Source of the DNA: an uncultured Chloroflexia bacterium
Lineage (GTDB): Bacteria > Chloroflexota > Limnocylindria > Limnocylindrales > CSP1-4
Assembly: GCA_963719145.1 (NCBI GenBank)
Contig: CAVRAX010000001.1
Span: 1,017,729-1,081,728 of the forward strand
Direction of reading: 5' to 3'
DNA: 64,000 bases
Shown here: positions 1-64,000 of the stretch, piece after piece
Layout: the number at the start of each line of letters is the position of its first letter
How positions within the stretch are numbered: position 1 is the stretch's first letter
The notes under the pieces: model-generated
Told to the model about the DNA's origin: nothing
Database searches by the model: none
What the model saw: the letters and a program-made list of their open reading frames with translations, nothing else
Position numbers and translations under genes: made by a program

Positions 1-1197
1 GGACAGGGGATCGCCGTGGACGAGGAAGAAGTCGGCCGGTCCGCCCTCCGCGATGGCGCCCGCTCCCGGCTCGCCGATGAGCTCACCGCCGCGCCAGGTC
101 GCGGCCGCCAGCGCCTCCCACGGCTCGAGGCCGGCCCCGACGAGCGCCTCTACCTCCCAGGCCAGCTGGTTGGCCCGGAGCGAGCCGCCTCCGAAGTCCG
201 TGCCGGTCGCGATTCGCACGCCGGCCGTGCGGGCGAGGGCGACGCTCGCCTCGGCCCGCTCGCGGCGAGCCGCGATGGCCACCCGCCCCGCATCGGCGGC
301 GAACCGCGCCAGGCTCGTCGTCGAGCCGAACGTCGCCCACGAGCGCATCACCGCGAGGGTGGAGACGAGGAAGGTGCCGCGGCGGGCCATCTCGGCGGCG
401 ACGTCACCGTCCAGGTCGAATCCATGCTCGATCGAATCGACGCCGCCCTCGACGGCGGCGACCGCCCCGTTCAGGCGGCCGGAGTGGGCAGTCACCGGCA
501 CGCCCCTGCCGTGGGCTGCCTCGACGACCCGGGCGACCTCGGCTGCCGACCACGGCGACGTCTCGGCGTCGGGCCCGTCCATGTACAGCTTCAGGAGATC
601 GACCCCGTCGTCGAGCTGGCCGATCGCGTTGGCGAGCAGCTCGTCCGCCGTCGCCGCCCCCACAGTGTGGGCAGCCTGGGGCAGGGTCCCCGCCCGATCG
701 AGCCAGGTCCCCGCGCAGCGAAGATAGGGGTGGTCGGAAAGCCCGGCCCAGCGCTCGCGAAGGCCGAGGCTGAGGGCCCGCATCCGTCCGTCGACGGGAT
801 CGACCAGTCGCGGCGCGCCGACGTCACGCGCCCAGCGGACCCCGGCCCGGGTGAGGAGCCGGGCGTTGCGCTCGGCGACACCGAGGAGTGCCTCCGGGGG
901 ATCGTCGATCCGCTCGATCCAGTGGGCGCCTCCCGGCAGCGTCACGTGGCTGTGGCCGTCGACCATGCCCGGGACGAAGGTGGCGCCCGACGCGTCGACG
1001 ATCTCGAGCCCGGACCGGGCGCCCGCCTTCCCTTCATCGTCTGACGGTCGGATCCAGCTGATCCGACCCTCCTCGACGAGGATGCTGACGCCGATCTGCA
1101 GGCGATCCGAACGGGCGTCGGCCAGCGCCCCGTCGCGGTAGATCGTCCGGCTCGCCGGCCTGCCCGGCGCGTCCCCGCTGGCCCGGCGCCCGGTCAC
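1..1197 (-). CDS. Amidohydrolase superfamily metal-dependent hydrolase (runs off window edge)
   Basis: Hand translation of the minus strand gives ...EIVDASGATFVPGMVDGHSHVTL..., the PG-x-x-D-x-H-x-H metal-binding motif. GTG start overlaps the upstream stop (GTGA). Absent from the ORF track because the stop lies outside the window. Confidence 0.85.
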   Translation of the reverse strand, partial: MTGRRASGDAPGRPASRTIYRDGALADARSDRLQIGVSILVEEGRISWIRPSDDEGKAGARSGLEIVDASGATFVPGMVDGHSHVTLPGGAHWIERIDDPPEALLGVAERNARLLTRAGVRWARDVGAPRLVDPVDGRMRALSLGLRERWAGLSDHPYLRCAGTWLDRAGTLPQAAHTVGAATADELLANAIGQLDDGVDLLKLYMDGPDAETSPWSAAEVARVVEAAHGRGVPVTAHSGRLNGAVAAVEGGVDSIEHGFDLDGDVAAEMARRGTFLVSTLAVMRSWATFGSTTSLARFAADAGRVAIAARRERAEASVALARTAGVRIATGTDFGGGSLRANQLAWEVEALVGAGLEPWEALAAATWRGGELIGEPGAGAIAEGGPADFFLVHGDPLS

Positions 1198-1574
1198 TGG
1201 ACGACGACCGTCCCGGTCATCGTCGGGTGGACCTCGCAGATGAAGTAGTACGTCCCCTTCGGAATCGGGCCCGCGGTCAGCACGATCGTCCGGGCCGAGA
1301 CGGGGTCGAAGCGGAAGATGACGTCGCCGTCGTACCCGGGCTTCGTCCGGATCGCGATGTTGTGCTGGTCGCCGTCCTTGTTGACGAAGACGAGCGGGAA
1401 TTCCCTGTCCGCAGGGAGGACGAGCTGGGACGTGTCGAACGTCCGGTTCTGGGCGCTGACGACGATCGCCCCGGGCGGATAGGTGGGTTCGGGCGTTGCG
1501 GCCCCGCCGCAGGCGCCGAGGGCGGCGATCGCGACCACGAGAGCGACCGTGGCTGCGAGCCGGCGGGCGGTCAT
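1194..1574 (-). CDS. Cupredoxin-domain lipoprotein
   Basis: Lipobox-like LGAC after a hydrophobic signal; type-1 copper ligands HN...CEVHPTM. Confidence 0.85.
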   Translation of the reverse strand: MTARRLAATVALVVAIAALGACGGAATPEPTYPPGAIVVSAQNRTFDTSQLVLPADREFPLVFVNKDGDQHNIAIRTKPGYDGDVIFRFDPVSARTIVLTAGPIPKGTYYFICEVHPTMTGTVVVQ

Positions 1575-1735
1575 GCGAGCGACCGACGGGCGGATGAGGG
1601 CAGGGAGGTCGGAGACGGGTGGCACGGGCGAACTGGTCTCCTTTTGGCGGGCCGTTTGGGGCTGGGGATTGCGAGGGCGCGCATCGCATCCTACCGTGGT
1701 CCGGAGCGATCGCAGCGAGGAGGGCGGGAGGCACG

Positions 1736-2287
1736 ATGGAGACACGACGCACGGAGCAACGCGGCATGCTGATCCTCGGCGCGCTGTTGCTCGTGGTGGG
1801 CGTCCTGGCCCTCGCCGGCCGGGGGCTCGGGATCAACGCGTTCGAGGTCGGCTGGCCGCTCTTCGTGATCGTGCCCGGCCTGCTGCTCCTGGCGTTGGCG
1901 ACCGGGATCGGCGGCCCGGGCGGCGCGGTCCTCGCCGCACCCGCCGGGATCGTGACCATGACCGGGGTCGTCCTCGCCGTCCAGGCCGCGACGGGGCTGT
2001 GGGCGACGTGGGCCTACGCCTGGGCGCTCGTGGCACCGGGCGGCGTCGGGGTCGGCCTGCTCGCCTACGGGGTCCTCACCGGCCAGCGCGAGCTCGTCCG
2101 GGCCGGGCTGCCGCTCCTGGGGGTGGGCCTCGGCCTGTTCCTCGCCTTCGGGATCTTCTTCGAGGGCGTGCTCGGGCTGAATGGAACGGCGATCGTCGGC
2201 GCCGAGACGCTGCTCGCCGGCGGCCTGGTCATCCTGGGCCTGATCATCCTGTTCGGCGGCCTCGTCGGACGGCGACCTGCGGGCTGA
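1736..2287 (+). CDS. Integral membrane protein (LiaI/LiaF-like TM repeats)
   Basis: About 6 hydrophobic segments, WPLFVIVPG motif, GGAGG RBS before ATG. Confidence 0.7.
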   Translation: METRRTEQRGMLILGALLLVVGVLALAGRGLGINAFEVGWPLFVIVPGLLLLALATGIGGPGGAVLAAPAGIVTMTGVVLAVQAATGLWATWAYAWALVAPGGVGVGLLAYGVLTGQRELVRAGLPLLGVGLGLFLAFGIFFEGVLGLNGTAIVGAETLLAGGLVILGLIILFGGLVGRRPAG

Positions 2288-2327
2288 ACGGCCGGTGCCG
2301 ACGGGCTGCGCCGGTGCCTGACCAGGC

Positions 2328-3587
2328 TCAGCGGATCTCGACCACGCGATAGCGGACGGGACCCCGCGGCGTCCGGACCTCGACCTCGGCACCGGCGGTC
2401 GATCCGACGAGCGCGCCCCCGACGGGGGAGGAGACGCTGATCCGGCCGCTCGCCGGATCCGACTCCGTCGACCCGACGAGCGTGTAGGTGAGCGTCTCGC
2501 CGTCGTGCTCGACGACGACCGTCGAGCCGATGCGGGCCCGATCACCGCCTGATTCCTCGATGAGGACGGCGTTCCGGAGCCGCTCCTCGAGCAGCCGGAC
2601 CCGACCCTCGAGGAACGACTGCTCCTCGCGCGCCGCCTGGTACTCGGCGTTCTCCCGGAGGTCGCCGAGCTCCCGGGCGGCCTTGATCCGGGCGACGACG
2701 TCCGGCCGGCGAACGCGGGTCAGCTCGTCGAGCTCCGCGGTGAGACGCTCGAGGGCCTCCGCCGTCAGGGGCACCGGCTCTGGCCGGGCGGACGGCGGGA
2801 CGAGCGCCGTCGTCGCCCTCCGAGCCCGCGGCGCCGCGGTCGGACCCGCCGATCCCGGCCGCGCCGACTTCGGCGCTCGCGGGGTCGGCGAGCGGCGAAC
2901 AGTTCCCGTTCCCAGGGTCTCGACCCGAGCCCCGTCGGCGTCGCCGGCCGCGACCTCGACGACGTGGGTTGGCGGGGCGGGCGGCCCGGCCTCGTCCGGG
3001 CGGAGCGCGCCGGTGAGCCCGTGGACCTGGCGCTCGCCCGTGGGACGACGGAGGTTGGCCCACGGAAGCGGCAGGGCGCCCGCGGGCCGGTCCGCGGGCA
3101 GTGGCGGCCCGATCGTCGCGCCGAACGCCTCGAGCAGCCCGTCGAGGTATTCCTCCGGCGCGTCCGTCTCGGCGAACCAGATCCGTGTCCGCTCGATCCC
3201 GCGCAGGAGATGGAGCCAGTGGCCGTCGGGATGCGGGCGCCGGTCGCCGAGGACGTGGTGAGCGAGGGCGAGAACGCGGCCGCCGAGGCTGCCCCTGGTC
3301 GCGCCGGCGTAGACGACCGTCGCCCCCGGCAGCCAGAGCGATGCGAGCCTGGCAACGAGCGACTTCGAGGTCGGACGCTCCCCGTCGAGCCTCAGGCCGG
3401 GCAGGGTCTCGATCCATTTGCCGACGCGAATCAGCTCGATCGGCGCCGTCGACACCGGCTGGGCAAGCTCGACGACATAGATCCCCGGGGCCCGGGTCGT
3501 CAGCGGGCGACCCCAGAGCGCGGGGCCGTCGGGCCGCAGCCCGATCTCCCGGAACAGGTCGGCGGCGGTCGGGACCCCGTCTGCCAA
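2328..3587 (-). CDS. greA: GreA elongation factor fused to an N-terminal GIY-YIG-like domain
   Basis: C-terminal ~150 aa has ARELGDLRENAEY and ISVSSPVGGAL. N-terminal ~200 aa has PGIYVV...VYAGAT..SLGGRV...LPWAN. AGGAGG RBS before TTG at 3587. Confidence 0.9.
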   Translation of the reverse strand: MADGVPTAADLFREIGLRPDGPALWGRPLTTRAPGIYVVELAQPVSTAPIELIRVGKWIETLPGLRLDGERPTSKSLVARLASLWLPGATVVYAGATRGSLGGRVLALAHHVLGDRRPHPDGHWLHLLRGIERTRIWFAETDAPEEYLDGLLEAFGATIGPPLPADRPAGALPLPWANLRRPTGERQVHGLTGALRPDEAGPPAPPTHVVEVAAGDADGARVETLGTGTVRRSPTPRAPKSARPGSAGPTAAPRARRATTALVPPSARPEPVPLTAEALERLTAELDELTRVRRPDVVARIKAARELGDLRENAEYQAAREEQSFLEGRVRLLEERLRNAVLIEESGGDRARIGSTVVVEHDGETLTYTLVGSTESDPASGRISVSSPVGGALVGSTAGAEVEVRTPRGPVRYRVVEIR

Positions 3588-3683
3588 AGGCGTGCCTCCT
3601 CGATCCAGCCCGCCCACGGGTCACGCGACGGGTCGCGGTATCGTCGCATCATCGTTGCCGTTCGTCGCGAGGGTCGTCCAGCC

Positions 3684-5015
3684 ATGCGCCGCCTTCCGCT
3701 CGCCCTCGCCGCCGCCGCCGGCTCGATCGCGATCGCCTCGATCGTCGTCGCCGGCGGTCTCCTCGACGCGGCGCCGGCCGCCTCGCCGGGCGCTGCGGCC
3801 CGGGCCTCGGTCCCGGCGGCCACCGACGGGACCGCGGCACAGAGCGTCAGCCCGACCCCCACGCCGGCGTCGACGCCCGCTCGTCCCGCCAGCACCCCGT
3901 ACATCGCCAGGGGGGCCGACCGCCCAGGCGTCGCGGAAGCACTGCAGGCGGCCCTGGAGGCGGGTCGCGTGGCCCTCGCGGCGCCGGGCATCCAGGCCAG
4001 CGTGATCTTCCCCGACGGGCACCAGTGGACCGGCGTGGCGGGCGTCGCCGACCTGGCGACGGGGCGCCCGCTCACGCCCGACACGCCGTTCGCGATCGCC
4101 TCCGCCAGCAAGACCTTCCTGGCGACCGAGATCCTCCTCCTGGTGGATGAGGGGCGGCTGGCCCTCGACGATTCCGCGGCCGGCGACCTCCCGACGACGC
4201 TCGTGGGCGGCAAGGCGATCGACCCACGGATCACCATCCGGATGCTCCTCGATCACACGAGCGGGCTCGGTGACTACCTGGTCAGCCCGGCCCTCGACAA
4301 GGCCGTCCAGGCCGATCCGCGGGCGGTCTGGACGCCCGATCAGGCGCTCGCCTACGCCCGGCCACCGGTCGCCCCGCCGGGCAGGGGCTATCACTACGCG
4401 AACACCAACTACGTCCTCCTCGGTCTCATCGCCGAGCGGCTGACCGGGCGAACCCTGGCCGAGGAGTACCGGGCCCGATTCTTCGATCGGCTCGGACTCG
4501 CGAGCGCCAGCTACCAGGGGGCCGAGCCGCCGAAGGCGGAGCTCCCGACGGCCTACCGCTACAGCTCGACCCGGCTCAGCGCCAAGCCGACGGACGTGAC
4601 CGACGGGACCTCCATCCGGCCCTTCACCGCGATCACGACGGCCGCCGGCGCCGCGGGCTCGATCGCCATCAGCGCCCGCGACCTTGCCCACTGGGCCCGC
4701 GCGCTCTACGACGGCTACGTCCTGCCGCCGGACATGCTGGCCCTGATGCTCGCCGACGCCGCAGCCACCGAGACACTCGACCCGCCCTACCCGTACGGCC
4801 TGGGCGTTCAGGTCTACACGATCGACGATCGGGTCAGCTTCGGTCATTCGGGCCGCCTCGTCGGGGCTCGCAGCGTGGTCCGCTGGTTCCCCGAGGACGG
4901 GATCGGGATCGCCGTCGTCACGAACGAGAGCCGGTATGACGTGACGACGGTCGTCAGGCACCTCCTGGCGATCGCGGCCCCGCACGGGACCGGGCGGCCG
5001 GACCGGCCGATCTGA
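3684..5015 (+). CDS. Secreted serine hydrolase (beta-lactamase class C / D-Ala-D-Ala carboxypeptidase family)
   Basis: SxxK (ASASK), YxN (YANTNY), LLDHTSG and GHSG motifs; signal peptide and Pro/Thr linker. Confidence 0.88.
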   Translation: MRRLPLALAAAAGSIAIASIVVAGGLLDAAPAASPGAAARASVPAATDGTAAQSVSPTPTPASTPARPASTPYIARGADRPGVAEALQAALEAGRVALAAPGIQASVIFPDGHQWTGVAGVADLATGRPLTPDTPFAIASASKTFLATEILLLVDEGRLALDDSAAGDLPTTLVGGKAIDPRITIRMLLDHTSGLGDYLVSPALDKAVQADPRAVWTPDQALAYARPPVAPPGRGYHYANTNYVLLGLIAERLTGRTLAEEYRARFFDRLGLASASYQGAEPPKAELPTAYRYSSTRLSAKPTDVTDGTSIRPFTAITTAAGAAGSIAISARDLAHWARALYDGYVLPPDMLALMLADAAATETLDPPYPYGLGVQVYTIDDRVSFGHSGRLVGARSVVRWFPEDGIGIAVVTNESRYDVTTVVRHLLAIAAPHGTGRPDRPI

Positions 5016-5155
5016 TCGCATCGCCGGAGCGCGGTGCGGCCCGGAACCGGATTCGGCGCTCGCGGTACCACTGCCGGCCCGGGGCCGGTACCGATGGGGC
5101 TGTCGCACGCGCGCGGATGGAGGGATCCTGCCTTGATATCGCTGGGGGGCCAACC

Positions 5156-5668
5156 ATGCAGCAGATCGAGGCCTTCACCGCCGGGGGAATTGCGAGCGGA
5201 GCGTGCGCGGAGGCATGGACGGTCCGCGACGGCCTCGAGGCGGAGCAGCCGATCGACGTCGACAAGGCGACCTGGTATCCGATCGCCGGTGGCGCCGCCG
5301 AGCGCCGCCGCCGGATCCACGTCGAGTCGGACGACCTGCTCGTCCTCTGCGCCGAGACGCAGGATCTCCCGATCCACGCCTCGTGGCATCCGGTCGAGCT
5401 GGACCTCGGGCCCTACCGCATCACCGGTGAGCTGCCGACGCTGCCCGGATTCGACCCGGGTCGCGCCCTCGCCCGGCCCGGCGGCCCGTTCATCCTGCTG
5501 CGTGACGTGGTCGTCGAGCTGGCCGCCCGGCCCGATGCGGGCCGGGTCGAGCGGCCGCACGCCTTCGTCAACCGGTATGCCGTCGATCGGGTGGCGGCGG
5601 GCATCGACCTCGGCTTCTTCTTCCCGGGCGCCAGGTTCCTGACCCCGGCCGGCGCTCCGCTCGCCTGA
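5156..5668 (+). CDS. Hypothetical protein
   Basis: Globular-looking ORF with coding-type composition (GPYRITGEL...AFVNR). Confidence 0.65.
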   Translation: MQQIEAFTAGGIASGACAEAWTVRDGLEAEQPIDVDKATWYPIAGGAAERRRRIHVESDDLLVLCAETQDLPIHASWHPVELDLGPYRITGELPTLPGFDPGRALARPGGPFILLRDVVVELAARPDAGRVERPHAFVNRYAVDRVAAGIDLGFFFPGARFLTPAGAPLA

Positions 5669-5802
5669 CGCCCGGCAGCCGTCCCTCGCCCGTCGAGTCA
5701 TCGATCCCTGACCTGACGCGCCTGTCTCCGACGCGGCTCCCCGCGCTCGCGAGGGCACGACTCCGCAGCGCGGCCTTGTCCGAGCCCGGGTCACGGCGTA
5801 TT

Positions 5803-5820
5803 TTCAACCCGATGGTTGAA
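5803..5820. promoter_or_regulatory. Palindromic operator TTCAACC-N4-GGTTGAA overlapping the ArsR start codon
   Basis: AT-rich inverted repeat over ATG 5812; same CAACC-N4-GGTTG core as 54351-54370. Confidence 0.75.
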
Positions 5821-6147
5821 TATTCGAGTCGTGGATTGGATGCGACCTACCGGGCCCTGGCCCATCCGGTTCGTCGGGGCATGGTCGAGCGCCTCCGCGG
5901 CGGGGACGCCGGCGTCACCGGCCTGGCGGCGGGCTTCGGGATCTCGCTCGCCGCGGCCTCGAAGCACATCAAGGTCCTCGAAGCCGCAGGCCTCGTCCGC
6001 CGGACAATCTCCGGTCGCGAGCACCACCTGGCGCTCGACGTCGAGCCGCTCTCGGAGGCGGCCGCCTGGATCGCGCGGTCGACGGGCTTCTGGGCGGGAC
6101 GGCTGGATGCGCTCGAGGCGGTCCTGCGGGATCGGGACTCGTCGTGA
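5812..6147 (+). CDS. ArsR/SmtB family regulator
   Basis: ALAHPVRR...SKHIKVLEAAGLV...GR wHTH; FW..RLDAL tail typical of SRPBCC-linked ArsR. Confidence 0.9.
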   Translation: MVEYSSRGLDATYRALAHPVRRGMVERLRGGDAGVTGLAAGFGISLAAASKHIKVLEAAGLVRRTISGREHHLALDVEPLSEAAAWIARSTGFWAGRLDALEAVLRDRDSS

Positions 6148-6617
6148 CCGAGCCCGGCGCGGACGGCGCGACGGTCGCCCGGATCGAGCGGCTCCTCCAG
6201 GCGCCGCCGGAGGTCGTCTATCGGGCCTGGACCGACCCGCTGATCCTGGGCCGCTGGATGTCGGCGTTCGGACGGGCCGAGGTCGCCGCGGACGTCCGCG
6301 TCGGTGGCCGGCTCCATGTCGCCATGGTCGACGACGACGCCCGGATCGAGCATGAAGGCGAGTTCCTCGTGCTCGATCCGCCGAGCCGTCTCTCGTTCAC
6401 CTGGCGCTCGCCGTACACGGGGCCGGAACCGAGCGTGGTGACCGTCGAGCTCACCCCGCGCGGGGCGGGGACCCGGTTGGTCCTCACCCATGAACGCCTG
6501 CCCGGCGAGGTCGTGGCGTCGCACCAGGGTGGCTGGGGTCGGATGGTCGATCGGCTGACAGACCTGCTCGGCGCTGGGGCCGGGCCGGCGGCGGCAGCGG
6601 AGGAGGTGGCCCGATGA
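6144..6617 (+). CDS. SRPBCC/AHSA1-like (START) domain protein
   Basis: APPEVVYRAWTDP...RLSFTW...HQGGW. Confidence 0.88.
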   Translation: MTEPGADGATVARIERLLQAPPEVVYRAWTDPLILGRWMSAFGRAEVAADVRVGGRLHVAMVDDDARIEHEGEFLVLDPPSRLSFTWRSPYTGPEPSVVTVELTPRGAGTRLVLTHERLPGEVVASHQGGWGRMVDRLTDLLGAGAGPAAAAEEVAR

Positions 6618-7069
6618 GCAGCGTCGACATCGAGACGGAGGTCGTCATCGATCGCCCGCGGGCCGAGGTCGCGGCGTTCGCCGCCGACCCCGACAACGTG
6701 ACCCGCTGGTACAGCAACATCAAGTCGGTCGAGTGGCGGACGCCACCGCCGGCGGCGGTCGGCTCGCGGATCGCCTTTGTGGCCCGCTTCCTCGGGCGGA
6801 CCCTGGCCTACGTCTACGAGGTCCGCGACGTCGTTCCCGGCGAGCGATTCGTGATGAGCACCGCCGACGGCCCCTTCGCCATGGAGACGACGTACACCTG
6901 GCGGGACGAGCCCGGCGGGGCAACGCGGATGACCCTCCGCAACCGCGGCGAACCGTCCGGGTTCTCGGCCGTCGCCGCGCCGCTCATGGCCGGCGCGATG
7001 CGCCGGGCGAACCGGCAGGACCTGGCTCGGCTGAAGACCCTCCTGGAGGCCTCCGCCCCCGGATCCTGA
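6614..7069 (+). CDS. SRPBCC (polyketide cyclase/dehydrase-like) protein
   Basis: IDRPRAEVAAFAADPDN..RWY...DLARLKTLLE; ATGA coupling. Confidence 0.85.
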   Translation: MSSVDIETEVVIDRPRAEVAAFAADPDNVTRWYSNIKSVEWRTPPPAAVGSRIAFVARFLGRTLAYVYEVRDVVPGERFVMSTADGPFAMETTYTWRDEPGGATRMTLRNRGEPSGFSAVAAPLMAGAMRRANRQDLARLKTLLEASAPGS

Positions 7070-7114
7070 GCTGGGGCGGGCGGCGCGCGGGAGGCGTCGC
7101 CGCCGGCGACGCGA

Positions 7115-8374
7115 TCAGCGCCGCGAGCCGCTCCGGGATCGCGACCTGCCCGGGCTTCGGTGAGCGTAGTGGTGGGTCCGCACCGGTCGGGCCGCGAGGG
7201 GCCCGCGGAGCGGCTGCGGCTCGGCGTTTCGATCCGGCACGAAGCCCTCCTCGACGGTCCACGGGATCGCCTGTTTCAGGAGGCGCTGGACGCCCCGGAG
7301 GAGGTCGGCCTCGTCGATCGAGACGAGGCTCACCGCGTCCCCGGTGGCGCCGGCCCGCCCGGTCCGGCCGATCCGGTGGATGTAGTCCATCGGCTCCCAC
7401 GGCAGCTCGAAGTTCACGACGTGGGGGAGATCCTCGATGTCGAGCCCGCGGGCGGCGACATCCGTCGCCACGAGGACCCGGATCTCGCCGCTCTTGAAGC
7501 TCTCGAGGGCGCGGGTCCGTTCCGGCTGGCTCCGATCGGAGTGGATCGCCACGGCCTCCAGGCCGCGCCGGTCCAGGTAGGTCGCGAGGCGTGATGCCCC
7601 GATCTTGGTCCTGGTGAAGACGAGGACCTGGCGCCAGTCGTGGCGGGCGACGAGGTGGGCCAGGAGCGCCTCCTTGCGGTCCCGGTCGACCGGGTAGACG
7701 AGCTGCCGTACGGTCTCGACGGCCGTGTTCCGTGGCGCGACCTCGACCGTTGCCGGGTTGCGGAGGATGGTCCCCGACAGGCGCCGGATGTCGTCCGAGA
7801 AGGTCGCCGAGAACATCAGGTTCTGGCGCCGGGGCGGGAGGAGGCCGATGATCCGCTGGATGTCCGGCAGGAAGCCCATGTCGAGCATCCGGTCCGCCTC
7901 GTCGAGGACGAGGATCTCGACCTGGCCCAGGTTGACGCCCTTCTGCCCGACGTGGTCGAGCAGTCGCCCCGGCGTCGCGACGAGGATCTCGATGCCGGCC
8001 CGAAGGGCCTTCGTCTGGGGCTCGATCGGGACCCCGCCGTAGACGACCGTCGAGCGGAGGGGGACCGTCCGGCCGTAGGTCCGGACGCTCTCGTCGACCT
8101 GCATCGCGAGCTCCCGCGTCGGGACGACGATGAGGACCCGGACCGGGTGGCGGGCCGGCGAGAAGGAGGTGTTCGCGTGGTGGCGGAGGCGATCCAGGAT
8201 CGGCAGGACGAACGCGGCCGTCTTGCCGGTCCCGGTCTGGGCGGCGGCGAGGACGTCGCGGCCGGTGAGGACGAGGGGGATCGCGACCGCCTGGACGGGC
8301 GTTGGCTCAACGTAGCCCTCGTCGGCCACCATGCCGACGAGATCAGCCGACAGGCCGAGCAATTCGAAGGTCAA
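7115..8374 (-). CDS. rhlE: DEAD-box RNA helicase, RhlE-like
   Basis: Q motif, [34 protein letters not shown]. Confidence 0.93.
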   Translation of the reverse strand: MTFELLGLSADLVGMVADEGYVEPTPVQAVAIPLVLTGRDVLAAAQTGTGKTAAFVLPILDRLRHHANTSFSPARHPVRVLIVVPTRELAMQVDESVRTYGRTVPLRSTVVYGGVPIEPQTKALRAGIEILVATPGRLLDHVGQKGVNLGQVEILVLDEADRMLDMGFLPDIQRIIGLLPPRRQNLMFSATFSDDIRRLSGTILRNPATVEVAPRNTAVETVRQLVYPVDRDRKEALLAHLVARHDWRQVLVFTRTKIGASRLATYLDRRGLEAVAIHSDRSQPERTRALESFKSGEIRVLVATDVAARGLDIEDLPHVVNFELPWEPMDYIHRIGRTGRAGATGDAVSLVSIDEADLLRGVQRLLKQAIPWTVEEGFVPDRNAEPQPLRGPLAARPVRTHHYAHRSPGRSRSRSGSRR

Positions 8375-8493
8375 ATTCACTCCAGGTTGTGAGCGGCCGC
8401 GGTCGCGCGCGACGGCGCTGCGACATTCCGCAGGCGTGCCGAGGATAGCCGATCGGCGCCGAACGGCCCCGCGCTCGCGCCTACGATGGCTCG

Positions 8494-9039
8494 GTGAGCG
8501 GGCGGACGACGAGGGCGACCGAGGCCCTGGCGAAGGCCGGGATCCCGCATCAGCTCCACGAGTACGAGCCTCCAGAGCGCCTCGGCGCCGCGCGCGACGC
8601 CCGGCCGGCATACGGTCGCGAGGCGGCCGCAGCGCTCGGGGTGGGGGAGGACCGGGTCTTCAAGACGCTGGTCGCCCGCGTCGACGGGCGGTTCGTCCTC
8701 GCCATCGTGCCGGTCGCCGGATCCCTGGACCTGAAGGCGCTTGCCGCTGCGGTCGGCGGCCGTCGCGCCGAGCTCGCCGCCTCCGTCGAGGCCGAGCGGG
8801 CGACGGGCTATGTCGTCGGCGGGATCAGCCCGTTCGGCGGCCGGCGCGCGTTGACGGCCGTCGTCGATGGCTCGGCCATGGACCACCCGACCGTCCTCGT
8901 CTCGGCCGGCCGCCGTGGGCTCCAGCTCGAGCTCAGGCCGAGCGATCTGGTTCGCGCCTGCGAGGCGCGGGTCGCCCCGATCTCCAGGCCGGGTCGTCCG
9001 GGGCGAGCTCTAAACAGCAAGACGACTTCCGAAAAGTGA
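8494..9039 (+). CDS. ybaK: Cys-tRNA(Pro) deacylase, YbaK/EbsC family
   Basis: VFKTLV, TGYVVGGISPFG, VSAGRRG motifs. Confidence 0.9.
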   Translation: MSGRTTRATEALAKAGIPHQLHEYEPPERLGAARDARPAYGREAAAALGVGEDRVFKTLVARVDGRFVLAIVPVAGSLDLKALAAAVGGRRAELAASVEAERATGYVVGGISPFGGRRALTAVVDGSAMDHPTVLVSAGRRGLQLELRPSDLVRACEARVAPISRPGRPGRALNSKTTSEK

Positions 9040-9048
9040 AAGACGATC

Positions 9049-9078
9049 TTGACAAAAGGAAAGTCATCATGCGATAGT
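9049..9078 (+). promoter_or_regulatory. Sigma70-type promoter of the DUF2089 operon with a TGAC-N9-GTCA inverted repeat
   Basis: TTGACA at 9049, TGn-GATAGT 18 nt later, in an AT-rich patch. Confidence 0.5.
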
Positions 9079-9122
9079 CTCGCCATTGACCTCACGCACC
9101 GCAGCCAAGGATCAGCCAGCGC

Positions 9123-9545
9123 ATGCCGCACGACGTCATCTCCACCTGCCCCGTCTGCTCCGGCGAGCTCGCGGTCACCCGCCTCCACTGCCGGAGCTGC
9201 GGGACGACGCTCGAAGGCGACTTCAGCGTCGGCCGCTTCGGCCACCTGACCCGCGAGCAGCTGGCTCTCCTCGAAAGCTTCCTCCGTGCCCGCGGCAACC
9301 TGCGCGACATGGAGCGCGAGCTCGGCATCTCCTACCCGACCGTCCGGTCGCGGCTGGAGGCGCTCGTCAGGGCCCTCGGCTTCGGCCCGCGGGACGAGGC
9401 GAGCGAGTCGGAGCCGGAGGCCGCGACCGACGCGGCGCCCAACCAGGCCAGCCGCCAGGACGTCCTGGAGCGCCTGGCCCGGCACGAGATCACAGCGGAC
9501 GACGCGGCGGACGCGATCCGCGCCCTCGGGAGGGATGCACGATGA
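9123..9545 (+). CDS. DUF2089 family zinc-ribbon/HTH protein with SHOCT-like tail
   Basis: CPVC...CRSC, RGNLRDMERELGISYPTVRSRL, VLERLARHEITADDA. Confidence 0.88.
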   Translation: MPHDVISTCPVCSGELAVTRLHCRSCGTTLEGDFSVGRFGHLTREQLALLESFLRARGNLRDMERELGISYPTVRSRLEALVRALGFGPRDEASESEPEAATDAAPNQASRQDVLERLARHEITADDAADAIRALGRDAR

Positions 9546-10555
9546 CAACGACCACGAGCGGCGCGGCCCTCGAGCACGAGATCGGCGCCAGCGGCCGCTT
9601 CCACCTCCGCCAGGCGTCGGGCAGCGTGCGCATCCGCGGCGTCGACGGCGGAACGGCCCGAGCTCGCGAGCTGAACGGCCGAGCCCTCGCCGAGTGTTTC
9701 CAGATCGAGGCCGGCGAGGGCGAGCTGTCCCTGACCGCGCCGGATCGCTTCGGCCTGGACATCGTCTTCGGGATCGGCCGCCGAACGTCCGCCGACCTGG
9801 AGCTCGAGGTTCCCCGGGGCGCGACGGTCAACCTCGAGACGGCCAGCGCCGAGCTGCGCGGCCGGGAGCTGCTCGGCCGAACGAACATCCGCACGGCGTC
9901 GGGTGACGTGACGCTCGAGGCCCTGGCCGGGACGCTCGAGCTCGATTCCGTCTCGGGCGAGGTCAGGATCGTCGCCGACGCGGCCCTCGACCTGCGGGCC
10001 CGGACAATCTCCGGCGACCTGGCCGTTCGGGCGCCCCGCCTCGGCCGCGCCGAGATCGGCACGACATCCGGGGACGTCCGCCTCGATGCCGAGCTGGTGG
10101 GCGGCGGACCGTTCGGGATCGAGACGGTCAGCGGCGACGTCACGATCGTCGGACGGATGGGCATCCGCGTCGAAGCCAGGACCGTGACCGGCGACCTCCG
10201 CAGCGACCTGCCCCACCGCCGCGAGGCAGGGCGGGGCCGCAAGCTGCTCGTCGTTGGCGACGGCAGCGTGCCGCTCAGCTTTCGGTCGGTGTCGGGCGAC
10301 CTTCGCGTGACGGCGCCCCGAGACGTGCTCCCGGGGATGCCCGCGCCGGACCCCGCATCGAGCGGGAGCAGCCAGGCCGGCGAGGTCGCGCCGGCCACGC
10401 CGGACGCGCCGGCCTCACCGGACGCGCCGCTGCCGGCCGCGCCGGGGACGGGTGGTCGCGAGGTCGCCCGCCTGGACATCCTCCGCGCCGTCGAGCGCGG
10501 CGACCTGAGCGTCGAGGCGGCCATGCAGCGCATCGCCGAGATCGAGGAGGCCTGA
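9542..10555 (+). CDS. DUF4097 (Toastrack/adhesin-like beta-repeat) protein with SHOCT-like tail
   Basis: Repeated (T/S)xSGD(V/L) units; ILRAVERGDLSVEAA tail. Confidence 0.85.
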   Translation: MTTTTSGAALEHEIGASGRFHLRQASGSVRIRGVDGGTARARELNGRALAECFQIEAGEGELSLTAPDRFGLDIVFGIGRRTSADLELEVPRGATVNLETASAELRGRELLGRTNIRTASGDVTLEALAGTLELDSVSGEVRIVADAALDLRARTISGDLAVRAPRLGRAEIGTTSGDVRLDAELVGGGPFGIETVSGDVTIVGRMGIRVEARTVTGDLRSDLPHRREAGRGRKLLVVGDGSVPLSFRSVSGDLRVTAPRDVLPGMPAPDPASSGSSQAGEVAPATPDAPASPDAPLPAAPGTGGREVARLDILRAVERGDLSVEAAMQRIAEIEEA

Positions 10556-10556
10556 G

Positions 10557-10928
10557 ATGGAAGGCGCCCTGGAGCGGATCCTGCGCCTCGTCGCCGAGGG
10601 CCGGCTGACCGCCGCGGAGGCGGGGCCGATCCTCGACGCGCTCGGCGCTGCCGATCGTCTCGCCGGGTCGACGCCGACGATGGGCGACGGTGCGACCGGC
10701 GCCGACGGGAGCCCCCGGTTCGCCAGGATCGAGGTCCGCGACGCCGGCAAGCGCGTCGTCGACCTGCGGATCCCGATCTCCCTGGGGCGGTATGCCCTGG
10801 GTCGGGTTCCCGGACTCTCGTCCGCTCAGCTCACCGAGATCGAGGAGGCGGTGGCGAGCGGGACGCGCGGACCGATCCTCGACGTGGAGGACGCCGATGG
10901 CGACGGCGTTCGAATCGTCCTCGAATGA
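10557..10928 (+). CDS. SHOCT-like/YvlB-type protein of the DUF2089 operon
   Basis: ILRLVAEGRLTAAEA...VDLRIPISL...DGDGVRIVLE. Confidence 0.8.
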   Translation: MEGALERILRLVAEGRLTAAEAGPILDALGAADRLAGSTPTMGDGATGADGSPRFARIEVRDAGKRVVDLRIPISLGRYALGRVPGLSSAQLTEIEEAVASGTRGPILDVEDADGDGVRIVLE

Positions 10929-10969
10929 CCAGATGGAACGACCACCAGACCGACAGAAGGGACGGACTG

Positions 10970-11179
10970 ATGCTGCACTCGAGCTTCATGGTGAATGATC
11001 GGATCAGGGATCTCCAGGCGACTGCCGCCGAGATCCGCCACGAGCGGTCCATGGCAGTCGCTGGAAGGACCGGGGTCGTCCAGGGGCTGTGCCTGCGGCT
11101 CGGCACGACGCTGCTGGCGATGGGGTCCGCGCTGGTGAGCAGCGCGAACCCGGTGGTCCAGGGCCGGGCCGGCCGCTAG
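10970..11179 (+). CDS. Small hypothetical protein
   Basis: 69-aa ORF with a helical DRIRDLQATA start and amphipathic RLGTTLLAMGSAL; AAGGGA upstream. Confidence 0.5.
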   Translation: MLHSSFMVNDRIRDLQATAAEIRHERSMAVAGRTGVVQGLCLRLGTTLLAMGSALVSSANPVVQGRAGR

Positions 11180-11270
11180 GTCGGGAGCGGGGGCGCCCGA
11201 GGCCGTCCCGCCGGCCCGGTCGCAAACGCCAAGTCGCCGGCAGGCTCCTCCGCCGGCGACCACGAACGCC

Positions 11271-11302
11271 GAAGACCCGCGCTCTCAAGGGCGCGGGTCT
11301 TC
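11271..11302. terminator. Intrinsic terminator-like hairpin
   Basis: 12-bp perfect stem GAAGACCCGCGC/GCGCGGGTCTTC. Confidence 0.65.
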
Positions 11303-11312
11303 CCGTGTTGGA

Positions 11313-11545
11313 AGTGGTCGGTGAGCCGGGCGGGGCTTGCGCCCCCGGCTCACCCGGCCAGGCCCGCGCGCGTGTCTGTGCTGATGTTGCCCGCGCGGGG
11401 CACTGAGGCGAGGTTGCTGCGACCGCGACTGACATCCGCGGTGTTCGCCAGGTCCGGGACCCAGAGGTCCTCGGGCCTGCGACCGGACTCCGGAGCCGGG
11501 GAGCGGTGCTGTCCCGTCATCGGTTCAGGCAACCTCCTGTTGGGC
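11313..11545. ncRNA. Candidate structured non-coding RNA, family unassigned
   Basis: Dense nested stems in an intergenic region; minus-strand TAGGAT -10 near 11549-11554 and a terminator hairpin at 11271-11302. Confidence 0.45.
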
Positions 11546-11615
11546 TTCATCCTACGACCCGGACGCAATGGTGTCGCGGCGGCGAAGACCGCCCGTCGCG
11601 GGTACCATCGCGGCC

Positions 11616-12197
11616 ATGTCGAGCACCGCCGATCGGCTCCCGCTCACCGGAGATGACGCCGCCGACCGATATCTCGTGGAGGAGCCGCTGGCGCTCCTCA
11701 TCGGCTTCGCCCTCGACCAGCAAGTGACTGTCCAGAAGGCCTTCTCCGGGCCCTACGAGCTGCGCCGCCGCCTCGGCCACCTGGACGCGGCGAAGATCGC
11801 CGCGATGGATCCGGCCGAGCTCGACGGAGTCTTCCGCGACCGACCGGCCCTCCACCGGTTCCCGGGCGCCATGGCTGGGGTGGTCCAGGAGCTGTGCCGG
11901 GTGATCGCCGCTCGATACAACGACGACGCGGCGACGATCTGGCGCAACGCCGGCGACGGACGCGATCTCAAGGAGCGGCTGGCCGGACTGCCTGGCTTCG
12001 GGTCGATGAAGGTCGACGGCACGCTCGCCATCCTGGCCAGGCGGCTCGGCGTGGACGTGCCCGGTCTTGATGCCGTCCTGCCCGCGCATCCCACCCTCGG
12101 CGACGTCGATTCGCCTGAGGCGCTGGCCCGTTACCAGGCCGGCAAGCGGGCGGCCAAGGCCGCAGCCCGGGCGGCAAAGGCGAGCGGCGCCGGCTGA
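11616..12197 (+). CDS. HhH-GPD superfamily base-excision repair-type protein
   Basis: PLALLIGFALDQQV..KAFSGP...LHRFPGAMA...LPGFG..K. Confidence 0.85.
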   Translation: MSSTADRLPLTGDDAADRYLVEEPLALLIGFALDQQVTVQKAFSGPYELRRRLGHLDAAKIAAMDPAELDGVFRDRPALHRFPGAMAGVVQELCRVIAARYNDDAATIWRNAGDGRDLKERLAGLPGFGSMKVDGTLAILARRLGVDVPGLDAVLPAHPTLGDVDSPEALARYQAGKRAAKAAARAAKASGAG

Positions 12198-12303
12198 GCC
12201 CCGTTGACGTCATGTCGCCCGGGTGGCAAGATCGTTGCATCATCAACTAACGGCCCGGGCCCCACAGGGATGACCGGGCGCACGAGGCCTACACGAACCC
12301 GCA

Positions 12304-12690
12304 ATGGACGAATCCATCCGCCGCGCGCTGTCGCACGGCCACGTCATCGACATCACGACCACCGGACGGATCACCGGGCGACCACGCCGGATCGAGATCG
12401 TCTTCCACGTCTTCGACGGCCGGATCTACATCTCGGGCATGCCTCGGGCAGACAGCGTCCGGGCCTGGCTCCGGAACCTCGAGGCGGACCAGCACCTCAC
12501 GTTCCACCTCAAGGGCCCGGTCCTGGCGGACCTCCCGGCCACCGCCAGAGTCATCACCGACCCGGCCGAGCGCCGCGAGGTGCTCGAGAAGGTCGCCCGC
12601 GTCTGGCGGCGCGATGCCGACGAGATGGTCGCCCACAGCCCGCTGATCGAGGTCACGATCGAGGGCTACTCCGCGGATCGCGCTGCCTGA
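12304..12690 (+). CDS. Deazaflavin (F420)-dependent nitroreductase family (DUF385-like) protein
   Basis: ITTTGRITGRPRRIEI...WLRNLEA. Confidence 0.8.
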   Translation: MDESIRRALSHGHVIDITTTGRITGRPRRIEIVFHVFDGRIYISGMPRADSVRAWLRNLEADQHLTFHLKGPVLADLPATARVITDPAERREVLEKVARVWRRDADEMVAHSPLIEVTIEGYSADRAA

Positions 12691-12862
12691 CCGGCGCCCC
12701 ATGCCCGAGCCCCGGCATTGACGGGGTTGCGGCCGCCGGACATGCTCCGAGGCGAGCGGTCGTCGGCGTCGACGCGGCGCAAGCTCCGCTGGGGCGTACC
12801 GGCGGTTCTATGGTTCGGCCCGCTGGCAATCCCTTTCAACGAGTTCCCGCACCACGGGTGAC

Positions 12863-13162
12863 ATGAACGCAGCGATCGAGGTCGATGTCCGCAACCCGTC
12901 GGGTCTGCATGCACGGCCGGCGGCCGTGTTTGTCAGGGCCGCCGCCGCGATCCCGGGGAAGGTTCGGGTGGCGAACGTGACGACCGGTGGTCCGGAGGTC
13001 AGCGCGAAGAGCATCCTCGCGGTCCTCGGCCTGGGGGTCTCCTCCGGCCATCGGATCCGCCTTCGAGTCGACGGCGCCGATGCGGCCGACCACCTGCGGG
13101 CCCTGGTCGACATCGTGGGCGCCGGCCTCGGCGAGCCGTCGCCCGAGGCAGCGGACGGCTGA
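12863..13162 (+). CDS. ptsH: Phosphocarrier protein HPr
   Basis: GLHARPA (His15 equivalent) and SAKSILAV (Ser46 equivalent). Confidence 0.93.
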   Translation: MNAAIEVDVRNPSGLHARPAAVFVRAAAAIPGKVRVANVTTGGPEVSAKSILAVLGLGVSSGHRIRLRVDGADAADHLRALVDIVGAGLGEPSPEAADG

Positions 13163-13163
13163 G

Positions 13164-14936
13164 ATGCAGCTGCGCGGGCTGCCCGCGGCGCCGGGAGTGG
13201 CGATCGCGCCCGTGTGGCGATACCGGCGCGGGGCGGCGACGGCGACGCCGCTGCCCGACATCCGGGCCGCCGCCAAGCAGGCCGCGGCCGAGCTCGGCGA
13301 CCTGGCCCGGGTGGTGCGGGCGCAGGGCCGGACCGACGAGGCGGCGATCTTCGACGCCCAGGCGCTCATGGCGATCGACCCGACGCTCGTGGACGCGGCC
13401 GAGGCGCTGGCGCGATCCGCCGGGGCCCACGATCCGAACGCGATGGCCGTGGCCGTCGAGACGGCCGCCCGGAGCGTCGCCGAGCCGCTGGCCGCACTGG
13501 CCGATCCCGTGATCGCCGCCCGCGCGGCGGACGTCCGCGACGTCGGGTCCCGAATCGCCAGGATCATCGCCGGTCGCGTCGTCGCGATCCCGGAGCGGCC
13601 GTCGATCGCCATCGCCGATGACCTGCCGCCGTCGACGACGGTCGAGCTGCCGCCGGGCTCGCTGCTCGGGATCGCGCTGGAAGGCGGCTCGCCCCTGAGC
13701 CATACCGCGATCCTCGCCCGGGGCATGGGAATCCCGGCCGTCGTGGCTGTCCAGGGCCTCGTCGCAGCGGCCGACGCGGCGGAGGCCGGGGCTGGCGCCC
13801 GTCCCGCGTCGGCCGGCGGCCCGCGAACGCTCATGGCCGCCCTCGACGGCGAGGCCGGCCTGCTCCTCCTCGAACCGAGCGCCGACGAAGCCGCCGTGCT
13901 GGAGGCGCAGCGGGAGGCTCGACATCGCAGAACCGCGGCCGCCCGGGAGCTGCGTGGCCGGCCGGGCCGGACCGCGGACGGCGTGGCCGTCCCGCTCCTC
14001 GCCAACATCGGCCGGCCCGAGGACGCGGCCCGGGCCATCGAGGCCGGCGCCGAGGGCGTCGGGCTGTTCCGGACCGAGTTCCTGTTCCTGGGCCGCCCCG
14101 AGGCGCCGACCGAGGACGAACAGGTGCGGGCGTATTCGGCGGTCCTCGCGGCCTTCGGCCCTGACCGGCCGGTCATGATCCGGCTCGCCGACATCGGCGG
14201 CGACAAGGGGATCCCGTTCCTCCGGCTGGCGGCCGAGGACAATCCGTTCCTCGGCCTGCGCGGGTTCCGGACGTGCTACGACGATCCAGCCCTGGTCAGA
14301 ACTCAGATCCGGGCCATCGCCCGCGCCGGCGCGGCGTCCGGGACGCAGCCCCACCTGATGGCCCCGATGATCACCACCCAGGACGACGTGACCCTGCTGC
14401 GGGAGATCGTGGCCGACGCGCTCGCCGGCCTCGATGCCGAGGGCGTCGCCCGGGCGGCACGGCTCATGGTCGGGATCATGGTCGAGGTCCCGAGCGCCGC
14501 CCTCTGCGCGGCGGAGCTGGCGGCCGACGTCGACTTCTTCAGCATCGGCAGCAACGACCTGACCCAGTACATCCTGGCCATGGATCGGACCAATCCCCGG
14601 CTCGCCGCGGCCGTCGACGCGCTCCACCCCGCGGTCCTGCGAGCCATCAGGGCTACCGTCGACGGGGCGGACGGGCGCGGCGTTCCGGTCGCCCTCTGCG
14701 GCGAGCTCGCCGGGGACCCCCTCGGCGCCGCGGTCCTCGTGGGCCTCGGGGTGGACGAGCTGTCGATGGACCCGGGTTCGCTCGACGCGGTGCGGCTCAT
14801 GCTCAGCCAGGTGACCTCTGAGGCGCTCGCCGGACTCGCCCGCCGGGCGCTCGCGGCCCGCTCCGCCGCCGAGGTTCGTGCGGCCGCCGCGATCGTCGTC
14901 GGCGACGCGCCCGCCGCGGTTGCCGGCGGCGCCTGA
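13164..14936 (+). CDS. ptsI: PTS enzyme I (PEP-protein phosphotransferase)
   Basis: SHTAILAR, GLFRTEFLF, DIGGDK, NPFLGLRG, DFFSIGSNDLTQY, CGELAGD. Confidence 0.95.
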   Translation: MQLRGLPAAPGVAIAPVWRYRRGAATATPLPDIRAAAKQAAAELGDLARVVRAQGRTDEAAIFDAQALMAIDPTLVDAAEALARSAGAHDPNAMAVAVETAARSVAEPLAALADPVIAARAADVRDVGSRIARIIAGRVVAIPERPSIAIADDLPPSTTVELPPGSLLGIALEGGSPLSHTAILARGMGIPAVVAVQGLVAAADAAEAGAGARPASAGGPRTLMAALDGEAGLLLLEPSADEAAVLEAQREARHRRTAAARELRGRPGRTADGVAVPLLANIGRPEDAARAIEAGAEGVGLFRTEFLFLGRPEAPTEDEQVRAYSAVLAAFGPDRPVMIRLADIGGDKGIPFLRLAAEDNPFLGLRGFRTCYDDPALVRTQIRAIARAGAASGTQPHLMAPMITTQDDVTLLREIVADALAGLDAEGVARAARLMVGIMVEVPSAALCAAELAADVDFFSIGSNDLTQYILAMDRTNPRLAAAVDALHPAVLRAIRATVDGADGRGVPVALCGELAGDPLGAAVLVGLGVDELSMDPGSLDAVRLMLSQVTSEALAGLARRALAARSAAEVRAAAAIVVGDAPAAVAGGA

Positions 14937-14963
14937 GCGGGCCCCGCCGAGCCGGGCCGCCGG

Positions 14964-15980
14964 TCAGCCGGACCGACGAGGCAGGCCGGAGCCCGTCTCG
15001 CCTGCCAGCCGGAGGATGCCCTCAGCCGTCGGGCGGTCGGTGGCGATGTGACTGGCCAGCCCGGACCGCATCGCCCCGAGCAGCGAGCGCTGCTTGTTCG
15101 AGCCGGCCGCCACGAGCAGAACCTTCGGGACCCGGCGCAGCTCCTCGACCGAGATCGCGATCGTTCGCCGGCTCCACTCGTCCTCGACGATCGTCCCGTC
15201 GATCCGGATCAGGTGGCCGCTCACGTCGCCGACGACACCCAGCTCGAGCAACCGGCGTCGGCTCACCTCGTCGAGGCGGTCCATGACCGTGCCGTAGCCC
15301 GGGCGGATCGTGGGCCCGCCGCTGACGCCGAGGAGCACGGCATCGAGCGACGCCCAGTGGCGCGTCGTCGCAGCGACGCCGCTGTCGCGGAGCAGGGCGT
15401 CCTTCGTCTCCTCGTCGTCCAGCATCCCAGGGGCATGGAGGTAGTGGACCTGGGCGCCGAGCCGGTCGGCGATCCGCCGGGCCAGCTCGTTGACGTCGAG
15501 GAACCGGTTCCTGGAGTCCCAGCCGCCGACGACCGGGACGATCGTCAGGCCGGCCAGGTCGCGGCGGGCCAGGGCCGAGGCGAGCGCATCGACGGTGTAG
15601 CCGCCCGCGATCCCGAGAACGCCCGAGTCGGGCAGCCAGGCAGCGACCGGGTCGGCGGCCCCGACGCCGCAGAGCCGGGCCGCCGCCGCGGGATCGAGTT
15701 CCCGGCCCGGCGTCAACCAGACCTCCACGCCGAAGCGTTCGCCCAGCTCCCGTGCGAGGGCCGGCTGCTCATCGGTCGGCGGCTCGATCGAGATCCGGAC
15801 GACCCCCGCGTCGCGGGCCTGGGCGAGGATCCGGCTCACCTTGGAGACGGAGTAGCCCGTCATGTCGGCGATCTCCGGCTGTCGCAGCTCCCGCGAGTAG
15901 TAGAGCTCGGCCACGAGGCGCAGCACCGCGCGATCGGCGGACACCGACGTCCTCGTCGCCTGGCCGGCCGCTCGTGCCAT
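14964..15980 (-). CDS. SorC/DeoR family sugar-binding transcriptional regulator
   Basis: VAELYY...QPEIA...SKVSRILAQARDAGVVRI HTH, followed by a sugar-binding domain ending HIATD. Confidence 0.92.
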   Translation of the reverse strand: MARAAGQATRTSVSADRAVLRLVAELYYSRELRQPEIADMTGYSVSKVSRILAQARDAGVVRISIEPPTDEQPALARELGERFGVEVWLTPGRELDPAAAARLCGVGAADPVAAWLPDSGVLGIAGGYTVDALASALARRDLAGLTIVPVVGGWDSRNRFLDVNELARRIADRLGAQVHYLHAPGMLDDEETKDALLRDSGVAATTRHWASLDAVLLGVSGGPTIRPGYGTVMDRLDEVSRRRLLELGVVGDVSGHLIRIDGTIVEDEWSRRTIAISVEELRRVPKVLLVAAGSNKQRSLLGAMRSGLASHIATDRPTAEGILRLAGETGSGLPRRSG

Positions 15981-16079
15981 GCGCACCTCCGCGGATCGAT
16001 CCGGGGTCGCCGGACTGAATCCCACATGGATTACCCTGACATCGTCCCGACGCGGACGGTATACAGCGAGTGGGGGCTT

Positions 16080-16100
16080 TGCAAGAATGTGCCGCAAGGA
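16080..16100. promoter_or_regulatory. Putative SorC operator, copy 1
   Basis: TGCAAGAATGTGCCGCAAGGA, 18/21 identical to 21260-21280. Confidence 0.6.
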
Positions 16101-16146
16101 TTCTCTCGCGGCAGGCGAGGCCCTCGAGGCCCATCGAGGAGGCCCA

Positions 16147-16554
16147 GTGCGGGACTTCCGGATCGTGGTCGCGGCCCACGGCGACCTCGCCGGCGCGTTC
16201 ATCGCGACGGCAGAGCTGATCTGCGGCCGACTCGAGGACGTCCACGCGGTCAGGCTGCTCCCCACCGACTCGCCCGAGACGTTCGGCGAGCGTCTCCTCG
16301 CGGCCGCCGGCGACCCGGCCGGCAAGCTGCTGATCCTCACCGACCTCGTCGGCGGTACGCCCCAGAACGTCGCGCTCGTCGCGACGCGCCGCCTGCCGAG
16401 AGCCGTTCTCATCTCGGGCGTCAACCTGGCCGTCCTCATCGAGGCGGCCACGAGCATCGAGACGCTCGACGGCGAAACCGTGGAGCGTCTCGTCGTGAGC
16501 GGCCGCGAGGCCCTCGTCAATCCGAGCCAGCTTCTGGCGGCGAGACGACGCTGA
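16147..16554 (+). CDS. PTS mannose/fructose/sorbose family EIIA
   Basis: IVVAAHG, LTDLVGGTPQN, SGVNLAVLIE; GAGGAGG RBS. Confidence 0.92.
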   Translation: MRDFRIVVAAHGDLAGAFIATAELICGRLEDVHAVRLLPTDSPETFGERLLAAAGDPAGKLLILTDLVGGTPQNVALVATRRLPRAVLISGVNLAVLIEAATSIETLDGETVERLVVSGREALVNPSQLLAARRR

Positions 16555-16640
16555 GATAACGTCGGCCGAGCCTGGAGGACATCGGCCGATCGAGACTCGG
16601 ATCCGGCGGCCGATCATCCGGCACCGCAGCGGAGGATGCG

Positions 16641-17117
16641 ATGACCCTGACGCTCGTGCGAGTCGACGACCGGCTCGTCCACGGGCAGGTAGTGGCGATC
16701 TGGCTCAAGGCCCTCAACGCCCGCCGGATCGTGATCGTCGACGACCGCACGGCCCACGACGAGTTCGTGAGCGAGGTGATCACGCTGGCGGCGCCTCCGG
16801 GCGTGCCGGTCGAGATCCACGACCTCGCGACCGGAACCGAGCGGGTCCGCGAGCTCGTGACTGACCCGGAACCTGTCTTCGTGCTCATGCGCTCGCCGGT
16901 CACCGCGCTCCACCTGCGTGAGGCAGGCGTCGAGTTCTCGCTCCTCAACGTCGGCGGGATCGGGGCCGGCCCGACCCGCAAGCCGCTCTACCGGAACATC
17001 TCGGCCTCGGTCGAGGAGCTCGCCGCGATGCGGCAGCTCGAAGCCCTGGGGACAACGGTGGAGCTTCGGATCGTGAAGGACGACCGGCCCGTGGCCTTCA
17101 AGTCGGTCGACAAGTAG
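16641..17117 (+). CDS. PTS mannose family EIIB
   Basis: RVDDRLVHGQV, LNVGG. Confidence 0.93.
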   Translation: MTLTLVRVDDRLVHGQVVAIWLKALNARRIVIVDDRTAHDEFVSEVITLAAPPGVPVEIHDLATGTERVRELVTDPEPVFVLMRSPVTALHLREAGVEFSLLNVGGIGAGPTRKPLYRNISASVEELAAMRQLEALGTTVELRIVKDDRPVAFKSVDK

Positions 17118-17152
17118 GAGGGGATCAGAGAGGTGTGTGGGAGGTGCGCGAC

Positions 17153-18103
17153 ATGACGCGCGACATGGCCTCGCCGCGAGCCATCAGGCTCGCCGCGCTG
17201 GTGACGACCTTGCTGCTGGGGGCGGCACTGGTAGCTAGCCCGGTTCTCGCGGCGGAGGGGAGTGAGCCAACGGCAGGGTTGCTCCAGGCGGCGCTCGTCG
17301 GCGTCGGCTACTACCTGTCGAACAGCCCGTGGCTCTTCGGCAACGGCGGCTTCTTCGGACTCTACCGACCCCTGGTGGCGGGCTTCTTCGTCGGTCTGAT
17401 CTTCGGTGACCCGGTGAAGGGTGCCGAGATCGGTGCGTCGATCAACTTGCTGTACATCGGGTTCATCTCGGCCGGTGGCTCGATCCCAGCCGACCCGTCG
17501 GTCGCCGGATGGGTCGGCACCGCGCTGGCGATGGCCGGCGGGCTCGACGCCGCGACGGCGATCTCTCTCGGCTTCGCCGTCGGCCTGCTTGGCACGATCA
17601 TCTTCTTTACCCGGATGAGCGTCGATGCGGTGTTCGCCCACTGGGCCGATGCCCGAGCCGAAGAGGGGGACATCGCGGGCGTCTCTCGAGCGAACTGGCT
17701 GTGGCCGCAAATCTTCCTGTTCGTCATCAGCTTCGTCCCGGCGACCATCGCCGTCTACCTGGGCGCCAACGTCGTCCACGACGCGATCGTGTGGCTTAAC
17801 GGCGACACGGCGACGCGGGCTGTCGGCAACGCCCCGTGGGTTCTTCGCGGGTTCCAGATCGCCGGCGGCCTGCTGCCCGCGATCGGGATCGCGCTGAACA
17901 TGCGGTTCATCTTCCGGGGCAGCGCGATCCCGTTCTACTTCCTTGGCTACGTGTTCGCGATGCTCATCGGCGGCAAGTTCTTCCCCGGCGTCACCGCGCC
18001 GTCCATCGGCACGATCGTCGTCACGACGGCCATCGTCGGCGCTGCGGCGGCCTGGATCTTCGTGAGCCTCCAGGGGCGAGCGAGCGGATCGCGGGAGGCC
18101 TGA
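17153..18103 (+). CDS. PTS mannose family EIIC
   Basis: RPLVAGFFVGLIFGD...GGSIPAD...GLLPAIGIAL; multi-TM. Confidence 0.92.
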   Translation: MTRDMASPRAIRLAALVTTLLLGAALVASPVLAAEGSEPTAGLLQAALVGVGYYLSNSPWLFGNGGFFGLYRPLVAGFFVGLIFGDPVKGAEIGASINLLYIGFISAGGSIPADPSVAGWVGTALAMAGGLDAATAISLGFAVGLLGTIIFFTRMSVDAVFAHWADARAEEGDIAGVSRANWLWPQIFLFVISFVPATIAVYLGANVVHDAIVWLNGDTATRAVGNAPWVLRGFQIAGGLLPAIGIALNMRFIFRGSAIPFYFLGYVFAMLIGGKFFPGVTAPSIGTIVVTTAIVGAAAAWIFVSLQGRASGSREA

Positions 18104-18104
18104 G

Positions 18105-19040
18105 ATGACTGACATGGGCCCGCGACCGGAGAAGAAGCTCGAGCGCCGCGACGTCCAGCGAGCGTTCTGGCTGTGGACGTTCTTCAGCCACGCCAACTAC
18201 AACTACGAGCGGCTCCAGGGGACGGCCTTCGCCCAGGCGATGACGCCGATCATCCGGAAGCTCTACGACTCGCCCGACGAGATCAAGGCGGCCCTCAAGC
18301 GCCATCTCGTCTTCTTCAACACCGAGCCGAACGTCGGCGGCGTCATCCACGGCGCGGTCATCGCCATGGAGGAGCAGCGGGCGAACGGAGCCGACATCGA
18401 CGACGACGCGATCAACAGCGTCAAGGCGGGGCTCATGGGCCCGCTGGCCGGCGTCGGCGACTCGATCAGCCAGGGCACGATCACGCCGATCCTGCTCTCG
18501 ATCGGGATCGGGATCGCCGCCGCCGGGCAGCCCCTCGGGGCGATCCTGTATCTCGTCCTCGAGGTCGGGATCATGCTGGCCCTGGCCTACTTCTTCTGGA
18601 TGCAGGGCTACGACCGCGGGCGCGAGGGCGTGACCACGATGCTCCGGTCGGGGCTGCTGGACCGGGTCCTCACCGGCGCCGGCGTCCTCGGCAACATGGT
18701 CATGGGCGCCCTGACGTTCCAGTTCGTGACGATCTACCTGACCCTGAGCTGGAACATCGACGTCGGCGGCGGCCAGACGAAGCTCTTCGACGTCAACCAG
18801 GACCTGCTCGGCGCGATCATGCCCGGGCTCCTGCCACTGGGCTTCACCCTCTTCACCTGGTGGCTGCTGGCGCGGCGGCACGTGTCGCCGCTGTGGCTCC
18901 TCGTGGCCTACGTCATCTTCGCGATGATCGCGGCGTACCCGTTCTTCGGGCCGGCCGGCGAGTTCAACTACTGCCAGTCGCTCCTGAACCCGTTCTTCCA
19001 GCCGGGCGCCGGCTGCCCGCCGCCGCCGCCGGCCTCCTGA
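18105..19040 (+). CDS. PTS mannose family EIID
   Basis: NYERLQG, RHLVFFNTEP, KAGLMGPLAGVGDS. Confidence 0.93.
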   Translation: MTDMGPRPEKKLERRDVQRAFWLWTFFSHANYNYERLQGTAFAQAMTPIIRKLYDSPDEIKAALKRHLVFFNTEPNVGGVIHGAVIAMEEQRANGADIDDDAINSVKAGLMGPLAGVGDSISQGTITPILLSIGIGIAAAGQPLGAILYLVLEVGIMLALAYFFWMQGYDRGREGVTTMLRSGLLDRVLTGAGVLGNMVMGALTFQFVTIYLTLSWNIDVGGGQTKLFDVNQDLLGAIMPGLLPLGFTLFTWWLLARRHVSPLWLLVAYVIFAMIAAYPFFGPAGEFNYCQSLLNPFFQPGAGCPPPPPAS

Positions 19041-19060
19041 GCCGACCGACGGTCCGGTGA

Positions 19061-19342
19061 GATGAGGTCCGCGATCCGGAGGAGGGCGGCCGCGCGGTCC
19101 CGGGCCGGTGTCCGGCCCCAGGGGCCTTCGTCGAAGGCCGCCCGCGCGGCGGTGACCGCGTCGGCGACATCGGCCGACCCGGCCTGGGCGATCGAGGCGA
19201 TCGGGTTGTCCCGCGGGCTGATCGCAGGGAAGACGGCCCGGTCCCGGGCCAGCATGAACCGGCCGCCAATGAGAAGAGGGTACGGCTCGCGGCTGATGAG
19301 CGACCACCGCGGATCCGCGGGAGGCTGGACGTGAACCGCCAT
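19061..19342 (-). pseudogene. Truncated aldehyde dehydrogenase (N-terminal ~94 aa only)
   Basis: LLIGGRF...ADVADAVTAARAAFDEGPW...RAAALLRIADLI, then homology stops and the frame runs into the antisense of EIID. Confidence 0.85.
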
Positions 19343-19356
19343 CGGACGGGACCTCC

Positions 19357-20124
19357 TCAGCCGGCGACGAGCTGGCCCGCGACCTCGAGCGCCTCGTCCA
19401 CGGACTGGCCGCCGTGGATGATCGCGGCCAGGCCCCGGGTGATGGCGGCCGGGTCGGGATCGCGCCAGATGTTGTTGCCGATCGCGACACCGGCACAGCC
19501 GGCGATGACGACCGCGTCGTACACGTCCTGGAAGAGGTCGCGGACGTTGCCCTTCTTGGCGCCGCCGAGGATCACGACCGGGACCATCGCGTACTCGACG
19601 ACCCGGCGCATCGACTCGGGATCCCCGGTGTAGAAGGTCTTGATCATGTCCGCCCCGGTCTCGGCCGAGATCCGGGCGCCCGCGGCGATCTTGTCCGGGG
19701 TGTGCATGTCGGCGGCGGCGAAGCCACCGGGCACCGACTCGGCGATGTACGGCAGGCCGAAGCGGGCCGCGTCCGTCGCGAGCCGGGCCGCCTGGCGGAC
19801 GCTGTCGTCAGCGGTGAACGGGTAGAGCATCGACTTCACGGCATCGGCGCCGACCGACAGGGCCCGCTCGACCGCGACCTCGAGGAAGGGTGGCGTGGTA
19901 TCGAACGAGGCGATCGCGGCGGCCGACCCGATCGAATCACCGAAGGCGATGATCGAGCCGATCGGCGAGAGGAACGCGTCCGCCCCAGCCGGCACGACGG
20001 CCCGGCAGGTGTCGCCATACCTGGCGAGCCCGTCGACCGGCGCGTCCATGAACGCCGTGTGGTCCATGGCCACGATGAGGATTCGGCCATCCTCCTGGAG
20101 GAGCCGGTGCATCTTGCGCTTCAT
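19357..20124 (-). CDS. Class I aldolase, DhnA/LsrF family
   Basis: IVAMDH, GADMIKTFY (Schiff-base Lys), PVVILGG, GVAIGNNIW. Confidence 0.88.
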   Translation of the reverse strand: MKRKMHRLLQEDGRILIVAMDHTAFMDAPVDGLARYGDTCRAVVPAGADAFLSPIGSIIAFGDSIGSAAAIASFDTTPPFLEVAVERALSVGADAVKSMLYPFTADDSVRQAARLATDAARFGLPYIAESVPGGFAAADMHTPDKIAAGARISAETGADMIKTFYTGDPESMRRVVEYAMVPVVILGGAKKGNVRDLFQDVYDAVVIAGCAGVAIGNNIWRDPDPAAITRGLAAIIHGGQSVDEALEVAGQLVAG

Positions 20125-20159
20125 GCCTGCGTTCTCCTTCGACCCGTCTCGGTGGCCGG

Positions 20160-21233
20160 CTACATCTCCACGATGACGCGGTAGGTGCCCGGCTTGATCG
20201 CGTGCTCGAGCGCGGCGCCGATCTCCTCGAGCGGATACCGGATGTCGATGAGCGGCGAGAGGTCCACGAGGCCATAGCGGATGAGCCGGGTCGCCGCATA
20301 GAAGTCCTGCTTGTCCCCGGAGATGACGCCGAAGACGCCGGTCTCGCGGTTGTGCATCTCGTTGGGAGCGAACGTGAAGGCGGGCTCGGGGTGGGCGGCG
20401 GCGAAGAGGACGAAGCGGCCTCGATCGCTGAGCATCGCCAGGCCCTGCTCGTTGGCCGTCTCATGGCCGATGGCGGCGATGACCACTTCCGCGCCCCGGC
20501 CCTCGGTCAGCTCCTTGACCCGGGCGACGGGATCCTCCTTGGAGGCGTCGATCAGCTCCGTCGCCCCCATTCGCCCGGCCATCGCCAGGCGCGCCGGGTC
20601 GACCTCGCTGACGATGACCCGGCAGGCGTACTGTCGGGCCGCGACCACGTTCATCAGGCCCATCACGCCGGCCCCGATCACGACGACGTCCTGGCCGACG
20701 CGGAGGTCCAGGAGCCGGTCGGCGTGGAGGGCGCACGAGAGCGGCTCGGCCAGGGCCGCGGTCTCGAACGACGCGTCGCCGACGCGATAGACGCCGTCGG
20801 CGGCCTGGACCTTGTACTGGGCGAAGCCGCCCGGGCCCCAGGCCGTGCCGTACTTGGACACGACCCCGTAGTGCTGCTTGCAGGCCCGATCCTGGCCCGT
20901 CTTGCACCAGTGGCACTTGCCGCACGAGGCCGAGCCGATCGCGACCCGCTCGCCAACCTGGAGGTCTGTGTCCGTGCCGGCCCCGATGGCCGCGACCTCG
21001 CCGGCCATCTCGTGACCGCCGACGAACGGGAACTTGTTGGCCTGCGCTCCCGAGTAGCTGCGCTGCTCCCAGGTGCAGATCGCCGTCGCCCGGAGGCGGA
21101 CGAGGATCTCGCCGGGGCCGGGGACCGGCGTCTCGATGTCCACGACGCTGATGTCGTGGATGCCGGCCATGACACCCACCCGCATCGTGGTGCCAGTTCG
21201 GCTGCCGTGGGCTTCGATGGCTGACGCCGTCAT
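20160..21233 (-). CDS. Zinc-dependent (MDR) sugar/polyol dehydrogenase
   Basis: IC...GHEMAG, CGKCHWC..G...C, EPLSC, GAGVMG. Confidence 0.9.
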   Translation of the reverse strand: MTASAIEAHGSRTGTTMRVGVMAGIHDISVVDIETPVPGPGEILVRLRATAICTWEQRSYSGAQANKFPFVGGHEMAGEVAAIGAGTDTDLQVGERVAIGSASCGKCHWCKTGQDRACKQHYGVVSKYGTAWGPGGFAQYKVQAADGVYRVGDASFETAALAEPLSCALHADRLLDLRVGQDVVVIGAGVMGLMNVVAARQYACRVIVSEVDPARLAMAGRMGATELIDASKEDPVARVKELTEGRGAEVVIAAIGHETANEQGLAMLSDRGRFVLFAAAHPEPAFTFAPNEMHNRETGVFGVISGDKQDFYAATRLIRYGLVDLSPLIDIRYPLEEIGAALEHAIKPGTYRVIVEM

Positions 21234-21259
21234 CGTTCAGTCCTCCCACCCTGTGGGCC

Positions 21260-21303
21260 TGCAAGAAATTGCAGCAAGGAATTCCGAAGGTGCGCCAACT
21301 ATA
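21260..21303 (-). promoter_or_regulatory. Extended -10 (TGCTATAGT) plus putative SorC operator, copy 2
   Basis: TGCAAGAAATTGCAGCAAGGA at 21260-21280, just downstream of a minus-strand TATAGT at 21298-21303. Confidence 0.6.
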
Positions 21304-21405
21304 GCAGGGGCACACCGGGATTCCGAGACCTCGCGCTCCGAATCTCGGGTCGGTCGGGCCCCGACTTCGAGGGCCGTGTGGCCCGTTCCGAGGCATCATG
21401 CGGGG

Positions 21406-22335
21406 ATGAGCACCGGACCGGCCGTCGTCATCGCCTATGCCTACGGCGCGAGCGACTGGAAGACCACCGAGATCCGATCGGCCTTCACGAGGAACCTGCC
21501 GGGGCTCGATGTCGCCTTCGAGCCGATCGACTGGCGACCCTACCTGCCGTCACCCCAGGCCCACCTGCTCCGATTCGTCCGCAACCGCGATGCCGAGGCG
21601 GGTTGCGAGGAGGCCGCGAGCCCGCTCCGGCAACCCGTCGCGAGCCGAGCAGAAGGCCGAGGAGGGAGCCGGCGTCCGCCACGAACGTTCCCGGCCCGAA
21701 GCGACCTGGCGGCCACGGCCACCGAGCGCGCCGCCGTCGCGGCGCGGCGTCGTGAGGGCCGCCTGTCCCTCGACCCGCTGACGCGGCCGGCGATGCGGGT
21801 CGTTCATCACGCCATCGTCGACCACGCCGGGATCACGATGGCCGACGTCCTCGGCTACCTCCGCGACCCGGAGGCGGTGAGCGGCCCGGCCGCCGAGCGA
21901 CTGCTCGAGATCCGCCGCGGGGCCGGTGGTCGGCCCGTCGTGGCCGTCGGCCTGAGCCTCGGCGGGATCATCCTCGTCGACACGCTTGCCGCGCTCCTCC
22001 GCGACGGAGCCCGCTCCGAGGCGGATCGCCGCCCGGCCGACCTCCTCGTCACCGTCGGCTCGCAGTCCGCGGCGCTTCGGGCGCTCGGCGTGATGCCCTC
22101 AGCGCCTCGCGACGTCGTGCGCCCGGTGCTGTTCACCCCGTGGCTCAACGTGTGGCACGAGCACGACTACCTGTCGTATCCGGCCGGCGCCGTCTTCGAG
22201 CACCTGGCCGATGTCTGCGACCGGCGGGCCGTCCAGCGCGGCGCCTTTCCCGGGGTCCACTCGGGCTACCTGAATCGCTCGTCCCGCTTCTTCGACCACC
22301 TCGGGGCGGCGATCGCCGAACGCTTCGGCGAGTGA
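21406..22335 (+). CDS. Alpha/beta hydrolase-like protein
   Basis: VVAVGLSLGG nucleophile elbow, LVTVGSQ, WLNVW...DYLSY, HSGY. Confidence 0.75.
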   Translation: MSTGPAVVIAYAYGASDWKTTEIRSAFTRNLPGLDVAFEPIDWRPYLPSPQAHLLRFVRNRDAEAGCEEAASPLRQPVASRAEGRGGSRRPPRTFPARSDLAATATERAAVAARRREGRLSLDPLTRPAMRVVHHAIVDHAGITMADVLGYLRDPEAVSGPAAERLLEIRRGAGGRPVVAVGLSLGGIILVDTLAALLRDGARSEADRRPADLLVTVGSQSAALRALGVMPSAPRDVVRPVLFTPWLNVWHEHDYLSYPAGAVFEHLADVCDRRAVQRGAFPGVHSGYLNRSSRFFDHLGAAIAERFGE

Positions 22336-22495
22336 GGCCGGGCCTCTCGAGGCCGGGCCGCTCGGATGGCTCGTACGCGGGGCGCCGTGGATGTGGCGGG
22401 CGTCGCGTCGCCGGCGGGGGGCCGCGTGCTGGGGCCGCTGCGGTTGGCCCCTGCAGTTGGCCCCTGCGGAGACTCGTCGGGCGTCCGCGGCGCGG

Positions 22496-22771
22496 TCAGC
22501 GGCCGGCCGCCGCCTCGGCGATCGCGGCGTCGAGCTCCTCGTCCGACGGCTCGACGACGACGCGGGCGGGCCGTTCCGGATCCCCGATCAGGATGACCGG
22601 CGTCACCCGGACGCCCTCGTTGTACGAGCGATTGATGGCGTCGGCCTCGGCGTCGCGCTCGACGTTGCGATAGCTGAACGGGATTCCCCGGGCGGTGAGG
22701 TGAGCCCGCGAGCGGGTGGTGTCCTCACAGGTGTCGCGGCCGAGGATGAGGACCGCGGGCCATTCGGTCAC
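22496..22771 (-). CDS. Glutaredoxin/mycoredoxin-like protein (CxxT)
   Basis: CEDT, GIPFSYRNVE, VTPVILI, EPSDEEL. Confidence 0.8.
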   Translation of the reverse strand: MTEWPAVLILGRDTCEDTTRSRAHLTARGIPFSYRNVERDAEADAINRSYNEGVRVTPVILIGDPERPARVVVEPSDEELDAAIAEAAAGR

Positions 22772-22791
22772 GTTGATCCACCCACCCTGGG

Positions 22792-23058
22792 TCAGGCGTC
22801 GAAGCGCGGCGCTTGGCCGCGAGTTGCGGCCGAGGCCGCGGCGAGGACCTGGTCGCGGAGCAACACGGCGCCGGCCGGCGTCCGGCAGGCGGCGCAGCGG
22901 ATCTCCGGTCGATCGACGGGCTCGAGGCCGTCCTCGGGGGTGGCAAGGCCCAGGAGTCGGATCCCGGCGGGGTCGAGCACCACCCGGTCGAGGGCTCGGA
23001 CGGGGCTATCGATCTCCCAGGCTGCGAGCGGGCTCTCACAAGCCGGGCAGAGGGGCAC
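22792..23058 (-). CDS. Small zinc-ribbon protein
   Basis: CPAC...CAAC pairs at the end of a long shadow ORF; start uncertain. Confidence 0.55.
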   Translation of the reverse strand: MPLCPACESPLAAWEIDSPVRALDRVVLDPAGIRLLGLATPEDGLEPVDRPEIRCAACRTPAGAVLLRDQVLAAASAATRGQAPRFDA

Positions 23059-23176
23059 GGCCGAGGCCCTCACAAGCGTCGGATCAGGGGGCGGAGGCTG
23101 CCACGCGGGACCCGCCGGCGATCGCTGAGCATCGTCGAAAGGATACGACGACCGACCGCCGAGGGCCGTCCCCCGC

Positions 23177-24940
23177 TTGACGGATCGCTTCGACCGCCCG
23201 CACAGTGCCGCCGTGCGTTTCGGGGTTGCCGGCCTTCTCGGGTTGATCGTGCCCGGGGCCGGCCACCTGTTCGCCGGCCGGAGCCGCGACGCCCTCGTCT
23301 TCCTGATCCCGACGGCGGCCGCCATCGGCGGAATCGTCGGCGCCGTCCTGGCCGTGGGCCCGACCGGCATCCTGGCGTTCATCGTCGCACCCGGCGTCCT
23401 TCCGGTCCTGGCGGTCATCAACATCGTCATCGCGTTCTGGCGGGTCTTCGCGGCGATGGAGGGCGCCCGCCTCGAGCCCCGAACGTGGCGGTCTGCGGTG
23501 ATCGTCGGCGTCGGCCTCGCCGCCCTCGTCGTCGGGCCCCATCTCGTCGCCGGCCGACTGATCGCCTCCACGAACGACTTCCTCGACTCGTTCTTCGCGG
23601 GCCCGGCCGCCGTGGCGCCGTCGTCCGAGCCATCGTCCGCCGCTGCCTCCGCGGCGGTGCCGGAACCGACGTACCGGGAGGCCGACTGGAGTGCCTGGAT
23701 CCGCCGGCCCGACGGCGGGATCGACGAGGGCGGTGTGCCGCTGCCGACGCCGCCCCCGACACCGCCGCCGCCGAAGGGTCCATATGGCGGCGGGGGCGGG
23801 GCCGGGTCGTTGCCGCCGCTCGGCGCCGCGGTGCCCTGGGACGCCCCCGGCGCGATCCCGTGGGGCGGCGATGGCCGCTTCGACCTGCTCCTCCTCGGTT
23901 CGGACGCCGGTACGGGTCGGTGGAGCCGCCGGATGGACGTGATGCTCCTCGTCGAGATCGACGTCGCCAGCGGCAAGGTGGCCCTGATCGGGCTGCCGCG
24001 AAACCTCCAGAACGCGCCGTACCCGCCCGGCTTCGCCCGCGACGCCGTCCCCTGCGGATGCCTGACAGGGCTCCTCAACGAGGCCTACGTCGAGGCGACC
24101 GCCCGGCATCCTGATCGCTGGCCGGGCAGCGGCGCCTTGAAGGGCATCGGCGCGGTCCGGGGGATTGTCTCCGAGCTGACCGGCCGGCCGATCGACGCCG
24201 TCCTCGTGGCCGACCTCATGGGCGTCATCGATGTCGTGAACGCCCTCGGCGGCGTCGACATCTACGTCCCCTCGCCCGTGACCGACAGCCACTACCCCGA
24301 CCCGATCCTCGGCTCGATCTACCTCCACATCAAGGCCGGCCAGCAGCACATGGACGGGCGAATCGCTCTCGCCTACGCCCGGAGCCGTCACAGCAGCTCG
24401 GACTACGACCGGATGGCCCGCCAGCAGACGCTGCTCCTCGCGATCCACGACCAGATCGGCCCGGCCGCGATCCTCGGCGCGCCCGACCTCTTCGCGGCGG
24501 CCAAGGGCCGCGCCTGGACCGACCTGCCGCGGGAGTCGCTGCCGGCGCTCGTCGAGCTCTTCGCCAGGGCCGCCAACGCGTCGGTCAAGCAGCTCCGGAT
24601 CGTGCCCCCGACCTACCCGTCCTGGCTGACCTCAACGGAGATTGCCAGGATCCAGCACGACATCGCCAACACCCTCGGGCCCCTGCCGAGCCCGACGTCG
24701 GAGCCGAGCCCGACGCCGGAACCGAGCCCGACGCCCGAACCGAGCCCAACGCCCGAACCGAGCCCGAGTCCGACGCTCGAACCGACCGTCGGCGCGAGCC
24801 CGTCGCCGAGCCCGACGCCGTCGCCGGCTGCCTCGCCGACTCCCGGGACCTCCCCCTCACCGAGCCTCGGGTCGTCCCCGTCGCCGACCGCAACGTCGTC
24901 GCCGACGGCCGGTCCGACGCCGACCGCGACCTCGCCCTAG
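23177..24940 (+). CDS. LCP (LytR-CpsA-Psr) family protein with N-terminal TM helices and Pro/Ser/Thr tail
   Basis: LLLGSD, RMDVMLL, LPRNL, LGGVDI, ALAYARSRH.SSDYDRMARQQ. Confidence 0.92.
   Translation: MTDRFDRPHSAAVRFGVAGLLGLIVPGAGHLFAGRSRDALVFLIPTAAAIGGIVGAVLAVGPTGILAFIVAPGVLPVLAVINIVIAFWRVFAAMEGARLEPRTWRSAVIVGVGLAALVVGPHLVAGRLIASTNDFLDSFFAGPAAVAPSSEPSSAAASAAVPEPTYREADWSAWIRRPDGGIDEGGVPLPTPPPTPPPPKGPYGGGGGAGSLPPLGAAVPWDAPGAIPWGGDGRFDLLLLGSDAGTGRWSRRMDVMLLVEIDVASGKVALIGLPRNLQNAPYPPGFARDAVPCGCLTGLLNEAYVEATARHPDRWPGSGALKGIGAVRGIVSELTGRPIDAVLVADLMGVIDVVNALGGVDIYVPSPVTDSHYPDPILGSIYLHIKAGQQHMDGRIALAYARSRHSSSDYDRMARQQTLLLAIHDQIGPAAILGAPDLFAAAKGRAWTDLPRESLPALVELFARAANASVKQLRIVPPTYPSWLTSTEIARIQHDIANTLGPLPSPTSEPSPTPEPSPTPEPSPTPEPSPSPTLEPTVGASPSPSPTPSPAASPTPGTSPSPSLGSSPSPTATSSPTAGPTPTATSP
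24686..24775 (+). repeat. 18-bp coding tandem repeat, about 5 units (PSPTPE)
   Basis: CCGAGCCC(G/A)ACGxxxGA(A/G) units in the LCP tail. Confidence 0.8.
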
Positions 24941-24974
24941 ACGCAGATCCTCGCCGGGCGACCCGAATCTCGCT

Positions 24975-26549
24975 CTAGGACCCCGCGTCGAACGACCGCT
25001 CGGAGTAGCGGGCCAGGCGCTCGCCGGGCAGGGGACCGGATCGGCCGCGGCGGTCCGGGTCACCCGGTCGTCTCGCGGCCTCGGACGGTCCGGGACCGGC
25101 CCAGCGCGGGGCCGCGGGCGCTCCGGCCTGCCGGGGCGTGGCGGGTCGGTCGTGGACCGGCCCACCCGACCCTCGCCGAGGGACGTATCGATTCGGCCGC
25201 GACGCCGGGGGGCGTGAACCGCGATGCGACTGCACCTCGACTCCGGGCATCGTGTCGCGCCTCGAACGATGGCCGCCCTGGCGCCGGCCGTCCCCGCTCG
25301 CGGCGAAGGGGACACGCCCGGGCCGCGCGCCCGGCCCGCCTCCGCTTCGCAGGCGGATGGGCTGGGGCGCGATCGAGCGATCCGGCTCGAAGCCGGCGAC
25401 GATCTCGACCGCGATCCGTTGACCGAGGAGGCCCTCGATGTCGCGGAGGAGCCGGTTCTCGTCAACGCAGACGAGTGAGATCGCGTCACCCATCGAGCCT
25501 GCCCGCCCGGTTCGACCGATCCGGTGGAGGTAATCCTCCGGGACCATCGGCAGCTCGAAGTTGACGACGTGGGGCAGCTCCTCGATGTCGATGCCCCGGG
25601 CGGCGACCTCGGTCGCCACGAGGATCGAGACCCGGCCCGCCTTGAAGTCATCGAGGGCCCGGACGCGCTGTGACTGGCTGCGGTTGCCGTGGATGGCCGC
25701 GGCCCGGATGCCGTCCTTGCCGAGCTGCTCGGCGAGCCGGTTGGCACCGTGCTTCGTCCGGGTGAAGACGAGGGCCTGGTCGATCCGGCCGGAGGCGACG
25801 AGCTCGCGAAGGAGATCGCGCTTGCGTTCGCGGTCGACCCGGATGACGACCTGGCGAACGAGCTCCGTCGGGGTGTTGCGGGGCGTCGCCTGGACCTGGG
25901 CCGGATCGTGGAGGAAGCCCGCGGCGAGGGCCCGGATCTCGTCGTTGAAGGTCGCCGAGAAGAGGAGGTTCTGGCGCCTCTCGGGCAGGACGGCGAGGAC
26001 CTTGCGGATGTCCCGGATGAAGCCCATGTCGAGCATCCGGTCGGCCTCGTCGAGGACGAGGACCTCGATCGCCGAGAGGTCGGCCGTCCGCTGGTTCATG
26101 TGGTCGAGCAGCCGGCCCGGGGTCGCGACGACGATCTCCGGGCCGGACCGGAGCGCCCTGAACTGGGGCTCGTAGCCGACGCCGCCGTAGATGGGCACGG
26201 ACCGCACGGGTCGTTGGGCGCCGTACGTCCGGACGCTCTCCTCCACCTGGAGGGCGAGCTCGCGGGTCGGGACGAGGACGAGGACGCGGGGCAGGCGACG
26301 AGGCGGCTGGCCGGGGCGGCCGGCGGCGAGTGCGCGCCCTGCCGGCGCGGGCGTTCCGTGGAGGTACTGGAGGATGGGGAGGACGAAGGCGGCCGTCTTG
26401 CCGGTGCCGGTCCGGGCGCCGGCGAGGACGTCGCGACCCGCCAGCACGTGGGGGATGGCCTGGGCCTGGATGGGGGTGGGCTCGGTGTAGCCCTGGTCCG
26501 CGACGGCGCGGAGGAGCTCGGGCGTCAGCCCGAGACGATCGAATGACAA
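24975..26549 (-). CDS. rhlE: DEAD-box RNA helicase, RhlE-like, second paralog with long Arg/Gly-rich tail
   Basis: All helicase motifs present ([23 protein letters not shown]). Confidence 0.93.
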
Positions 26550-26773
26550 GGGAGTGTGCTCCTGGTCGGGCCCTCCCGCGATCCTGCGGGGCCCGGTCAG
26601 GGCGAGGGGTGGATCGAAATCAGCGGCAAGGGACCGGGGCGCTGACCGGAGCGCCCATCGAGCTCGAAGGCGCGAAGCATAGCCGGGATCCGACGATCGC
26701 GCCGGCCTCGGCGGACCCCGGCCGCGCCTCGGCCGTCGAAGCCGGCCGCGCCCGAGCCGTCAGGCCCGAGCCG

Positions 26774-27079
26774 TCAGAACTGGCGCCAGCCCTCGCGCGA
26801 GACCCAGACGGTGACGTCCGGTTGCCCGTCGAACATCGAGCCGACCTCGGCCTGGACGGCCGGGTCGCCCAGGAACTTCTGGATCGACTCGGCCGAGTCC
26901 CAGGCATCGATCGCGAGGAACTCCATCGGGTCCGCGGCGTTGGCGAAGACCATGTGGCCGGTGCCGCCGAGCTCCTGTGTCCGCGGGATCAGCGAGTCCA
27001 CGATCCGGTTGTGGTGCTCCATGGCGGCCTGTTGGTCGGACGTGGCAAGCCGGCCCTGGACCTTGGTGATTGCCGACAA
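26774..27079 (-). CDS. Small ABM-like (dimeric alpha-beta barrel) protein
   Basis: Last ~100 aa of a shadow ORF: DPMEFLAIDAWDSAESIQKFLGDP; GGAGGG RBS before TTG. Confidence 0.7.
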   Translation of the reverse strand: MSAITKVQGRLATSDQQAAMEHHNRIVDSLIPRTQELGGTGHMVFANAADPMEFLAIDAWDSAESIQKFLGDPAVQAEVGSMFDGQPDVTVWVSREGWRQF

Positions 27080-27163
27080 CTTTCGACCCTCCGTCTCGTC
27101 TATGAGGTTGACGCAGCCATAGACGGCGGTCCGGCCGGAGACTGTGCGGTACCGTGGAGGGAG

Positions 27164-28168
27164 ATGTCGGAATCGGCGGCCCCGCACGACGATCGCGACG
27201 CCTTCGGCCGGGCCCTGGAACAGCACCACCACGACCTCGTCCTCCTCTGCTACCGGTTCCTCGGCTCGGTCCACGACGCCGAGGAGGCCGTGCAGGAGAC
27301 GGCGATCCGGGCCTGGCGTGGGCGGGCGAGCTACCGCGGCGACGCCTCGATGCGGACCTGGCTTCACAGGATCGCGACCCGCGTCTGCCTGGATCTCCTG
27401 CGAAGCCGCCGCGGGCGCGTCCTGCCGGTCTCCGTGGCGGGCCCGGCCGACCCGACCCGCCCGGCGCCCCCGCGGCCGGCTGCCGAGGTCGCCTGGATCG
27501 AGCCGCTGCCCGATGCGTTCGTCGCCGGCGTCGAGCTCGACCCGGCGGCCTGGTACGACCTCCGGGAGAGTGTCTCGCTCGCCTTCATCGCCGCGCTCCA
27601 GGCCGTCCCGGCACGCCAGCGCGCCGTCCTCCTCCTGCGGGACGTCCTCGGCTGGTCGGCGCGCGAGACGGCCGAGGCCCTCGAGATGACGGAGCCGGCC
27701 GTGAACAGTGCCCTGCACCGGGCGAGGACCACCTTCCGGGCGACCCATCATCGATCGGGTCGTGACACCGTCCCGGCCGCGCCGCCATCCGACCCCGCAA
27801 TCCGGCGGCTGCTCCGGGCCTACGTCCGCGCCTGGGAGTCCGACGACGTTCGAGGCCTGCTCGCCACGATGCGGGCCGACGTCCGGCTGGCGATGCCCCC
27901 GTCGCCGTCGTGGTACGCCGGCGTGGCCGACGTCGAGACCCTCTTCCGGACCTGGGTCTTCGGTCCCCTCCGGCCGCCCGCCGGCTACCGGGCGGCCGCG
28001 ACGATCGCCAACGGCCAGCCGGCCGTCGTGTTCGGGAGCCGCGCCCCAGGGTCGCCGCCGAGCGGCGTCCAGGTCCTCGACCTCGAGGACGGGCAGGTGT
28101 CCGACCTCACGATCTTCGTCGAGCCGGCGATCGCGGCGGCCTTCGGGTGGCCCGAGCCGGCGGGCTAG
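27164..28168 (+). CDS. ECF sigma factor with C-terminal SnoaL-like extension (SigG-like)
   Basis: CYRFLGSVHDAEEAVQET, WLHRIATRVCLD, RQRAVLLLRDVLGW, ANGQPA. Confidence 0.9.
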   Translation: MSESAAPHDDRDAFGRALEQHHHDLVLLCYRFLGSVHDAEEAVQETAIRAWRGRASYRGDASMRTWLHRIATRVCLDLLRSRRGRVLPVSVAGPADPTRPAPPRPAAEVAWIEPLPDAFVAGVELDPAAWYDLRESVSLAFIAALQAVPARQRAVLLLRDVLGWSARETAEALEMTEPAVNSALHRARTTFRATHHRSGRDTVPAAPPSDPAIRRLLRAYVRAWESDDVRGLLATMRADVRLAMPPSPSWYAGVADVETLFRTWVFGPLRPPAGYRAAATIANGQPAVVFGSRAPGSPPSGVQVLDLEDGQVSDLTIFVEPAIAAAFGWPEPAG

Positions 28169-29025
28169 TTCGGCCGGCCGCCGCCGCCCATCTCGCGGCC
28201 CTGGTCTCGCAGGAAGCGCTCGATGTCGGCGATGAGGTCGTCGCCGGCCGGGAGGCGCGACTCGTCGGCCATGCCCTCGAGGCGCTCCACGTAGTTGCGG
28301 GTGTTCTCGTCGAGCGAGGCCGCCGTGTCGAGGCGCGTTCGGAGCGTCTGGGCTTCCTCGGCGAGGTCGCCCAGCGGGGGCTCGATGTCGAGGTGCTGGC
28401 CGAGGACCCGGAGCAGCTCCGCGGATGCCCCGGGGTACTCGCCCGACACGTAGTGCGGGATCTGGGCGAAGTAGCCGACGGCCGGGATGCCCGCCCGCGA
28501 CACGGCGACGTCGAGGACGGAGATGCAGGCGGCCGGGACGCGGAGGAGGCCCTCCGGACCGGGCCGGACGTCGGCGCGGAGGAGGCCCGGCCTCGACGAC
28601 GTCCCGAGGATCGGCACGGGCCGCGTGTGGGGCACGGCCGCCGGGATCGCACCGAGGCTGATCCACTGGGCGACCTCGAGCTTCTTGGCGATGTCGACGA
28701 CGTCGGCCGCGAATCGGCGCCACTTGAAGTCCGGCTCGGCCCCCGTCAGGACGAGGAGGTCGCGCTCGCCGATGCGCTGGCTCCGCATCTGGAGGGCCGG
28801 CCAGGTCAGGCGCTCGGGCTTGCCGTCCTGGATCTCGAGGGTCGGTCGCCGGGCCCGGAAGTCGAAGAGCTGGTCGCCGTCGAACTCGACCACGAGCCGG
28901 CCGCTGCCGGCGAGGAGCTTGGCGGCGGCCGTGGCCGCGCTGCCCGCGTCGACCCAACCATCGAGCGCCGTGACGACGACGGGCTCGACGAGGCCGTCGG
29001 GTTGGGTGAGCCGATAGAGCGCCAT
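28165..29025 (-). CDS. PAC2 family (proteasome assembly chaperone-like) protein
   Basis: GWVDAG, FDFRARRP, GAEPDFKW, VPHTRP, QIPHY. Confidence 0.88.
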   Translation of the reverse strand: MALYRLTQPDGLVEPVVVTALDGWVDAGSAATAAAKLLAGSGRLVVEFDGDQLFDFRARRPTLEIQDGKPERLTWPALQMRSQRIGERDLLVLTGAEPDFKWRRFAADVVDIAKKLEVAQWISLGAIPAAVPHTRPVPILGTSSRPGLLRADVRPGPEGLLRVPAACISVLDVAVSRAGIPAVGYFAQIPHYVSGEYPGASAELLRVLGQHLDIEPPLGDLAEEAQTLRTRLDTAASLDENTRNYVERLEGMADESRLPAGDDLIADIERFLRDQGREMGGGGRPN

Positions 29026-29040
29026 CGCCCGAGCCGCTCG

Positions 29041-29418
29041 CTATTCCTGCCCGGGCCAGCCGAACGTGCTGCCGTCGATGACCGGCAGTCCGTCCCAGTC
29101 GCTCCGGACCGGGTTGAAGGCCTCGATGATCACGGCCCCATCCGGGCCGGCCGTCACCCCATGGGGCAGACCCGAGAGGATTCGCCAGCCGCCACCGGCC
29201 ACGACGTGCCGTGTTTCCGCGCCGATCGTGATCTCGACATCGCCCTGGATCACGATGCCCACCTGCTCGGCCTCGTGCTGGTGGACGGGGACGATCGAGC
29301 TGGGGTCGATCTCCACGACGGCGAGGGTGATCCGCTCCCCGACGACCCGACGGGCTCGGACCGCGTCGCCCCACAATGCCAGGACCGGCATGCCCGTACC
29401 CTTCGCGATGATGCTCAT
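29041..29418 (-). CDS. Cupin domain protein
   Basis: HQHEAEQ...PHGV...AFNPVR. Confidence 0.88.
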   Translation of the reverse strand: MSIIAKGTGMPVLALWGDAVRARRVVGERITLAVVEIDPSSIVPVHQHEAEQVGIVIQGDVEITIGAETRHVVAGGGWRILSGLPHGVTAGPDGAVIIEAFNPVRSDWDGLPVIDGSTFGWPGQE

Positions 29419-29444
29419 TCGGTGAGGATAGCGCGGGGAGCTCG

Positions 29445-30491
29445 ATGGCCCGCTCAGGTGCAGGAGAGGCGGCGGCTCGTCGCACGCCCGGCTCGCACCG
29501 CCGGCCCGTCGCCCGCTGGAGGGTTTGCCTCCTGACGGCCGCCGGGGCGATGCTGGCAGCGGCCGCGTGGGCTCCGGCCGTCGCAGCGCCGTCGGCGTCG
29601 CCGACGGCGCCGGGGTCGCCAATGGTCTCGCCGGACACCGGGCCGACCCTCCCGCCGCCCGAGAACGACCTTGGTCTCGAGGCCTGGCTCGACGAGCCGG
29701 TGACGATCGACGCGCCGGCCGGAGCGAGCGTCCGCGTGGGGGCGTTCATCTGGTCGAGCCGGGAGGCTCAACCCGTGCACAACGTGACTCTCCGGGTCCG
29801 GCTCCACCCGGCGAGCGGCGGGGCGCAGCCGTCGGTTGCCTATGCGGTCGAGGACTGGCCCGGCCACGTCGTCGCCGAGCTGCCGGCCCCGGTCGGGGGC
29901 GTCGGCGAGCTCGAGATCCTCCTGCCGGGGACGATGTGCGATGCGACGGGGTGCTCGCCCCAGGACACGTCGATCCCGATCTCCGGCGTCGGCCCGCCGA
30001 CCGGGGTCCCGTTGACGGCGATCGCGTCAGCCGTCATCGAGCCGCCCGTCGAGGCGCTCTTCGCCGGGGCGCCTGCGATCTTCGGCGTCACCGTGCAGCC
30101 GCGGATCGCGTGGCCGCCACCCGGAGTGCCGCTCCCGAGCTCGATCTGGCTTCAAGTCCGCGTGCCGCAAGGCCCGACCCTCGACGATGTCGCCGCTCCG
30201 CTCGTCGACATGTCAGCGGGCCGGTTCGCGGCCGACGTCACCTTCGACCGGGCGGGCGAGCTCATCGTCCAGGTTGGGGTGATCGAGGGCGCCGAGGGCA
30301 CCGACCTGTTCAGCACCGCCGTCCGGCGCGTCACGGTCGAAGCGGGCTCGGCGCCGACGCCGGCGGGGGGCGGCGCGGGTGGCGGCGAGACCATGCCCGG
30401 CTGGGCCGTTGTCACGATCGCCGTCCTCCTGGTCGGCGGTCTCGGGCTCGTTGTCCTCGGGCAGCCGAGGGGCCCGACGCGGCGTGGTTGA
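29445..30491 (+). CDS. Exported hypothetical protein with C-terminal TM anchor
   Basis: Signal-like N-terminus, beta-rich body, C-terminal hydrophobic helix and basic tail. Confidence 0.65.
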   Translation: MARSGAGEAAARRTPGSHRRPVARWRVCLLTAAGAMLAAAAWAPAVAAPSASPTAPGSPMVSPDTGPTLPPPENDLGLEAWLDEPVTIDAPAGASVRVGAFIWSSREAQPVHNVTLRVRLHPASGGAQPSVAYAVEDWPGHVVAELPAPVGGVGELEILLPGTMCDATGCSPQDTSIPISGVGPPTGVPLTAIASAVIEPPVEALFAGAPAIFGVTVQPRIAWPPPGVPLPSSIWLQVRVPQGPTLDDVAAPLVDMSAGRFAADVTFDRAGELIVQVGVIEGAEGTDLFSTAVRRVTVEAGSAPTPAGGGAGGGETMPGWAVVTIAVLLVGGLGLVVLGQPRGPTRRG

Positions 30492-30542
30492 GCCCCGATG
30501 CGCACTCGGGACCGCGGTGGAGCCGGGCCGGGCGCGGGATGA

Positions 30543-30950
30543 CTAGCCCGCGAGTCCCTCCGGCGCCCAGCCCGAGACGAGGACGAGCCACAGCGCGACG
30601 AGGTCGATGGCGACCCCGATGCTCAGCCAGGGCTGATAGAAGATCGCCAGGATCGCGAGTGAGGCCAGCGTGCCCACCGCGACGATCGGCGCCCACAGGC
30701 TCCCGGGACCCAGCCCGAACGCCACGAGCGCCGCCAGCGCGTAGGCCGCGATCATCACCGCGATGAGCGCGATCGCGAGGGCCCGCAGCGCGTCGGGTGA
30801 GATGCCGATCGGCGAGAGGGCCCATGACCGCCCGAGCTCGAACGGCCAGTTCGGGCCCTCGGCCGTCTGGGCCGGCGGCGGGGCGAAGAAGAGCAGATGA
30901 ACCGCCCCGTGGGCGAGCAGGAATCCGGCGATGAGCAGCTTGACGGCCAT
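30543..30950 (-). CDS. Membrane protein
   Basis: Four hydrophobic segments, HGAVH motif, GGAGG RBS. Confidence 0.75.
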   Translation of the reverse strand: MAVKLLIAGFLLAHGAVHLLFFAPPPAQTAEGPNWPFELGRSWALSPIGISPDALRALAIALIAVMIAAYALAALVAFGLGPGSLWAPIVAVGTLASLAILAIFYQPWLSIGVAIDLVALWLVLVSGWAPEGLAG

Positions 30951-31067
30951 GTGAACCTCCAGCGCGGGACGCGCCGGGACGCGCCGATCGCGATGGTGGC
31001 CTCGCAACGCGCCGGCAGTTGAGGGCCGAAGGTCAGGATCGACCGATCGATGTCGACCGTTCGCGGC

Positions 31068-31832
31068 TCAGCCGGGATCGTCCGGGGCCACCTCGACGGC
31101 GAAGAGCTTCGGCCTCGTGACGACCGAATCCTGGGTCGCGACCGAGACGTCGACCTCGCCGGGCTTGTCGAGCTCGGGCACGACGGTCTGGATCTCAGCG
31201 TCGGAGGCACGCTGGAACGTGTCGGTGTCGACGCCGCCGAAGCGGACGGACTGGACCCCGCCGAAGTTGGTGCCTCGCAAGGTCACGTCGGTGCCGGCCG
31301 GCCCGTGCGTCGGAGAGACCTCGGTGATCGTGGGCGTCGCGCCCGCGTCCCGCGTCGTGAACAGGATGTCCACGACCTTCCGCAGCAGCGTCCTGAAGGC
31401 GTCCTCCCGGTAGCCGGTCGCAAACGCGATGACGTAGTAGAAGAGGTCCTTCGGCGCGTCACCGGTCGTCTCGTTGGGATTTGCCCCGATCGCCAGGACG
31501 CCGGACTGGAAGACCAGCACCGCGACGATCGCGACGAACCCCCCGACCAGGGGGCGCGCGACGTACCAGGTCCAGTAGCGGCGATCCCAGTCGTAGCGAT
31601 GGTCCTGGACCCCGACGAGCGAGGTCAGGACCCCGCCGACCGCCCCGAACCAGGGCACGGCGGTCGGAATGATCGAAAGACGGGGCGGGACCTCGTATCC
31701 GGCGACCTTCTGGCCGGTCGCGACCAGCCAGCCGACCCAGGCGATGACCACCAGCCAGGCCATGGTGTAGGCGAAGACGAGCTGCCGCTGGCGATCGCCC
31801 GCCGCCAACCCCGAGAGTCGACCACCCGCCAT
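31068..31832 (-). CDS. Membrane protein with C-terminal IPT/TIG domain
   Basis: GAVGG...WYVARPLVG...AFATGY TM module, then PTITEVSPTHGPAGTDVTLRGTNF. Confidence 0.8.
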   Translation of the reverse strand: MAGGRLSGLAAGDRQRQLVFAYTMAWLVVIAWVGWLVATGQKVAGYEVPPRLSIIPTAVPWFGAVGGVLTSLVGVQDHRYDWDRRYWTWYVARPLVGGFVAIVAVLVFQSGVLAIGANPNETTGDAPKDLFYYVIAFATGYREDAFRTLLRKVVDILFTTRDAGATPTITEVSPTHGPAGTDVTLRGTNFGGVQSVRFGGVDTDTFQRASDAEIQTVVPELDKPGEVDVSVATQDSVVTRPKLFAVEVAPDDPG

Positions 31833-31959
31833 CTGCGTGCCTCCCTCCCTCGGCCGGTACATCGGCACCGGCTGTCTCGGAGTCATGGCGCGCGCTCCAT
31901 GTCCGCCGCCCTCGCGGTGTTCGGGAGTGTACGCGCCCGATCCCGAGAGTCCAGTCTCG

Positions 31960-34491
31960 TCAGCCGCGCCGGATCTGGCTGACGATGGAGGGATCCGTGA
32001 TCCGCGCGTCCGCGGCGAGGAGGAACGCCTTGCTCAGGATGATGCTGAGGGTCGGGTCGTCGTCAAACGGCAGGAAGACCCGGTCGGCGGCGCCACCACG
32101 GGCGGGCACGATGCAGAGATACGTGTCCGACGGCTCCATGAGGATGTTGCCGCTGCCGAGGTGGATCCGGTACGTCCTGAGGTCGCCGCGGACGACGAGC
32201 CAGCGGTCCTCGAGGGCCAGCCGGTCGGCGATCGCCAGCCCCGGCAGCATCCGCTCGAGGGCGTCGCGCCGGACGATCGAGGTCGCCGTCAGGTCGCCGG
32301 TCCAGTAGCCCGCCCAGTAGCCGTCGAGCGGCGGGACCTCGCGGCGGCCGCCGTCCTGCCAGTTCCGATCCGCCCCGACCGAGGTCACCGACACGAACAG
32401 GTCGACGTCGCGCATCGCCTCGGAGAAGACGATCGCCGGCACGTCGGCGACTGGGACGACTTCCTCCGGCGCGCGCGGCGGGCCCGGTCGGAGGAACCGC
32501 ACCTGGTCCGTCGTGCAGTGCTGGACGGTCTCGGCGCCGAACTCCGCTTCGAGCTGGCCGTGCCAGAACTCGGCCCGGATCCCGTGGCTCGGGAAGTCGT
32601 GCTTCGCAACCCCGGTGTCGCCGCCGTCGAACGGGCCGAGGAAGTTCGAGCCCCAGCGCCGGGCGGTCATCAGGGCCCGGGCCTGCGGGTAGCGGAGGAT
32701 GTGGGCCGCGAAACGGTTCGAGTAGCGGCCGGTCTCGGCCTCGGCCGCGGTCGCGATGTAGACCTCGCGGAAGGCCTGCTTGAAGGGCTGCCGGATCCGG
32801 GCCTCGAGGAGGCGGGCCCGCCAGGCCGCGATGAGTGGCTCCGGGGCATGGATCGGATGCCACAGCCGGACCCGGGCGTCCTCGCCCGGCTCGAACGCGG
32901 TGCCGTCCGCGGTCTCGAGGCCCCCCGTGGCGGGGATCGCGGTCACCTCGCCACCGCTCTCGCCGTCGCCGTCGACGAACGTCCAGATGAGCCGCCGGCC
33001 GATCGTCCCGGTCAGCGGGTGGTCGAGGTAGCGGGCCCGCCAGTCGCTGATCGACCACTCGCGATCCTCGACGAACAGGTCCTCGATCCGGCCACGCTCG
33101 ATCCCCAGGCCCTTGCGGAGCTCCTTGAGCTCGTCCTTGACCCGCGTCACGGCGGCCTTGTTCGCCGCCGCGACGGCGGCCGGCGGCCGGGGGCTCACTC
33201 GACCGTCCGGGCCGCGCCAGGTGAGGGTGGCCTCGTCGCCCTCGACGGCCATGACGGCGACGTGGTCGCCGACCGGGATCTCGCGGCGGCCGTCGGGATC
33301 GAGGCCGTGGTCCGGCACGGCGAGCTCGAGCAGCTCCGAGGCGGTCAGACCCGCACGCTCGGCGGCCGCCTCGAGGGCCCGGGCAATCTGTTTCGAGACA
33401 TTCCGGTTCGTGACCTTCGCCTTGAGCCGGCCCAGGGCGGCGAAGGCCGCCGCATCGTCGAGCGAGCCGAGGGCGGCGGCCGCGGCATTGGCGAGACGCT
33501 CGTCGCGGGCCACGTTGTCGCCCCGGGCGCTCGTGCCGAAGTGGAGGCCGATCGTCGTCAGGGCGTCCACGGCCCAGGGCTCGGCGAGGATCGCCGACGC
33601 CCAGATCGCGCCGCGCAGGACGATGACGTTCTGGTCCCCGAGCGGCGGGGCCGCAACGACGAGATCCTCGCCACCGACGTGATAGACGGTCGGTGCTCGG
33701 AGTGTCTCCGACCCCGGCGCCTCGGCCAGCATCTGGTGGAGGAGGAGCCCGGCACCGTGGGCCCGGATGGCGTCAGCGGCTCGCTTCCGCCAGGCGCCGG
33801 TGGGGGTGACGGAGGTGACGAGCCCGAGCGCGGCCAGGAGTGGCGCCAGCTCGGCCTCCAGGCCGGAGGTCCTGGCGGCCCACACCTTGCCCCACGTGTC
33901 GGTCGCGTCGAAGAGGTTGGGGTCGATGCCCGCGCCGCCGGCCTCGAGCAGGGCGACGAATCGGCCCCTGTACTTCGCCGCCTGGCCCCGCGAGTACTGC
34001 TCGAATCTCCCGAGGCCGTCGATCACCACGGAGATCGGACCGGCGAGCTCGCCGAGGCCCCCCGCCTCGACCGCCCGCTCCGTCGCGGCCAGCGGCTGCC
34101 CCACGAGCGAGATGACGAGCCACTCCTCGTGATGCTCCATCTCTGACAGGGCGGTCGCGAGCATCTCGAGGAGCAGCTCGGCGTCGTCGCGGGCCCACGG
34201 CAGGCGGCGGCCGCCGAGCGACCGCAGGACGTTGATCGCGACGTAGGCCCGGGTCGGTCGATTCGCGGCCCCCCGCAGCCGTTGGATCAGCGAGGGCCGC
34301 TCGATGGCCCGCGCGAAGAGGGCGACGACCACCGAACAGAGGATGTCGGGTGGCAGGCGCCTGAGCTCGGCGACCTCGGGCCGCCTCGAGACGGTGTACG
34401 GGGTGGTCTCGGCGGCGTCGATGGCGAGGTCCACGCGCTCGCCGGCGCGGGCGAGATGTCCGGCGAGGACCGCGAGCGTCGAGTCGCTCAT
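31960..34491 (-). CDS. DUF4132-domain protein
   Basis: W...YLDHPL...RRLIW, RLWHP, W......IRQPFKQAFREVY, SNRFA, FSEAMRDVDLFVSV, RTYRIHLGSGNI, YLCIVP. Confidence 0.85.
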   Translation of the reverse strand: MSDSTLAVLAGHLARAGERVDLAIDAAETTPYTVSRRPEVAELRRLPPDILCSVVVALFARAIERPSLIQRLRGAANRPTRAYVAINVLRSLGGRRLPWARDDAELLLEMLATALSEMEHHEEWLVISLVGQPLAATERAVEAGGLGELAGPISVVIDGLGRFEQYSRGQAAKYRGRFVALLEAGGAGIDPNLFDATDTWGKVWAARTSGLEAELAPLLAALGLVTSVTPTGAWRKRAADAIRAHGAGLLLHQMLAEAPGSETLRAPTVYHVGGEDLVVAAPPLGDQNVIVLRGAIWASAILAEPWAVDALTTIGLHFGTSARGDNVARDERLANAAAAALGSLDDAAAFAALGRLKAKVTNRNVSKQIARALEAAAERAGLTASELLELAVPDHGLDPDGRREIPVGDHVAVMAVEGDEATLTWRGPDGRVSPRPPAAVAAANKAAVTRVKDELKELRKGLGIERGRIEDLFVEDREWSISDWRARYLDHPLTGTIGRRLIWTFVDGDGESGGEVTAIPATGGLETADGTAFEPGEDARVRLWHPIHAPEPLIAAWRARLLEARIRQPFKQAFREVYIATAAEAETGRYSNRFAAHILRYPQARALMTARRWGSNFLGPFDGGDTGVAKHDFPSHGIRAEFWHGQLEAEFGAETVQHCTTDQVRFLRPGPPRAPEEVVPVADVPAIVFSEAMRDVDLFVSVTSVGADRNWQDGGRREVPPLDGYWAGYWTGDLTATSIVRRDALERMLPGLAIADRLALEDRWLVVRGDLRTYRIHLGSGNILMEPSDTYLCIVPARGGAADRVFLPFDDDPTLSIILSKAFLLAADARITDPSIVSQIRRG

Positions 34492-34500
34492 CGGCCTCGG

Positions 34501-34893
34501 TCAGCCCCCGACGAGCGGCAGCAGCTTGACGAACGCCACGTCCATCGCGTCGAAGGTCGAGATCTCGGCGTCGAGCTCGGTCACCTGCTTGCGGTTGACG
34601 AGAACGAAGAAGCTGTTGTGCTGGAAGGCCGCGATCGCGACCCCCGCCTGGCGCTCCCAGTCGATCCGGTGCGGCGAGGCGAGCCGGTAACCATCAGCCG
34701 AGACCTCGGCGCCCTCGGGCTGGACGAACCCCCTGAACTCGGCCGTCGGGCGGAGGTTGTAACGGGCGACCTCCTCGCGGACGCGAAGGCGAATCAGGTC
34801 CCGCAGGGTGATGCGCTCGGGCACGTTCGGAAGCTCGATGTCGCCGGTCGGCCGGCCGGTGCTCGTTCGATCCTCGATCCGCAGCGTCGTCAT
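34501..34893 (-). CDS. Ubiquitin/MoaD-like protein with C-terminal di-glycine
   Basis: ITLRDLI...FFVLVN.KQV.ELD...DVAFVKLLPLVGG-stop; 9 bp upstream of the DUF4132 gene. Confidence 0.75.
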   Translation of the reverse strand: MTTLRIEDRTSTGRPTGDIELPNVPERITLRDLIRLRVREEVARYNLRPTAEFRGFVQPEGAEVSADGYRLASPHRIDWERQAGVAIAAFQHNSFFVLVNRKQVTELDAEISTFDAMDVAFVKLLPLVGG

Positions 34894-35149
34894 GGGTGAT
34901 CGCCCTCGTCTGCGTCGACTCTACCCATCAGCCCCAAGCGGCGCCAGGCAAGTGGGCGCGCGATGTCGTCGGAGCCGCAGGGACGTCTCGCAGGTCGAGA
35001 GCACCAGGGCCAGCGGCCCTCTTCGTCGAGCGCGTCGGCGCTCGGCCCAGGCGCGACTCGATTGGCGCGAGGCGGACATGGTGGGGCTCATGCGCCAGCT
35101 CGGCGCGAGCCCGGGTCCGGGCGGCCACGGCGACTGAAGGAGCGGCGGT

Positions 35150-36364
35150 CTACTCGAGGCCCAGTGTCTCGACCAGGAGATAGGTCGTCAGCGTTCCGAG
35201 GCCCTTGACGTCGACCTCGCGGGTCTCGTACTCGTGGGTCCCGCCGAGGAGCTCGCGGGTCGACGCCGCCAGGTGGATCCGCCCGGGCACGCCCGATGAC
35301 TCCATCCGCGATGCCGTGTTCACCGTGTCGCCCCACAGGTCGAACAGGATCCTGCGCTCGCCGATCACGCCGCCCACGACCGGCCCGCTGGCGATGCCGA
35401 CCCGGAGGCGCAGGTCGAGGTCGTTCGCCGATCGCCAGCCCTCGGCCGCGGCCAGGATCGCCTGGCTGAAGCGGACACCGATCTCGGCGTGATCCGGCCG
35501 GTCGACCGGCGCGCCGGCCGCCGCCATGTACGCGTCGCCGACGGTCTTGATCTTCTCGGCCCCGACTGCCGCGGCTGCCGCATCGAACCGGCTGAACAGG
35601 TCGTCCAGGAGCGCGACGACGCGGGCGGGGTCGGTCTTCTGCGCCCATGGCGTGAATCCGGCGATGTCGGCGAAGACGACCGTCGTCTCCGGGTAGAGCT
35701 CGGCGATCCGGGCCTCGCCGTGCTTCAACCGGCTCGCGATGGAGGCCGGGATGGCGTTCGTCAGCAGCTCCTCCGAGCGGGCCTCCGCGGCGCGCCGGCG
35801 GAGGTCGGTGTAGCGCAGCAGAAGGAAGGCGATCGTCAGTGGCGCCGCGACGTTCTGGGCATAGAAGGCGAGCTGGACCGCGTACGGTGGTGGATCGACG
35901 AGCCCGCGGACGAGCGGATCCGTCACCACGGCGAGGCCGAGTGTCGCCAGGAAGACGAAGAACCACGGGGTCGCCCGGCGCGGGCCGACGGCGAGGAGGG
36001 CGTAGGCCGGACCGACGAAGGCCCAGACGAGGCCGGCGCTGCTCGAGGTCACTCCGCCGCCGAGGATGTTGGCGGCGAGCACGAACGGCGGACCGAACAC
36101 CAGCAGGAGGGTGACGTAGCGCTCGAAGCGCCCGGTTCTGGCCAGCAGGACGAGGTTGGCGGCGCTGAAGGCCGAGAACGCGCCGGTGATGAGCCAGGCG
36201 AGTGGCTCGCTCGGGGCCTCGAGCGGGAGGCCGAGCGGGGCGACGATCGTCAGATAGCCGGCGATGACCCCGACGCGCTTCCGCAACCGGGTGCCGTCGT
36301 CGTCGGCCGGGTGGTCGGCGATCGAGACGAGGCGCGCGACGATCTGCCTGAGCCCGGCCGTCAC
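35150..36364 (-). CDS. Membrane-bound class III adenylate/guanylate cyclase
   Basis: About 6 TM; FADIAGFT, KIKTVGDAYM, FDLWGDTVNTASRMES. Confidence 0.92.
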   Translation of the reverse strand: MTAGLRQIVARLVSIADHPADDDGTRLRKRVGVIAGYLTIVAPLGLPLEAPSEPLAWLITGAFSAFSAANLVLLARTGRFERYVTLLLVFGPPFVLAANILGGGVTSSSAGLVWAFVGPAYALLAVGPRRATPWFFVFLATLGLAVVTDPLVRGLVDPPPYAVQLAFYAQNVAAPLTIAFLLLRYTDLRRRAAEARSEELLTNAIPASIASRLKHGEARIAELYPETTVVFADIAGFTPWAQKTDPARVVALLDDLFSRFDAAAAAVGAEKIKTVGDAYMAAAGAPVDRPDHAEIGVRFSQAILAAAEGWRSANDLDLRLRVGIASGPVVGGVIGERRILFDLWGDTVNTASRMESSGVPGRIHLAASTRELLGGTHEYETREVDVKGLGTLTTYLLVETLGLE

Positions 36365-37554
36365 GCGCTCAGCTCCTGCTCGAGCGGGGTGCGGAAGCGG
36401 GGAGCGAAGCGCAGGTCGCCGAGCCAGTCCTGGAGCGTGGCCGCCCGGGCGGCGACGAGCGCGGCCGCCTCGCTGCCGACGTCCTCGAGCAGCCGGAAGG
36501 CGATCTCACCGTCGCGGCGCTGGGCCCAGCCACCCACGACCCTGCCGTCGAGCATGATCATGGGGCCGGCGTTGCCGTTCGTGTCGAAGACGCGCTTGCC
36601 ATGCTCCCCGAGGTACCAGGCCCGTTCCTGCCAGCCCATGATCGTCGGATCGAGGGCCGGCAGCAGGGCGACCCACGGGCCGGCCGGCGGGACCACCGGC
36701 TCGAGGTCGTCGGCCAGGAGATAGCCGGTGGCGCCGCCATCGAGCTCGACCTCGACCGGCCCGAGCCCCGCCAGCGCCCGCTTCACCATCGCCACCGTCC
36801 AGCCGGTCCACCATTGGATGTCCTTGCGCGTCCCAGGGCCGAACGTCCTCAGCCAGCGGCGCAGCAGGTCGACGCGGGCCGGTTCTGGCGGCATGAGCGG
36901 CAGGCCGCCCAGGACCCAGCGATCTATCGGCGCCCAGCGGTAGAGGCTCGAGACGAGCGTCCCTTTCGGCCGGCCGCGGATGATCCGACCCTCGGCCGCC
37001 AGCAGGAACAGCAGGCGGGTCGCGACGCCGACCTGGCCTTGCCACTTCTTCCCGGCCCCAAAGGGGATCTGGGCGCGGAGACCCTCGACTCGCTTCGTCA
37101 GGTCGGCGGCCGTCGCCTCGCCCAGGTGGTAGAGGGCCTCGACGGTCTCGGCCTCGACGCCGGCCAGCCAGCGCTCGCCGTTCTCGGCGATGCCGGCGTC
37201 CTGGATCATCCGCACGAGTCGCTTCCGCTCGCCCTTGGCGATCGTCTCCGTGCAGGCTGCCTGGACGATCCCGGCGACCTCGATCGGCACGACGAACATG
37301 GTCCGCCGCATGCCGAGGATCTTGAGCAGGCAGCGGTCGTCGTAGAGGGCCCGGTCGAGGTCTCCCGTCGTGAATCCGTGGACGCGCGCCCACGCGGCGA
37401 TGTAGACCGAGACCGGATCGGACCCGTGCAGCCCGATGAGGTCGGCCGCCGCCTCGATCGACGTCGACGTCAGTGCCGACGGCACGAGGTGATGGCGGAG
37501 CCCGAGCCGGGCTCGCCGCTCGGCGGCCTTGATCCTGGGTCGTGCGTCCGTCAC
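36361..37554 (-). CDS. AlkZ/YcaQ (HTH_42) family DNA glycosylase-like protein
   Basis: GLHGSDP, MRRTMF, WLRTFGPGT..DIQWWTG, LLPALDP, DGRVVGGW. Confidence 0.88.
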   Translation of the reverse strand: MTDARPRIKAAERRARLGLRHHLVPSALTSTSIEAAADLIGLHGSDPVSVYIAAWARVHGFTTGDLDRALYDDRCLLKILGMRRTMFVVPIEVAGIVQAACTETIAKGERKRLVRMIQDAGIAENGERWLAGVEAETVEALYHLGEATAADLTKRVEGLRAQIPFGAGKKWQGQVGVATRLLFLLAAEGRIIRGRPKGTLVSSLYRWAPIDRWVLGGLPLMPPEPARVDLLRRWLRTFGPGTRKDIQWWTGWTVAMVKRALAGLGPVEVELDGGATGYLLADDLEPVVPPAGPWVALLPALDPTIMGWQERAWYLGEHGKRVFDTNGNAGPMIMLDGRVVGGWAQRRDGEIAFRLLEDVGSEAAALVAARAATLQDWLGDLRFAPRFRTPLEQELSA

Positions 37555-37589
37555 CCAGCGGAGGGTAGCGCGCGCCGGGCGAGGCCTCG

Positions 37590-37830
37590 GACGCGGACGT
37601 AGACAACCGTCGCCGCGAGGAGCGCCGCGAGGGCGACGCTCGTCGCGCGGTGAGTCCGCTCGCCCGCGAGGAATCGACCCAGGAGCCCGCCGGCCGCCCA
37701 GACCGGGGCGCCGACGAAGATGACCATCGCGACGACCGAGGTCACGGCCCAGCATTCGACGTGGAGCAGGGTCTCGCCGCGGAAGGCGAGGACGTCGCCG
37801 ACGATCCCGCCTTGGCCTCGAAGCTGCGAC
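37590..37830 (-). pseudogene. Probable LysE/RhtB translocator C-terminal remnant
   Basis: VWAAGGLLGRFL..ERTHR..SVALAALLAATVV with no start or N-terminal half. Confidence 0.4.
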
Positions 37831-37889
37831 CCTGACGCGGCATCATTGGGGCAGGCGCGTCGCGTCGACGGGAGGGAGCGGTCGGACGG

Positions 37890-38672
37890 ATGACGGAAGA
37901 CCAGGTCTGGGCCTGCAGCGCCTGTCGCACGATCGATCCGCGTCGAGCGGAGCGCTGCTATCGCTGCCACACGCCGCGCGCCGTCGTCGCCGTGAAGCCG
38001 AGCGAGATGCCAGTGACCGAGGCGCCGCCTCCGCCGAGGGTGGTGGGCACGTACCGAAGCTCGGAGGGCCGGGCGGTGATCGTCACGCTCGCGACGGTCC
38101 TGTTCGTCCTGAGCGCGACGGTCGCGAGCTGGCTGGTCTGGTCGATCGGTGACCTGCGGGCCGCCGGCGAGGCGGCAAAGGCCGACGAGCTCCTCTCGGA
38201 TCGCCTGCCGCTCCTCGCGGCCGCGCCGATCCTCGGGTTGGTGGCGCTCGTCCTGTATGCGGCCTGGATCAGCCGGGTCGTCGACAACCTGCCGGCGCTC
38301 GGTGCCGGCTACTCCAGCGTCGGCGCGACGATGGCCTGCTTCGAGCCGCTGATCCCTGGGCTCAACCTCTACGCCCTGCCGGCGAGGGCCGGCGAGGTCA
38401 TCAGGAAGATGGAGACCGGAAGCCGCGGCCTGGCCCTGATCGGGCTCGGCTGGATCCTCGGCTTCGGGCCGGTTGCGATCGGGGCCTGGGTCCTGAGATT
38501 CGGCCGCTTCACCGAGACGGGCGCCGAGCTCCTCCGAACCATCGGCCTGACCCTCCTCGCGATGTTCGCGTTCCAGGCGACTGCCCTGGTCATCGGCCTG
38601 TTCGTGATCTGGCACGTCGAACGGCTGTGCCGCGCCCGAGCGACGGCGGCGCGGCAGGATCGGGCCGCATGA
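37890..38672 (+). CDS. DUF4328-like membrane protein with N-terminal RanBP2-type zinc finger
   Basis: WACSAC...CYRC; WISRVVDNL..LG, IPGLNLY. Confidence 0.75.
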   Translation: MTEDQVWACSACRTIDPRRAERCYRCHTPRAVVAVKPSEMPVTEAPPPPRVVGTYRSSEGRAVIVTLATVLFVLSATVASWLVWSIGDLRAAGEAAKADELLSDRLPLLAAAPILGLVALVLYAAWISRVVDNLPALGAGYSSVGATMACFEPLIPGLNLYALPARAGEVIRKMETGSRGLALIGLGWILGFGPVAIGAWVLRFGRFTETGAELLRTIGLTLLAMFAFQATALVIGLFVIWHVERLCRARATAARQDRAA

Positions 38673-39118
38673 CGAGCGATCTCGACGTCTTCTTTTACGG
38701 CCTCTTCATGGACCCGGATCTCCTTGCCTCGAAGGGCCTCGATCCGGGCCGCCCCCGGATCGGGAGCGTCGCCGACCTCGAGCTCCGGATCGGCCGGCGG
38801 GCGTCGCTGGTGCCGAGGCCTGGCGCGCGAACGTTCGGCGTCGTGATGCGCCTCGGCCCCGACGAGCTCGAGCGCCTCTACGCCGAGTCGAGCGTCCGCG
38901 ACTACGAGCCGACGACCGTCGTCGTCGAGCTCGAGCGCGGCGGCGCAGTCGAGGCCCGCTGCTACGTCCTGCCTGTCCCGCCGACCGTCGAGGAGCGCAA
39001 CGTGGCGTATGCGGAGCAACTCCGGACCGTGGCGGCCGGCATTGGCCTGCCGGCCGCCTATGTCGAGTCGATCGGCGGTCGATCCGGGCCACCGGCTCCC
39101 GGATCGCGTCACACTTGA
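38669..39118 (+). CDS. Gamma-glutamylcyclotransferase (AIG2-like) family protein
   Basis: VFFYGLFMD, GLPAAY. Confidence 0.8.
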   Translation: MTSDLDVFFYGLFMDPDLLASKGLDPGRPRIGSVADLELRIGRRASLVPRPGARTFGVVMRLGPDELERLYAESSVRDYEPTTVVVELERGGAVEARCYVLPVPPTVEERNVAYAEQLRTVAAGIGLPAAYVESIGGRSGPPAPGSRHT

Positions 39119-39184
39119 CTTCCGCGGCGATTGGGCCTTGTATCCGCCTTGCGTCGGTCCGAGCGCGCGGCGAGGAGGGCGCCC

Positions 39185-41929
39185 ATGGCTATCGTGCGCG
39201 GGGGCCGCGGAGGGTCCGGTCTCGATCGAGCGCTCGAGCACGCCCAGCGTGCCGATCTCGACGACATCCTCGAGAGCGGTGAGCTCTACGACGGCGAGCG
39301 GGACGAGCTGCCCGAGCCGTACGGGCCGTACGACCCTGCGGCCCGCCCCTGGCAGATGCCCCTGGGACGGCGGAAGCCGCCGGCCTCGGGTGAGCCGCTG
39401 CGCGCGGCGCTTCGCGAGAGCCTCGGCCCCGCGGCGTCATCGTCCTCGGCGGCGTCATCGTCCTCGGCGGGACCAGCAGCCCAGGACGGCGAGCCGGAGC
39501 GGAGCTCGCTCCCCGGCATCCCGCCGCCCCCGCCGGTCGCCGACGGCAAGCGCGGTGGGGCACTCCGGCGAAGGCTGGGCCGCCTCCGCGGCAGCGGCGA
39601 GGCGGACACCGAGGCGGGTCGGGAGCGGGCAAGCTTCCAATTCCGTCCCGAGCTGACGGGCGTGGTCCTCATCCACGGCGTCGGCCGCCAGCTGGCCGGC
39701 GAGACCCTCCTGAACTGGACCCGACCGGTCATCACGCTCCTGGCCGACGCCGCCCGCTACGACGCCGGCCGACCGGAAGCCGAGCGCCGGCTCAAGCCGT
39801 TCGCTCAGGTGCCGCGGCCGGTGTCGGACCCGGTCTTCCGCTCCAGCATCGACTTCTCGGGCGAGACGTTCCCCGTCGTCCACCTCCGGATCCCCGGACG
39901 CACGGACGTGCCGGAGACGGACCCGCGCGCCGGCGAGCGGCGCTGGCTCGTGACGGAGGCGTGGTGGGCGGCCCAGGTCAAGCCGCCGACGCTCCAGGCG
40001 ATGATCAGCTGGCTCGGCGAGGAGGGCGGGCTCGGGCGAATCCTCCAGGGGATCGAGGACAACCTCCTCGGCACGGATGTCATCGCCCGAGCGGCCAGGG
40101 TGAGCCTCCAGGCCATCGTCTCGGTCGTGGTCGCCTTCGCGATGCTGGTCTTCGCCGTCCTGCTGGGCATCTCCAAGCTCCTCCCGATCGGGCCGCTGAA
40201 GGACTTCGTCGCCCTGCAGGCCGCCTCGAGCTGGCTGACGGGCAACTTCGGGGGCGCCCGGACGCTCCTGCGCGACCCGGCCCAGAGCGCGAACGTCCGG
40301 AGCCGGCTGGTGGCCGCGATCAAGGCCCTCCGCGCCTACGGCTGCCGGCACATCGTCGTCATCGGTCACAGCGGCGGCACGATGGTCAGCCTCCAGACGC
40401 TGACCGACCCCGCCTACCCCCGGCTGCGGGTCGACAAGCTCATCACCCACGGCGAGGCCCTCAACCTCGCCTGGCGCCTCGAGAACGAGGAGCAGGCCGC
40501 GGACACTCCGCGACTGCCGCCGGGCGACCGGATGGCGGGCGACATGGCCGCCGCCCAGCCGCGCCTCCTGTGGCGGGACTTCTGGGCGACGCACGATCCG
40601 GCCTCGAGCGGCCCACCGATCCTGCCCCAGGGCATGACCGATCCCGGCCCGCCGCGGTTCCTCGCCGAGCGGGTCTACAACCGGATGAACATCGGCGAGG
40701 ACCACAACGTCTTCTGGGACAACGACGAGCAGTTCCTCATCCCGCTCATCCGCGAGATCGACACCGTCACGACGGACCGCTCCAACTCGGCCTTCTACAG
40801 CGACGCCGCCGAGTCCGCCGTCCGGGCGCGGCGCAAGGAGCGGGTCTCCCTCCTCGCGCTCTGGCGCCGGGCAACCCTGGCCCTGCCGGTCATGGCGATC
40901 CTCGCCGCCCTGCTCGTCACCGCCGGAGGCGCGCTCGACGATGCAGCCCGGCTCGCCCTCGGCGCGTTCGAGTCGGTGCCGTTCCATAAGGAGCTCGTCG
41001 ACGCCGGGCGGTCGCTCGCCGGGCTGGGCGACGCGAAGATCGCGGCGGCGTTGCCGGACGCCTTGACCTGGCGGGCCTGGTACGAGCTCGGTGTCCTGGT
41101 CCTGCAGGTCGCGTTCCTGGTGACCCTCGCGATGGCCCTCCTGCCCGGGCGACCCGACCGGCTGTGGCTCGGTCGACCGCGGGCTCGGGCGGTCCTGGTG
41201 GCGTTCGACGCGGCCGTCGGACTCGGTGCCTTCGTCGTCATCGCCCTGGCCTGGTCCGTGGCCCCCGATCCGGACGGCTTGATCTCCCGCCTCGGTGGTC
41301 TCGTCACCGGCTCGGGGTTGCTCGGGCTCGTCGGGCTGGGCGTGGCGGTCCTGGCCGTCGGCTCGATCGGCCGGCGAGTCCGGGCCTCGATCGCCTTGCT
41401 CGAAGGCAGCGATGGCTACGGCGACCGGTTCCTGCGCGACGCCGCCATCGTCGCCTCGACGATCTTCCTGGCCGCGGTCCTGCTCGCCCTGATCGTCGCC
41501 CTCGTCGGGGTCGTCCTCGTCTTCGCCGGCAACGGTGCCGTCGCGGATGCCGACGAGGTTCGCCGGCTCGTCCTCGGCTCGATCGTCGTCCTCGTCGCCT
41601 TCCAGGCGATCCAGCGCCTCGGCATCTGGCGTTGGAACGCCTGGGACGTCCGCGAGCGGCGGGCTCTCCGGCGACGCCCGCTGGACTACCCGTTCCGCAA
41701 CTGGACCTGGTTCCTGGCTGCCGCGCTCGCGGCGATCGCGATCCTGGCTGCCCTGATCGTCGCCCTGACCGCAGCGACGGCCTGGGTCGCGACCCTCGGA
41801 GCCCTGATCCTTCTCGTCGTCGTGCTCAGCGTCGGCAAGGACGTGGTGGACAACGACGTCGACACGGGTGAGCCGGTTGCGGTCGTGCCGGACGTCGGCG
41901 GCCCGGCCGCCGGTGCGTCCGCGGGGTGA
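39185..41929 (+). CDS. Large membrane protein with lipase-like alpha/beta hydrolase domain
   Basis: LIHGVGRQ, VIGHSGG, ATHDP, EDHNVFW; about 8 C-terminal TM helices. Confidence 0.8.
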   Translation: MAIVRGGRGGSGLDRALEHAQRADLDDILESGELYDGERDELPEPYGPYDPAARPWQMPLGRRKPPASGEPLRAALRESLGPAASSSSAASSSSAGPAAQDGEPERSSLPGIPPPPPVADGKRGGALRRRLGRLRGSGEADTEAGRERASFQFRPELTGVVLIHGVGRQLAGETLLNWTRPVITLLADAARYDAGRPEAERRLKPFAQVPRPVSDPVFRSSIDFSGETFPVVHLRIPGRTDVPETDPRAGERRWLVTEAWWAAQVKPPTLQAMISWLGEEGGLGRILQGIEDNLLGTDVIARAARVSLQAIVSVVVAFAMLVFAVLLGISKLLPIGPLKDFVALQAASSWLTGNFGGARTLLRDPAQSANVRSRLVAAIKALRAYGCRHIVVIGHSGGTMVSLQTLTDPAYPRLRVDKLITHGEALNLAWRLENEEQAADTPRLPPGDRMAGDMAAAQPRLLWRDFWATHDPASSGPPILPQGMTDPGPPRFLAERVYNRMNIGEDHNVFWDNDEQFLIPLIREIDTVTTDRSNSAFYSDAAESAVRARRKERVSLLALWRRATLALPVMAILAALLVTAGGALDDAARLALGAFESVPFHKELVDAGRSLAGLGDAKIAAALPDALTWRAWYELGVLVLQVAFLVTLAMALLPGRPDRLWLGRPRARAVLVAFDAAVGLGAFVVIALAWSVAPDPDGLISRLGGLVTGSGLLGLVGLGVAVLAVGSIGRRVRASIALLEGSDGYGDRFLRDAAIVASTIFLAAVLLALIVALVGVVLVFAGNGAVADADEVRRLVLGSIVVLVAFQAIQRLGIWRWNAWDVRERRALRRRPLDYPFRNWTWFLAAALAAIAILAALIVALTAATAWVATLGALILLVVVLSVGKDVVDNDVDTGEPVAVVPDVGGPAAGASAG

Positions 41930-41994
41930 GCCGGGCCAGAGCAAGGGACCGGGCACCGGGCGGAAGATCGACCGGATCGCGCAGCGAGGAGGAC

Positions 41995-42492
41995 ATGCCC
42001 GTGAACAGCAACGCCGGTGCGACGCGGGCGGGCGACGCGTCGACGCAAGGCGCCCCATCCCCGGCGTCCGGCTGCCCGGACGACGCCCCCCGGATCGACT
42101 GGCTGATCTGCTGGTACGAGCGCGAGGCCAAGGTCAAGAACCGGGCGCACAAGGGCCTCCGCGTCGCCAGCATCGCGGCCGCCGCCGCCATCCCGGTCCT
42201 GGCGGCGGCGTCGGCTCAGCCCGTCTTCGGCGCGCTCCTCGGCGGAAGCGTCGTCGCCCTCGAGGCGATCCAGGAGCTCTTCCAGTTCCAGCGGAACTAC
42301 GTGACCTTTGCGACCGCGAAGGAGGCCCTGAAGCGGGAACGGGCGCTCTACGCGGCGGCCGCCGGCCCGTACCGCCGGTCGCGGACGAACGACCCCGACC
42401 GCCTCCTGGCGGAGCGCGTCGAGGCCCTGGTGGCCACCGAGACCGCCGGCTGGGCCGACCTCCAGCTCGGCGACAAGAAGTCGGGCGCATAG
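41995..42492 (+). CDS. SLATT-type (DUF4231-like) two-TM protein
   Basis: ICWYE..A...AAIPVL...FQFQRNY...EALKRE..LY....GPY...LAERVEAL...E...W. Confidence 0.82.
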   Translation: MPVNSNAGATRAGDASTQGAPSPASGCPDDAPRIDWLICWYEREAKVKNRAHKGLRVASIAAAAAIPVLAAASAQPVFGALLGGSVVALEAIQELFQFQRNYVTFATAKEALKRERALYAAAAGPYRRSRTNDPDRLLAERVEALVATETAGWADLQLGDKKSGA

Positions 42493-42568
42493 GTCGCAGA
42501 TCGTCCGAGCCTTTCCGGAGCGGGCCGATGACCGAACTCCCGGCTCCCGGGCGCGGTACATCCTGACG

Positions 42569-42760
42569 ATGCTGGAGCTGCGCGCATCGACCCGCGAGCC
42601 CCTCGTGCCCGGGCACTACACGCGGACGGGCTTCAGCCCGCGGATCAGGTTCGAGGTCGACGGTCCGTGGCACGCGGTCCAGCTCTTCGACGGCTTCTTC
42701 GACATCCAGCAGGACATCGGCTCGCCCGACGTCATCGCCGTCCAGTTCGCGAGCCGGTCC
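42569..42760 (+). pseudogene. Gene fragment (internal part of a probable exported protein)
   Basis: About 60 protein-like codons (PGHYTRTGFSPRIRFEVDGPW...) decaying into Arg-rich text. Confidence 0.4.
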
Positions 42761-42967
42761 TGGCCTCGATCGCGATCGGGGGGCAACCCGGCGGCCAGCC
42801 TCGTGGCGTCGCGCGGCGCCCGGTCGCGCGTCGCACGTCGCGCGTCGCGGGGCGAGGGTCGAGGGTTTTCCCGACTGGTACCCGGCCGGGCCGTGCGGTT
42901 GACTTGAGGCGAGGATCCGCGGCCGCCGGCGCCCCCGTACGCGGAGCTGGACGCGCCGCGGTGGGGA

Positions 42968-43762
42968 ATGGACATGGGCCGCCACTTCCGATCGATCGCC
43001 CTGGCTGTCGCGGCGCTCCTGGCGGCCTGCGGCGGCGCGCCGGCGACCGACGTCAGCGCGCCGACCGCGACGCCCCTCCAGGCGACCGCCCAGCCAACGC
43101 CGACCCCCGGGCGGAGCGAGGCGACTGCGACCCCGACACCCGAGCTCGGGATCGCCCCGATCGGGCCGACCGAGATCGCCGTCGTCCTCTCGATCACCGA
43201 CGGCGACACGATCCGGGTCGACCGCGGACTCGGCTCGGAGCGGCTGCGCTACATCGGGATGAACACGCCCGAGGTCGGCGACCCCGGTGCGGACCAGGCG
43301 ACCGCCGCCAACGCCCGCCTCGTCGAGGGCATGGGCGTCATCCTCGAGCGCGACGTGTCCGAGACCGACCGGTTCAGCCGGCTCCTCCGCTACGTCTGGA
43401 TCGATCGGGGCGCGGGCTGGACGTTCGTCAACCTCGAGCTCGTCCGACTCGGCTTCGCCGAGGCCGCCACGTACCCGCCCGACGTCCGCTACGTGGACCT
43501 GTTCGTCGCCGCCGAACGGCAAGCCCGCGCGGCCGGCGTCGGCCTGTGGGCCCCGACGCCCACGCCGCCGCCCGAGCCCACGTCAGCCGCCGAGCCGACG
43601 TCAGCCGCCGCGAACTGCCACCCCTCGTACGATCCCTGCCTGCCGATCGTCGCCGACCTGGACTGCCCCGACGTCCGGGCGATGGGCCTGGCGCCCGTCC
43701 ACGTCATCGGCCCCGACGACTACCACCTGGACGGCGACCACGATGGCATCGGCTGCGAGTAG
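42968..43762 (+). CDS. Thermonuclease (SNase) family lipoprotein with Cys-rich Ca-binding tail
   Basis: LAAC lipobox; DGDTI, RYIGMNTPE, DRFSRLLRYV; NCHPSY..CLP...DLDC...LDGDHDGIGCE. Confidence 0.9.
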   Translation: MDMGRHFRSIALAVAALLAACGGAPATDVSAPTATPLQATAQPTPTPGRSEATATPTPELGIAPIGPTEIAVVLSITDGDTIRVDRGLGSERLRYIGMNTPEVGDPGADQATAANARLVEGMGVILERDVSETDRFSRLLRYVWIDRGAGWTFVNLELVRLGFAEAATYPPDVRYVDLFVAAERQARAAGVGLWAPTPTPPPEPTSAAEPTSAAANCHPSYDPCLPIVADLDCPDVRAMGLAPVHVIGPDDYHLDGDHDGIGCE

Positions 43763-43797
43763 GCAGCGACTATCAGGCCAGACTATGATGATTGACC

Positions 43798-44106
43798 ATG
43801 AGAACGATCACGCCACTCGACCTGCGGCGATCGCTCGGCCGGATCCTCGACGAGGCGTCGGCCGGGCAACGGTTCGTCATCGAGCGCGACCACCGGCCGC
43901 TGGCCGTGCTGGTCTCGATTGAGGACGGAAACCACCTCGAAGACGACGTCGAGGCTCGGCTCGCCCGGATGGACGCCGCGCTCGAGCACCTGGGCGAGAT
44001 CGGCGACCGCCTTCGCGAACGAATGCCGGATGCTCCGGACGCCGCGACCGCGATCCGGCTCGAGCGTGACGAGCGCGGCGCGCCGGACGCCGGTGGACCC
44101 CGATGA
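43798..44106 (+). CDS. Phd/YefM family antitoxin
   Basis: DLRRSLGRILDE...FVIERDHRPLAVLVS. Confidence 0.85.
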   Translation: MRTITPLDLRRSLGRILDEASAGQRFVIERDHRPLAVLVSIEDGNHLEDDVEARLARMDAALEHLGEIGDRLRERMPDAPDAATAIRLERDERGAPDAGGPR

Positions 44107-44642
44107 CCGGCGGGATCGTGCTCGACGCGTCGGTGGCGATCGCGATCGCTCGGCGTGAGCCGTCCGCCTCGGAGCTCGTCGGCCTCCTGAGGGCTTCGGT
44201 CGAGCGCGGTGAGCGCCGGCTGGTGCCCGACGACTTCTGGCTCGAGCTCGTGAACGTCCTGGTCCGGCGATACCGCCTCGCCCCGGAAGCGGTCGTCGAG
44301 GCTCTGCGCGACGTCGACGGCCTCGGGGTCGAGTCCGTCCGCATCGACAGGGCGCTGCTGCTCGTCTCCCTCGACTTCGCGACGCGGGCCGGGCTGTCCG
44401 CGTACGACGCGGCCTACCTCGCCCTAGCCGAGGTCGAGGATGCGCGCCTCCTGAGCCTCGATCGCCAGCTCGTCGAGGCCGCCGGCCCGCGCGGCATCTC
44501 CCTTGCCTCGACCGGCCCGCGTCGCCTCGCGGAGCCACCAGCGGCGTACGGCCCTCAACCCATCGACTGGGCCCGGTTCGGGCCGTACCTCGCCGAGCTC
44601 CGGGCAGCTGCCCGCCTCGCGGCCGGCGCGCACGACGGCTGA
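44103..44642 (+). CDS. vapC: PIN-domain toxin
   Basis: VLDASV, ELVN, SAYDAAYLALA, SLDRQL; ATGA-coupled to the antitoxin. Confidence 0.88.
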   Translation: MTGGIVLDASVAIAIARREPSASELVGLLRASVERGERRLVPDDFWLELVNVLVRRYRLAPEAVVEALRDVDGLGVESVRIDRALLLVSLDFATRAGLSAYDAAYLALAEVEDARLLSLDRQLVEAAGPRGISLASTGPRRLAEPPAAYGPQPIDWARFGPYLAELRAAARLAAGAHDG

Positions 44643-44681
44643 CGTCTGGACCTGCGGTTCGGCGGGTATGCTCGCGAGGCG

Positions 44682-44978
44682 ATGCGGCGCGACGTTGTCA
44701 TCCTGATCCGCGATCCGACCGCCTGGCTGCCGATGCTCCTCTCGATGCTGGCGCTCGGCGTCGTGGTCGGCTTCGTCGCCCTGAATGGCGTCGTGCACCA
44801 GCAGGATGAGGGCGCCCCGGCCCGGATCTTCCAGCTGATCCTGGTCGACGCGATCCTGATCGGCGTCTTCGCGCTGCGCCGGCTGCCCGGATCGCCGGGG
44901 CCGGCGTTGGCGATCGTCGCCCTGCAGGTCCTGCTCGCCGCGATCCCTCTCGCGACCTTGAAGCTCCTGGAGATGTAG
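44682..44978 (+). CDS. Small membrane protein
   Basis: Three TM helices, DEGAPARIFQL motif. Confidence 0.7.
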   Translation: MRRDVVILIRDPTAWLPMLLSMLALGVVVGFVALNGVVHQQDEGAPARIFQLILVDAILIGVFALRRLPGSPGPALAIVALQVLLAAIPLATLKLLEM

Positions 44979-44982
44979 CCGG

Positions 44983-45845
44983 TCAGCCGGGCAGGCCGAG
45001 CACCGCGACGTCGACGGCAACGGACTTGCCCTTGAGGTCGAGCGACCGACGAGCGAGGCCCTCGGCGGCCACGTTCGACCGTTCGAGGGCCGGGAGCGTC
45101 ACGAGGATCTCGCCCTCTTTGGCCGCTCCGGCGAGTCGGGCCGCCGTATTGACGACGTCACCGAGGGCCGTGAACTCGACGTGCTCCCCGGAACCCACGG
45201 CTCCGACGTACGCGACGCCGGTGGCGATGCCGCAGCCGATCGGCAACCACGGACCGCCGCGATCTCCGTGGCCGGTCGCCCGGAGGAGGCCCTGTGCCGC
45301 CGCCACCGCCCTGGCCGCATGGGCGTCCTGGGCCAGCGCCGGGATGAAGATCGCGACGACCTCGTCGCCGATGACTTGTCGATGATGCCGTCCTGCGCGT
45401 ACAGGACGGCGCTCGAGACGCGGTAGAAGCGGTCCAGGAGGTGCCGGAACTCGGTCGCCGACATGCGTTCGGCGATCGTGGTCGAGCCGCGGACGTCGGC
45501 GAAAAGGAGCGAGCACTCGATCTCGGCGCCGCCGCCGGAATGCTCCATCAGGGCGAAGCAGATCTTGCAGAAGTTCGGGTTGCGGTGCCACGGCGCTCGG
45601 CCGAGGAACCGCATGAACGGCGCCGCCGGCCCGCGGAACGGCGCGGCGCACATGTGGCAGCGGCGGGATGCCGGGAGCCGCTGGAGCCACGTCCGCCAGT
45701 TCCGGTAGCGCGGGTCGGTGCCCTCGAGGATGCCCCGCCAGATGGCGTCGTGCTCGGGGTTTCGCTCAGCCGGGGCGCCGGTGTCGACCGGCGCGACGGG
45801 ATTCGGCGATTGACCGAGATCGGGCGGCGGATCGTTGGTCACCAT
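44983..45845 (-). pseudogene. Class III nucleotide cyclase with N-terminal Cys4 module, frameshifted
   Basis: CHMC...CKIC, FADVRGST...GIIDK in one frame and IGDEV...LGDVVNTAARL in another; 1-nt loss near 45374. Confidence 0.85.
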
Positions 45846-46037
45846 CAGGCCAAGCATAGAGCCGAGCCGGCCCGACCACGATCCGCCGCATCTGCGTCTC
45901 AGCGCGGGGGCGGCATCCTCCGGCGTCCGACGCCGGCGACGGCCGCGTCGCCGGGAAGTGCTCGGGCCCGGCTGCCATGCGGGGACGCCGGCGGCATGCT
46001 TGACCGGGGCCGGGGCCGAGCTTCGTCGAGGCCGTTC

Positions 46038-47669
46038 CTATGGCGACGACGCGAGGAACTGCGGCGGGACGCGGACGTGGGTCGCCTGCTCGAAGGCATA
46101 GGCGAGGCCGATCAGGGTCGGCTCACTCCAGCGGCCGCCGATGAAGGTCACGCCGATCGGAAGGACGCCGTCGTGTCCGGCCGGGACCGTGATGTCAGGG
46201 TAGCCGGCGATTGCCGACGGGCTCGACGAGCCGACGAAGGCCGAGAAGTCGCCGCCGAGGTCGCCGTTGACGGGATCGGTCACCCAGGCCGGGCCGTTCG
46301 TCGGGCCGATGATGGCGTCGAGGTCGTTCGCCGCCAGCGTGTCGTCGATGGCCGCCTGGGCGACCGGCGTCGCCGCGGCCCGAGCGGCCGTGCACTCGGG
46401 ATCGGTCCGGCCGCCCGTCTCCTGGGCCAGCTCGAAGATCAGCGAGTTCCAGTCCGAGATCGGAGCGCCGGACTCGAGCTCCGGGTGGGCGTCGTTGAAG
46501 TCGATCAGGTCCTGGAGCGTCTTGGGGTAGCCCGGGCCGGTGTAGGTCTCCAGGTAGCTGGCGATGTCCGTCTTGAACTCGCACAGGAGCGCGGCGAACT
46601 CGGGGTCGTAGGCCGGCTCGATCGGGATCGTGATGTTGTCGATGACCGTCGCCCCGGCGGCCTCGAGGGCCGCGACCGTCGCATTCATCACGGCGTCGAC
46701 CTCGGGGCTGGCCTCGGGATCGTAGGTGCCCTCGCGCCAGACGCCGATCCGGGCGCCGGCGAGGGCATCGGCGTCGAGGAAGGCCGTGTAGTCGGTGAAG
46801 GCATGGCCGGCCTGGTCGGCCGTCGCCGGATCGGCCGGGTCGATGCCCGTCATGGCGCCGAGGAGTGCCGCGGCGTCAGTCACGCTGCGGGCGATCGGGC
46901 CGGAGGTGTCCTGGTCGGCAGAGATCGGGACGATCCCCGCCCGGCTCAGGAGTCCGAGGGTCGGCTTGATACCGACGTCGTCGTTCGCGCCGGACGGGCA
47001 GACGACCGAGCCGTCGGTCTCGGTGCCGACGGCGGCGACCGCGAGGTCGGCCGAGGCGCCGACCGCCGAGCCCGAGCTCGACCCGCAGGGGTTGCGGTCG
47101 AGGACGTAGGCCATGTTCGTCTGGCCGCCGATGCCGCTCCAACCCGAGGACGATGGCCCCGACCGGAAGTTGGCCCACTCGGACAGGTTCGCCTTGGCGA
47201 GGATGATGGCGCCGGCCGCCTTGAGCTGGGCCACGACGAAGGCGTCGGGCGGGGTGCTCCCGGCCAGGGCCCACGAGCCCGCGGTCGTCGGCATGCCGGT
47301 CGTGTCGAGGTTGTCCTTGACGATGATCGGCAGTCCGAGGAGTGGCCGGTCGTCGCCGTGGCGTCGGGCCGCATCGGCCGCGCGCGCCTCGGCCAGCGCG
47401 GTGGGGTCGACGGTGATCACCGCGTTGAGCGCCGGGTTCAGCTTGGCGATCCGGTGGAGGTAGAACTGGACGAGCTGGACCGACGACAGCCGCTGCCGGT
47501 TCATGAGCGACTCGAGCTCCGGGATCGTGGTCGCATCGACGTCGATCCCGGCGACCCGGGTGTTCGTGGGCTGTGACGCGAGCGTCGCCGGCGCCGAGGC
47601 GCCGGCCACCCCGCCGAGGAGGGCCATCGATATCGCAAGGGCGAGAATCCGTCGGATCAGGGAACGCAT
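46038..47669 (-). CDS. Secreted amidase (amidase signature family)
   Basis: IVKDN, GSSSGS, GTETDGS; signal peptide. Confidence 0.92.
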   Translation of the reverse strand: MRSLIRRILALAISMALLGGVAGASAPATLASQPTNTRVAGIDVDATTIPELESLMNRQRLSSVQLVQFYLHRIAKLNPALNAVITVDPTALAEARAADAARRHGDDRPLLGLPIIVKDNLDTTGMPTTAGSWALAGSTPPDAFVVAQLKAAGAIILAKANLSEWANFRSGPSSSGWSGIGGQTNMAYVLDRNPCGSSSGSAVGASADLAVAAVGTETDGSVVCPSGANDDVGIKPTLGLLSRAGIVPISADQDTSGPIARSVTDAAALLGAMTGIDPADPATADQAGHAFTDYTAFLDADALAGARIGVWREGTYDPEASPEVDAVMNATVAALEAAGATVIDNITIPIEPAYDPEFAALLCEFKTDIASYLETYTGPGYPKTLQDLIDFNDAHPELESGAPISDWNSLIFELAQETGGRTDPECTAARAAATPVAQAAIDDTLAANDLDAIIGPTNGPAWVTDPVNGDLGGDFSAFVGSSSPSAIAGYPDITVPAGHDGVLPIGVTFIGGRWSEPTLIGLAYAFEQATHVRVPPQFLASSP

Positions 47670-47858
47670 CGCGGGACCTCCACGGGATCGGGTGCACCCC
47701 GGCGCAGTCGACGGAGCGACGATCGACCTGCGCTCGCCCGAAGTCAACCCCCAAACCTCTGTCACGCACGCGTCAGCCTCGACCCGCGGCGCATTCGCAT
47801 CGCTGCCATGTGTCACCGCGGCGCTCCGATGGACCGTGCCGGACGGCTGCCCGGTGGG

Positions 47859-47903
47859 TGACAAGTGTCCTTGACAAGAGACCGCTGTCAAGTTACCTTG
47901 ACA
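47859..47903 (+). promoter_or_regulatory. Tandem TG(T/A)CAAG-N4-CTTGACA operators overlapping a TTGACA-17-TACCTT promoter
   Basis: Boxes at 47859-47876 and 47886-47903; ATG 6 nt after the -10. Confidence 0.8.
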
Positions 47904-47905
47904 AC

Positions 47906-48106
47906 ATGCAGAACGACGTTCGGAAGCTCCGCGAGGGGCTCGGCCTGAGCCAGGGTGAGCTCGCCGTGCGGCTGTCCGTGTCCCGGCAGACGATCAACGC
48001 GATCGAGACCGGCCGCTACCTGCCGTCGCTGCCCCTCGCGTTCGCGATCGGGCGTTTTTTCCGCAAGCCGATCGAGGAGGTCTTCCGCGATGACAGCCCA
48101 ACGTAG
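47906..48106 (+). CDS. Small XRE-family regulator
   Basis: SQGELA..LSVSRQTINAIETGRYLPSLPLAF. Confidence 0.92.
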   Translation: MQNDVRKLREGLGLSQGELAVRLSVSRQTINAIETGRYLPSLPLAFAIGRFFRKPIEEVFRDDSPT

Positions 48107-48473
48107 TCCGGTCCTGGCGTTCAGCGTCGTGGTCGGGCTGGTCTTCGGCGGAGCCGAGCTCCTCAGCGGTCACCCGATGTGGCGCGCCGCGCTGTCCACC
48201 GCGATCCCGATCGGCTATGGCGTCCTCGTGACCGTCATCGCCGGCCGGAGCGAGACGGCCAGCGTCCTCGCCGGCCGCCCGGTCGACGAACGCTGGGAGC
48301 TCCTCAACCTGGAGGCGAGCGCCTGGGCCTTCGGCGCGACCGCCATCGTCGTGCTCGCCGCGTTCGTCGTGTCCGACGCGACCGGCGGGGACTGGCTGCC
48401 GTACGCCGGCATCGCCGCGGTGATGGCGATCACGTACGCGGGGTCACTCGGGATCCTCCGCCTCCGCGGCTGA
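48090..48473 (+). CDS. DUF2178-like membrane protein
   Basis: Four TM helices with a central DER motif; overlaps the XRE gene. Confidence 0.75.
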   Translation: MTAQRSPVLAFSVVVGLVFGGAELLSGHPMWRAALSTAIPIGYGVLVTVIAGRSETASVLAGRPVDERWELLNLEASAWAFGATAIVVLAAFVVSDATGGDWLPYAGIAAVMAITYAGSLGILRLRG

Positions 48474-48483
48474 CCGGGCAGGC

Positions 48484-48670
48484 TCAGCGTTCCGTGTCGG
48501 CAGCCCCGCCCTGGGCCGGGATCGAGCTCGCCCGGACGACGCCCGTCTCGTAAGGCGAAGACGACGATCTGGGCACGATTCCTGAGCCCCTGGGCCTCGA
48601 GGATCATCCGGAAGCCGGCCCGAACGAGGGCCTGGTCGTCGGCGATCAGGACGCGCAGTGGCGCGCTCAC
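48484..48670 (-). pseudogene. Internally deleted NarL-family response regulator
   Basis: LRVLIADDQALVRAGFRMILEAQ joined directly to GLRNRAQIVVFA(YETGVV), plus a 1-nt frameshift. Confidence 0.85.
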
Positions 48671-48840
48671 CGGGCTGAGGGCTCCGGATCCGCCACGGCC
48701 TCGAGGCCGGACCCGCCGCGCTGCCTGGGCCAGGGTCGCGCCGGTGCTCCAGGCCGAGTGACGGGTGCGCCGGCCCGCCACGTATGCCGGCGGCGATGAC
48801 CGCCGGCCCGTCGCGCGGCGGTCTCGACTTCGCCGTCGGG

Positions 48841-48990
48841 TCAGGCGGGGATCGGGCTGTCGAGGAAGTCGAGGGCCACGGCGGCGAGGAGCGGCGAGGC
48901 GAAGATCGTGTCGTGGGTCAGGCCCGGCAGGATCGCCAAGGCGTGGCCGCCCGCCGGCCGGCCCTCGCCCATCCAGCCGCCGTCACGGAG
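48841..48990 (-). pseudogene. C-terminal fragment of an alpha/beta hydrolase
   Basis: Hand translation: LRDGGWMGEGRPAGGHALAILPGLTHDTIFASPLLAAVALDFLDSPIPA-stop, no start. Confidence 0.7.
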
Positions 48991-49013
48991 GCTCGGAGGG
49001 ATCGCCGCACGCT

Positions 49014-51761
49014 TCAGCGCCGGCCGGCGGCAAGCACCGCCTGCGCCAGGTCCGTCGCGTCATCGAGGGACAGACGTTCGCCGGCCGCGTGGGCAGCCGC
49101 GACCGCGGTCACACCGAGGCGGTCGCGGACGCCGAGCTCCACCGGCTCGCGGTCGGCGGCACTGTCATCGGCGAGTCCGTGGCGCACTCGAAGAGCCGTG
49201 ACCGCACCATGCAGTCGGGCCGCCAGCTCGGCATCGCCGGAGGCCAGGGCCAGTGCCGCGGTCGCCTCCAGGCCACGAAGCGTGGCGTGGAGCATGCCCA
49301 GCCGTCGTGCGGCGTCCAGTCCCTCGCTGATCAGGTCGCGCCCCGCGACCACGTCGCCCTGAAGCAGCCGCACGTGGCCGAGCTGGATCGGGACGTAGGC
49401 GCCGAACTGGCCGGCCACGCGACTCGTGAGCCCCGCCTCGCGGAGGGCCGGCAGGTGCTCGGCAAGAAGGGCTGCCGCGGTGTTGACGTTTCCGCTGCGG
49501 ACCTCGACGTCGGCCAGGACGGCAGACGCGTGGATGATGCCGGTCCGGCTGCCAAGCTCCTCGAAGAGCGCCCGGGCATCGGTGCCATAGCGCCTGGCTG
49601 CAGGCAGATCGTCGCGAGCCAGGGCAATCTCCGACAGGTCGAGCAGGGTCGCGGGCCGGAGATCCGGGCTGCTCGTCGGACCTTCCCGGCGGAGTGCCTC
49701 GAGCTTCTGTGCCTCTGCGCCGGCCAGGTCGCCCCGCACCCGGCGAAATTCGGCACCGATGGACAGGATCTCGGCGCGGTCGTAAACGCCATCCGGCGCC
49801 AGCCGCGATGCCGCCTTCTCGAACCACGCCTCGCCCTCGGCGACGCGACCCTGGAAGATCCAGGTCATCCAGAGGAGCATCGCGAGCTCGAAGGCTCGGT
49901 CGGTGGTCTGCTCGGCGCAGAGGGTCGCCATCGCGATGCGTTGGTTCGCGACATCCTCCGCGAGGATCCGATACTGGACCTCGCCAGCTTCCGTGGCCGC
50001 GCTCTGGCGCAGGGCTTCGGCCAGGAAGAAGTCGGCATGCCGGGCGAGGAGGGCCGGGCGCCGCCCCGACGCATCGAGACGCGCGGCGGCGAACTCCCGA
50101 AGCGTATCGAGCATCGTGAGGCGCCCGCCGACGCGCCTGACGAGGCTCTGGTCGACGAGTGCCCGGAGGCCTTCGCGAGTTGCGCCGCACACCGTCTCGG
50201 CCGCGGACACCGTCCACCCGCCCTCGAAGATGGCGAGATCCGCGAACAGCCGGCGCTCGGGTTCGCCGAGCAGCGCGTAGCTCCAGTCGATCGTTGCTTC
50301 GATGGTGGCGTGACGTTCGGGCCCGCCGGCGGCACCACCCACGAGCGCCGGCAGTCGCCGGTCCAGGGTTCGAAGGAGGTCGGGGCCGGGGAAGGCGCGG
50401 GCCTGGAGGGCCGCCAGCTCGATCGCGAGGGGCAGTCGGTCAAGACGCTCGCAGATCGCCTCGACGATCTCCGGCTTCTCGGTCGGCGCTCCGGCGGCCC
50501 GCGCCCGAACCTGGAACAGGTGCGCCGCGTCCTCGCGGCTGAGCGGTGCCACCTCCTCGATGGCCGCCTCCGCAACGCGCAGGGCAACGCGAGTCGCCGC
50601 AAGCACCTGCAGTCGAGGGGCCTCGCGCAGAAGCTCGGCAAGGGCCTCGGCTCCTCGAGCGATGCGTTCCGGGTTGTCCAGCACGATCAACGCCCGAGCG
50701 CCACCGATCGCTCCGCCAGGCGGGCCGTCCGCGCCGACGACCGCGGCAACAGCCGGCCAGAGCTGCTCGGCCTCGCGGACCGCCCCGACGTCGACGAATG
50801 CGACCGCGCCGTTGAAGGCGCCGGCGAGCTGCCGCGCCACCTCGATTGCGAGGCGTGTCTTCCCGCTCCCGCCCGCGCCGGTCAGGCTCACGAGGCGATC
50901 ACCGCCTGGCCGGAGGCGCCCGACCAGCGAGGCAAGCTCCGCCCTTCGCCCGACGAAGTCGGCACCGTGGGTGGGAAGCCGGGTCTCGAACGGTGCGTGA
51001 ATCCGGTCGATCGTGATCGCCCTCCGCCGGAGGACCGCGTCATTGAGCTCGGCCAGGGCTGGGCCCGGTGGCACGCCGAGCTCATCCAGAAGCGTCGCCC
51101 GAGCTGTCTCGAAGACGGCCAGCGCCTCCGGATGACGACCGGCGAGGGCCAGAGATCGGATCCAGCAGGCCCAGAGGTCTTCGCGCAACGGATCCTCGGC
51201 GACGAGGCCCGGGATTGCCGCGAGCACCAGATCGCGCTGGTCGAGACGCACGAGCAGGTCGATCCAGGCTATCCGGGCCTGCCATCGGAGCTCCGCGAGA
51301 CCTCGAGCCGCGGTGCGGATCGGATCGAGCTCCAGCGTGTCGGCGAACGGCTCGCCGTCGGCGTCGCGAAGCGCGACGGCGAGCCTGTCCAGCGCCACCA
51401 GCGGGTCGTCGGCGACCGCGGCGAGCCCGGCTCGAACGAGCCGCTCGAAGGTCTCGGCTTGCTCGACCACGACATCGGTCAGCTGATAGCCACCGCCGTT
51501 CCGGGCGATCGCGTCCGGACCGAGCGCTGCTCGGAGCCGGCTCACGTAGACCTGAACGGTCTTGGCCGCCGTCGCAGGAGGCTCATCGGGCCACAGCAGA
51601 TCGACGAGCCGCTCGCCCGTCAGCGGCCGCCGGCGATGGACGACCAGCAGGGCGAGCAGGGTTCGCTCCTGGCGACCGCCGATGGGGACGGTCACGTCGC
51701 CGCGCCGCGCCTGCACCCCGCCGAACAGTCGAATTCGCACGCGCGGGTCCGTCTCGATCAT
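49014..51761 (-). CDS. AfsR/SARP-type regulator (wHTH-BTAD-NB-ARC-TPR)
   Basis: LWPDEPP...YVSRLR, DPLRE, ELGVPPG, Walker A GAGGSGKT, LDNPE, LPLAIELAA, TPR tail. Confidence 0.9.
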   Translation of the reverse strand: MIETDPRVRIRLFGGVQARRGDVTVPIGGRQERTLLALLVVHRRRPLTGERLVDLLWPDEPPATAAKTVQVYVSRLRAALGPDAIARNGGGYQLTDVVVEQAETFERLVRAGLAAVADDPLVALDRLAVALRDADGEPFADTLELDPIRTAARGLAELRWQARIAWIDLLVRLDQRDLVLAAIPGLVAEDPLREDLWACWIRSLALAGRHPEALAVFETARATLLDELGVPPGPALAELNDAVLRRRAITIDRIHAPFETRLPTHGADFVGRRAELASLVGRLRPGGDRLVSLTGAGGSGKTRLAIEVARQLAGAFNGAVAFVDVGAVREAEQLWPAVAAVVGADGPPGGAIGGARALIVLDNPERIARGAEALAELLREAPRLQVLAATRVALRVAEAAIEEVAPLSREDAAHLFQVRARAAGAPTEKPEIVEAICERLDRLPLAIELAALQARAFPGPDLLRTLDRRLPALVGGAAGGPERHATIEATIDWSYALLGEPERRLFADLAIFEGGWTVSAAETVCGATREGLRALVDQSLVRRVGGRLTMLDTLREFAAARLDASGRRPALLARHADFFLAEALRQSAATEAGEVQYRILAEDVANQRIAMATLCAEQTTDRAFELAMLLWMTWIFQGRVAEGEAWFEKAASRLAPDGVYDRAEILSIGAEFRRVRGDLAGAEAQKLEALRREGPTSSPDLRPATLLDLSEIALARDDLPAARRYGTDARALFEELGSRTGIIHASAVLADVEVRSGNVNTAAALLAEHLPALREAGLTSRVAGQFGAYVPIQLGHVRLLQGDVVAGRDLISEGLDAARRLGMLHATLRGLEATAALALASGDAELAARLHGAVTALRVRHGLADDSAADREPVELGVRDRLGVTAVAAAHAAGERLSLDDATDLAQAVLAAGRR

Positions 51762-51943
51762 CGGCCCTCTTGAAGGAGCAACTTCCGCCCGCAGATCGTA
51801 GGTCTCCGGCATGGGGTCGGGGCACCATTTACCGCCTGTTTCCGCCCGACCTCCAGGATCGCCGCGGGTCGCGAGATGGCGAACCACGCGGGTACGCGGA
51901 ACGGCCGGCCGAAGCGTCGGCGCCGCCTCATAGGGAGGTTCAC

Positions 51944-52444
51944 ATGCAGCATCTGATTGCGCTCGCGCGCCGCCTGGCACTCACCGGCGGCATGGCCGCC
52001 GCGCTCCTCGTCATCACGGCCCCGGCGACCCTGGCCGGGAAGCCGGTCACGGAGCCGCAGGAGTACCCGGACCAGATTACGTTTGAACCGGGCGAGACCT
52101 GCGACTTCGCGATCGTCGTCGACTTCCTCGCGAACAAGGAGCAGGTGAAGACGTTCACCTCGAACGGCTGGGACCGCAGCTTCATCTCGGGTCGGCTCGT
52201 TGTTCGGCTCACGAACCCCGAGAGCGGGGCAAGCCGAGTGTTCAACATCTCGGGACCGGGCCCGACGGTCCTCCACGATGACGGCTCCTATACCATCTAC
52301 TACGACGGCAACAGCATCATCTTCGGACCCGGGTTCATGATCGCGACGAGCGGACCGGCGTGGCAGGACTACGCGGCTGATGACTCGTTGACGAATACGC
52401 ACGTCTCCCATCAGGCCGTCGACGTCTGCGCGGCAATTTCCTGA
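51944..52444 (+). CDS. Secreted hypothetical beta-rich protein
   Basis: Signal peptide, CDF...DVCAA cysteine pair, GGAGG RBS; divergent from the SARP gene. Confidence 0.75.
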   Translation: MQHLIALARRLALTGGMAAALLVITAPATLAGKPVTEPQEYPDQITFEPGETCDFAIVVDFLANKEQVKTFTSNGWDRSFISGRLVVRLTNPESGASRVFNISGPGPTVLHDDGSYTIYYDGNSIIFGPGFMIATSGPAWQDYAADDSLTNTHVSHQAVDVCAAIS

Positions 52445-52542
52445 GGCCGGCCCGAACGTTCGATCCTGCCTGTCCCGAACCCGGCTCGGCCCCGCGTCCG
52501 AGCCCGCGGCCGATCGTGCTGCGGCGACGAGGTCTGCCTCGG

Positions 52543-53436
52543 TCAGGCCCTCTGGTCGAGGACCTCGCGGAGCTTCGCGGCGAAGGCGTCGGGCTTGCCC
52601 ATGCCGCCGTACTCTCCGCCGAGGAAGCCGTCGTGGCCGCCCGGGAAGGTCAGCGGCGACGTTCCGAGCCGCTCGGCGATCGCCACCGCGCCGCGCCCAG
52701 CGATGGTGGTCGGCGAGTCCTCGCTGACGGCGAGGACCACGCGGGTCGAGGCGGCCCGGAGGGCGTCGACGTCGTGCTCGTACCCGGTGGAGGTCATGAT
52801 GTTCTGCCACAGCAGCGCGTCGGTCCGCGTCCCGTCGTCGGCCGTCGGCAGCCCGAACATCTGCGGGTCCGGGGCCGGCCGCGTGGCGTAGTCGGCCGGC
52901 AGGGGACCGGCGAAGGCGACGAGGGCGATGAACCTCGCCATGCCCGCGCCGAAGCCGCGTTGCTGATAGGTGTCACGGATGTCCCGACACGCCGCGAGCA
53001 CCAGTTCGCGGTCCGGCAGCGCGCTGGCGGCGGGGGGCTCGTGGGCGACGAGCGACCGGACATCGCCCGGGTGCCTGGCCACGAGGGCCAGCGCGTTCAC
53101 CGCGCCGCCGCTGCTGGCGAAGAGGTCGACCGGGCCGCCCCCGATCGCCTCGATGATCCGATGGAGGTCGTCGGCGTGCTGGTCCGGCGTCGACTCGCTG
53201 CCGGGATCAGCCTTCGAGCTTCGTTCGACGCCCCGCGGGTCGTAGGTGACCACCGTGCGATCGGTGAAGTGGCCGGCCAGGGTGACGAACCCTCCGGCGC
53301 CCATCGGCGAGCCGATGAGGACGAGGATCGGCTTCGGGCTGGCGTCGTTGCGGCGGACGTCGTAGGTCAGCCTTGCCCCGGGGACGTCCAGGGTGTGGCT
53401 GGTGGGCTCGGTCGTGGCGGACGTCGGTGCGGTCAT
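52543..53436 (-). CDS. Alpha/beta hydrolase
   Basis: YDPRG, ASSGG, HEPP, FPGGHDGF. Confidence 0.9.
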   Translation of the reverse strand: MTAPTSATTEPTSHTLDVPGARLTYDVRRNDASPKPILVLIGSPMGAGGFVTLAGHFTDRTVVTYDPRGVERSSKADPGSESTPDQHADDLHRIIEAIGGGPVDLFASSGGAVNALALVARHPGDVRSLVAHEPPAASALPDRELVLAACRDIRDTYQQRGFGAGMARFIALVAFAGPLPADYATRPAPDPQMFGLPTADDGTRTDALLWQNIMTSTGYEHDVDALRAASTRVVLAVSEDSPTTIAGRGAVAIAERLGTSPLTFPGGHDGFLGGEYGGMGKPDAFAAKLREVLDQRA

Positions 53437-53491
53437 GGGACGCTCCTCTCTGGCTCTCGATGGTCTGGAGACGGTTCGCGGGAGCCGGAAC

Positions 53492-54004
53492 TCATCGCCT
53501 CGCGGCCGACGTCTTCCCTTCGGCCAGGATCGCGTCGATCTGGCCGACCGCCTGGGTCAGGCCTTCCTCCATGCCCATGGCCAGGAGCTGCTCCATGGCC
53601 GAGGTGTCGGGGAAGACGCTCGCGATCGACATCCGGGTCCTGCCGCTGCCGAGCTCGGTGATCGTGACCACGAACTCGTTGAGCGGCATGTCGGAGTTCG
53701 GGGTGCCGTCGGCGTTGGCGAAGCCGTCGCGGACGACGAGCCGGCGCGGCGGATCGATCTCGACGATCTCCCAGTAGGCGTGCGGCTGGTCGCCGCTGGG
53801 GCCGGTCATGTGGTACTCGACGCGCCCGCCCGGGCGGAAGTCGTGGGCGGTCACCGTGGCGGGGTAGGTCGGCGGGCCCCACCACCGCTCGAGCTGGCGC
53901 GGGTCGGCCCACAGCTGCCAGACGCGGTCCGGCGGGGCCTCGAACTCCGCGTCGAGGGTCATGGTCAAGCTCTCGGCGTCCTTGCGGACGGCGGTGACGG
54001 TCAT
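53492..54004 (-). CDS. SRPBCC/AHSA1-like protein
   Basis: VWQLWADPRQLERWWGP, DFRPGG, GMEEG. Confidence 0.9.
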   Translation of the reverse strand: MTVTAVRKDAESLTMTLDAEFEAPPDRVWQLWADPRQLERWWGPPTYPATVTAHDFRPGGRVEYHMTGPSGDQPHAYWEIVEIDPPRRLVVRDGFANADGTPNSDMPLNEFVVTITELGSGRTRMSIASVFPDTSAMEQLLAMGMEEGLTQAVGQIDAILAEGKTSAARR

Positions 54005-54348
54005 CGGTCCGGGTCCTCCATGTTCGTGTCCTCGGCGACGAGCTCGGTCATCCGGTCGATCCGCCCGCGCCACAGTTCCTCGTATTGGTCGAGCAGGCGT
54101 CGCGCCACGCGCAGCCCCTCGAGGTTCGTGTGGACGACCTTGCGGCGGCCGTCCCGATCCTTCGCGACCAGCCCCGCCCGCTCGAGGATCGCGACGTGCT
54201 TCTGCACCGCCGCGAAGCTCATCCGGTAGTGGCCGGCCAGCTCCGCCACGCCCTCGCCGCCGTCGATGGCCCGACGCACGATGTCACGCCGCGTGGCATC
54301 GGAGAGGGCACCGAAGAGGCGGTCGAAGTCGGCCGGCGCGATCTGCAT
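54001..54348 (-). CDS. ArsR family regulator
   Basis: ALSDATRR, SFAAVQKHVAILERAGLV. Confidence 0.9.
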   Translation of the reverse strand: MQIAPADFDRLFGALSDATRRDIVRRAIDGGEGVAELAGHYRMSFAAVQKHVAILERAGLVAKDRDGRRKVVHTNLEGLRVARRLLDQYEELWRGRIDRMTELVAEDTNMEDPDR

Positions 54349-54350
54349 GG

Positions 54351-54384
54351 ATACAACCATATGGTTGTATGAAGGCAATGTCAA
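54351..54384 (-). promoter_or_regulatory. TTGACA-17-TATGGT promoter with perfect 20-bp palindrome ATACAACCATATGGTTGTAT
   Basis: Read directly; ATG follows the -10 by 7 nt (leaderless). Confidence 0.85.
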
Positions 54385-55194
54385 GCCCTCGCTGCGACGG
54401 CCCGGGCTCGCTCGGCCAGGAGCTCGAGGACTGCCGGTGCGGCGGCCCGTTCGGCAGCCGTGAAGCGGCGGCGCTCGTGGCTGCTCCGGACCTCCAGCGC
54501 GGCGCGGACGAGGGGCGCATGCTCGGGCAGCCGGTCGATGACCCAGGCCGCCCCTTGCTCCTTGGTGCACAGGGCCCCGGACTCGAGCGAACGGAGCAAT
54601 CGACACAGGGTCAGGAGCCGATAGGCGAGAAGGCCGTCGGGCGCGTCATCGCGCGGCGCAGCGACGAAGTCGTCGAGACGCCCGACGATGGTCGCCAGGA
54701 ACTCCCGCGCCTCGATTGTCGGGATCAGCGTCGACGGCGCGGGGCCGACGAGGGCCCGATCGGCGTCGCGGACCAGGAACCAGGTCTCGAGCCAGTCGTC
54801 GGCCCGCGCAAGACGCCGGAGCGGCAGCGGGTGGCTGATCTCCAGGAACGGCCCCCCCGACCGGAAGTCGGCCAGCGTTCGGTGTCCGATGAAGACGATG
54901 TCGAGCCGATCGGCCCAATCCGGCTCGCGCTGCTGGAGCCGCTCGATGATCCCGGCGAAGACCGCCTGCGGGGTCGAATTCGACGGATCGCTCGGTCGTC
55001 ACGACGAGGTCGAGGTCGCTCAGCTCGGGATCGAAGCCACCGCTGACCGCACTCCCATACAGGTAGGCGCCGACCAGCTCGGCGTCGAGGGCGGACCGGA
55101 GATCCGCGATGAGCGCCTCGAGGATCCGGTCGAGTGGTGGCAGTGCCTGGGCATGCCTCACGGCGCTGACACCTGCCTGCTGTTCACCGCTCAT
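54381..55194 (-). pseudogene. Aminoglycoside nucleotidyltransferase-like (AadA/DUF4111) gene, frameshifted
   Basis: YLYGSAVSGGFDPELSDLDL, then a frame change near 54980, continuing to LLTLCR...CTKEQGAAW. Confidence 0.8.
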
Positions 55195-55417
55195 CGAGTC
55201 TACGCGTGCCTCTGCGGCCACGGTGAGCGTTCGGCAGGCGGCCGACCCTCGAATGCGCTGCGAGCACTCGCCGGTGACGACCTCGATCTCCGTCGGGAGT
55301 GAGCCGGGCGCCACTCCCTGGGTTTCCCCCAACCTGGCTCCCCCGCGTTGGCAACGCGTGTGGTCTTGGTGCCCGGATGGGCCAACCTGGTTCAGTGTTT
55401 GGAGCGGCTTTACGGTC

Positions 55418-55540
55418 TCAGTGGGCGATCGGGGTGCCGCCTCCATCGGCGAGGGCGACGGCGGCCGACATCAGGGCGATGGCGGTCCCGATGATCCAGG
55501 AGGTGACGATCGGACGCGAAATCCGGAAGCGACGAAGCAT
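55418..55540 (-). CDS. 40-aa secreted pre-peptide, candidate signalling peptide
   Basis: MLRRFRISRPIVTSWIIGTAIALMSAAVALA|DGGGTPIAH; AAAGGGG RBS; own consensus promoter. Confidence 0.75.
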   Translation of the reverse strand: MLRRFRISRPIVTSWIIGTAIALMSAAVALADGGGTPIAH

Positions 55541-55595
55541 TGGACAGACCCCTTTCTCTCCGAGGGGCCCGTCCGGGCTCAAGACGGCGGCCGCA

Positions 55596-55643
55596 TTGCC
55601 TGCAACCACCAGTGATGCTACGGTTCCAGCATGGGGAAGTCAA
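55596..55643. promoter_or_regulatory. Overlapping divergent sigma70 promoters with ATGCT-N8-AGCAT inverted repeat
   Basis: Minus strand TTGACT(55643-55638)-17-TAGCAT(55620-55615); plus strand TTGCCT(55596-55601)-17-TACGGT(55619-55624), 6 nt before ATG 55631. Confidence 0.75.
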
Positions 55644-55981
55644 GTATTGCTAAACATCTCCACGTCGGCGCCGGCTCGGCCGCAGCGTGGGAAGTGGGGC
55701 GACGCGTCAAGGCCCGACGCCTGGCGATCGGGATGACCCAGTCGCAGCTCGCCGCGCCCCTGTCGCGTGGGTTCGTGTCGGCCGTCGAGAAAGGGCAGGC
55801 GCTTCCCTCGCTCGGGTCGCTCTGGCTGTTCGCCTCGCGGCTCGGCACCGGGGTCGGCGATCTCGTCGACGGAGTCAACGGCGTAGAGACTCCGGAGTAC
55901 ACTGGCGGTCATGGCAGCGCGGCCACCCCAACCCAGCTCCCCGGGGGCAACCACGACCCGACGTCATCGGGTCGTCGCTGA
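55631..55981 (+). CDS. Stand-alone XRE HTH protein
   Basis: GRRVKARR...MTQSQLA...FVSAVEKG...PSL. Confidence 0.85.
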   Translation: MGKSSIAKHLHVGAGSAAAWEVGRRVKARRLAIGMTQSQLAAPLSRGFVSAVEKGQALPSLGSLWLFASRLGTGVGDLVDGVNGVETPEYTGGHGSAATPTQLPGGNHDPTSSGRR

Positions 55982-57242
55982 CGACACCCCGTTGGCCCGC
56001 CGGATCGGCGAGCGCCTCCGGCGGGCGCGCAGCGCGGCGGGCCTGACCCAGTCGCAGCTCGCGGCCGGGCGGTACACGAAGGCCTACGTGAGCGCCCTCG
56101 AAACCGGCCACAGCAAGCCGTCGATGGCCGCCCTGAACTTCTTCGCGGGTCGCCTCGGCATCGCGGCCAGCCGCTTCCTCGACGACGAGCCGGCCTCGTG
56201 GCGGCGGCTCGAGGTCGATCTCGACCTGGCCTCGGGCCGATGGCAGGCCGCCGCGGACGGCTACCGCGACCTCCTCGAACAGGCCCCAGGCCGCGAAACC
56301 CGGGCCGAGCTCCTCCGCGGCCTGTCCGAGGCGCTCGCCGCGCTGGACCGCGGCGCGGACGCATCCGCCGCCGGGGCCGAGGCGGCCCACATCTTCACGT
56401 CGCTCGGCCGGGACGCCGACGCTGCGATCGCCCGCTACTGGCTCGCCGCCGGCGAGTACGCCCAGGGCAACACGGTCGAGGCCGCGTCCATCTTCCGCGA
56501 CATCCTCGAACGAGTTCGGGCTGGCCTGCGCGTCGAGCCCGACTTCGAGCTGCGCCTGGTCATGGCCCTGTCGAGCACGGCCTCGCGGGATGGGCGCCAC
56601 GAGATCGCCCTTGCCTATCTCGAGGAGGTTCGGGCGCTGGCCGAATTGCTCGACGATCATCGGCGGGCGACGTTCCTGTACGACCTCGCGTACAGCTATC
56701 GGGAGACCGGCGACTTCGAGGCCGCCATCCGAACAGGGATCGCGAGCCTGGCGCTGTACCGGGGATCCACGTTCGACCTCGGGACCGCGTCGCTCGAGAA
56801 CGACCTCGCGCTCTCGTTCCTGGCCGTCGGCAACCTGGCCAGGGCCGCCGAGTTCGCCACGAGCTCGCAGGCCCGGTTCGAGAAGCTCGCGGATCGCCGC
56901 TACCTGGCGCACGTCCTGGAGACACGCTCGCAGATCGCGTTCGCCGCCGGCGACCAGAGCGGTGCTCGAGACCTCGCCGCCGAGGCCCTCGACCTGGCCG
57001 AGGAGACCAAGAACGAGAAGGCGACCGTCGGCGCCCTCCTGGCGCTGGCCCGGGCTGATCGAGCCCTTCAGAACCCGGGGGCGGCCGCCCCGCTCTATGA
57101 ACGGGCGGTTGCGCTGGCCCGCGGCTCGATGCGACCGGGCCTCATCCGCGACGCCATCGGCGAATGGGCGGACGTCCTGACCGAGATGGGCCAGCATGAA
57201 CGAGCCGCAACCCTCCTCCGCGAGGCGCTCCGAGTCGTCTGA
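55911..57242 (+). CDS. XRE-HTH plus TPR regulator (RRNPP/NprR-like architecture)
   Basis: N-terminal XRE HTH, then about 8-9 TPR-like repeats (LAYSYRETGDFEAA, LALSFLAVGNLARA); TACACT-7nt-ATG. Confidence 0.88.
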   Translation: MAARPPQPSSPGATTTRRHRVVADDTPLARRIGERLRRARSAAGLTQSQLAAGRYTKAYVSALETGHSKPSMAALNFFAGRLGIAASRFLDDEPASWRRLEVDLDLASGRWQAAADGYRDLLEQAPGRETRAELLRGLSEALAALDRGADASAAGAEAAHIFTSLGRDADAAIARYWLAAGEYAQGNTVEAASIFRDILERVRAGLRVEPDFELRLVMALSSTASRDGRHEIALAYLEEVRALAELLDDHRRATFLYDLAYSYRETGDFEAAIRTGIASLALYRGSTFDLGTASLENDLALSFLAVGNLARAAEFATSSQARFEKLADRRYLAHVLETRSQIAFAAGDQSGARDLAAEALDLAEETKNEKATVGALLALARADRALQNPGAAAPLYERAVALARGSMRPGLIRDAIGEWADVLTEMGQHERAATLLREALRVV

Positions 57243-57336
57243 GCCCGGCCGCGCCGGCTCGGCGCGCGTGCCCGACACCATCGGGATCACCCGGATCGAT
57301 CGAGGACTCGTCCACGCGGTGCCATGAAGTACAGTT

Positions 57337-58185
57337 ATGCTTGACCTCGAGCAGCCAGACGCATCACTGGAGGGCGCGATCAGTAGCGTGCTGTCAGCCG
57401 AGCCCGCGCGAACGAGGCAGCACGTCGTCCGGCTGCTCGCGGCGGTGCTCCAGGATCCAGCGTCTCTGCGGCCGGTGTTCCAGCCGATCCTGTCGCTGGC
57501 CAGCGGCACGATCGTTGGCTACGAGGGCTTCAGCCGATTCGCCGTCGTCCCGCGGCGGCCGCCGAACGCGTGGTTCGCGGAGGCGACCCGTTTCGGCCTC
57601 GGCGCCGAGCTCCAGGCGCACGCGATCCGGCGGATCCTCGGCGCCGCCGGAGATACCGGCCTCCCGCCCGGCACGTTCCTGTCGGTGAACGTCAGTCCCC
57701 AGTACCTCGCCCACGAGGAGGTGGTCGCGGCGTTCGCCGAGGCCGACCCCTCCTCGCTCGTCATCGAGCTGACCGAGGACGAGGCCGTCCGCGACTACCG
57801 GGCGTTGCGGCGGGCGATGGCCCCCTATGTCCGGCGTGGCGTGCGCTTCGGGGTCGACGACGCCGGCGCCGGCTTCGCCTCGATGCGCCACGTGATCGAG
57901 CTCCAGCCGACGTTCGTGAAGCTCGATGCCACGCTCATTCGCGGGATGGGCAGCCGCGAGACGCTGCGAGCCTTCCTGCGCGCGATCAACGGCTTCACGA
58001 CCGAGATCGGGGCGACGCTCGTCGCCGAAGGCGTCGAGGACCCGAGCGACCTCACCGTCCTGACCGAGACCGGGTTTCCGATCCTGGCCCAGGGGTTCGG
58101 CATCGCCCGCCCGGGTGCCCCCTGGCCGGCCCCCAGCTCCCTCTCGATGCGCTCCTGGCGCGAGGCCAGCCGAGTTCGTTCGTGA
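57337..58185 (+). CDS. Stand-alone EAL-domain protein (c-di-GMP phosphodiesterase-like)
   Basis: FQPI, YEGF, SVNVS, IELTE, DDAGAGFAS, VKLD, VAEGVE, QGF. Confidence 0.9.
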   Translation: MLDLEQPDASLEGAISSVLSAEPARTRQHVVRLLAAVLQDPASLRPVFQPILSLASGTIVGYEGFSRFAVVPRRPPNAWFAEATRFGLGAELQAHAIRRILGAAGDTGLPPGTFLSVNVSPQYLAHEEVVAAFAEADPSSLVIELTEDEAVRDYRALRRAMAPYVRRGVRFGVDDAGAGFASMRHVIELQPTFVKLDATLIRGMGSRETLRAFLRAINGFTTEIGATLVAEGVEDPSDLTVLTETGFPILAQGFGIARPGAPWPAPSSLSMRSWREASRVRS

Positions 58186-58228
58186 AGCGCCGCCGCCGCA
58201 CCCCCGGGGCGCCGGTGCCGTCGAGATC

Positions 58229-59368
58229 TCAGAGGCCCGACGGGATCGACGCCTCCAGCAGCTCCCAATCGCCCGGGACGCCCTTCAGCGTGAATGAGCC
58301 GATCGACCGGAAGGTGAAGCCGGTCCCGAACGTCAGGTCCCGAACCGTGCTCGTGACGAGAACCTGACCGGCCCCGGCCTGGGCGGCGACGCGGGCCCCG
58401 ATGTGGACGCCGATCCCGCCGAAGCCGGTGTCCCGGCGCTGGATCTCGCCGGTATGGACCCCGGCCCGGATCCGGAGATCGAGATCCGACAGCGCTCGCT
58501 GCAGGCCGAATGCGCACTGGAGGGCCCGGGTGGGCGTGTCGAAGACCGCCATGATCCCGTCGCCGGTGCTCTCGACGTGGCGGCCCAGCCAGCGCCCGAC
58601 TTCGCCACGGGCGATCTCGTACTGCCGATCGACGAGCTCGCGCCAGGGGCGGTCGCCCATGCTCGCGGCGCGGGCGGTGGAATCGACGATGTCGGTGAAC
58701 AGGACGGTGGCCAGGATGCGGTCGGCGTTCTGGGCGGCCTCGAACGAGCGGATCTGCTCGTCTGTCCAGCTGTACTCCTCGACGTACGGGCTGGTCGGTA
58801 CCTCGAGCTCTCGGCGATACGTCAGCAGCACGACGCCGGTAGCGAATGTCCGCGTGCTGACCAAGGCCAGGTGGCGGGTCGCGATCCGATCGGCGAAGAG
58901 ATGCTTGCCGCTGCCGAGCACGACCGGGAAGACGAGGAGGCGGTACTCGTCGATCAGGTCGTGAGCCAGGAGCGCATTCGTGAGATCGGCGCTGCCGTAC
59001 ATCACCAGGTCGCCGGCCTCGCGGGCCTTGAGCCCCTCGACGTCGGCCGCGGCGTCACCCGAGAGGATCGTCGTGTTCGTCCAGTCGGCCCGACGGAGCG
59101 TCCGCGAGACCACGTACTTCGGGATCTCGTCGAGGCGGGTCTTCAGGAGGCTGGCCGGAGCCGTCGGCCAGAAGGCGGCCCAGAGCTGGTAGGTCTTCCG
59201 GCCGAGGAGGATCGCATCCGCGTCCAGGATCTGCTGCTGGTTCCAGGCCTCGTTCTCGGCGTCCTGGAGCCGCAGCGCCCAGGCGTTGCGACCATCGCGA
59301 TGCTCGTCGTGCCCTGGGGCTTCCATGACCCCGTCGAGGGTGAGGAAGGCGGTCGAGATCAGGCGCAT
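58229..59368 (-). CDS. RibD-C/DHFR-like domain fused to a class III nucleotide cyclase
   Basis: TLDG, LLGRKTY, YGSADL, LIDEY.L.VFPVVLGSGK; then LFTDIVDST, TGDG, GVHTGE, VHIGARV. Confidence 0.88.
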   Translation of the reverse strand: MRLISTAFLTLDGVMEAPGHDEHRDGRNAWALRLQDAENEAWNQQQILDADAILLGRKTYQLWAAFWPTAPASLLKTRLDEIPKYVVSRTLRRADWTNTTILSGDAAADVEGLKAREAGDLVMYGSADLTNALLAHDLIDEYRLLVFPVVLGSGKHLFADRIATRHLALVSTRTFATGVVLLTYRRELEVPTSPYVEEYSWTDEQIRSFEAAQNADRILATVLFTDIVDSTARAASMGDRPWRELVDRQYEIARGEVGRWLGRHVESTGDGIMAVFDTPTRALQCAFGLQRALSDLDLRIRAGVHTGEIQRRDTGFGGIGVHIGARVAAQAGAGQVLVTSTVRDLTFGTGFTFRSIGSFTLKGVPGDWELLEASIPSGL

Positions 59369-59441
59369 TCGGCGAGCCTACTGCCGCGGGCCGCGAGGCG
59401 GGAGGTCGCCGGCTGGCTCGGGACCGGGATCCTCGCCTGGC

Positions 59442-60158
59442 TCACCTCGTCCCGGTGATGAGGCGCTCGCGGTCGAACAGCCGGGACACGAGCCGCCAAC
59501 CGAGGGCGTCGACGACGACGAGCACCGCGAACAGGGCCAGCCCGAGGCCGAGCGTGGCGTGGATGACGTCGAAGGCGATGAGCGAGGTCACCAGGAGCAC
59601 CGGCAGGACGCCGAGGAGGCTGAGCTGCTGGGCGACCCGGAGATCGCTGGCCCGGGTCGAGATCGCGATCCCGACCCAGGTCGTCAGCAGGGCGAGCAGC
59701 GGCGTGGCCAGGACCTGGACGACGACGTCCGGGGTCCGGAGGATCGCCGGCGCGACCTGTGGCTGGGCCAGCGGCACGGCGACGACGAGGAAGACTCCGT
59801 ACACGATGAAGGCGATCGCCACCGACGGCGCCAGCACCGCCAGGGCCTTGGCCACCACCAGCTCCTCGCGGCGGATCGGGGTGGTCAGCACCGGTTCGAG
59901 GCTGCCCTGCTGCCGCTCGCCGGCCACCGCCGTCGCGGCCATCGTCGCCGGCACGAGCACCGGCACGCCGAGCATGTAGAGGAGGAAGTGGTACCTGGCG
60001 AGCTCGCTCGCCGAGGAGGCCGGAACCGAGAGCATGATCGCGAGCGGCTGGATGAGGAAGATGAGCGGGAAGATCGCCATCGCCGCGAGGAGAGAACGGT
60101 TCCGCCGGTACTCCCGGAGCTCCTTGCGGACGATCGCCCGGATCCGCCGCCAGCTCAT
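59442..60158 (-). CDS. ABC-2 type permease
   Basis: IVRKELRE, AGERQQGSLEPVLTTPI; 6 TM. Confidence 0.88.
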   Translation of the reverse strand: MSWRRIRAIVRKELREYRRNRSLLAAMAIFPLIFLIQPLAIMLSVPASSASELARYHFLLYMLGVPVLVPATMAATAVAGERQQGSLEPVLTTPIRREELVVAKALAVLAPSVAIAFIVYGVFLVVAVPLAQPQVAPAILRTPDVVVQVLATPLLALLTTWVGIAISTRASDLRVAQQLSLLGVLPVLLVTSLIAFDVIHATLGLGLALFAVLVVVDALGWRLVSRLFDRERLITGTR

Positions 60159-61147
60159 GCCCGGGGCCCTCGCGCCTCGACGTCCTCGTCGATGAGCTCG
60201 AAGTAGACGTCCTCGAGCGAGTGGCGCGACTCGCCGATCGACAGGACGTCGGCGCCGACGCCGACCAGCGCCCGGGTGGCGGCCGGCGCCGCGACCGCCG
60301 GGTCCGAGACAGCCAGGACATACGTCCCGGGGCCGTCCGCGTGCCAGCCGTCGACGGCGGGGAGCCCGGCCAGGACCCGGTCCGGCTCCGCCAGCGGAGC
60401 GACGGTCCGGATGGTGAGCGTCCTGGTGAAGAGGCGGTCGCGGAGCTCGTCGGGCCGGCCGATCGTGCGGAGCGTCGTGTTGAGGATCGCGACCCGATCG
60501 CAGAGCCGCTCGGCCTCCTCGAGCCGGTGGGTCGTCACGAAGATCGTCACCCCGCGCTCGCGCAGGCCGGCGATCAGCTCGTGGACCTCGCGGGTCGCGA
60601 CCGGGTCGAGCCCCGAGGTCGGCTCGTCGAGGAACAGCACCTCCGCGTCGCTGAGGAGCGCCCGGGCCAGCGCGACCCGCTGGCGGAGCCCCTTGGACAG
60701 CGTCCCGCACGTGTCCCGGGCCCGGTCGACGAGGTTGACCGAAGCGAGGGCCCGATCGATCCGCCCGGCGGGGTCATCGAGCTCGTAGAGATCCGCGAAG
60801 CACTCGAGGTTCTCGAGCACGCTCAGGCGCAGGTACAGCCCCGGCGACTCCGGCATGATCGCGATCCGCCGCCGGATCTCGACGCCGTTTCCCAGCGTCA
60901 GAGGCAACCCCGCGACCGTCGCCGAGCCCGCCGTCGGCTCGATCAACGTTCCGAGGGTCCGGACCGTCGTCGTCTTTCCCGCGCCATTCGGCCCGAGGAA
61001 CCCGAACACCTCGCCGCGCCCGACCTCGAACGACACATCGGCAAATGCATCGCGTTCTCCGAACCGCTTCGACAGGTGCTCGACCTGAAGCGCCGGGCCG
61101 AGGCTGCCGCCGCCGGCCGAGCGCGGCTCCGCGGTTCGTTGGTCCAT
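60155..61147 (-). CDS. ABC transporter ATP-binding protein
   Basis: GPNGAGKT, LSKGLRQR, LFLDEPTSGLD, TTH. Confidence 0.93.
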   Translation of the reverse strand: MDQRTAEPRSAGGGSLGPALQVEHLSKRFGERDAFADVSFEVGRGEVFGFLGPNGAGKTTTVRTLGTLIEPTAGSATVAGLPLTLGNGVEIRRRIAIMPESPGLYLRLSVLENLECFADLYELDDPAGRIDRALASVNLVDRARDTCGTLSKGLRQRVALARALLSDAEVLFLDEPTSGLDPVATREVHELIAGLRERGVTIFVTTHRLEEAERLCDRVAILNTTLRTIGRPDELRDRLFTRTLTIRTVAPLAEPDRVLAGLPAVDGWHADGPGTYVLAVSDPAVAAPAATRALVGVGADVLSIGESRHSLEDVYFELIDEDVEARGPRA

Positions 61148-61235
61148 CCCAAGCATCATCCGACACGAGCCGGAGACGCGTCACCCACGGGCCGACCGGC
61201 CTCCGGGTCATGCGCCGCCGTTTCGATCGCGCCCG

Positions 61236-62534
61236 TCAGACCGACGAGCCGGCGGAAGGCGGCAGCGGCCCCCAGCGGCAAAGCGTGACCGGCTCCGTGA
61301 TGCCGCGGACCACGACGTCGCCGAGGCGCTCGAATCGGCCCCCGTGCTCGGGGCACGCCGCCACGACCGAGTCGCTCACGAGAATCGACCCGGCGGGCGC
61401 GTGGGCGGCGATCCGGGAGGCCATGTTGACGGTCGTCCCGAAGACGTCACCGTCCCGCTCGACGACCGGGCCGGCGTGGATCCCGGCATGCGCTGCGGGC
61501 AGGCCGGCCCGGACCATCAACCGGGAGAGATCCGTCACGGCCTCGATCGCTGCGCATGGCGCGTCAAACAACAGCAGCACGCCGTCACCCAGGAGCTTCA
61601 TCACCCGTCCGCCGCGCCGTCGCACGACCGTGTCGGCCAGCTCGCCGAGCCGTACCGACGACCGGGCGCCCTGCTCGTCCCCACGCTCGAGGGTCATGCG
61701 GGTGTAGCCGCTCATGTCGACGAAGGCGACCGCCGGCGGGTGGGCCGGTCTGGACGGGATGAGGCCGCGCTGCTCGAGGCGACGCTCGATCCGGGCGATG
61801 TTGAGGTCGTTCATCGTCCGTTCCATGTGGCGTTCCAGGAGCCATGCCAGGAGCCTGGGGCTGAGCGGCGAGAGGATCGCCGCCGGGCGAAGGAGCCGGG
61901 CCACGACGTCGTCGAGGGTCGTGAAGTCCGACTCGATCGGCTCGCTGATGCCCTCGGCGAACAGGGCGACCCAGCCCTCGGCGGCCCGTCGCGCCGCATC
62001 GCCGAAGATCCGCGCCGCCCGCAGGGTGTACGCCTCATCGACGGACGACCAGCCCTCGATCAGCTGCTGCAGCACGGCCTCCTCTGCGCCGCGGGTCGGC
62101 GCGTCGGGCGCCGGCGCGGACAGGCCCATCGCCCCGAGGATCGACCCCAGGAGCTCCCCCCGCGGCCCGAGCTCCGCCCCGAACTCGCCGAATGTCCGCC
62201 CGGTCCGAGGGCTCGGGTCCGGGTAGAAGAGGGGCACCGAGTCGAGCGCGATCAGGTGCTCACGGATCGCGGTCCGCATCTGCTCGAGCGAGAAGCCCTC
62301 GGCCTCGTACGCCGCCACGACGCGCGCTCGGATGACATCGCCGCGGTCGAAGCCGCCGTCCGGACCCGGCGCGATCGCGCCGATCTCGATCAGCTGCCGG
62401 ATGCGCTCCGGCGTCGTCTCGGCCTCAGCTGCGAGCTCCTCGAGGTCGAGGCGGGCGGGCAATGGCGCTTCCGGCGGCCCTGGCTGGCCACCGTGCTGGC
62501 GGATGATGTCCGTGACCTCGGGCCCCGTTTGCAT
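61236..62534 (-). CDS. Class III adenylate cyclase with N-terminal HTH-like regulatory domains (Rv1264-like)
   Basis: FVDMSGYT, KLLGDG, DVFGTTVNMASR. Confidence 0.88.
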   Translation of the reverse strand: MQTGPEVTDIIRQHGGQPGPPEAPLPARLDLEELAAEAETTPERIRQLIEIGAIAPGPDGGFDRGDVIRARVVAAYEAEGFSLEQMRTAIREHLIALDSVPLFYPDPSPRTGRTFGEFGAELGPRGELLGSILGAMGLSAPAPDAPTRGAEEAVLQQLIEGWSSVDEAYTLRAARIFGDAARRAAEGWVALFAEGISEPIESDFTTLDDVVARLLRPAAILSPLSPRLLAWLLERHMERTMNDLNIARIERRLEQRGLIPSRPAHPPAVAFVDMSGYTRMTLERGDEQGARSSVRLGELADTVVRRRGGRVMKLLGDGVLLLFDAPCAAIEAVTDLSRLMVRAGLPAAHAGIHAGPVVERDGDVFGTTVNMASRIAAHAPAGSILVSDSVVAACPEHGGRFERLGDVVVRGITEPVTLCRWGPLPPSAGSSV

Positions 62535-62731
62535 CCGCGCATCTTGCCACGGCGCGCGCCGGCCACAACGGCCGATTCTCGCTGGTTCCCGAAGGCCCGG
62601 GGAGACCGAGGGTCAGCGGGCGCGGGCCGCTCAGACGGGTCATCTGGGTTCGCCGCGGCCACGGCGGCCAGGACCGCATCGAAGAGCGTGGTGGTGATCC
62701 GCTCGTACTCGGCCTGCTCGCCCGGGCGCCG

Positions 62732-63187
62732 TCACCCGGCGGGATGCAGCTCGAAGACCGGGTGACGGGCGGCCGCGGCGATCGGGTCGTCCAGGACGGC
62801 CGGGTCGGCGACGGAGAACAGCAGCCGGACGAACGCTCGGCCGAACCACGGGAGCGATCGCACGAACGCGGGCAGCGTCTCGGCGTAGAAGGCGATCGCC
62901 TCGTCGGGCGACAGCTCGGTCGCGGTGATGGCCTCGGTCCGGCCGCCCCGGCGGATCGCGCCGACGCCGGCGGCGCGGAGGTTGCGGACCCACTGGACAT
63001 CGCCGTACGCGGCGATGATCCAGCGCCGGCCCTCGAACTCGGCGATCGCGACCGGCGCCGACCTCGGCAGCCCGGACGTCCGGCCGCGGACGGTGAGCAG
63101 GACGTTCGGGCCCATCGGCAGGCCGAGGCGGAGGAACCGGCGGGTGAGGGGATTTGAGGCTCGGACGAAGGCAGGAGCGGTGGTCAT
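62732..63187 (-). CDS. Deazaflavin-dependent nitroreductase family protein
   Basis: LTVRGRTSGLPR, WVRNLRAAG, HPVFEL. Confidence 0.85.
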   Translation of the reverse strand: MTTAPAFVRASNPLTRRFLRLGLPMGPNVLLTVRGRTSGLPRSAPVAIAEFEGRRWIIAAYGDVQWVRNLRAAGVGAIRRGGRTEAITATELSPDEAIAFYAETLPAFVRSLPWFGRAFVRLLFSVADPAVLDDPIAAAARHPVFELHPAG

Positions 63188-63233
63188 GGGAGTCCTCGGT
63201 CACATCGGCCGCGGTTGCGGCCGTCAATCAAGT

Positions 63234-63260
63234 GACGGACCCTGACCCGAGGACGTGACC
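63234..63260 (-). promoter_or_regulatory. ECF41-type promoter GGTCACG-N16-CGTC
   Basis: Close to the known ECF41 consensus TGTCACA-N16-CGTC and points at the oxidoreductase gene. Confidence 0.65.
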
Positions 63261-63266
63261 GACCAG

Positions 63267-64000
63267 ATGAGCGACGACATGACGGACCAGGCCTGGCTCG
63301 CCGCGCGCTTCGAGGAGCACCGCGCCCACCTGCGCGCCGTGGCCTACCGGATGCTCGGCTCGCTCGCCGAGGCGGAGGACACCGTCCAGGACGCCTGGTT
63401 GCGGGCGAGCCGCGCCGACGCGTCCGTGGTGGACAACCTCGGTGGCTGGTTGACGACGATCGTTGCCCGTCTGTGCCTCGATCGGCTTCGGGCCCGGGCG
63501 GCCGGGCGCGAGGACCTGATGGGCCTGGAGCTGCCCGAGCCGATCGTGACGAGCCTGGAGCCGGCCGCGTCGGGCGGGGTCGGCAGCGCTCGATCGGCGG
63601 ACCCCGAGCGGCAGGCCCTCCTCGCCGACGCCGTCGGAATGGCGATGCTCATCGTCCTCGACCGGCTGCCGCCCCCGGAGCGGATCGCGTTCGTGCTCCA
63701 CGACACCTTCGGGCTGCCGTTCGATGACATCGCCCCGATCGTCGAGCGGACGCCGACCGCGGCGCGGAAGCTCGCGAGCCGGGCGCGCCAGCGGATCCGG
63801 GGCGCCGGCCCGACGTCGTCGGACGTGCCGCTCGCGCGCCAGCGCGAGCTCGTCGACGCGTTCATCGCGGCCTCCCAGGCCGGCGACTTCGAGGCGCTGC
63901 TGCGGATCCTCGACCCGGACGTGGTCGTCCGGGCCGACACGGCCGCCGCGACCGGGCCCTTCGGCGGTGTCCGGGAAGTCCGCGGCGCCCCGGCCGTCGC
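63267..64000 (+). CDS. ECF41/SigJ-like sigma factor (partial, runs off window)
   Basis: Hand translation: FEEHRAHLRAVAYRMLGSLAEAEDTVQDAWLR...LPEP...LHDTFGLPF...DPDVVVRAD. Confidence 0.9.
   Translation, partial: MSDDMTDQAWLAARFEEHRAHLRAVAYRMLGSLAEAEDTVQDAWLRASRADASVVDNLGGWLTTIVARLCLDRLRARAAGREDLMGLELPEPIVTSLEPAASGGVGSARSADPERQALLADAVGMAMLIVLDRLPPPERIAFVLHDTFGLPFDDIAPIVERTPTAARKLASRARQRIRGAGPTSSDVPLARQRELVDAFIAASQAGDFEALLRILDPDVVVRADTAAATGPFGGVREVRGAPAV

Follow-up and report, generated by a model that had tools for sequence, protein, structure and literature searches.

A GreA paralog with a tethered, divergent GIY-YIG-type domain and a decayed catalytic set, found throughout one bacterial family

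The window analysed in this study, a 64,000-nucleotide stretch of DNA from an uncultured Chloroflexia bacterium, encodes a GreA paralog in which a complete Gre factor is joined, through a tether predicted to be disordered, to an N-terminal domain with a divergent GIY-YIG fold. The fusion gene is single-copy and is found throughout one bacterial family, and almost all fused forms have a degenerate nuclease-type catalytic set. We infer that the protein probably binds in the secondary channel of RNA polymerase (RNAP) and tethers there a decayed or remodelled nuclease-fold module, which is likely to act as a binder at stalled or backtracked complexes. The features of the gene are listed below; residue numbers are counted from the TTG start.

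3595..3600, minus strand: AGGAGG, Shine-Dalgarno-like, seen in the sequence; putative function
2328..3587, minus strand: full-length gene of the ND-tether-GreA protein (419 aa and a stop codon, from TTG)
3003..3587, minus strand: N-domain (ND), residues 1-195, divergent GIY-YIG fold (AF2, VIA-align, hhalign)
3144..3146, minus strand: CTC codon of Leu148, at the site of the family's only near-invariant acidic residue, the putative metal-binding Glu
2778..3002, minus strand: tether, residues 196-270, Ala/Pro/Arg-rich, predicted disordered, net positive
2565..2774, minus strand: GreA N-terminal coiled-coil domain (Pfam PF03449, 1.4e-26)
2661-2663, minus strand: D309 of the acidic tip
2652-2654, minus strand: E312 of the acidic tip
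2334..2543, minus strand: GreA/GreB C-terminal globular domain (Pfam PF01272, 1.4e-21)

Results

Extent and reality of the gene

The minus-strand ORF ends at 2328 and has two possible starts, GTG at 3617 and TTG at 3587, of which the former would add 10 aa. The AGGAGG is followed, after 7 nt, by the TTG at 3587. The likely extent of the gene is 2328-3587, since the length of 419 aa given by this start agrees with that of the homolog P0002 (417 aa), whose ND is 97% identical to that of the window protein. GC3 in frame was 0.77-0.97 over the entire ORF.

Two genes merged by an assembly or frame error, or a GreA that starts at an internal GTG (2774) and was spuriously extended, could give a similar picture: long spurious ORFs are expected in DNA of high GC content (about 74% in this case), and this GTG lies immediately ahead of the GreA domain. 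However, no Shine-Dalgarno sequence was found upstream of GTG 2774, GC by codon position follows a coding pattern, and the AF2 model of ND folds well (pLDDT 94.9, pTM 0.88). An unbroken frame of at least 390 aa with ND also recurs in nearly all of the 44 family genomes, which are independent assemblies, and ND is free of stops across genera at identities of 41-73%. The original prediction had itself raised a read-through fusion unique to this assembly; ND was instead present in 44 of the 44 sampled genomes of the window's family, and both GreA Pfam domains were found in 119 of the 120 ND homologs listed. A read-through or assembly artefact, to which we attach next to no probability, was rejected on the basis of these fused homologs and of the recurrence across the family genomes.

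Distribution of the fusion and its parent family

A first profile (A1) took in parts of GreA; a GreA-free alignment (A2) was used for a repeat search. The ND homologs numbered 866, in proteins of 230-734 aa. The distribution of the fusion, which the original prediction had put forward as a check, was found to be that of a gene conserved throughout the sampled family (13 genera), with ND occurring in only 2 of 106 genomes from other families of the same class. Across the phylum, the A2 profile matched 9 of 201 genomes, 8 of which (the window's own genome included) belong to the window's family.

Elsewhere, the ND family occurs as stand-alone proteins or joined to winged-helix-like or barrel-like C-terminal extensions and, in one case, to an SF1 helicase. 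This parent family has no Pfam or NCBIfam model, and the fused ND descends from it; the nucleases of the family are apparently active. The net charge of ND showed no clear difference between fused and stand-alone forms. In the Atlas, Actinomycetota were commonest, a hint at the taxa of the stand-alone relatives.

The GreA module and the tether

The intact GreA with its GDLRENAEY tip, as read in the original prediction, was borne out by both Pfam and NCBIfam: the C-terminal 149 residues form a complete Gre factor with both domains. GreA_GreB_N (PF03449) matched with 92.9 bits (cut-off 24.5) over profile positions 1-70 of 71, and GreA_GreB (PF01272) with 76.7 bits (cut-off 26.9). The NCBIfam GreA models NF001263 (157 vs 145) and TIGR01462 (155.9 vs 139) scored above their cut-offs, and the GreB models below theirs. 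Searched against PDB sequences, the A1 profile matched Gre-family proteins only, among them Gfh1, Rnk and E. coli GreA (1GRJ, E 1e-36). Coiled-coil helices span residues 276-306 and 314-338 in the AF2 model, and the tip Asp and Glu presumably correspond to E. coli D41 and E44. G308, D309, L310, E312, N313 and Y316 are invariant in all 60 fused homologs of alignment A3, and conservation of the tip is at least 90% across 140 fused homologs. In characterised Gre factors, the C-terminal globular domain is the RNAP-binding domain. Judging from the sequence, Gre function is probably kept in the fusion.

Gre factors are usually small, stand-alone proteins. The window protein shares both Gre domains and the D..E tip with E. 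coli GreA, but is longer at its N-terminus by about 270 residues, those of ND and the tether. The separate, normal greA that had been suggested as a further check was found in the same genome; it encodes a canonical GreA of 154 aa, to which the fused GreA part is identical at 66 of 149 positions (44%). At least two GreA C-domain matches were present in 36 of 46 family genomes. The fusion protein is a GreA paralog, a second copy beside the canonical GreA.

The basic Pro/Ala linker noted earlier is indeed Ala/Pro/Arg-rich, with a length of 75 aa and a net charge of +4 in the window protein. Across 147 fused homologs, the tether is 41-130 aa long (median 76), its composition includes A 21%, P 17% and R 15%, and its net charge ranges from +1 to +22. 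It contains a semi-conserved motif (..PPGDADGAR..RGTGTVRR..), and VPPSAR stands immediately before GreA. The full-length AF2 model (pTM 0.54), in which pLDDT falls below 50 in segments spanning residues 223-262, suggests that ND and the GreA domain have no fixed mutual arrangement.

ND is a divergent GIY-YIG fold

ND belongs to the UvrC/Cho side of the GIY-YIG superfamily, as a divergent form of the fold. The motifs listed in the original prediction are all present, namely G35-I-Y37, Y93-A-G95, S100-L..R104 and P175-W-A-N178, together with PEEYLDGLL (144-152). An insertion of about 50 aa with two helices separates the GIY strand (G35-I-Y37) from the YIG strand (Y93-A-G95), and a second insertion of about 20 aa lies ahead of P175-W-A-N178.

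When ND was compared with 48,161 chains by VIA-align, GIY-YIG nucleases made up seven of the best eight matches. These were 2wsh (T4 EndoII, Z 7.2), 1ycz (UvrC, 6.2), 2lwf (5.8), 1ln0 (I-TevI, 5.5), 3mx4 (Eco29kI, 5.3), 9u75 (3.9) and 3oqg (3.7), of which we take 2lwf and 9u75 to be GIY-YIG nucleases; Z was below 8 for every match, a range that, according to the tool, common arrangements also produce. The alignment to 1ycz ends at model residue 179, just past P-W-A-N178, and at chain residue 89. Foldseek returned nothing for ND in the PDB at E <= 0.001, its best match being R.Eco29kI (E 0.22). The A2 profile, searched against the PDB at E <= 10, matched only UvrC (E 0.35) and EndoII (E 1.4). 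By hhalign, A2 matched the UvrC profile A4 with a Prob of 94.8% and an E of 5e-8 over 25 columns only; the confident columns are those of the YIG-Arg segment alone, and the further columns gained at a very low mact are of low confidence and were left out of the placement of the Glu. The Prob against the same genome's UvrC was 81.7%. Y93 and R104 align with the YVG..R motif of UvrC.

The window ND matched no Pfam or NCBIfam model at E <= 1. Among 27 ND relatives, the Pfam GIY-YIG models (PF01541, PF20815) gave sub-threshold matches only, to GIY_YIG_2 in 8 (best 18 bits) and to GIY-YIG in 5 (best 17.4 bits), with cut-offs at about 22.5, and weak NCBIfam uvrC matches occurred in 8 of the 27. VIA-align, the search of A2 against the PDB and hhalign thus agree on a GIY-YIG match for the N-terminal domain, as had been proposed.

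ND resembles UvrC/Cho (1YCZ, 1YD6) in its fold (Z 6.2, rmsd 2.3 A, 81 of 89 residues), in the segment that aligns with YIGk..sLr.RV, and in the PGVY, E-x-x-L-L and P-x-x-N elements, which come in the same order. It differs from UvrC/Cho in its two insertions, in an extra N-terminal helix and strand, and in the replacement of the Glu by Leu in the window ND; in Pfam and NCBIfam searches, the window protein also lacks the UvrB-binding, C-terminal endonuclease and HhH domains. T4 EndoII (2WSH) is the best structural match, with 107 residues aligned, and R.Eco29kI (3MX4) is the best Foldseek match; both are GIY-YIG enzymes with inserted elements. Unlike the window protein, however, they are free-standing, active DNA nucleases without a link to RNA polymerase, and their identity to ND is 11-12%.

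Catalytic residues and their decay

E148 is the sole acidic residue among the near-invariant positions of alignment A2, and its tentative identification as the catalytic Glu draws on the E-x-x-L-L spacing, on its being the sole conserved acid and on secondary structure. Glu occupies this position in 19 of 20 stand-alone relatives and 19 of 26 divergent fused homologs, but in none of the 120 close fused homologs, which have Leu (111), Phe (8) or Gln (1) instead. The doubt of the original prediction about the metal-binding Glu in PEEYLDGLL was well placed, as the window protein has Leu148 at this very position.

A complete hexad Y37-Y93-R104-H119-E148-N178 was found in 17 of 20 stand-alone proteins and 23 of 39 proteins of other architectures; it is present in 2 of 26 divergent fused homologs and in none of the 120 close ones. 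In a tree built without the six hexad columns, it is intact in 1 of 162 members inside the GreA-type clade, a clade with weak support (60) that was chosen to fit the fused label, versus 41 of 44 outside. Among the fused rows, state changes numbered 6 to 18 per position, and only 3 for R104; non-canonical states arose several times among the fused forms. The 120 close fused homologs otherwise retain most of the set (Y37 118/120, Y93 104/120, R104 119/120, H119 120/120 and N178 110/120), and the window subclade keeps five of the six residues (YYRH-N). N178 is kept in 19 of 20 stand-alone forms. Of the 26 divergent fused homologs, 16 have Phe, Val, Leu or Ala in place of the GIY Tyr, 18 lack H119 and 9 lack N178. 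Two fused proteins, P0142 and P0145, have a complete hexad, and at least some fusions may therefore be active nucleases.

One helical turn ahead of position 148 lie E145 and E146, which are nearly invariant in fused forms (117/120 and 120/120 in the close fused homologs) and could take over metal binding. However, E145, E146 and D149 are conserved also in fused forms that still have E148, and therefore did not arise as replacements for it. Together with E40, R135, W137 and T141, these three residues form a clade-specific conserved surface that adjoins the old active site. As far as its residues indicate, ND may be inactive as a nuclease. The earlier notion of a possibly inactive nuclease tethered to RNAP fits these data, because hardly any fused form has the catalytic set intact.

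Gene context

The neighbours of the gene encode a beta-lactamase-family hydrolase, a membrane protein, a cupredoxin and an amidohydrolase. Nine related loci showed partial synteny only, with the divergent beta-lactamase-family hydrolase in 5 of 9 and the downstream amidohydrolase in 2 of 9, and revealed neither a partner gene for repair or transcription nor a conserved operon. Mfd and a full UvrC are encoded elsewhere in the same genome. The fusion was also considered as a substitute for a missing Mfd or UvrC, and this was rejected because both are present. The part of the original prediction that made ND a damage sensor and the fusion a transcription-repair link remained unsupported by any evidence. 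No repair genes lie nearby, and the gene context lends no support to a function in transcription-coupled repair.

Discussion

E. coli GreA docks through its globular domain on the rim of the RNAP secondary channel and stimulates cleavage of backtracked RNA with the Asp/Glu tip of its coiled coil. By analogy, the globular domain of the fusion would dock on the same rim, and its coiled coil would bring the acidic tip to the active site for cleavage of backtracked RNA. The disordered, positively charged tether of about 75 residues would hold ND near the polymerase. In the GreA-fused clade, presumably after a single fusion, the canonical one-metal catalytic set decayed differently from one sublineage to another, with Glu148 changing to Leu in that of the window, while the new clade-specific conserved surface appeared beside the old active site. 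Because the catalytic set decayed while a new conserved surface appeared, we read ND as a binding module that is not catalytic or, at the least, not canonical. Its most likely target would be some feature of nucleic acid, or a partner, at complexes that have stalled or backtracked, and the ND-bearing paralog may serve a specialised clientele beside the housekeeping GreA.

ND could also still be an active nuclease, delivered by GreA to stalled polymerases, in which a metal site remodelled around E40/E145/E146/D149 replaces E148. Such an enzyme would nick DNA or cut extruded RNA, through a transcription-coupled, UvrC/Cho-like incision near the stall or a cut in RNA at the secondary channel. The window subclade keeps Y37, R104, H119, N178 and mostly Y93, the conserved E145 and E146 lie no more than three residues from the lost Glu, and the full hexad survives in two fused proteins. 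The parent family, moreover, looks like one of genuine nucleases, with DNA-targeting modules and a helicase among its fusion partners, and nuclease domains combined with a GreA/B C-domain have been described (PMC8195603). Against this, the fold and the new surface persist in the divergent fused forms despite many losses of the GIY Tyr, H119 and N178, so that canonical chemistry is not needed for what the fusion conservedly does. The acidic residues invoked for the remodelled site are conserved where E148 remains as well, and the locus has no repair genes nearby. We regard retained nuclease activity as unlikely. In another reading, ND has no action on nucleic acid and is a regulatory or autoinhibitory head that controls the Gre module, for instance through contacts with the basic tether or coiled coil onto which it folds back, or through recognition of a signal; the protein, like Gfh1 or Rnk, would then compete conditionally for the secondary channel, here with canonical GreA. 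Competitors of this kind, Gre homologs acting at the secondary channel, are known, and Gfh1 and Rnk were among the PDB matches; a canonical GreA coexists in the genome, and a conserved acidic cluster (E40, E145, E146, D149) stands opposite a conserved basic tether with a semi-conserved motif. However, the catalytic tip of Gfh1-type inhibitors differs from the invariant D/E tip, and D309/E312 is invariant in the fusion. Pfam and NCBIfam detected no ligand-binding family in ND, and the full-length model, which is a weak test at a pTM of 0.54, has no confident docking between ND and GreA. On balance, a regulatory head seems very unlikely.

A more speculative history, which we consider quite improbable, would have the fusion begin as an active, UvrC-like nuclease delivered by GreA, with the window's lineage now being a non-cutting sensor that steers Gre activity, an Mfd-independent link between transcription rescue and DNA processing. 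The ancestral nuclease would have acted at backtracked RNA polymerase, by making incisions in DNA where the polymerase had stalled or by cleaving RNA that emerges through the secondary channel, and the intact-hexad members P0142 and P0145 may still cut. The sensor would target polymerases stalled at particular DNA or RNA structures.

Whatever the activity of ND, a second GreA with a nuclease-fold domain is maintained across an entire bacterial family. If ND is the binding module that we favour, and binds DNA or RNA features at stalled polymerases, the fusion would represent a new way to specialise secondary-channel factors, and a nuclease would here have been converted naturally into a tethered pseudo-enzyme. 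If ND has kept its cutting activity, the arrest of transcription would be coupled in a new way to the incision of nucleic acid. Our literature searches found no description of a GreA joined to a GIY-YIG domain, and nothing on GreA in Limnocylindria. The architecture of GreA with a decayed GIY-YIG domain seems to be undescribed, and it hints at a new accessory function at stalled polymerases.

Two groups of long Gre fusions invite comparison. Biological conflict systems with the arrangement effector + TPR + GreA/B-C + PIN combine nuclease domains (REase, HNH, PIN) with a Gre-type RNAP-binding domain, and polymerase complexes are their predicted targets (Kaur, Iyer, Burroughs, Aravind, eLife 2021, PMC8195603). 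As characterised in that paper, they are rapidly evolving defence genes with variable effectors, whereas the window gene is single-copy and occurs throughout one family; they also contain the Gre C-domain only, with TPR and PIN, whereas the window protein has a complete GreA with its tip and a GIY-YIG-type domain. No TPR or PIN was found in the window protein at E <= 1 with Pfam, a search that a divergent PIN might escape, and no residues are left after the Gre C-domain for a PIN. The long GreA fusions of Chlamydia and spirochaetes (NF004969, a 'transcript cleavage factor/unknown domain fusion protein', and NF011309) are alike in having GreA at the C-terminus of a much longer protein. Their N-terminal regions, in contrast, are unrelated to ND, and the window protein scores 55 vs 697 and 88.6 vs 714 with these models, matching them through its GreA part only.

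Gene structure and the GreA part

The fusion gene encodes an N-domain (ND, about residues 1-195), a tether and GreA. AGGAGG is located 7 nt upstream of its TTG start, and the resulting 419-aa protein agrees in length with the homolog P0002 (417 aa, 97% identical over ND); residues are numbered from the TTG.

Features of the fusion gene
3617 (GTG) or 3587 (TTG) to stop 2328-2330, minus strand: fusion-gene ORF (ORF list, translation)
2778..3002, minus strand: tether, residues 196-270; alignment shows semi-conserved motifs PPGDADGAR..RGTGTVRR and VPPSAR (the latter directly before GreA) at residues ~205-232 and 262-268
2772..2774, minus strand: in-frame GTG; the Pfam match to the GreA N-domain begins one residue later

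The internal GTG could serve as the start of a GreA-only isoform; no Shine-Dalgarno sequence was found upstream of it.

The GreA part (residues 272-418) is complete. As originally predicted, it is an intact GreA with the acidic tip GDLRENAEY, and both Pfam (GreA_GreB_N, 92.9 bits; GreA_GreB, 76.7 bits) and NCBIfam (NF001263, score 157, cut-off 145; TIGR01462, score 155.9, cut-off 139) recognize it above their cut-offs. The family profile matches E. coli GreA (1GRJ) with an E value of 1e-36, and all 60 fused homologs compared keep D309 and E312 at the tip. The genome also encodes the separate, normal GreA whose presence had been proposed as a check: a canonical protein of 154 aa, identical to the fused GreA part at 66 of 149 positions. 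At least one GreA C-domain match occurs in 45 of 46 family genomes, and two or more occur in 36.

Identity of the N-domain

Pfam and NCBIfam models gave no match to the window's ND. The AF2 model of ND is confident (pLDDT 94.9, pTM 0.88); Foldseek against the PDB returned nothing significant for it, the best match being the GIY-YIG enzyme R.Eco29kI (E 0.22). VIA-align, run exhaustively against 48,161 chains, gave the matches listed below, every single Z score of which falls in the range that the tool flags as possibly unspecific. Seven of the best eight come from one small superfamily, if the plant glutaredoxin N-domain and PD-T4-3 are GIY-YIG, as we take them to be; such a result would be hard to get by chance.

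Best VIA-align matches of the ND model
Rank 1: T4 endonuclease II (EndoII), Z 7.2
Rank 2: UvrC GIY-YIG domain, Z 6.2 (rmsd 2.3 A, 81/89 residues)
Rank 3: plant glutaredoxin N-domain, Z 5.8
Rank 4: I-TevI, Z 5.5
Rank 5: R.Eco29kI, Z 5.3
Rank 6: PD-T4-3, Z 3.9
Rank 7: unrelated isomerase, Z 3.8
Rank 8: R.Hpy188I, Z 3.7

Searched against PDB sequences up to E <= 10, a profile of ND and 26 stand-alone relatives, built without GreA parts, matched exactly two: UvrC and EndoII. Each of them aligned at YIGk..sLr.RV. With hhalign, the same profile matched that of 24 Chloroflexota UvrC N-domains (Prob 94.8%, E 5e-8, 25 columns) and the genome's own UvrC alone (Prob 81.7%). Sub-threshold matches to two Pfam GIY-YIG models were seen in 8/27 and 5/27 ND relatives; weak NCBIfam matches were to uvrC (8/27) and to 'DEDD exonuclease domain-containing protein' of the PRK07883 series (3/27). 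Protein-language-model neighbours of ND are unnamed clusters, most commonly from Actinomycetota, followed by GIY-YIG clusters. The motifs PGVY, vLYIG..SL..R, E-x-x-L-L and P-F/W-A-N follow the canonical order; a two-helix insertion of about 50 aa separates the GIY strand from the YIG strand, and another of about 20 aa precedes the Asn. From the structural, PDB-profile, hhalign and sub-threshold matches, we conclude that ND is a divergent member of the GIY-YIG superfamily, placed on its UvrC/Cho side. The fusion of GreA to a GIY-YIG-like domain was thus correctly observed in the original prediction, and all the N-terminal motifs it named are in place.

Distribution of the fusion

A search with residues 1-215 retrieved 866 proteins of 230-734 aa. 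Both GreA Pfam domains are present in 119 of the 120 matches listed, and only the GreA N-domain in the other; source names, where given, are GreA of Chloroflexota or Candidatus Limnocylindrales MAGs. In a class sample of 151 genomes, ND is present in all 44 genomes (13 genera) of the window's own family, at 41-73% identity, with zero internal stops and nearly always within open frames of at least 390 aa; in other families of the class it occurs in just 2 of 106 genomes, in one at E 9.7e-4. A profile search across the phylum found ND in 9 of 201 sampled genomes, eight of which, the window's own included, belong to the same family. Within these samples the fusion is restricted to this one family of the class, in which it is a family-wide, single-copy gene. 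Long spurious ORFs are to be expected here, since the window has a GC content of ~74%; the fusion-gene frame shows GC3 of 0.77-0.97 over its whole length and, by codon position, the usual succession of high, low and very high GC. That the fusion is an artefact, unique to this assembly, is hardly credible given its stop-free presence throughout the family, and this reading was rejected.

Parent family and loss of catalytic residues

Among 1.84 billion cluster representatives, 770 clusters of the ND family were found (490 at E <= 1e-10), many of them stand-alone proteins of ~200 aa. Other architectures include a C-terminal extension of ~90 aa, winged-helix-like extensions at either end and, in one case, an SF1 helicase. 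The ~90-aa module GRIRIP..K.LLP...WDPR.GPDRERSGVL recurs in the catalytically intact P0213, P0223, P0231, P0241, P0250, P0256, P0260 and P0266; ..AVEAA.WL..AGLLRDS..RPG.PLR.LLR.G.I.. recurs at either end in P0180, P0167, P0230, P0187 and P0193; a winged-helix-like tail occurs in P0268 and P0240. Pfam gave no match on these extensions; none of the three modules seems to have a name, and their sequences give the impression of DNA binding. In P0232 (871 aa), an ND with intact catalytic residues lies C-terminal to an SF1 helicase (AAA_11/AAA_12, UvrD_C_2), which hints that the parent nuclease may act on DNA jointly with a helicase.

Six positions are near-invariant in stand-alone forms, Y37, Y93, R104, H119, E148 and N178 (the hexad, the putative catalytic set), with E148 the sole acidic residue in near-invariant columns.

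Proteins with an intact hexad
Stand-alone forms: 17/20
Other architectures: 23/39
Divergent GreA-fused representatives: 2/26
Close fused homologs (120 listed of 866): 0/120

In the 120 close homologs listed, position 148 is occupied by Leu (111), Phe (8) or Gln (1). Comparison of the alignment around it, APEEY[E/L]DALLDAF, indicates plain substitution and not an alignment shift. In divergent fused forms the losses fall at other positions: Y37 (to Phe/Val/Leu/Ala, 16/26), H119 (18/26) and N178 (9/26). In a FastTree tree of ND built without the six hexad columns, one 162-sequence clade holds 145 of 147 fused proteins and 17 apparent fragments or miscalls with fused-type markers. The full hexad is found in 1/162 sequences within this clade (support only 60, and picked to fit the fused label) versus 41/44 outside, these counts being of kin, not independent, sequences. 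Among fused rows, at least 3 state changes are needed for R104 and 6-18 for each of the other five positions. The fused P0142 and P0145, with intact hexads, fall outside the clade, which suggests that the fusion may have originated with a competent nuclease. E40, R135, W137, T141, E145, E146 and D149, around the old active site, are near-invariant in fused forms but variable in stand-alone ones; the window's subclade has Q187 in place of the family's Lys.

Proposed role

Catalytic losses that differ between sublineages, a retained fold and a new conserved surface form the pattern expected of a pseudo-enzyme. It seems fairly probable that the protein is a Gre factor of the RNAP secondary channel holding a decayed, repurposed nuclease-fold module near the polymerase on a long basic leash. 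The GreA part would work in the channel, the tether would keep ND close, and through ND this GreA paralog would have a specialised target or partner. The full-length AF2 model shows ND and GreA with confidence; its pTM of 0.54 and pLDDT <50 in segments spanning residues 223-262 predict two folded domains with no fixed mutual arrangement. In 147 fused homologs the tether measures 41-130 aa (median 76) and is Ala/Pro/Arg-rich, with a net charge of +1 to +22, never non-positive. Its two semi-conserved motifs (pLDDT 46-82) could be short linear binding motifs; the rest is variable.

An ND that is still an active nuclease, its metal site remodelled around E145/E146, is unlikely, but viable because the window's subclade retains five of the six residues. 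It is more doubtful that ND is a regulatory or autoinhibitory head controlling the Gre module without acting on nucleic acid. Of the original prediction, the tethered GIY-YIG domain, probably an inactive one, holds; the proposed repair link does not, as no such link was found among the neighbours or in the nine related loci examined. Mfd and UvrC are encoded elsewhere in the genome.

Whole-word literature searches found nothing joining GreA with GIY-YIG or with Limnocylindria. The nearest published precedent found comes from Kaur et al. 2021 (PMC8195603), who describe conflict systems with TPR repeats and a PIN domain on either side of a lone GreA/B C-domain; the N-terminal effectors vary, and DNases are among them. 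Unlike the systems described there, the window's protein has a complete GreA and no TPR or PIN, and its gene is family-wide and single-copy. Chlamydia and spirochaetes also have long GreA fusions, but the match to these is confined to their GreA part.

Gene neighbourhood

Neighbouring features
1194..1745, minus strand: cupredoxin-like protein (Pfam Cupredoxin_1, 8e-9), downstream of the fusion gene
1619/1736..2287, plus strand: membrane-protein ORF, Gly/Leu/Val-rich, no Pfam match, convergent, between cupredoxin and fusion gene
3684..5015, plus strand: beta-lactamase-family serine hydrolase (PF00144, 2.5e-56), N-terminal signal/anchor-like segment
5776..7069, plus strand: ArsR/HTH_20 regulator, then two SRPBCC proteins (AHSA1 / Polyketide_cyc2)
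7115..8611, minus strand: DEAD-box helicase

Synteny is only partial among the nine loci. The hydrolase, divergent and 96 nt from the fusion's TTG start, is the same neighbour in five of them; an amidohydrolase is also nearby. If read from its longer start, the membrane-protein ORF overlaps the cupredoxin ORF. The regulator gene and the two SRPBCC genes, the latter pair with overlapping stop and start codons, look like a small operon, and the DEAD-box helicase carries Arg/Ser-rich extensions at both ends.

Follow-up and report, generated by a model that had tools for sequence, protein, structure and literature searches.

A predicted ubiquitin-like protein ending in Gly-Gly is encoded beside a DUF4132/DUF7737 protein in Chloroflexota and other phyla

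The gene pair and its products

The window, a 64,000-nucleotide stretch of DNA from an uncultured Chloroflexia bacterium, holds two adjacent genes on its minus strand. Their features are as follows.

34501..34893, minus strand: ubiquitin-like protein (Ubl) gene, encoding a 130-aa predicted beta-grasp (ubiquitin/MoaD-like) protein with a free C-terminal Gly-Gly (ORF, translation, AF2 model, homologues)
34504..34509, minus strand: Gly129-Gly130 codons, with the stop codon directly after (sequence; Gly-Gly invariant in alignment A1)
34492..34500, minus strand: 9-nt spacer with GAGG between the Ubl gene and the partner gene (sequence)
31960..34491, minus strand: partner gene, 843 aa, with HEAT/ARM repeats, DUF4132, an alpha+beta domain and DUF7737 (ORF, Pfam, AF2)
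33328..34455, minus strand: N-terminal alpha-helical HEAT/ARM-like repeat region, aa 13-388
32653..33204, minus strand: DUF4132 domain, aa 430-613 (Pfam PF13569, 7.5e-42)
32380..32730, minus strand: alpha+beta segment, aa 588-704, with YugN-like/TBP-like resemblance and an invariant R694-D695-x-D697
31972..32274, minus strand: DUF7737 domain, aa 740-840 (Pfam PF24879, 6.8e-40)
32104..32169, minus strand: RIHLGSGN...YLCIVP segment with His777 and Cys793, a candidate active-site pair (alignment of partners)

The Ubl translation ends VAFVKLLPLVGG* (C-terminal residues LPLVGG), and the partner gene starts 9 nt 3' of the Ubl gene. The spacer reads ccGAGGccg, in which the Shine-Dalgarno-like GAGG is likely the ribosome-binding site of the downstream partner gene, and the two genes probably form one operon. 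GC3 is 0.92 in the 130-aa gene and 0.94 in the 843-aa gene, values typical of real genes in a window of 73% GC. An earlier note, made from the letters alone, had reported both reading frames, the GG end, the 9-bp spacing and several motifs, and all of these are present: ITLRDL (aa 28-33), FFVLVNRKQ (95-103) and DVAFV (118-122) in the Ubl, RIHLGSGN (aa 775-782) and YLCIVP (791-796) in the partner. A promoter and terminator scan of 31700-35300 gave nothing useful.

The AF2 model of the Ubl (pLDDT 87.1, pTM 0.80) has the beta-grasp fold that the earlier note predicted, and its closest structural neighbours are MoaD, SAMP1, CysO and ubiquitin, with MoaD tying for top. An insert of about 45 aa, also suspected from the sequence, is seen in the model at aa 48-91 as a loop, a beta-hairpin (63-70) and a second helix (79-91). 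By Pfam or profile comparison, membership of the ThiS/MoaD family (PF02597) is not detectable: no family was matched in Pfam (E up to 1), NCBIfam or PADLOC, a PF02597 search of the same genome found three other loci and not the Ubl locus, and hhalign against 30 local ThiS/MoaD/CysO sequences gave a probability of 1.2%. The Ubl profile found nothing significant in a PDB sequence search, and the ESM Atlas returned only unnamed "hypothetical protein" clusters. A sequence search yielded 501 homologues, and the family comprises 1910 clusters at 50% identity (E up to 1e-3). The sole longer match (P0122, 621 aa) has the Ubl as its C-terminal part, preceded by low-complexity sequence with an internal Met, and is by appearance an over-extended ORF; judged from these sequences, no genuine Ubl-partner fusion is counted.

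The partner was modelled with similar quality scores (pLDDT 88.3, pTM 0.81), and its DUF4132 and DUF7737 domains scored 143.7 and 135.7 bits in Pfam against a cut-off of 27. Whole-model fold searches (PDB Foldseek, VIA-wide, viral BFVD) gave HEAT/ARM-repeat matches or nothing below E 1e-3. PDB sequence searches with the partner, the partner alignment and the DUF7737 alignment found nothing significant, and the ESM Atlas gave no usable match for aa 395-843 when DUF families were excluded. A weak ParE_toxin match (E 0.017, below the cut-off) was dismissed. One homologue (P0164, 969 aa) has an Arg/Pro/Gly-rich, out-of-frame-looking stretch in place of DUF7737 and appears to be a frameshift, and a search for short DUF7737 proteins returned fragments, mostly from short contigs, with little besides DUF4132 and/or DUF7737; one of them also has PF08014.

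The earlier note had singled out a histidine and a cysteine near the C-terminus as catalytic candidates. His777 is kept in 39/39 and Cys793 in 38/39 aligned partners, and in the AF2 model the two are separated by 16 residues and sit on neighbouring predicted strands. The DSSP order of DUF7737 (helix 736-751, short strands 758-792 including the His777/Cys793 region, helices 813-826 and 834-842) is at most suggestive of a UBC/E2-like alpha-beta4-alpha arrangement. Pfam E2 families were found on neither protein, and DUF7737 had no further match in Pfam at E up to 10 and none in a PDB profile search. When the Ubl and the full 843-aa partner were co-folded, each given as an alignment, the score was 0.01 against a mark of 0.32, which speaks neither for nor against binding.

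Conservation and distribution of the pair

The terminal Gly-Gly, whose conservation the earlier note had made a key question, is near-invariant. It forms the C-terminal end in 120/120 homologues among the matches listed and in 136/150 representatives of 50%-identity clusters; the other 14 are 13 truncated matches that stop before the profile end and one that ends AG, leaving 136 of 137 full-length representatives with Gly-Gly. The Ubl also ends GG at 78 of the 80 genome loci, and this end is kept in members from Bacteroidota, Deinococcus and Novosphingobium that share 30-37% identity or are found only by profile. Only two relatives have 1-2 residues beyond it (GGA, GGSA).

Linkage of the two genes holds in other genomes as well, since a DUF4132 gene adjoins the Ubl gene in 75/80 loci across several phyla. 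Both orders occur (Ubl-to-DUF4132, n = 36; DUF4132-to-Ubl, n = 39), and 38 of the latter 39 share one tight junction in which the Ubl starts 6 nt beyond the final aligned residue of DUF4132. Related loci read in detail have a 1-nt stop/start overlap between the pair genes. The remaining five loci carry the Ubl but no complete DUF4132 gene; a contig of 596 bp accounts for one of them, and another has a fragment. The pair recurs in Chloroflexota, Actinomycetota, Bacteroidota, Deinococcota and Alphaproteobacteria, also on plasmids. Of 401 genomes from Chloroflexota, the Ubl is present in 16 and DUF4132 in 13, with 11 carrying both; within the same family, the window's own genome left out, 2/23 are positive. 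Across the loci compared, no further gene families are conserved beside the pair beyond lineage synteny, and no metabolic genes are conserved around it. The literature found on DUF4132 does not describe pairing with a GG-ending Ubl, and DUF7737, PF13569 and PF24879 are absent among the literature matches listed, which are mostly unrelated "yehi" matches.

As the earlier note had observed, the pair stands apart from conjugation enzymes. Pfam scans of 15 neighbouring ORFs in the window found no E1, E2 or JAB, and the only ThiF/Prok-JAB matches of the genome lie outside it (C1:481-484 kb, C2 and one weak sub-cut-off ThiF on C3). In 103 related loci, tblastn with MoeZ and Cap2 from the window's genome found no E1 linked to the pair, and no E2 or JAB/DUB was found in cis. 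The genome does encode a Rhodanese+ThiF protein (L106:6635-7867), which is part of a CysO-type cluster, and a CBASS Cap2/Cap3 set of its own on a different contig; both are unlinked to the pair. DUF4132 itself is unlikely to be a dedicated E1, because the domain is also widespread without this Ubl.

DR_A0165 of Deinococcus radiodurans (SEP068184) belongs to the family by profile comparison (hhalign probability 95.2%, E 2.6e-8), aligning through the terminal Gly-Gly. Its neighbour DR_A0166 is a DUF4132+DUF7737 protein with FLCIVP; it is 1626 aa long and has an N-terminal DUF5724 where the window partner has a short HEAT region. Two YeeE/YedE genes and trxC precede the operon, and sulfur-related neighbours of the pair were seen in Deinococcus only.

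The drA0165-drA0166 operon is upregulated on DdrO depletion, and DRA0166 protein increases after mitomycin C in the wild type and not in an irrE mutant (10.1101/2021.07.07.451423). Gamma rays and H2O2 induce DR_A0165, and H2O2 resistance goes up when the gene is deleted and down when it is overexpressed (PMC9650054). N- and C-terminally tagged versions of the protein pull down the same 157 proteins, and the purified protein binds Trx1 (PMC9650054). The pull-down and Trx1 data fit non-covalent binding. That paper handles DR_A0165 as a Deinococcus-only small peptide and detected no RDRM motif upstream; in the excerpts available from it, the fold, the Gly-Gly and the link to DUF4132 are not mentioned. 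Searched with LexA-box, RecA-NDp and RDRM-like patterns, the regions upstream of the Ubl at 33 loci gave one full RecA-NDp-like match and two partial or half-site matches, and none was found upstream of the window's Ubl.

Patchy occurrence (the 2/23 and 16/401 genomes above), presence on plasmids and DNA-damage induction in Deinococcus, as seen for some immune operons (PMC13373217), could be read as anti-phage defence through Ubl conjugation of a Bil/Bub-like kind. We consider this quite unlikely, however, as PADLOC had no match for the Ubl and only BrxHII (E 0.02) for the partner, and the genes around the pair in the window do not form a defence island, the PADLOC results there being generic helicase/cyclase matches and one SNase candidate. 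The flanks of the pair also differ per lineage and are housekeeping-like. The earlier note had proposed a two-gene module for conjugation or defence, and its defence part thus found no backing in PADLOC or in the gene context.

Gly-Gly, the DUF7737 cysteine and possible mechanisms

By gene content, the Ubl tracks the DUF7737 domain and not DUF4132 as such. In five actinomycete genomes, 6/6 Ubl genes adjoin DUF7737-bearing DUF4132 genes, and 0/9 DUF4132-only genes have a Ubl. The DUF7737 cysteine is kept in partners at loci with a family Ubl, namely 38 in alignment A3, 4 from other phyla and 6 from Actinomycetota, the last being an HMM-based sample; among the 38, the Ubl is not plainly GG-terminal at L093 (GGA), L017 (read-through) and L092 (TAG-interrupted). 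It is replaced in 4/4 cases without an available Gly-Gly protein: by Phe in a genome without any Ubl (G151) and on an Acetobacter plasmid without an adjacent family Ubl, by Ala in B. finegoldii, where the Ubl ends SGRLW, and by Ser on Chondrinema plasmid 5, where it ends AGSIW. These cases perhaps represent three independent events, as the two Bacteroidota partners are similar (1686 and 1687 aa). Cys-less DUF7737 paralogues of the RLRVEP type make up 13 of the 116 domains in the 80 loci and stand in tandem beside a Cys-bearing copy.

Because the cysteine and histidine are conserved and the cysteine co-varies with Gly-Gly, the sequences support a functional coupling of the Ubl tail and the large protein, which strengthens the two-gene module of the earlier note in this respect. 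The pair is best explained as a self-contained, widely distributed ubiquitin-like module, and we put the probability of a joint covalent action of the Gly-Gly carboxylate with the DUF7737 cysteine at about one half. Since the cysteine is lost when Gly-Gly is lost, the pair suggests a bacterial Ubl pathway of a so far undescribed kind.

The variants can also be read differently. The small proteins of B. finegoldii and Chondrinema plasmid 5, which lack the Gly-Gly end, are still encoded beside a partner that lacks the cysteine, and the pair therefore has a function that needs neither. The Ubl could thus be a non-covalent regulatory or adaptor subunit whose beta-grasp binds the partner and whose tail plugs a pocket, tuning a DUF4132 stress or sensor function without carboxylate chemistry. 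C-terminally tagged DR_A0165 still pulls down partners (PMC9650054), and there is no E1, E2 or DUB in cis, both of which agree with this. We nevertheless regard it as unlikely, given the joint loss of cysteine and Gly-Gly, the rarity of residues after Gly-Gly (two relatives) and an exact Gly-Gly end in 136/137 full-length representatives from at least five phyla, which is hard to explain by binding alone.

Alternatively, DUF7737 may be a Cys/His peptidase that deconjugates or processes the Ubl, with conjugation performed by host enzymes encoded elsewhere. The spacing of His777 and Cys793 on adjacent strands would suit such an enzyme, which would co-vary with Gly-Gly too if it cut Gly-Gly-linked bonds, and the GGA and GGSA extensions would need trimming. 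Processing is otherwise not needed, because nearly all members are made already ending in Gly-Gly, and no peptidase family was matched on the partner in Pfam. A mobile pair of modifier and remover without a ligase would also be without precedent among the Bil, Bub and CBASS operons, all of which, to our knowledge, encode E1 and E2. A peptidase is thus very unlikely.

For covalent action of tail and cysteine, we infer an activating enzyme, a Cys-Gly bond and a final acceptor. The Gly-Gly carboxylate would be adenylated, most parsimoniously by a housekeeping MoeB/MoeZ-type E1 in trans or, less likely, by the large protein itself. The activated tail would next be bound covalently to Cys793, or processed by it, in the form of a thioester or acyl-persulfide. 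Transfer from there would go to proteins recruited by the HEAT/DUF4132 scaffold, in an E2/E3-like role, or would be a transfer of sulfur. A bolder and rather improbable version makes the partner a single-polypeptide Ubl enzyme unrelated to E1, E2, HECT and RBR, which would take the Gly-Gly tail onto Cys793, deliver the Ubl to targets held by HEAT/DUF4132 and perhaps activate it through the conserved RDxD, K/R and E, as a minimal two-gene DNA-damage/oxidative-stress system in at least five phyla.

In moaDE and thiSG, the Ubl gene and the gene of the enzyme that it serves are coupled in translation, and the E1 is encoded elsewhere. The pair matches this textbook layout and could be a sulfur-carrier pair like MoaD-MoaE, ThiS-ThiG or CysO-CysM, in which a housekeeping MoeZ/MoeB E1 thiocarboxylates the Ubl and Cys793 forms an acyl-disulfide or persulfide, with no protein conjugation. 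The Rhodanese+ThiF E1 in the genome, the YeeE/YedE genes and trxC before the D. radiodurans operon and the binding of Trx1 by DR_A0165 (PMC9650054) point the same way, and the sulfur-carrier reading fits about as well as conjugation. On the other side, the Ubl has no Pfam match and reached only 1.2% against ThiS/MoaD/CysO in hhalign, the Pfam and PDB searches found no recognisable sulfurtransferase, radical-SAM or PLP domain on the partner, sulfur-related neighbours are confined to Deinococcus, and the pair has no conserved metabolic genes around it. Taken by itself, a pure sulfur carrier is therefore doubtful.

The Ubl family is large, unannotated and spread over at least five phyla, with a strictly terminal Gly-Gly, the chemical hallmark of conjugation, and it travels with one partner only, a DUF protein whose cysteine co-varies with that end. 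If the Cys-Gly chemistry is true, it would give a first biochemical handle on DUF4132/DUF7737 proteins, recast the published Deinococcus stress "small peptide" as a Ubl, and might point to a way of activating and transferring a Ubl that is minimal or non-canonical.

Comparison with known systems

Known bacterial Ubl pathways are either sulfur carriers with a ThiF/MoeB E1 or full E1-E2-deubiquitinase operons (Bil, Bub, CBASS). Like MoaD, ThiS and CysO, the window Ubl is a small predicted beta-grasp protein with a second helix and a flexible Gly-Gly tail, and its gene stands in tight coupling with the gene for a larger partner, as with MoaE, ThiG and CysM, with the E1 encoded elsewhere. Unlike them, it lies outside their sequence family, has about 45 extra residues and lacks a biosynthetic context, and its HEAT/DUF4132/DUF7737 partner has no known sulfur-transfer domain.

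Urm1, SAMP and TtuB are dual-function Ubls that are conjugated independently of E2/E3 after thiocarboxylation (PMC9574740). They need only a MoeB/Uba4-type E1, and the window Ubl shares their Gly-Gly end in a genome with a Rhodanese+ThiF E1, as well as a link to oxidative stress through the Deinococcus member that responds to H2O2. They have no dedicated large Cys-bearing partner, however, and homology of the window Ubl to them was not seen beyond the common fold.

The bacterial ubiquitination-like operons Bil, Bub and type II CBASS Cap2/Cap3 (10.1101/2023.09.04.556158, PMC11601596, PMC11601603, PMC10557695) resemble the pair in a Ubl with a C-terminal glycine, which in these operons serves conjugation, and a mobile or patchy locus. 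Genes for E1, E2 and a JAB or another deubiquitinase stand beside the Ubl gene in these operons, whereas none was found in the 103 loci related to the pair.

E. coli YehI/MolR-type proteins (yehF-yehH-yehI-yehK-yehLMPQ locus) have DUF4132 in common with the window partner, but YehI has no DUF7737 and no Ubl partner of the window's kind. YehK, considered as an equivalent small partner, is unrelated (hhalign probability 0.3%) and has no Gly-Gly end. YehI/MolR-type DUF4132 proteins instead associate with WGR, MoxR, vWA and SWIM genes.

The gene pair in the window

A small ubiquitin/MoaD-like protein (Ubl, P0001) and a large DUF4132 partner (P0002) are encoded by two minus-strand ORFs that agree exactly with the earlier note.

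Genes of the pair
34501-34893, minus strand: Ubl gene P0001, ORF of 130 aa, C-terminus ...VAFVKLLPLVGG and then the stop
31960-34491, minus strand: partner gene P0002, ORF of 843 aa, same direction as the Ubl gene

The intergenic gap is 9 nt and contains GAGG, and the GC3 values of the two ORFs (0.92 and 0.94; window GC 73%) are those of real genes. Pfam domains in P0002 are DUF4132 (aa 430-613) and DUF7737 (aa 740-840), and P0001 had no match in Pfam, NCBIfam or PADLOC. The host genome comprises 3.47 Mb in 7 contigs. Genes around the pair encode a class III cyclase, an AlkZ-like glycosylase, a TIG-domain protein, a PAC2 protein and a DEAD helicase, all unrelated, and the absence of E1, E2 and JAB genes among the neighbours in the window, proposed from the sequence, was borne out.

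Upstream of the Ubl gene, at a distance of 256 nt and in the same orientation, is the class III adenylate/guanylate cyclase gene (35150-36364, minus strand); it has a generic PADLOC PycC match (1.7e-13) and is not kept beside the pair in other loci. The gene of the PAC2 (proteasome assembly chaperone 2 family) protein (28165-29025, minus strand) is about 3 kb from the pair, and no link between them was seen in other loci. At 39131-42492 (plus strand), a 932-aa ORF without a Pfam family has a 4-nt overlap with a DUF4231 protein gene (41926-42492), near an SNase+Excalibur protein (42968-43762, plus strand) matching PADLOC candidate C3a212 (8e-26); this stretch may be a separate conflict-type module.

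A beta-grasp family with a terminal Gly-Gly

The AF2 model of the Ubl (pLDDT 87.1, pTM 0.80; 37-sequence alignment) predicts a beta-grasp protein, with the element order beta 2-10, beta 15-24, helix 30-47, inserted hairpin 63-70, second helix 79-91, four short strands and a disordered tail (127-130). Foldseek against the PDB returned nothing with an E-value <1e-3, and its rows, all above this value, were mostly ubiquitin, NEDD8, SUMO, ISG15, UBX and MoaD. A VIA structure search, which is independent of Foldseek, gave the neighbours listed below. Together, the model and these neighbours uphold the fold that had been proposed.

VIA structural neighbours of the Ubl model, with the values returned
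5mpo_B: MOCS2A/MoaD, 7.3, 3.5, 80
4hro: SAMP1, 6.5
1vjk: MoaD, 6.4
6jc0: MoaD, 6.3
4n6e_B: CysO, 5.5

By sequence, the Ubl forms a separate family: the Pfam ThiS model matched three other loci in the window's genome and not the Ubl gene, and hhalign of the Ubl against 30 local ThiS/MoaD/CysO sequences gave 1.2% probability. A HMMER pass that covered 1.84 billion cluster representatives in full recovered 1910 proteins with E no higher than 1e-3, of which 883 reach 1e-10 or lower.

Conservation of the Gly-Gly, as anticipated in the earlier note, is nearly complete among homologues, cluster representatives and genome loci. Gly129 and Gly130 are invariant across the family alignment, and all 120 close homologues among the matches listed end in GG. 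Among the best 150 of the 1910 HMMER cluster representatives, 136 end exactly in GG; of the remaining 14, one ends in AG and 13 are matches that truncation or frameshift cuts short of the profile end. The Ubl ORFs of the genome loci end in GG in 78 of 80 cases, the remaining two being an AGS end and a read-through. Chloroflexota relatives that have diverged further (E 1e-8 to 1e-39) keep a PL[VAI]GG end, two with GGA or GGSA. No genuine Ubl fusion was found among the homologues. Two candidate fusions were rejected, as P0122 appears to be an over-extended ORF and P0164 has out-of-frame-looking sequence where DUF7737 is expected. In one Chloroflexota genome, a second Ubl copy (L092, G030:C28, 5048-5446) is interrupted by one in-frame TAG; the partner gene there is intact and keeps its Cys.

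Linkage to DUF7737 and co-variation of Gly-Gly with Cys793

Linkage of the two genes in other genomes, also predicted, holds in several phyla. In a set of 80 loci (one genome per species), a same-strand DUF4132 relative adjoins the Ubl in 75, with the Ubl-to-DUF4132 order of the window in 36 loci and the reverse in 39. Junction geometry is identical in 38 of these 39, with a 1-nt stop/start overlap in the loci read, and such arrays often carry 2-3 DUF4132 paralogues in tandem. Five loci lack a full partner; among them are a 596-bp contig and a locus carrying a fragment. Clustering of all ORFs revealed no other gene family common to the 80 loci beyond lineage-specific synteny (DAGK, PadR, aldo-keto reductase, esterase and similar).

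An even sample of 401 Chloroflexota genomes contained the Ubl in 16, DUF4132 in 13 and both in 11. The distribution is patchy, as the Ubl is present in just 2 of 23 genomes from the family to which the window belongs (the window's genome left out). The pair also occurs on Bacteroidota plasmids (Chondrinema, Fulvitalea; Ubl end LVGG), in Novosphingobium (PLKGG, 4-nt overlap) and on D. radiodurans chromosome II, with unrelated flanks in each. A Pfam DUF7737-based search of 301 Actinomycetota genomes added eight full partners, six of them beside a GG-ending Ubl and two on short contigs from a genome that has a partial Ubl elsewhere. For the pair as a defence system, the positive evidence goes no further than this patchy distribution and the plasmid carriage.

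The tie is to DUF7737 in particular. Five complete actinomycete genomes hold 21 DUF4132 matches (20 genes), 11 DUF7737 matches and six Ubl genes; all six Ubl genes adjoin DUF7737-bearing genes, 9 of 11 DUF7737 genes cluster with a Ubl, and none of nine DUF4132-only genes does. E. coli YehI differs in having DUF4132 only, and its small neighbour YehK is unrelated to the Ubl.

Within the candidate active site (RIHLGSGN ... YLCIVP), all 39 aligned partner C-termini carry His777 and 38 carry Cys793. The exception, genome G151 (94% complete), has HLFIRL for YLCIVP, and no Ubl was found in it even at E up to 0.01. Three further partners follow the same rule, the four Cys losses perhaps representing only three independent events.

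Further partners lacking the Cys
Acetobacter plasmid: no family Ubl adjoining; Cys to Phe
B. finegoldii: family member ending SGRLW; Cys to Ala
Chondrinema plasmid 5: family member ending AGSIW; Cys to Ser

The long subfamily that takes in the B. finegoldii and Chondrinema plasmid 5 cases also includes D. radiodurans, where Gly-Gly and Cys are both kept. Where a Cys-keeping partner has no adjoining Ubl, a GG-ending Ubl is encoded elsewhere in the strain or genome. As a caveat to this rule, Cys-less paralogues (RLRVEP) make up 13 of 116 DUF7737 domains of the 80 loci, each being an upstream member of a tandem array in which the Ubl-adjoining copy has the Cys. These paralogues (L015, L020, L023-L026, L031, L034, L045, L053, L055, L069 and L077) have also lost Ser-Lys, with Gly-Thr/Leu instead, and the Ubl-adjoining copy always keeps Cys and Ser-Lys; they look like pseudo-enzyme partners.

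Three observations together argue for a covalent step in which the Gly-Gly carboxylate and Cys793 meet, to which we give about an even chance (0.5): the Gly-Gly is strictly terminal, the Ubl is tied exclusively to DUF7737, and Gly-Gly and Cys are lost jointly. The Ubl tail would be joined to Cys793 as a thioester or acyl-persulfide, and protein conjugation, sulfur transfer or deconjugation are possible outcomes. A purely non-covalent role is possible as well. In the variants without Gly-Gly and Cys, binding apparently persists, as the small protein still adjoins its partner.

The partner was modelled with AF2 (pLDDT 88.3; 40-sequence alignment). HEAT/ARM-like repeats occupy aa 13-388, and DUF7737 is modelled as a helix followed by five short strands, which bear His777 and Cys793, then a disordered loop and a pair of helices, an order that recalls the UBC/E2 layout; Pfam and PDB profile searches yielded no further match for this domain. 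Invariant polar residues cluster at RQPFKQAFRE (567-576), E584, H597, R694-D695-x-D697 and S820-K821.

Possible source of an E1 and comparison with known systems

The 103 related loci (together 1.19 Mb) contain no homologue of the MoeZ-type E1, Cap2, two JAB proteins or CysO-like protein of the window's genome. The window's genome has two E1-containing clusters, neither linked to the pair. The likeliest source of an E1 acting in trans would be a canonical CysO-type cluster (contig C1, 480.6-483.7 kb; L106:6635-9681), which encodes a Rhodanese+ThiF E1 together with a ThiS-family protein of 90 aa with an AMAGG end, a PLP enzyme and a Prok-JAB. A dedicated adenylating role of DUF4132 itself seems less likely than such activation in trans, since DUF4132 is widespread without a Ubl. 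The second cluster is a type II CBASS on contig C2 (L105:1776-8362), outside the window and within a stretch of atypical composition.

Genes of the CBASS cluster (L105)
NERD-domain gene
3418-4926: SAVED-domain effector
4724-6031: SMODS CD-NTase
5799-7811: Cap2-like ThiF protein
7808-8362: Cap3-like JAB

In D. radiodurans, DRA0165 is a member of the Ubl family and DRA0166 its DUF5724+DUF4132+DUF7737 partner. A DdrO regulon study describes the drA0165-drA0166 operon as strongly up upon DdrO depletion, and DRA0166-V5 as rising after mitomycin C in the wild type and not in an irrE mutant (10.1101/2021.07.07.451423 = PMC8533742). A peptidomics study, where DR_A0165 is called "SEP068184", reports that gamma rays and H2O2 induce it, that the deletion mutant is more resistant to H2O2 and overexpression causes sensitivity, that it binds Trx1, that 157 proteins co-purify with it whether the tag is N- or C-terminal, and that no RDRM motif lies upstream (PMC9650054). 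The same study describes it as present only in Deinococcus (PMC9650054), which does not hold given our homologue searches. On chromosome II (L111:452-7396), DRA0165-DRA0166 directly follow two YeeE/YedE genes and trxC, with a thiS-thiG thiamine operon about 5 kb downstream. The DUF5724 region that is fused to the partner in Deinococcus belongs, on the Fulvitalea plasmid (L110:938-6052), to a separate protein of 1704 aa whose gene runs divergently from the pair.

The beta-grasp fold and C-terminal Gly-Gly are of an already known kind. As far as the searches reached, the Ubl family itself is new, and so are two of its features: it pairs exclusively with DUF4132/DUF7737, with no E1, E2 or deubiquitinase genes present, and its Gly-Gly co-varies with the DUF7737 Cys.

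Follow-up and report, generated by a model that had tools for sequence, protein, structure and literature searches.

Within the window (the whole stretch of DNA analysed, 64,000 nucleotides), a small gene on the minus strand (55418-55540) begins with ATG and encodes 40 amino acids followed by a stop codon. Its product has a basic n-region, about 20 hydrophobic residues and the triplet A-L-A, and is predicted to comprise a 31-residue Sec-type signal peptide ending in A-L-A and a 9-residue tail, DGGGTPIAH. A Shine-Dalgarno sequence, GAAAGGGG (55550-55557, minus strand), lies 9 nt 5' of the ATG, preceded by a sigma-70-type promoter (55615-55643, minus strand) with a -35 element TTGACT (55643-55638), a 17-nt spacer and a -10 element TAGCAT (55620-55615). 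Three genes on the plus strand diverge from this pre-peptide gene: they encode an HTH-only XRE protein of 116 aa (55631-55981; Pfam HTH_3, 5e-7), a candidate receptor, XRE-TPR, of 443 aa (55911-57242; Pfam HTH_31, 1e-6; TPR_12, 2e-18) and a stand-alone EAL-domain protein of 282 aa (57337-58185; Pfam EAL, 7e-40). The first-pass annotation had described this arrangement, from the Sec-type leader, cleavage triplet and 9-residue tail to the ribosome-binding site, promoter and divergent genes, and each element was confirmed where it had been placed.

The 116-aa XRE gene separates the pre-peptide gene from the receptor gene, so that the two are not direct neighbours here; among related loci, a second HTH-coding region lies between peptide gene and receptor in 34 of 67, and the two are direct neighbours in 33 of 67. 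The 3' end of the 116-aa XRE gene overlaps the start of the receptor gene by 71 nt. Its product is 39% identical to receptor residues 9-91 and, judged by this alignment, is a short paralog of the receptor's DNA-binding domain. The receptor carries an N-terminal XRE HTH at about residues 27-89 and a TPR superhelix at about residues 94-441; its long start is supported by an N-terminus conserved across 13 homologs, and among the matches listed (at least 120) homologs are 372-457 aa long. The names of these homologs point to Chloroflexota/Limnocylindria, which bears out the earlier view of a genome outside Bacillota. Limnocylindria are uncultured Chloroflexota of soil and freshwater.

The small gene is short and matched no Pfam or NCBIfam family, as would be expected of a chance open frame or of a cis-acting leader in the 5' region of the divergent promoters. 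Such an explanation is very unlikely: the same length and frame recur in 69 of 80 loci, and the product is 37-41 aa long in 67 of the 68 family members found by HMM. A Shine-Dalgarno-like motif occupies positions -18 to -4 in 63 of 68 members, compared with 17% of random 20-mers from the same loci. Nucleotide differences among members concentrate at third codon positions (1135, versus 587 and 399 at the others), and about 200 homologs have already been predicted by gene callers of several sources, every name given among the matches listed (at least 120) being hypothetical. On these patterns in the sequences, the small gene is real and more than a chance frame.

The n/h/c-region anatomy of the product, together with conserved small residues at -3 and -1, fits a Sec substrate. 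Counted from the C-terminus, position -10 is Ala in 59 of 68 members and position -12 is Ala, Val or Thr in 67 of 68, so that a small-x-small site is kept at a fixed distance from the stop across the 68 members. Family members consist of a predicted signal peptide plus a tail of 6-9 residues, with no pro-region, and the tail ends in the pattern [FYWIL]-P-[HRK] ([FYWIL] in 61, Pro in 53 and [HRK] in 57 of 68). One clade has a lipobox-like V-A-A-C site, and its peptide, if lipidated, would not be freely diffusible.

A hydrophobic core of about 20 residues is also long enough to span a membrane, and Arg at n-region position 9 is nearly invariant (at least 90% of family members); both features would suit an uncleaved 40-aa, N-in single-pass membrane protein with a short outside tail, which might contact the regulator at the membrane (by sequestration or as an anti-repressor) or join another membrane complex. 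This alternative has only a small chance of being right, because the small-x-small site at a fixed distance from the stop is needed by signal peptidase I and not by an anchor, and helix-breaking Pro, Ser or Gly precedes the site in many members. A 31-residue leader is, moreover, within the usual range for monoderm bacteria.

The first-pass annotation had proposed that a small ORF would lie beside homologs of the XRE-TPR protein, and it does, in 10 of 11 loci of the same genus. Of 80 species-representative loci of Limnocylindria, 69 have it immediately upstream of the receptor in divergent orientation, and the best HMM match elsewhere in the 80 loci reaches only E = 0.012. Among the 11 loci missed by the HMM, 4 have less than 400 nt of upstream DNA; the 7 with enough flank have no peptide ORF near the receptor homolog, and neither do 8 loci of a sister family. 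Of 28 further class-level loci, 17 also carry the gene; it accompanies 8 of the 9 second copies of the receptor as well, 3 of them in a convergent-downstream arrangement. We relied on an HMM since a strict tail regular expression recovered just 17 of the 80 loci, adding a false match in one of these, and a rule based on runs of uncharged residues missed members with Pro in the core. A looser criterion of leader plus short tail picked out as many sites elsewhere (46) as upstream and divergent (46); requiring the C-terminal motif as well left 37 upstream-divergent sites and 2 others. For neighbouring genes, longest-ORF calling gave wrong frames in this 71% GC DNA, and a GC3-based rule was used instead, at the cost of losing the receptor in 9 loci. 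In 400 further genomes drawn from the phylum, receptor matches at E <= 1e-100 were confined to the same class.

Within 55300-57500 no sigma-70-like match other than the promoter TTGACT-17-TAGCAT occurs (mean over 50 shuffles, 0.0), and the pattern TTGAC[CT]-N16-18-TAnnnT precedes the small ORF in 47 of 68 loci, compared with 32 of 3000 random 200-mers. Overlapping the promoter's -35 element is a 17-bp pseudo-palindrome, GTCAAGTATTGCTAAAC (55639-55655), whose left half-site is the complement of that -35 and which falls within codons 3-9 of the 116-aa XRE gene. This putative operator 1 is of the type GTCAA-N7-TTGAC, perfect forms of which occur in related loci; an instance was picked in all 68 of 68 loci, at a distance from the small ORF that is similar within each clade. 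Its PWM score of 39.9 is the top match in the whole 3.47-Mb genome. Putative operator 2, GTACAGTTATGCTTGAC (57329-57345), carries TTGACC on the plus strand and overlaps the annotated ATG of the EAL gene. With a PWM score of 19.5 it is one of 5 matches above 14 in 6.9 Mb (both strands); the other genome-wide operator-like matches, at C4:319352 (score 25.0), C4:11834 and C3:753283, have no related genes near them. Across 5 loci (this one and 4 close relatives), operator 2 stands as the sole conserved island between the receptor and EAL genes; equivalents follow the receptor stop in 10 further loci, and sites of this type recur before downstream signalling genes in other clades.

These positions suggest what the system may control. 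The second operator copy at the start of the EAL gene points to c-di-GMP turnover as the output here. The Pfam EAL match covers model positions 12-236 of 236, and the translation contains what we take to be the catalytic motifs: the Glu of the EAL motif (E-G-F here), a DD pair, K and E-G-V-E. The protein falls below the cut-off of every NCBIfam equivalog; it is of the c-di-GMP phosphodiesterase type and probably the regulated output of this clade. A conserved GGAGGG precedes an in-frame GTG at 57388, which may be the true start of the EAL gene. The earlier proposal that the system may control c-di-GMP turnover has some support from the second operator copy at this gene. An EAL gene accompanies the cassette, on one side or the other, in only 19 of 80 loci, and the output gene of other clades encodes an EAL-REC-LuxR protein, a hybrid kinase or a 97-aa protein of unknown kind.

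The same observations allow a rival account, in which the XRE-TPR protein (or the 116-aa XRE protein) regulates the small gene and its neighbours while the TPR part senses something else, and the peptide is itself an output. As such it could address a membrane sensor elsewhere, bind metal or act in some other way outside the cell, or serve as a cue between species. An operator at the peptide promoter is evidence of regulation but not of sensing; receptor paralogs lacking a peptide gene are still flanked by GTCAA-N7-TTGAC sites, indicating that the regulator can work without an adjacent peptide; and hybrid histidine kinases are among the downstream targets. We nevertheless consider this account somewhat unlikely, in view of how the two genes travel. 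Their adjacency survives inversion of gene order and duplication and is maintained across receptor identities down to about 46%, whereas the far-side neighbours are not conserved (the downstream families include EAL in 6, DUF72 in 7 and DUF3090 in 6 of 64 loci). A two-gene unit with species-specific tails is, in the text of Bernard et al. (2023), a hallmark of receptor-ligand cassettes.

The tails themselves are highly diverse. There are 61 distinct tails among 68, the tails differ in 19 of 21 equal-length sister pairs, and paralogous systems in one genome have different tails; by sequence, this diversity is like that of pherotypes. Sister pairs show 0.212 differences per site in the tail versus 0.221 in the signal part, so that tail and leader are about equally conserved. 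At the tail's last residue, we counted at least 8 independent switches from His to Arg or Lys on supported branches. The first-pass annotation had proposed a check for a co-varying C-terminal peptide; in these loci no receptor column tracks the last residue (His versus Arg/Lys), the best following 3.6 of 8 switches in 639 column-class tests, a comparison of low power. This result sides with a regulator that senses something other than the peptide.

To place the receptor among known folds, we examined its AlphaFold model (pLDDT 86.4), which forms a continuous helical-repeat superhelix over residues 94-441. The best bacterial match is the Rap protein of phi105 with its peptide (Z 25.8, rmsd 3.8, 325 aligned), followed by RapI (24.7), MalT domain III (24.3) and NprR with NprX (23.7), and at lower scores by RapH (21.0), AimR (19.8) and PlcR (18.2). 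The top matches overall are eukaryotic, LGN (Z 27.6) and Pins (27.2), and a Foldseek search against the PDB did not discriminate, ranking LGN first and PlcR and Rap proteins 31-48. Because TPR folds are this generic, with LGN and Pins at the top and MalT about level with NprR, the fold match alone cannot assign a family. TPR domains bind many ligands, and MalT domain III is among the close matches, a further point for a receptor that senses something else. Profile comparisons matched the HTH to PlcR (1e-6) and ComR (9e-6) and the TPR part to RapH (8e-5), and no NCBIfam model reached its cut-off for the receptor; these comparisons establish no homology to the RRNPP family other than a generic likeness of HTH and TPR domains. 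A co-fold of the TPR part with the 40-aa pre-peptide scored 0.02 (mark 0.32) and carries no weight either way. The genome has 5 SBP_bac_5 genes, none linked to the cassette, and the family also occurs in 11 of 14 control reference genomes; since Opp-type importers are nearly universal, their presence discriminates little.

How could so small a gene convey a signal to a cytoplasmic regulator? We propose that the pre-peptide gene would use its own sigma-70 promoter, that its 40-aa product would leave the cell through Sec, and that signal peptidase I would cut after A-L-A to release the 9-residue peptide directly, there being no pro-region to remove. The peptide would build up outside the monoderm cell, be taken up again by an Opp/Dpp-type oligopeptide importer and bind the 443-aa XRE-HTH receptor on the concave side of its TPR superhelix. 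A receptor dimer would occupy the 17-bp GTCAA-N7-TTGAC-type operator, although the 116-aa HTH protein, instead of the receptor, could be the operator-binding protein. The operator copy overlapping the peptide promoter -35 suggests an autoregulatory loop, and as the half-site of the operator comes close to the -35 consensus in its own right, we infer that the unliganded regulator represses and that the peptide relieves repression.

We put at even chances the reading that the locus is a peptide-signalling cassette of RRNPP-like type that regulates itself and, here, acts on c-di-GMP turnover; no description of it turned up in the literature searched. The wider proposal, which we hold a little more tentatively, is that Limnocylindria share a class-wide, species-specific peptide language, in which a cytoplasmic XRE-TPR receptor senses a pre-peptide pared down to a signal peptide and 6-9 further residues, and acts through a GTCAA-N7-TTGAC operator on c-di-GMP and hybrid-kinase signalling; one genome could hold as many as two orthogonal channels. 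If so, Limnocylindria would provide the first case outside Bacillota of peptide quorum sensing through a cytoplasmic receptor, and this may have arisen independently.

If this proposal is true, communication through peptides and intracellular receptors extends to another phylum, in an abundant and essentially uncultured lineage. It would supply dozens of natural peptide-receptor-operator triplets for tests of specificity and for orthogonal circuits, and would open a way into the social behaviour of organisms still beyond cultivation, through c-di-GMP and hence attachment or motility. With a peptide of nine residues, a protein of 443 and a DNA site of 17 bp, the parts are of a size suited to direct biochemical work.

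It is instructive to compare the cassette with characterized systems. In the portions of the RRNPP literature covered here, peptide quorum sensing with an intracellular receptor is a trait of Bacillota/Firmicutes, their phages, plasmids and mobile elements. This cassette departs from that trait, its homologs being those of Chloroflexota/Limnocylindria, and no paper linking RRNPP with Chloroflexi, Chloroflexota or Limnocylindria was found in the literature searched, in line with the earlier suggestion of a possibly undescribed system. The in-silico RRNPP signature, as given in the text of Bernard et al. (2023), has five criteria: a pro-peptide of 10-100 aa, Sec export, a receptor of 250-500 aa, TPRs, and direct neighbourhood of the two genes. 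The likeness to RRNPP pairs proposed by the first-pass annotation holds for pro-peptide size (40 aa), receptor length (443 aa) and TPRs (TPR_12, 1.9e-18, and other TPR models), and may hold for Sec export, which the n/h/c anatomy fits, with one clade lipobox-like; it does not hold for strict adjacency, the 116-aa XRE gene standing between the two genes in this window.

Like PlcR-PapR, NprR-NprX and AimR-AimP as described in that text (Bernard et al. 2023), the cassette has a 250-500-aa cytoplasmic receptor in which an XRE-type HTH comes first and a TPR superhelix follows, a small gene nearby whose pro-peptide is exported by Sec and carries the signal in its C-terminal residues (both predicted here), many allelic peptide variants on a conserved frame, and control of the peptide gene and adjacent genes (here putative). 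It differs from them in its host, of the class Limnocylindria in Chloroflexota, in having no pro-region, so that signal peptidase alone would yield the mature form, and in its Gly-rich tails ending in hydrophobic-Pro-basic. The genes papR and nprX are located downstream of their receptor genes, whereas the peptide gene here is divergent from the receptor in most loci.

In this last respect the closer parallel is with Rgg-SHP and PrgX-PrgQ of streptococci and enterococci, where the peptide gene is divergent from the receptor, the regulator binds between the two genes, at the promoter of the peptide gene, and the mature peptide is the C-terminal 7-9 residues. Our cassette likewise combines a divergent peptide gene with a putative regulator site at the peptide promoter. 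SHP and PrgQ have no Sec signal peptide and are exported by PptAB and cut by Eep (text of Bernard et al. 2023), in contrast to the classical n/h/c leader with a small-x-small site predicted here. LGN/Pins and MalT domain III share top or equal fold scores with the receptor, and those modules bind peptides or small ligands in a concave groove; unlike the receptor, they have neither such an HTH fusion nor a partner peptide gene. Rap proteins lack an HTH and act on proteins, not DNA, and Phr pro-peptides need further extracellular processing. Rap-Phr nonetheless offers two likenesses: among bacterial structures, Rap proteins match the TPR part best, and Phr is Sec-exported with a short C-terminal peptide as its active form, as we would expect of the 9-residue tail.

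The 40-aa pre-peptide gene occupies 55418-55540 on the minus strand, and its product consists, in order, of a basic n-region, a hydrophobic core of ~20 residues, A-L-A and the nine residues DGGGTPIAH before the stop. The ribosome-binding site, read from the sequence as GAAAGGGG, stands 9 nt ahead of the ATG, and a pattern scan located a sigma-70-like promoter, TTGACT-17-TAGCAT, at 55643..55615 on the same strand, the sole such match within 55300-57500 (shuffled-sequence mean 0.0). On the plus strand lie genes for a 116-aa XRE protein (55631-55981; Pfam HTH_3, 5e-7), the 443-aa XRE-HTH+TPR protein that is the candidate receptor (55911-57242; HTH_31, 1e-6; TPR_12, 2e-18) and an EAL protein (57337-58185; EAL, 7e-40). 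Every detail of these elements that the first-pass annotation had described is present, and its assignment of the cassette to a non-Bacillota host is borne out by the names of the receptor homologs, Chloroflexota or Candidatus Limnocylindria/Limnocylindrales. The genome has 71% G+C and 3.47 Mb in 7 contigs.

The far-side neighbours of the cassette show no conservation across loci. Here, the end of the pre-peptide gene is overlapped by the 5' extension of a 266-aa minus-strand ORF (54646-55446), in which a Pfam match to NTP_transf_2 (nucleotidyltransferase) is restricted to residues 124-157 and the C-terminal half has the look of an Arg/Pro/Ala-rich sequence translated out of frame; a frameshift or decay of this gene is probable. 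Facing the EAL gene in convergent orientation, a minus-strand gene at 58229-59368 encodes a RibD_C-like domain fused to the catalytic domain of an adenylate/guanylate cyclase (Pfam 2.7e-23 and 2.9e-6). This second nucleotide-signalling gene accompanies the cassette in just 2 of 80 related loci.

The small ORF is very probably a real gene. Of 11 same-genus loci, 10 (the window's own counted) gave a tblastn match to the 40-aa query adjoining the receptor homolog, each a stop-bounded ORF of 39-53 aa that ends exactly nine residues past an x-L/F-A site. Of 450 confirmed loci with the receptor in species-representative genomes, 80 were then analyzed by running an HMM built from 43 rule-chosen seeds on all 9,980 closed stop-to-stop segments. 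The presence of a small ORF beside receptor homologs, which the first-pass annotation had put forward as a check, proved to be conserved: the ORF is divergent from and directly upstream of the receptor in 69/80 loci (E≤6e-9), 26 of these ORFs being non-seeds, and the best match elsewhere in the 80 loci has E = 0.012. It is missing in 11, four of which have <400 nt of upstream DNA. For 67 of these 69 ORFs a start codon could be placed that yields a product of 37-46 aa; 63/68 have an SD-like motif at -18..-4 (vs 17% of random 20-mers), and differences at codon positions 1/2/3 number 587/399/1135 (88 pairs). Public gene callers already predict ~200 homologs, called 'hypothetical' wherever named among the 120 matches listed; together these features support a translated small gene. 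Its product matched no family in Pfam or NCBIfam.

The anatomy of the product is, with little doubt, of a secretion type, judging from its sequence. Counting from the C-terminus, 59 of the 68 products have A at position -10 and 67 have A/V/T at -12, a pattern that corresponds to the -1/-3 rule of signal peptidase I with constant spacing to the stop. The tail ends in a recurrent motif: F/Y/I/W/L at -3 (61/68), P at -2 (53/68) and H/R/K at -1 (57/68), preceded mostly by Gly, Thr, Pro or Ser. In one clade the tail is six residues long (QTPYPH type), and in another a lipobox-like V-A-A-C precedes the tail. The 68 pre-peptides carry 61 distinct tails, whose types track receptor clades on the tree; tails of sister species are unlike in 19/21 equal-length pairs, and supported branches of the tree show at least 8 switches of the final residue between H and R/K. 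Because differences per site between sister pairs are 0.212 in the tail and 0.221 in the signal part, the tail is neither frozen nor accelerated.

We are similarly confident that the pre-peptide gene is functionally tied to the regulator. Nine genomes have a second receptor copy, which in eight cases is accompanied by a peptide ORF of its own whose tail differs, lying divergent-upstream in five and convergent-downstream in three; adjacency therefore survives duplication and rearrangement. In a draw of 400 more genomes of the phylum, receptor matches at E≤1e-100 were restricted to the same class (11/23 genomes of the window's family, 16/16 of a sister family), with weak matches (1e-22 to 1e-43) in 5 other genomes; the small ORF adjoins 17/28 of these further loci, a set that overlaps the earlier 80 in species and is not independent. 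A short HTH-only paralog lies between peptide gene and receptor in 34/67 loci, including the window's. No candidate peptide ORF was present in the fetched flanks of 7/80 loci and 8 sister-family loci, so orphan receptors exist. In another family of the phylum, a remotely related receptor (L137, 923-1336 after reorientation; E 3e-33) is preceded by a co-directional small ORF whose leader is similar and whose tail ends in G-G-G-C-C (HMM E 5e-5); this may be a distant version of the system that contains Cys.

A single island, GTCAAGTATTnnTAAAC, is common to the intergenic regions; a perfect GGTCAAGT-N3-ACTTGACC and GTCAA-N7-TTGCC are among its variants. All 68 loci yielded an instance, and loci of one clade place it about equally far from the small ORF. 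The island's left half-site, read on the complementary strand, forms the -35 of the peptide promoter, and TTGAC[CT]-N16-18-TAnnnT occurs in 47/68 loci (vs 32/3000 random 200-mers). In the window this operator (55639-55655) falls within the 116-aa XRE gene, at codons 3-9; because the same bases are non-coding in loci lacking that gene, the conservation is at the DNA level. The first nine codons (55631-55657; M-G-K-S-S-I-A-K-H) overlie it and are conserved as nucleotides. A TACGGT -10-like hexamer, seen by eye ~7 nt ahead of the ATG, suggests a leaderless transcript for this gene.

When the whole genome was searched on both strands with a weight matrix based on 41 distinct instances, five matches scored above 14, the operator itself reaching 39.9. 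One (57327-57347, score 19.5) spans the annotated start of the EAL gene; in five related loci this site is the sole conserved block in the receptor-EAL spacer and is followed by a conserved GGAGGG. The second-best match (contig C4, ~319352, score 25.0) follows a gene whose end is at 319330, and a 308-aa ORF that belongs to no known family begins ~200 nt further on. No related genes surround this match, which could represent a distant part of the regulon or have arisen by chance; the two weaker matches likewise lack related neighbours. Ten other loci have second sites just past the receptor stop, and in the six-residue-tail clade the second site separates the peptide gene from an EAL gene on the opposite side of the cassette. 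The genes behind such sites encode EAL, EAL-REC-LuxR, hybrid kinase-REC or an unknown 97-aa protein. The last, a conserved ORF of ~97 aa without a Pfam family (L036, 4492-4785; equivalents in L037, L042, L056, L057, L067, L082 and L090), starts ~25 nt past the second site downstream of the receptor and is a candidate direct target. Orphan receptors L123-L125 and L127-L131 have GTCAA-N7-TTG[AC]C sites on both flanks, one a perfect GTCAA-N7-TTGAC palindrome, and may listen to the peptide of the same genome's second system.

The AlphaFold model of the receptor (pLDDT 86.4; residues 1-20 disordered) shows a five-helix XRE domain and then a continuous helical-repeat superhelix (residues 94-441). 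Foldseek placed LGN/Pins first, with PlcR and Rap proteins at ranks 31-48; exhaustive structural alignment gave top Z scores for LGN (27.6) and Pins (27.2), followed by Rap of phage phi105 with peptide (25.8; rmsd 3.8, 325 aligned), RapI (24.7), MalT domain III (24.3), NprR-NprX (23.7), RapH (21.0), AimR (19.8) and PlcR (18.2). Sequence profiles matched the HTH of PlcR (1e-6) and ComR (9e-6) and the TPRs of RapH (8e-5). These matches fit an RRNPP-like receptor, but similarities in TPR and XRE domains are generic and do not by themselves place it in the family by descent.

We propose that the pre-peptide would be exported by Sec and cut by signal peptidase, freeing the tail directly without a pro-region; that an Opp-type importer would take the peptide back up (the genome's five SBP_bac_5 genes are weak evidence for this); and that it would bind in the TPR groove of the receptor. 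We infer the identity of the operator-binding protein, taken here to be the receptor, whose occupancy would govern transcription both of the peptide gene, as feedback, and of the signalling gene beside it (in the window, that for the EAL phosphodiesterase). Since the half-site of the operator comes close to the -35 consensus, relief of repression by the peptide appears the likelier sign. For the mechanism as a whole, the chances seem about evenly balanced.

In the parts of the literature drawn on here, RRNPP systems are described only in Bacillota/Firmicutes and their mobile elements (Bernard 2023, Felipe-Ruiz 2022, Moi 2025), and a search of the main texts of articles returned nothing relevant on RRNPP in Chloroflexi, Chloroflexota or Limnocylindria. 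The first-pass claim of an RRNPP-analogous system stands in part: against the signature as drawn from Bernard et al. (2023), the cassette agrees in size, TPR and length, and the anatomy of its pre-peptide is consistent with Sec export; strict adjacency is found in half of the loci but not in the window. The cassette differs from known RRNPP systems in its phylum, its minimal pre-peptide, its mostly divergent gene order and its tail chemistry. That divergent order resembles Rgg-SHP and PrgX-PrgQ.
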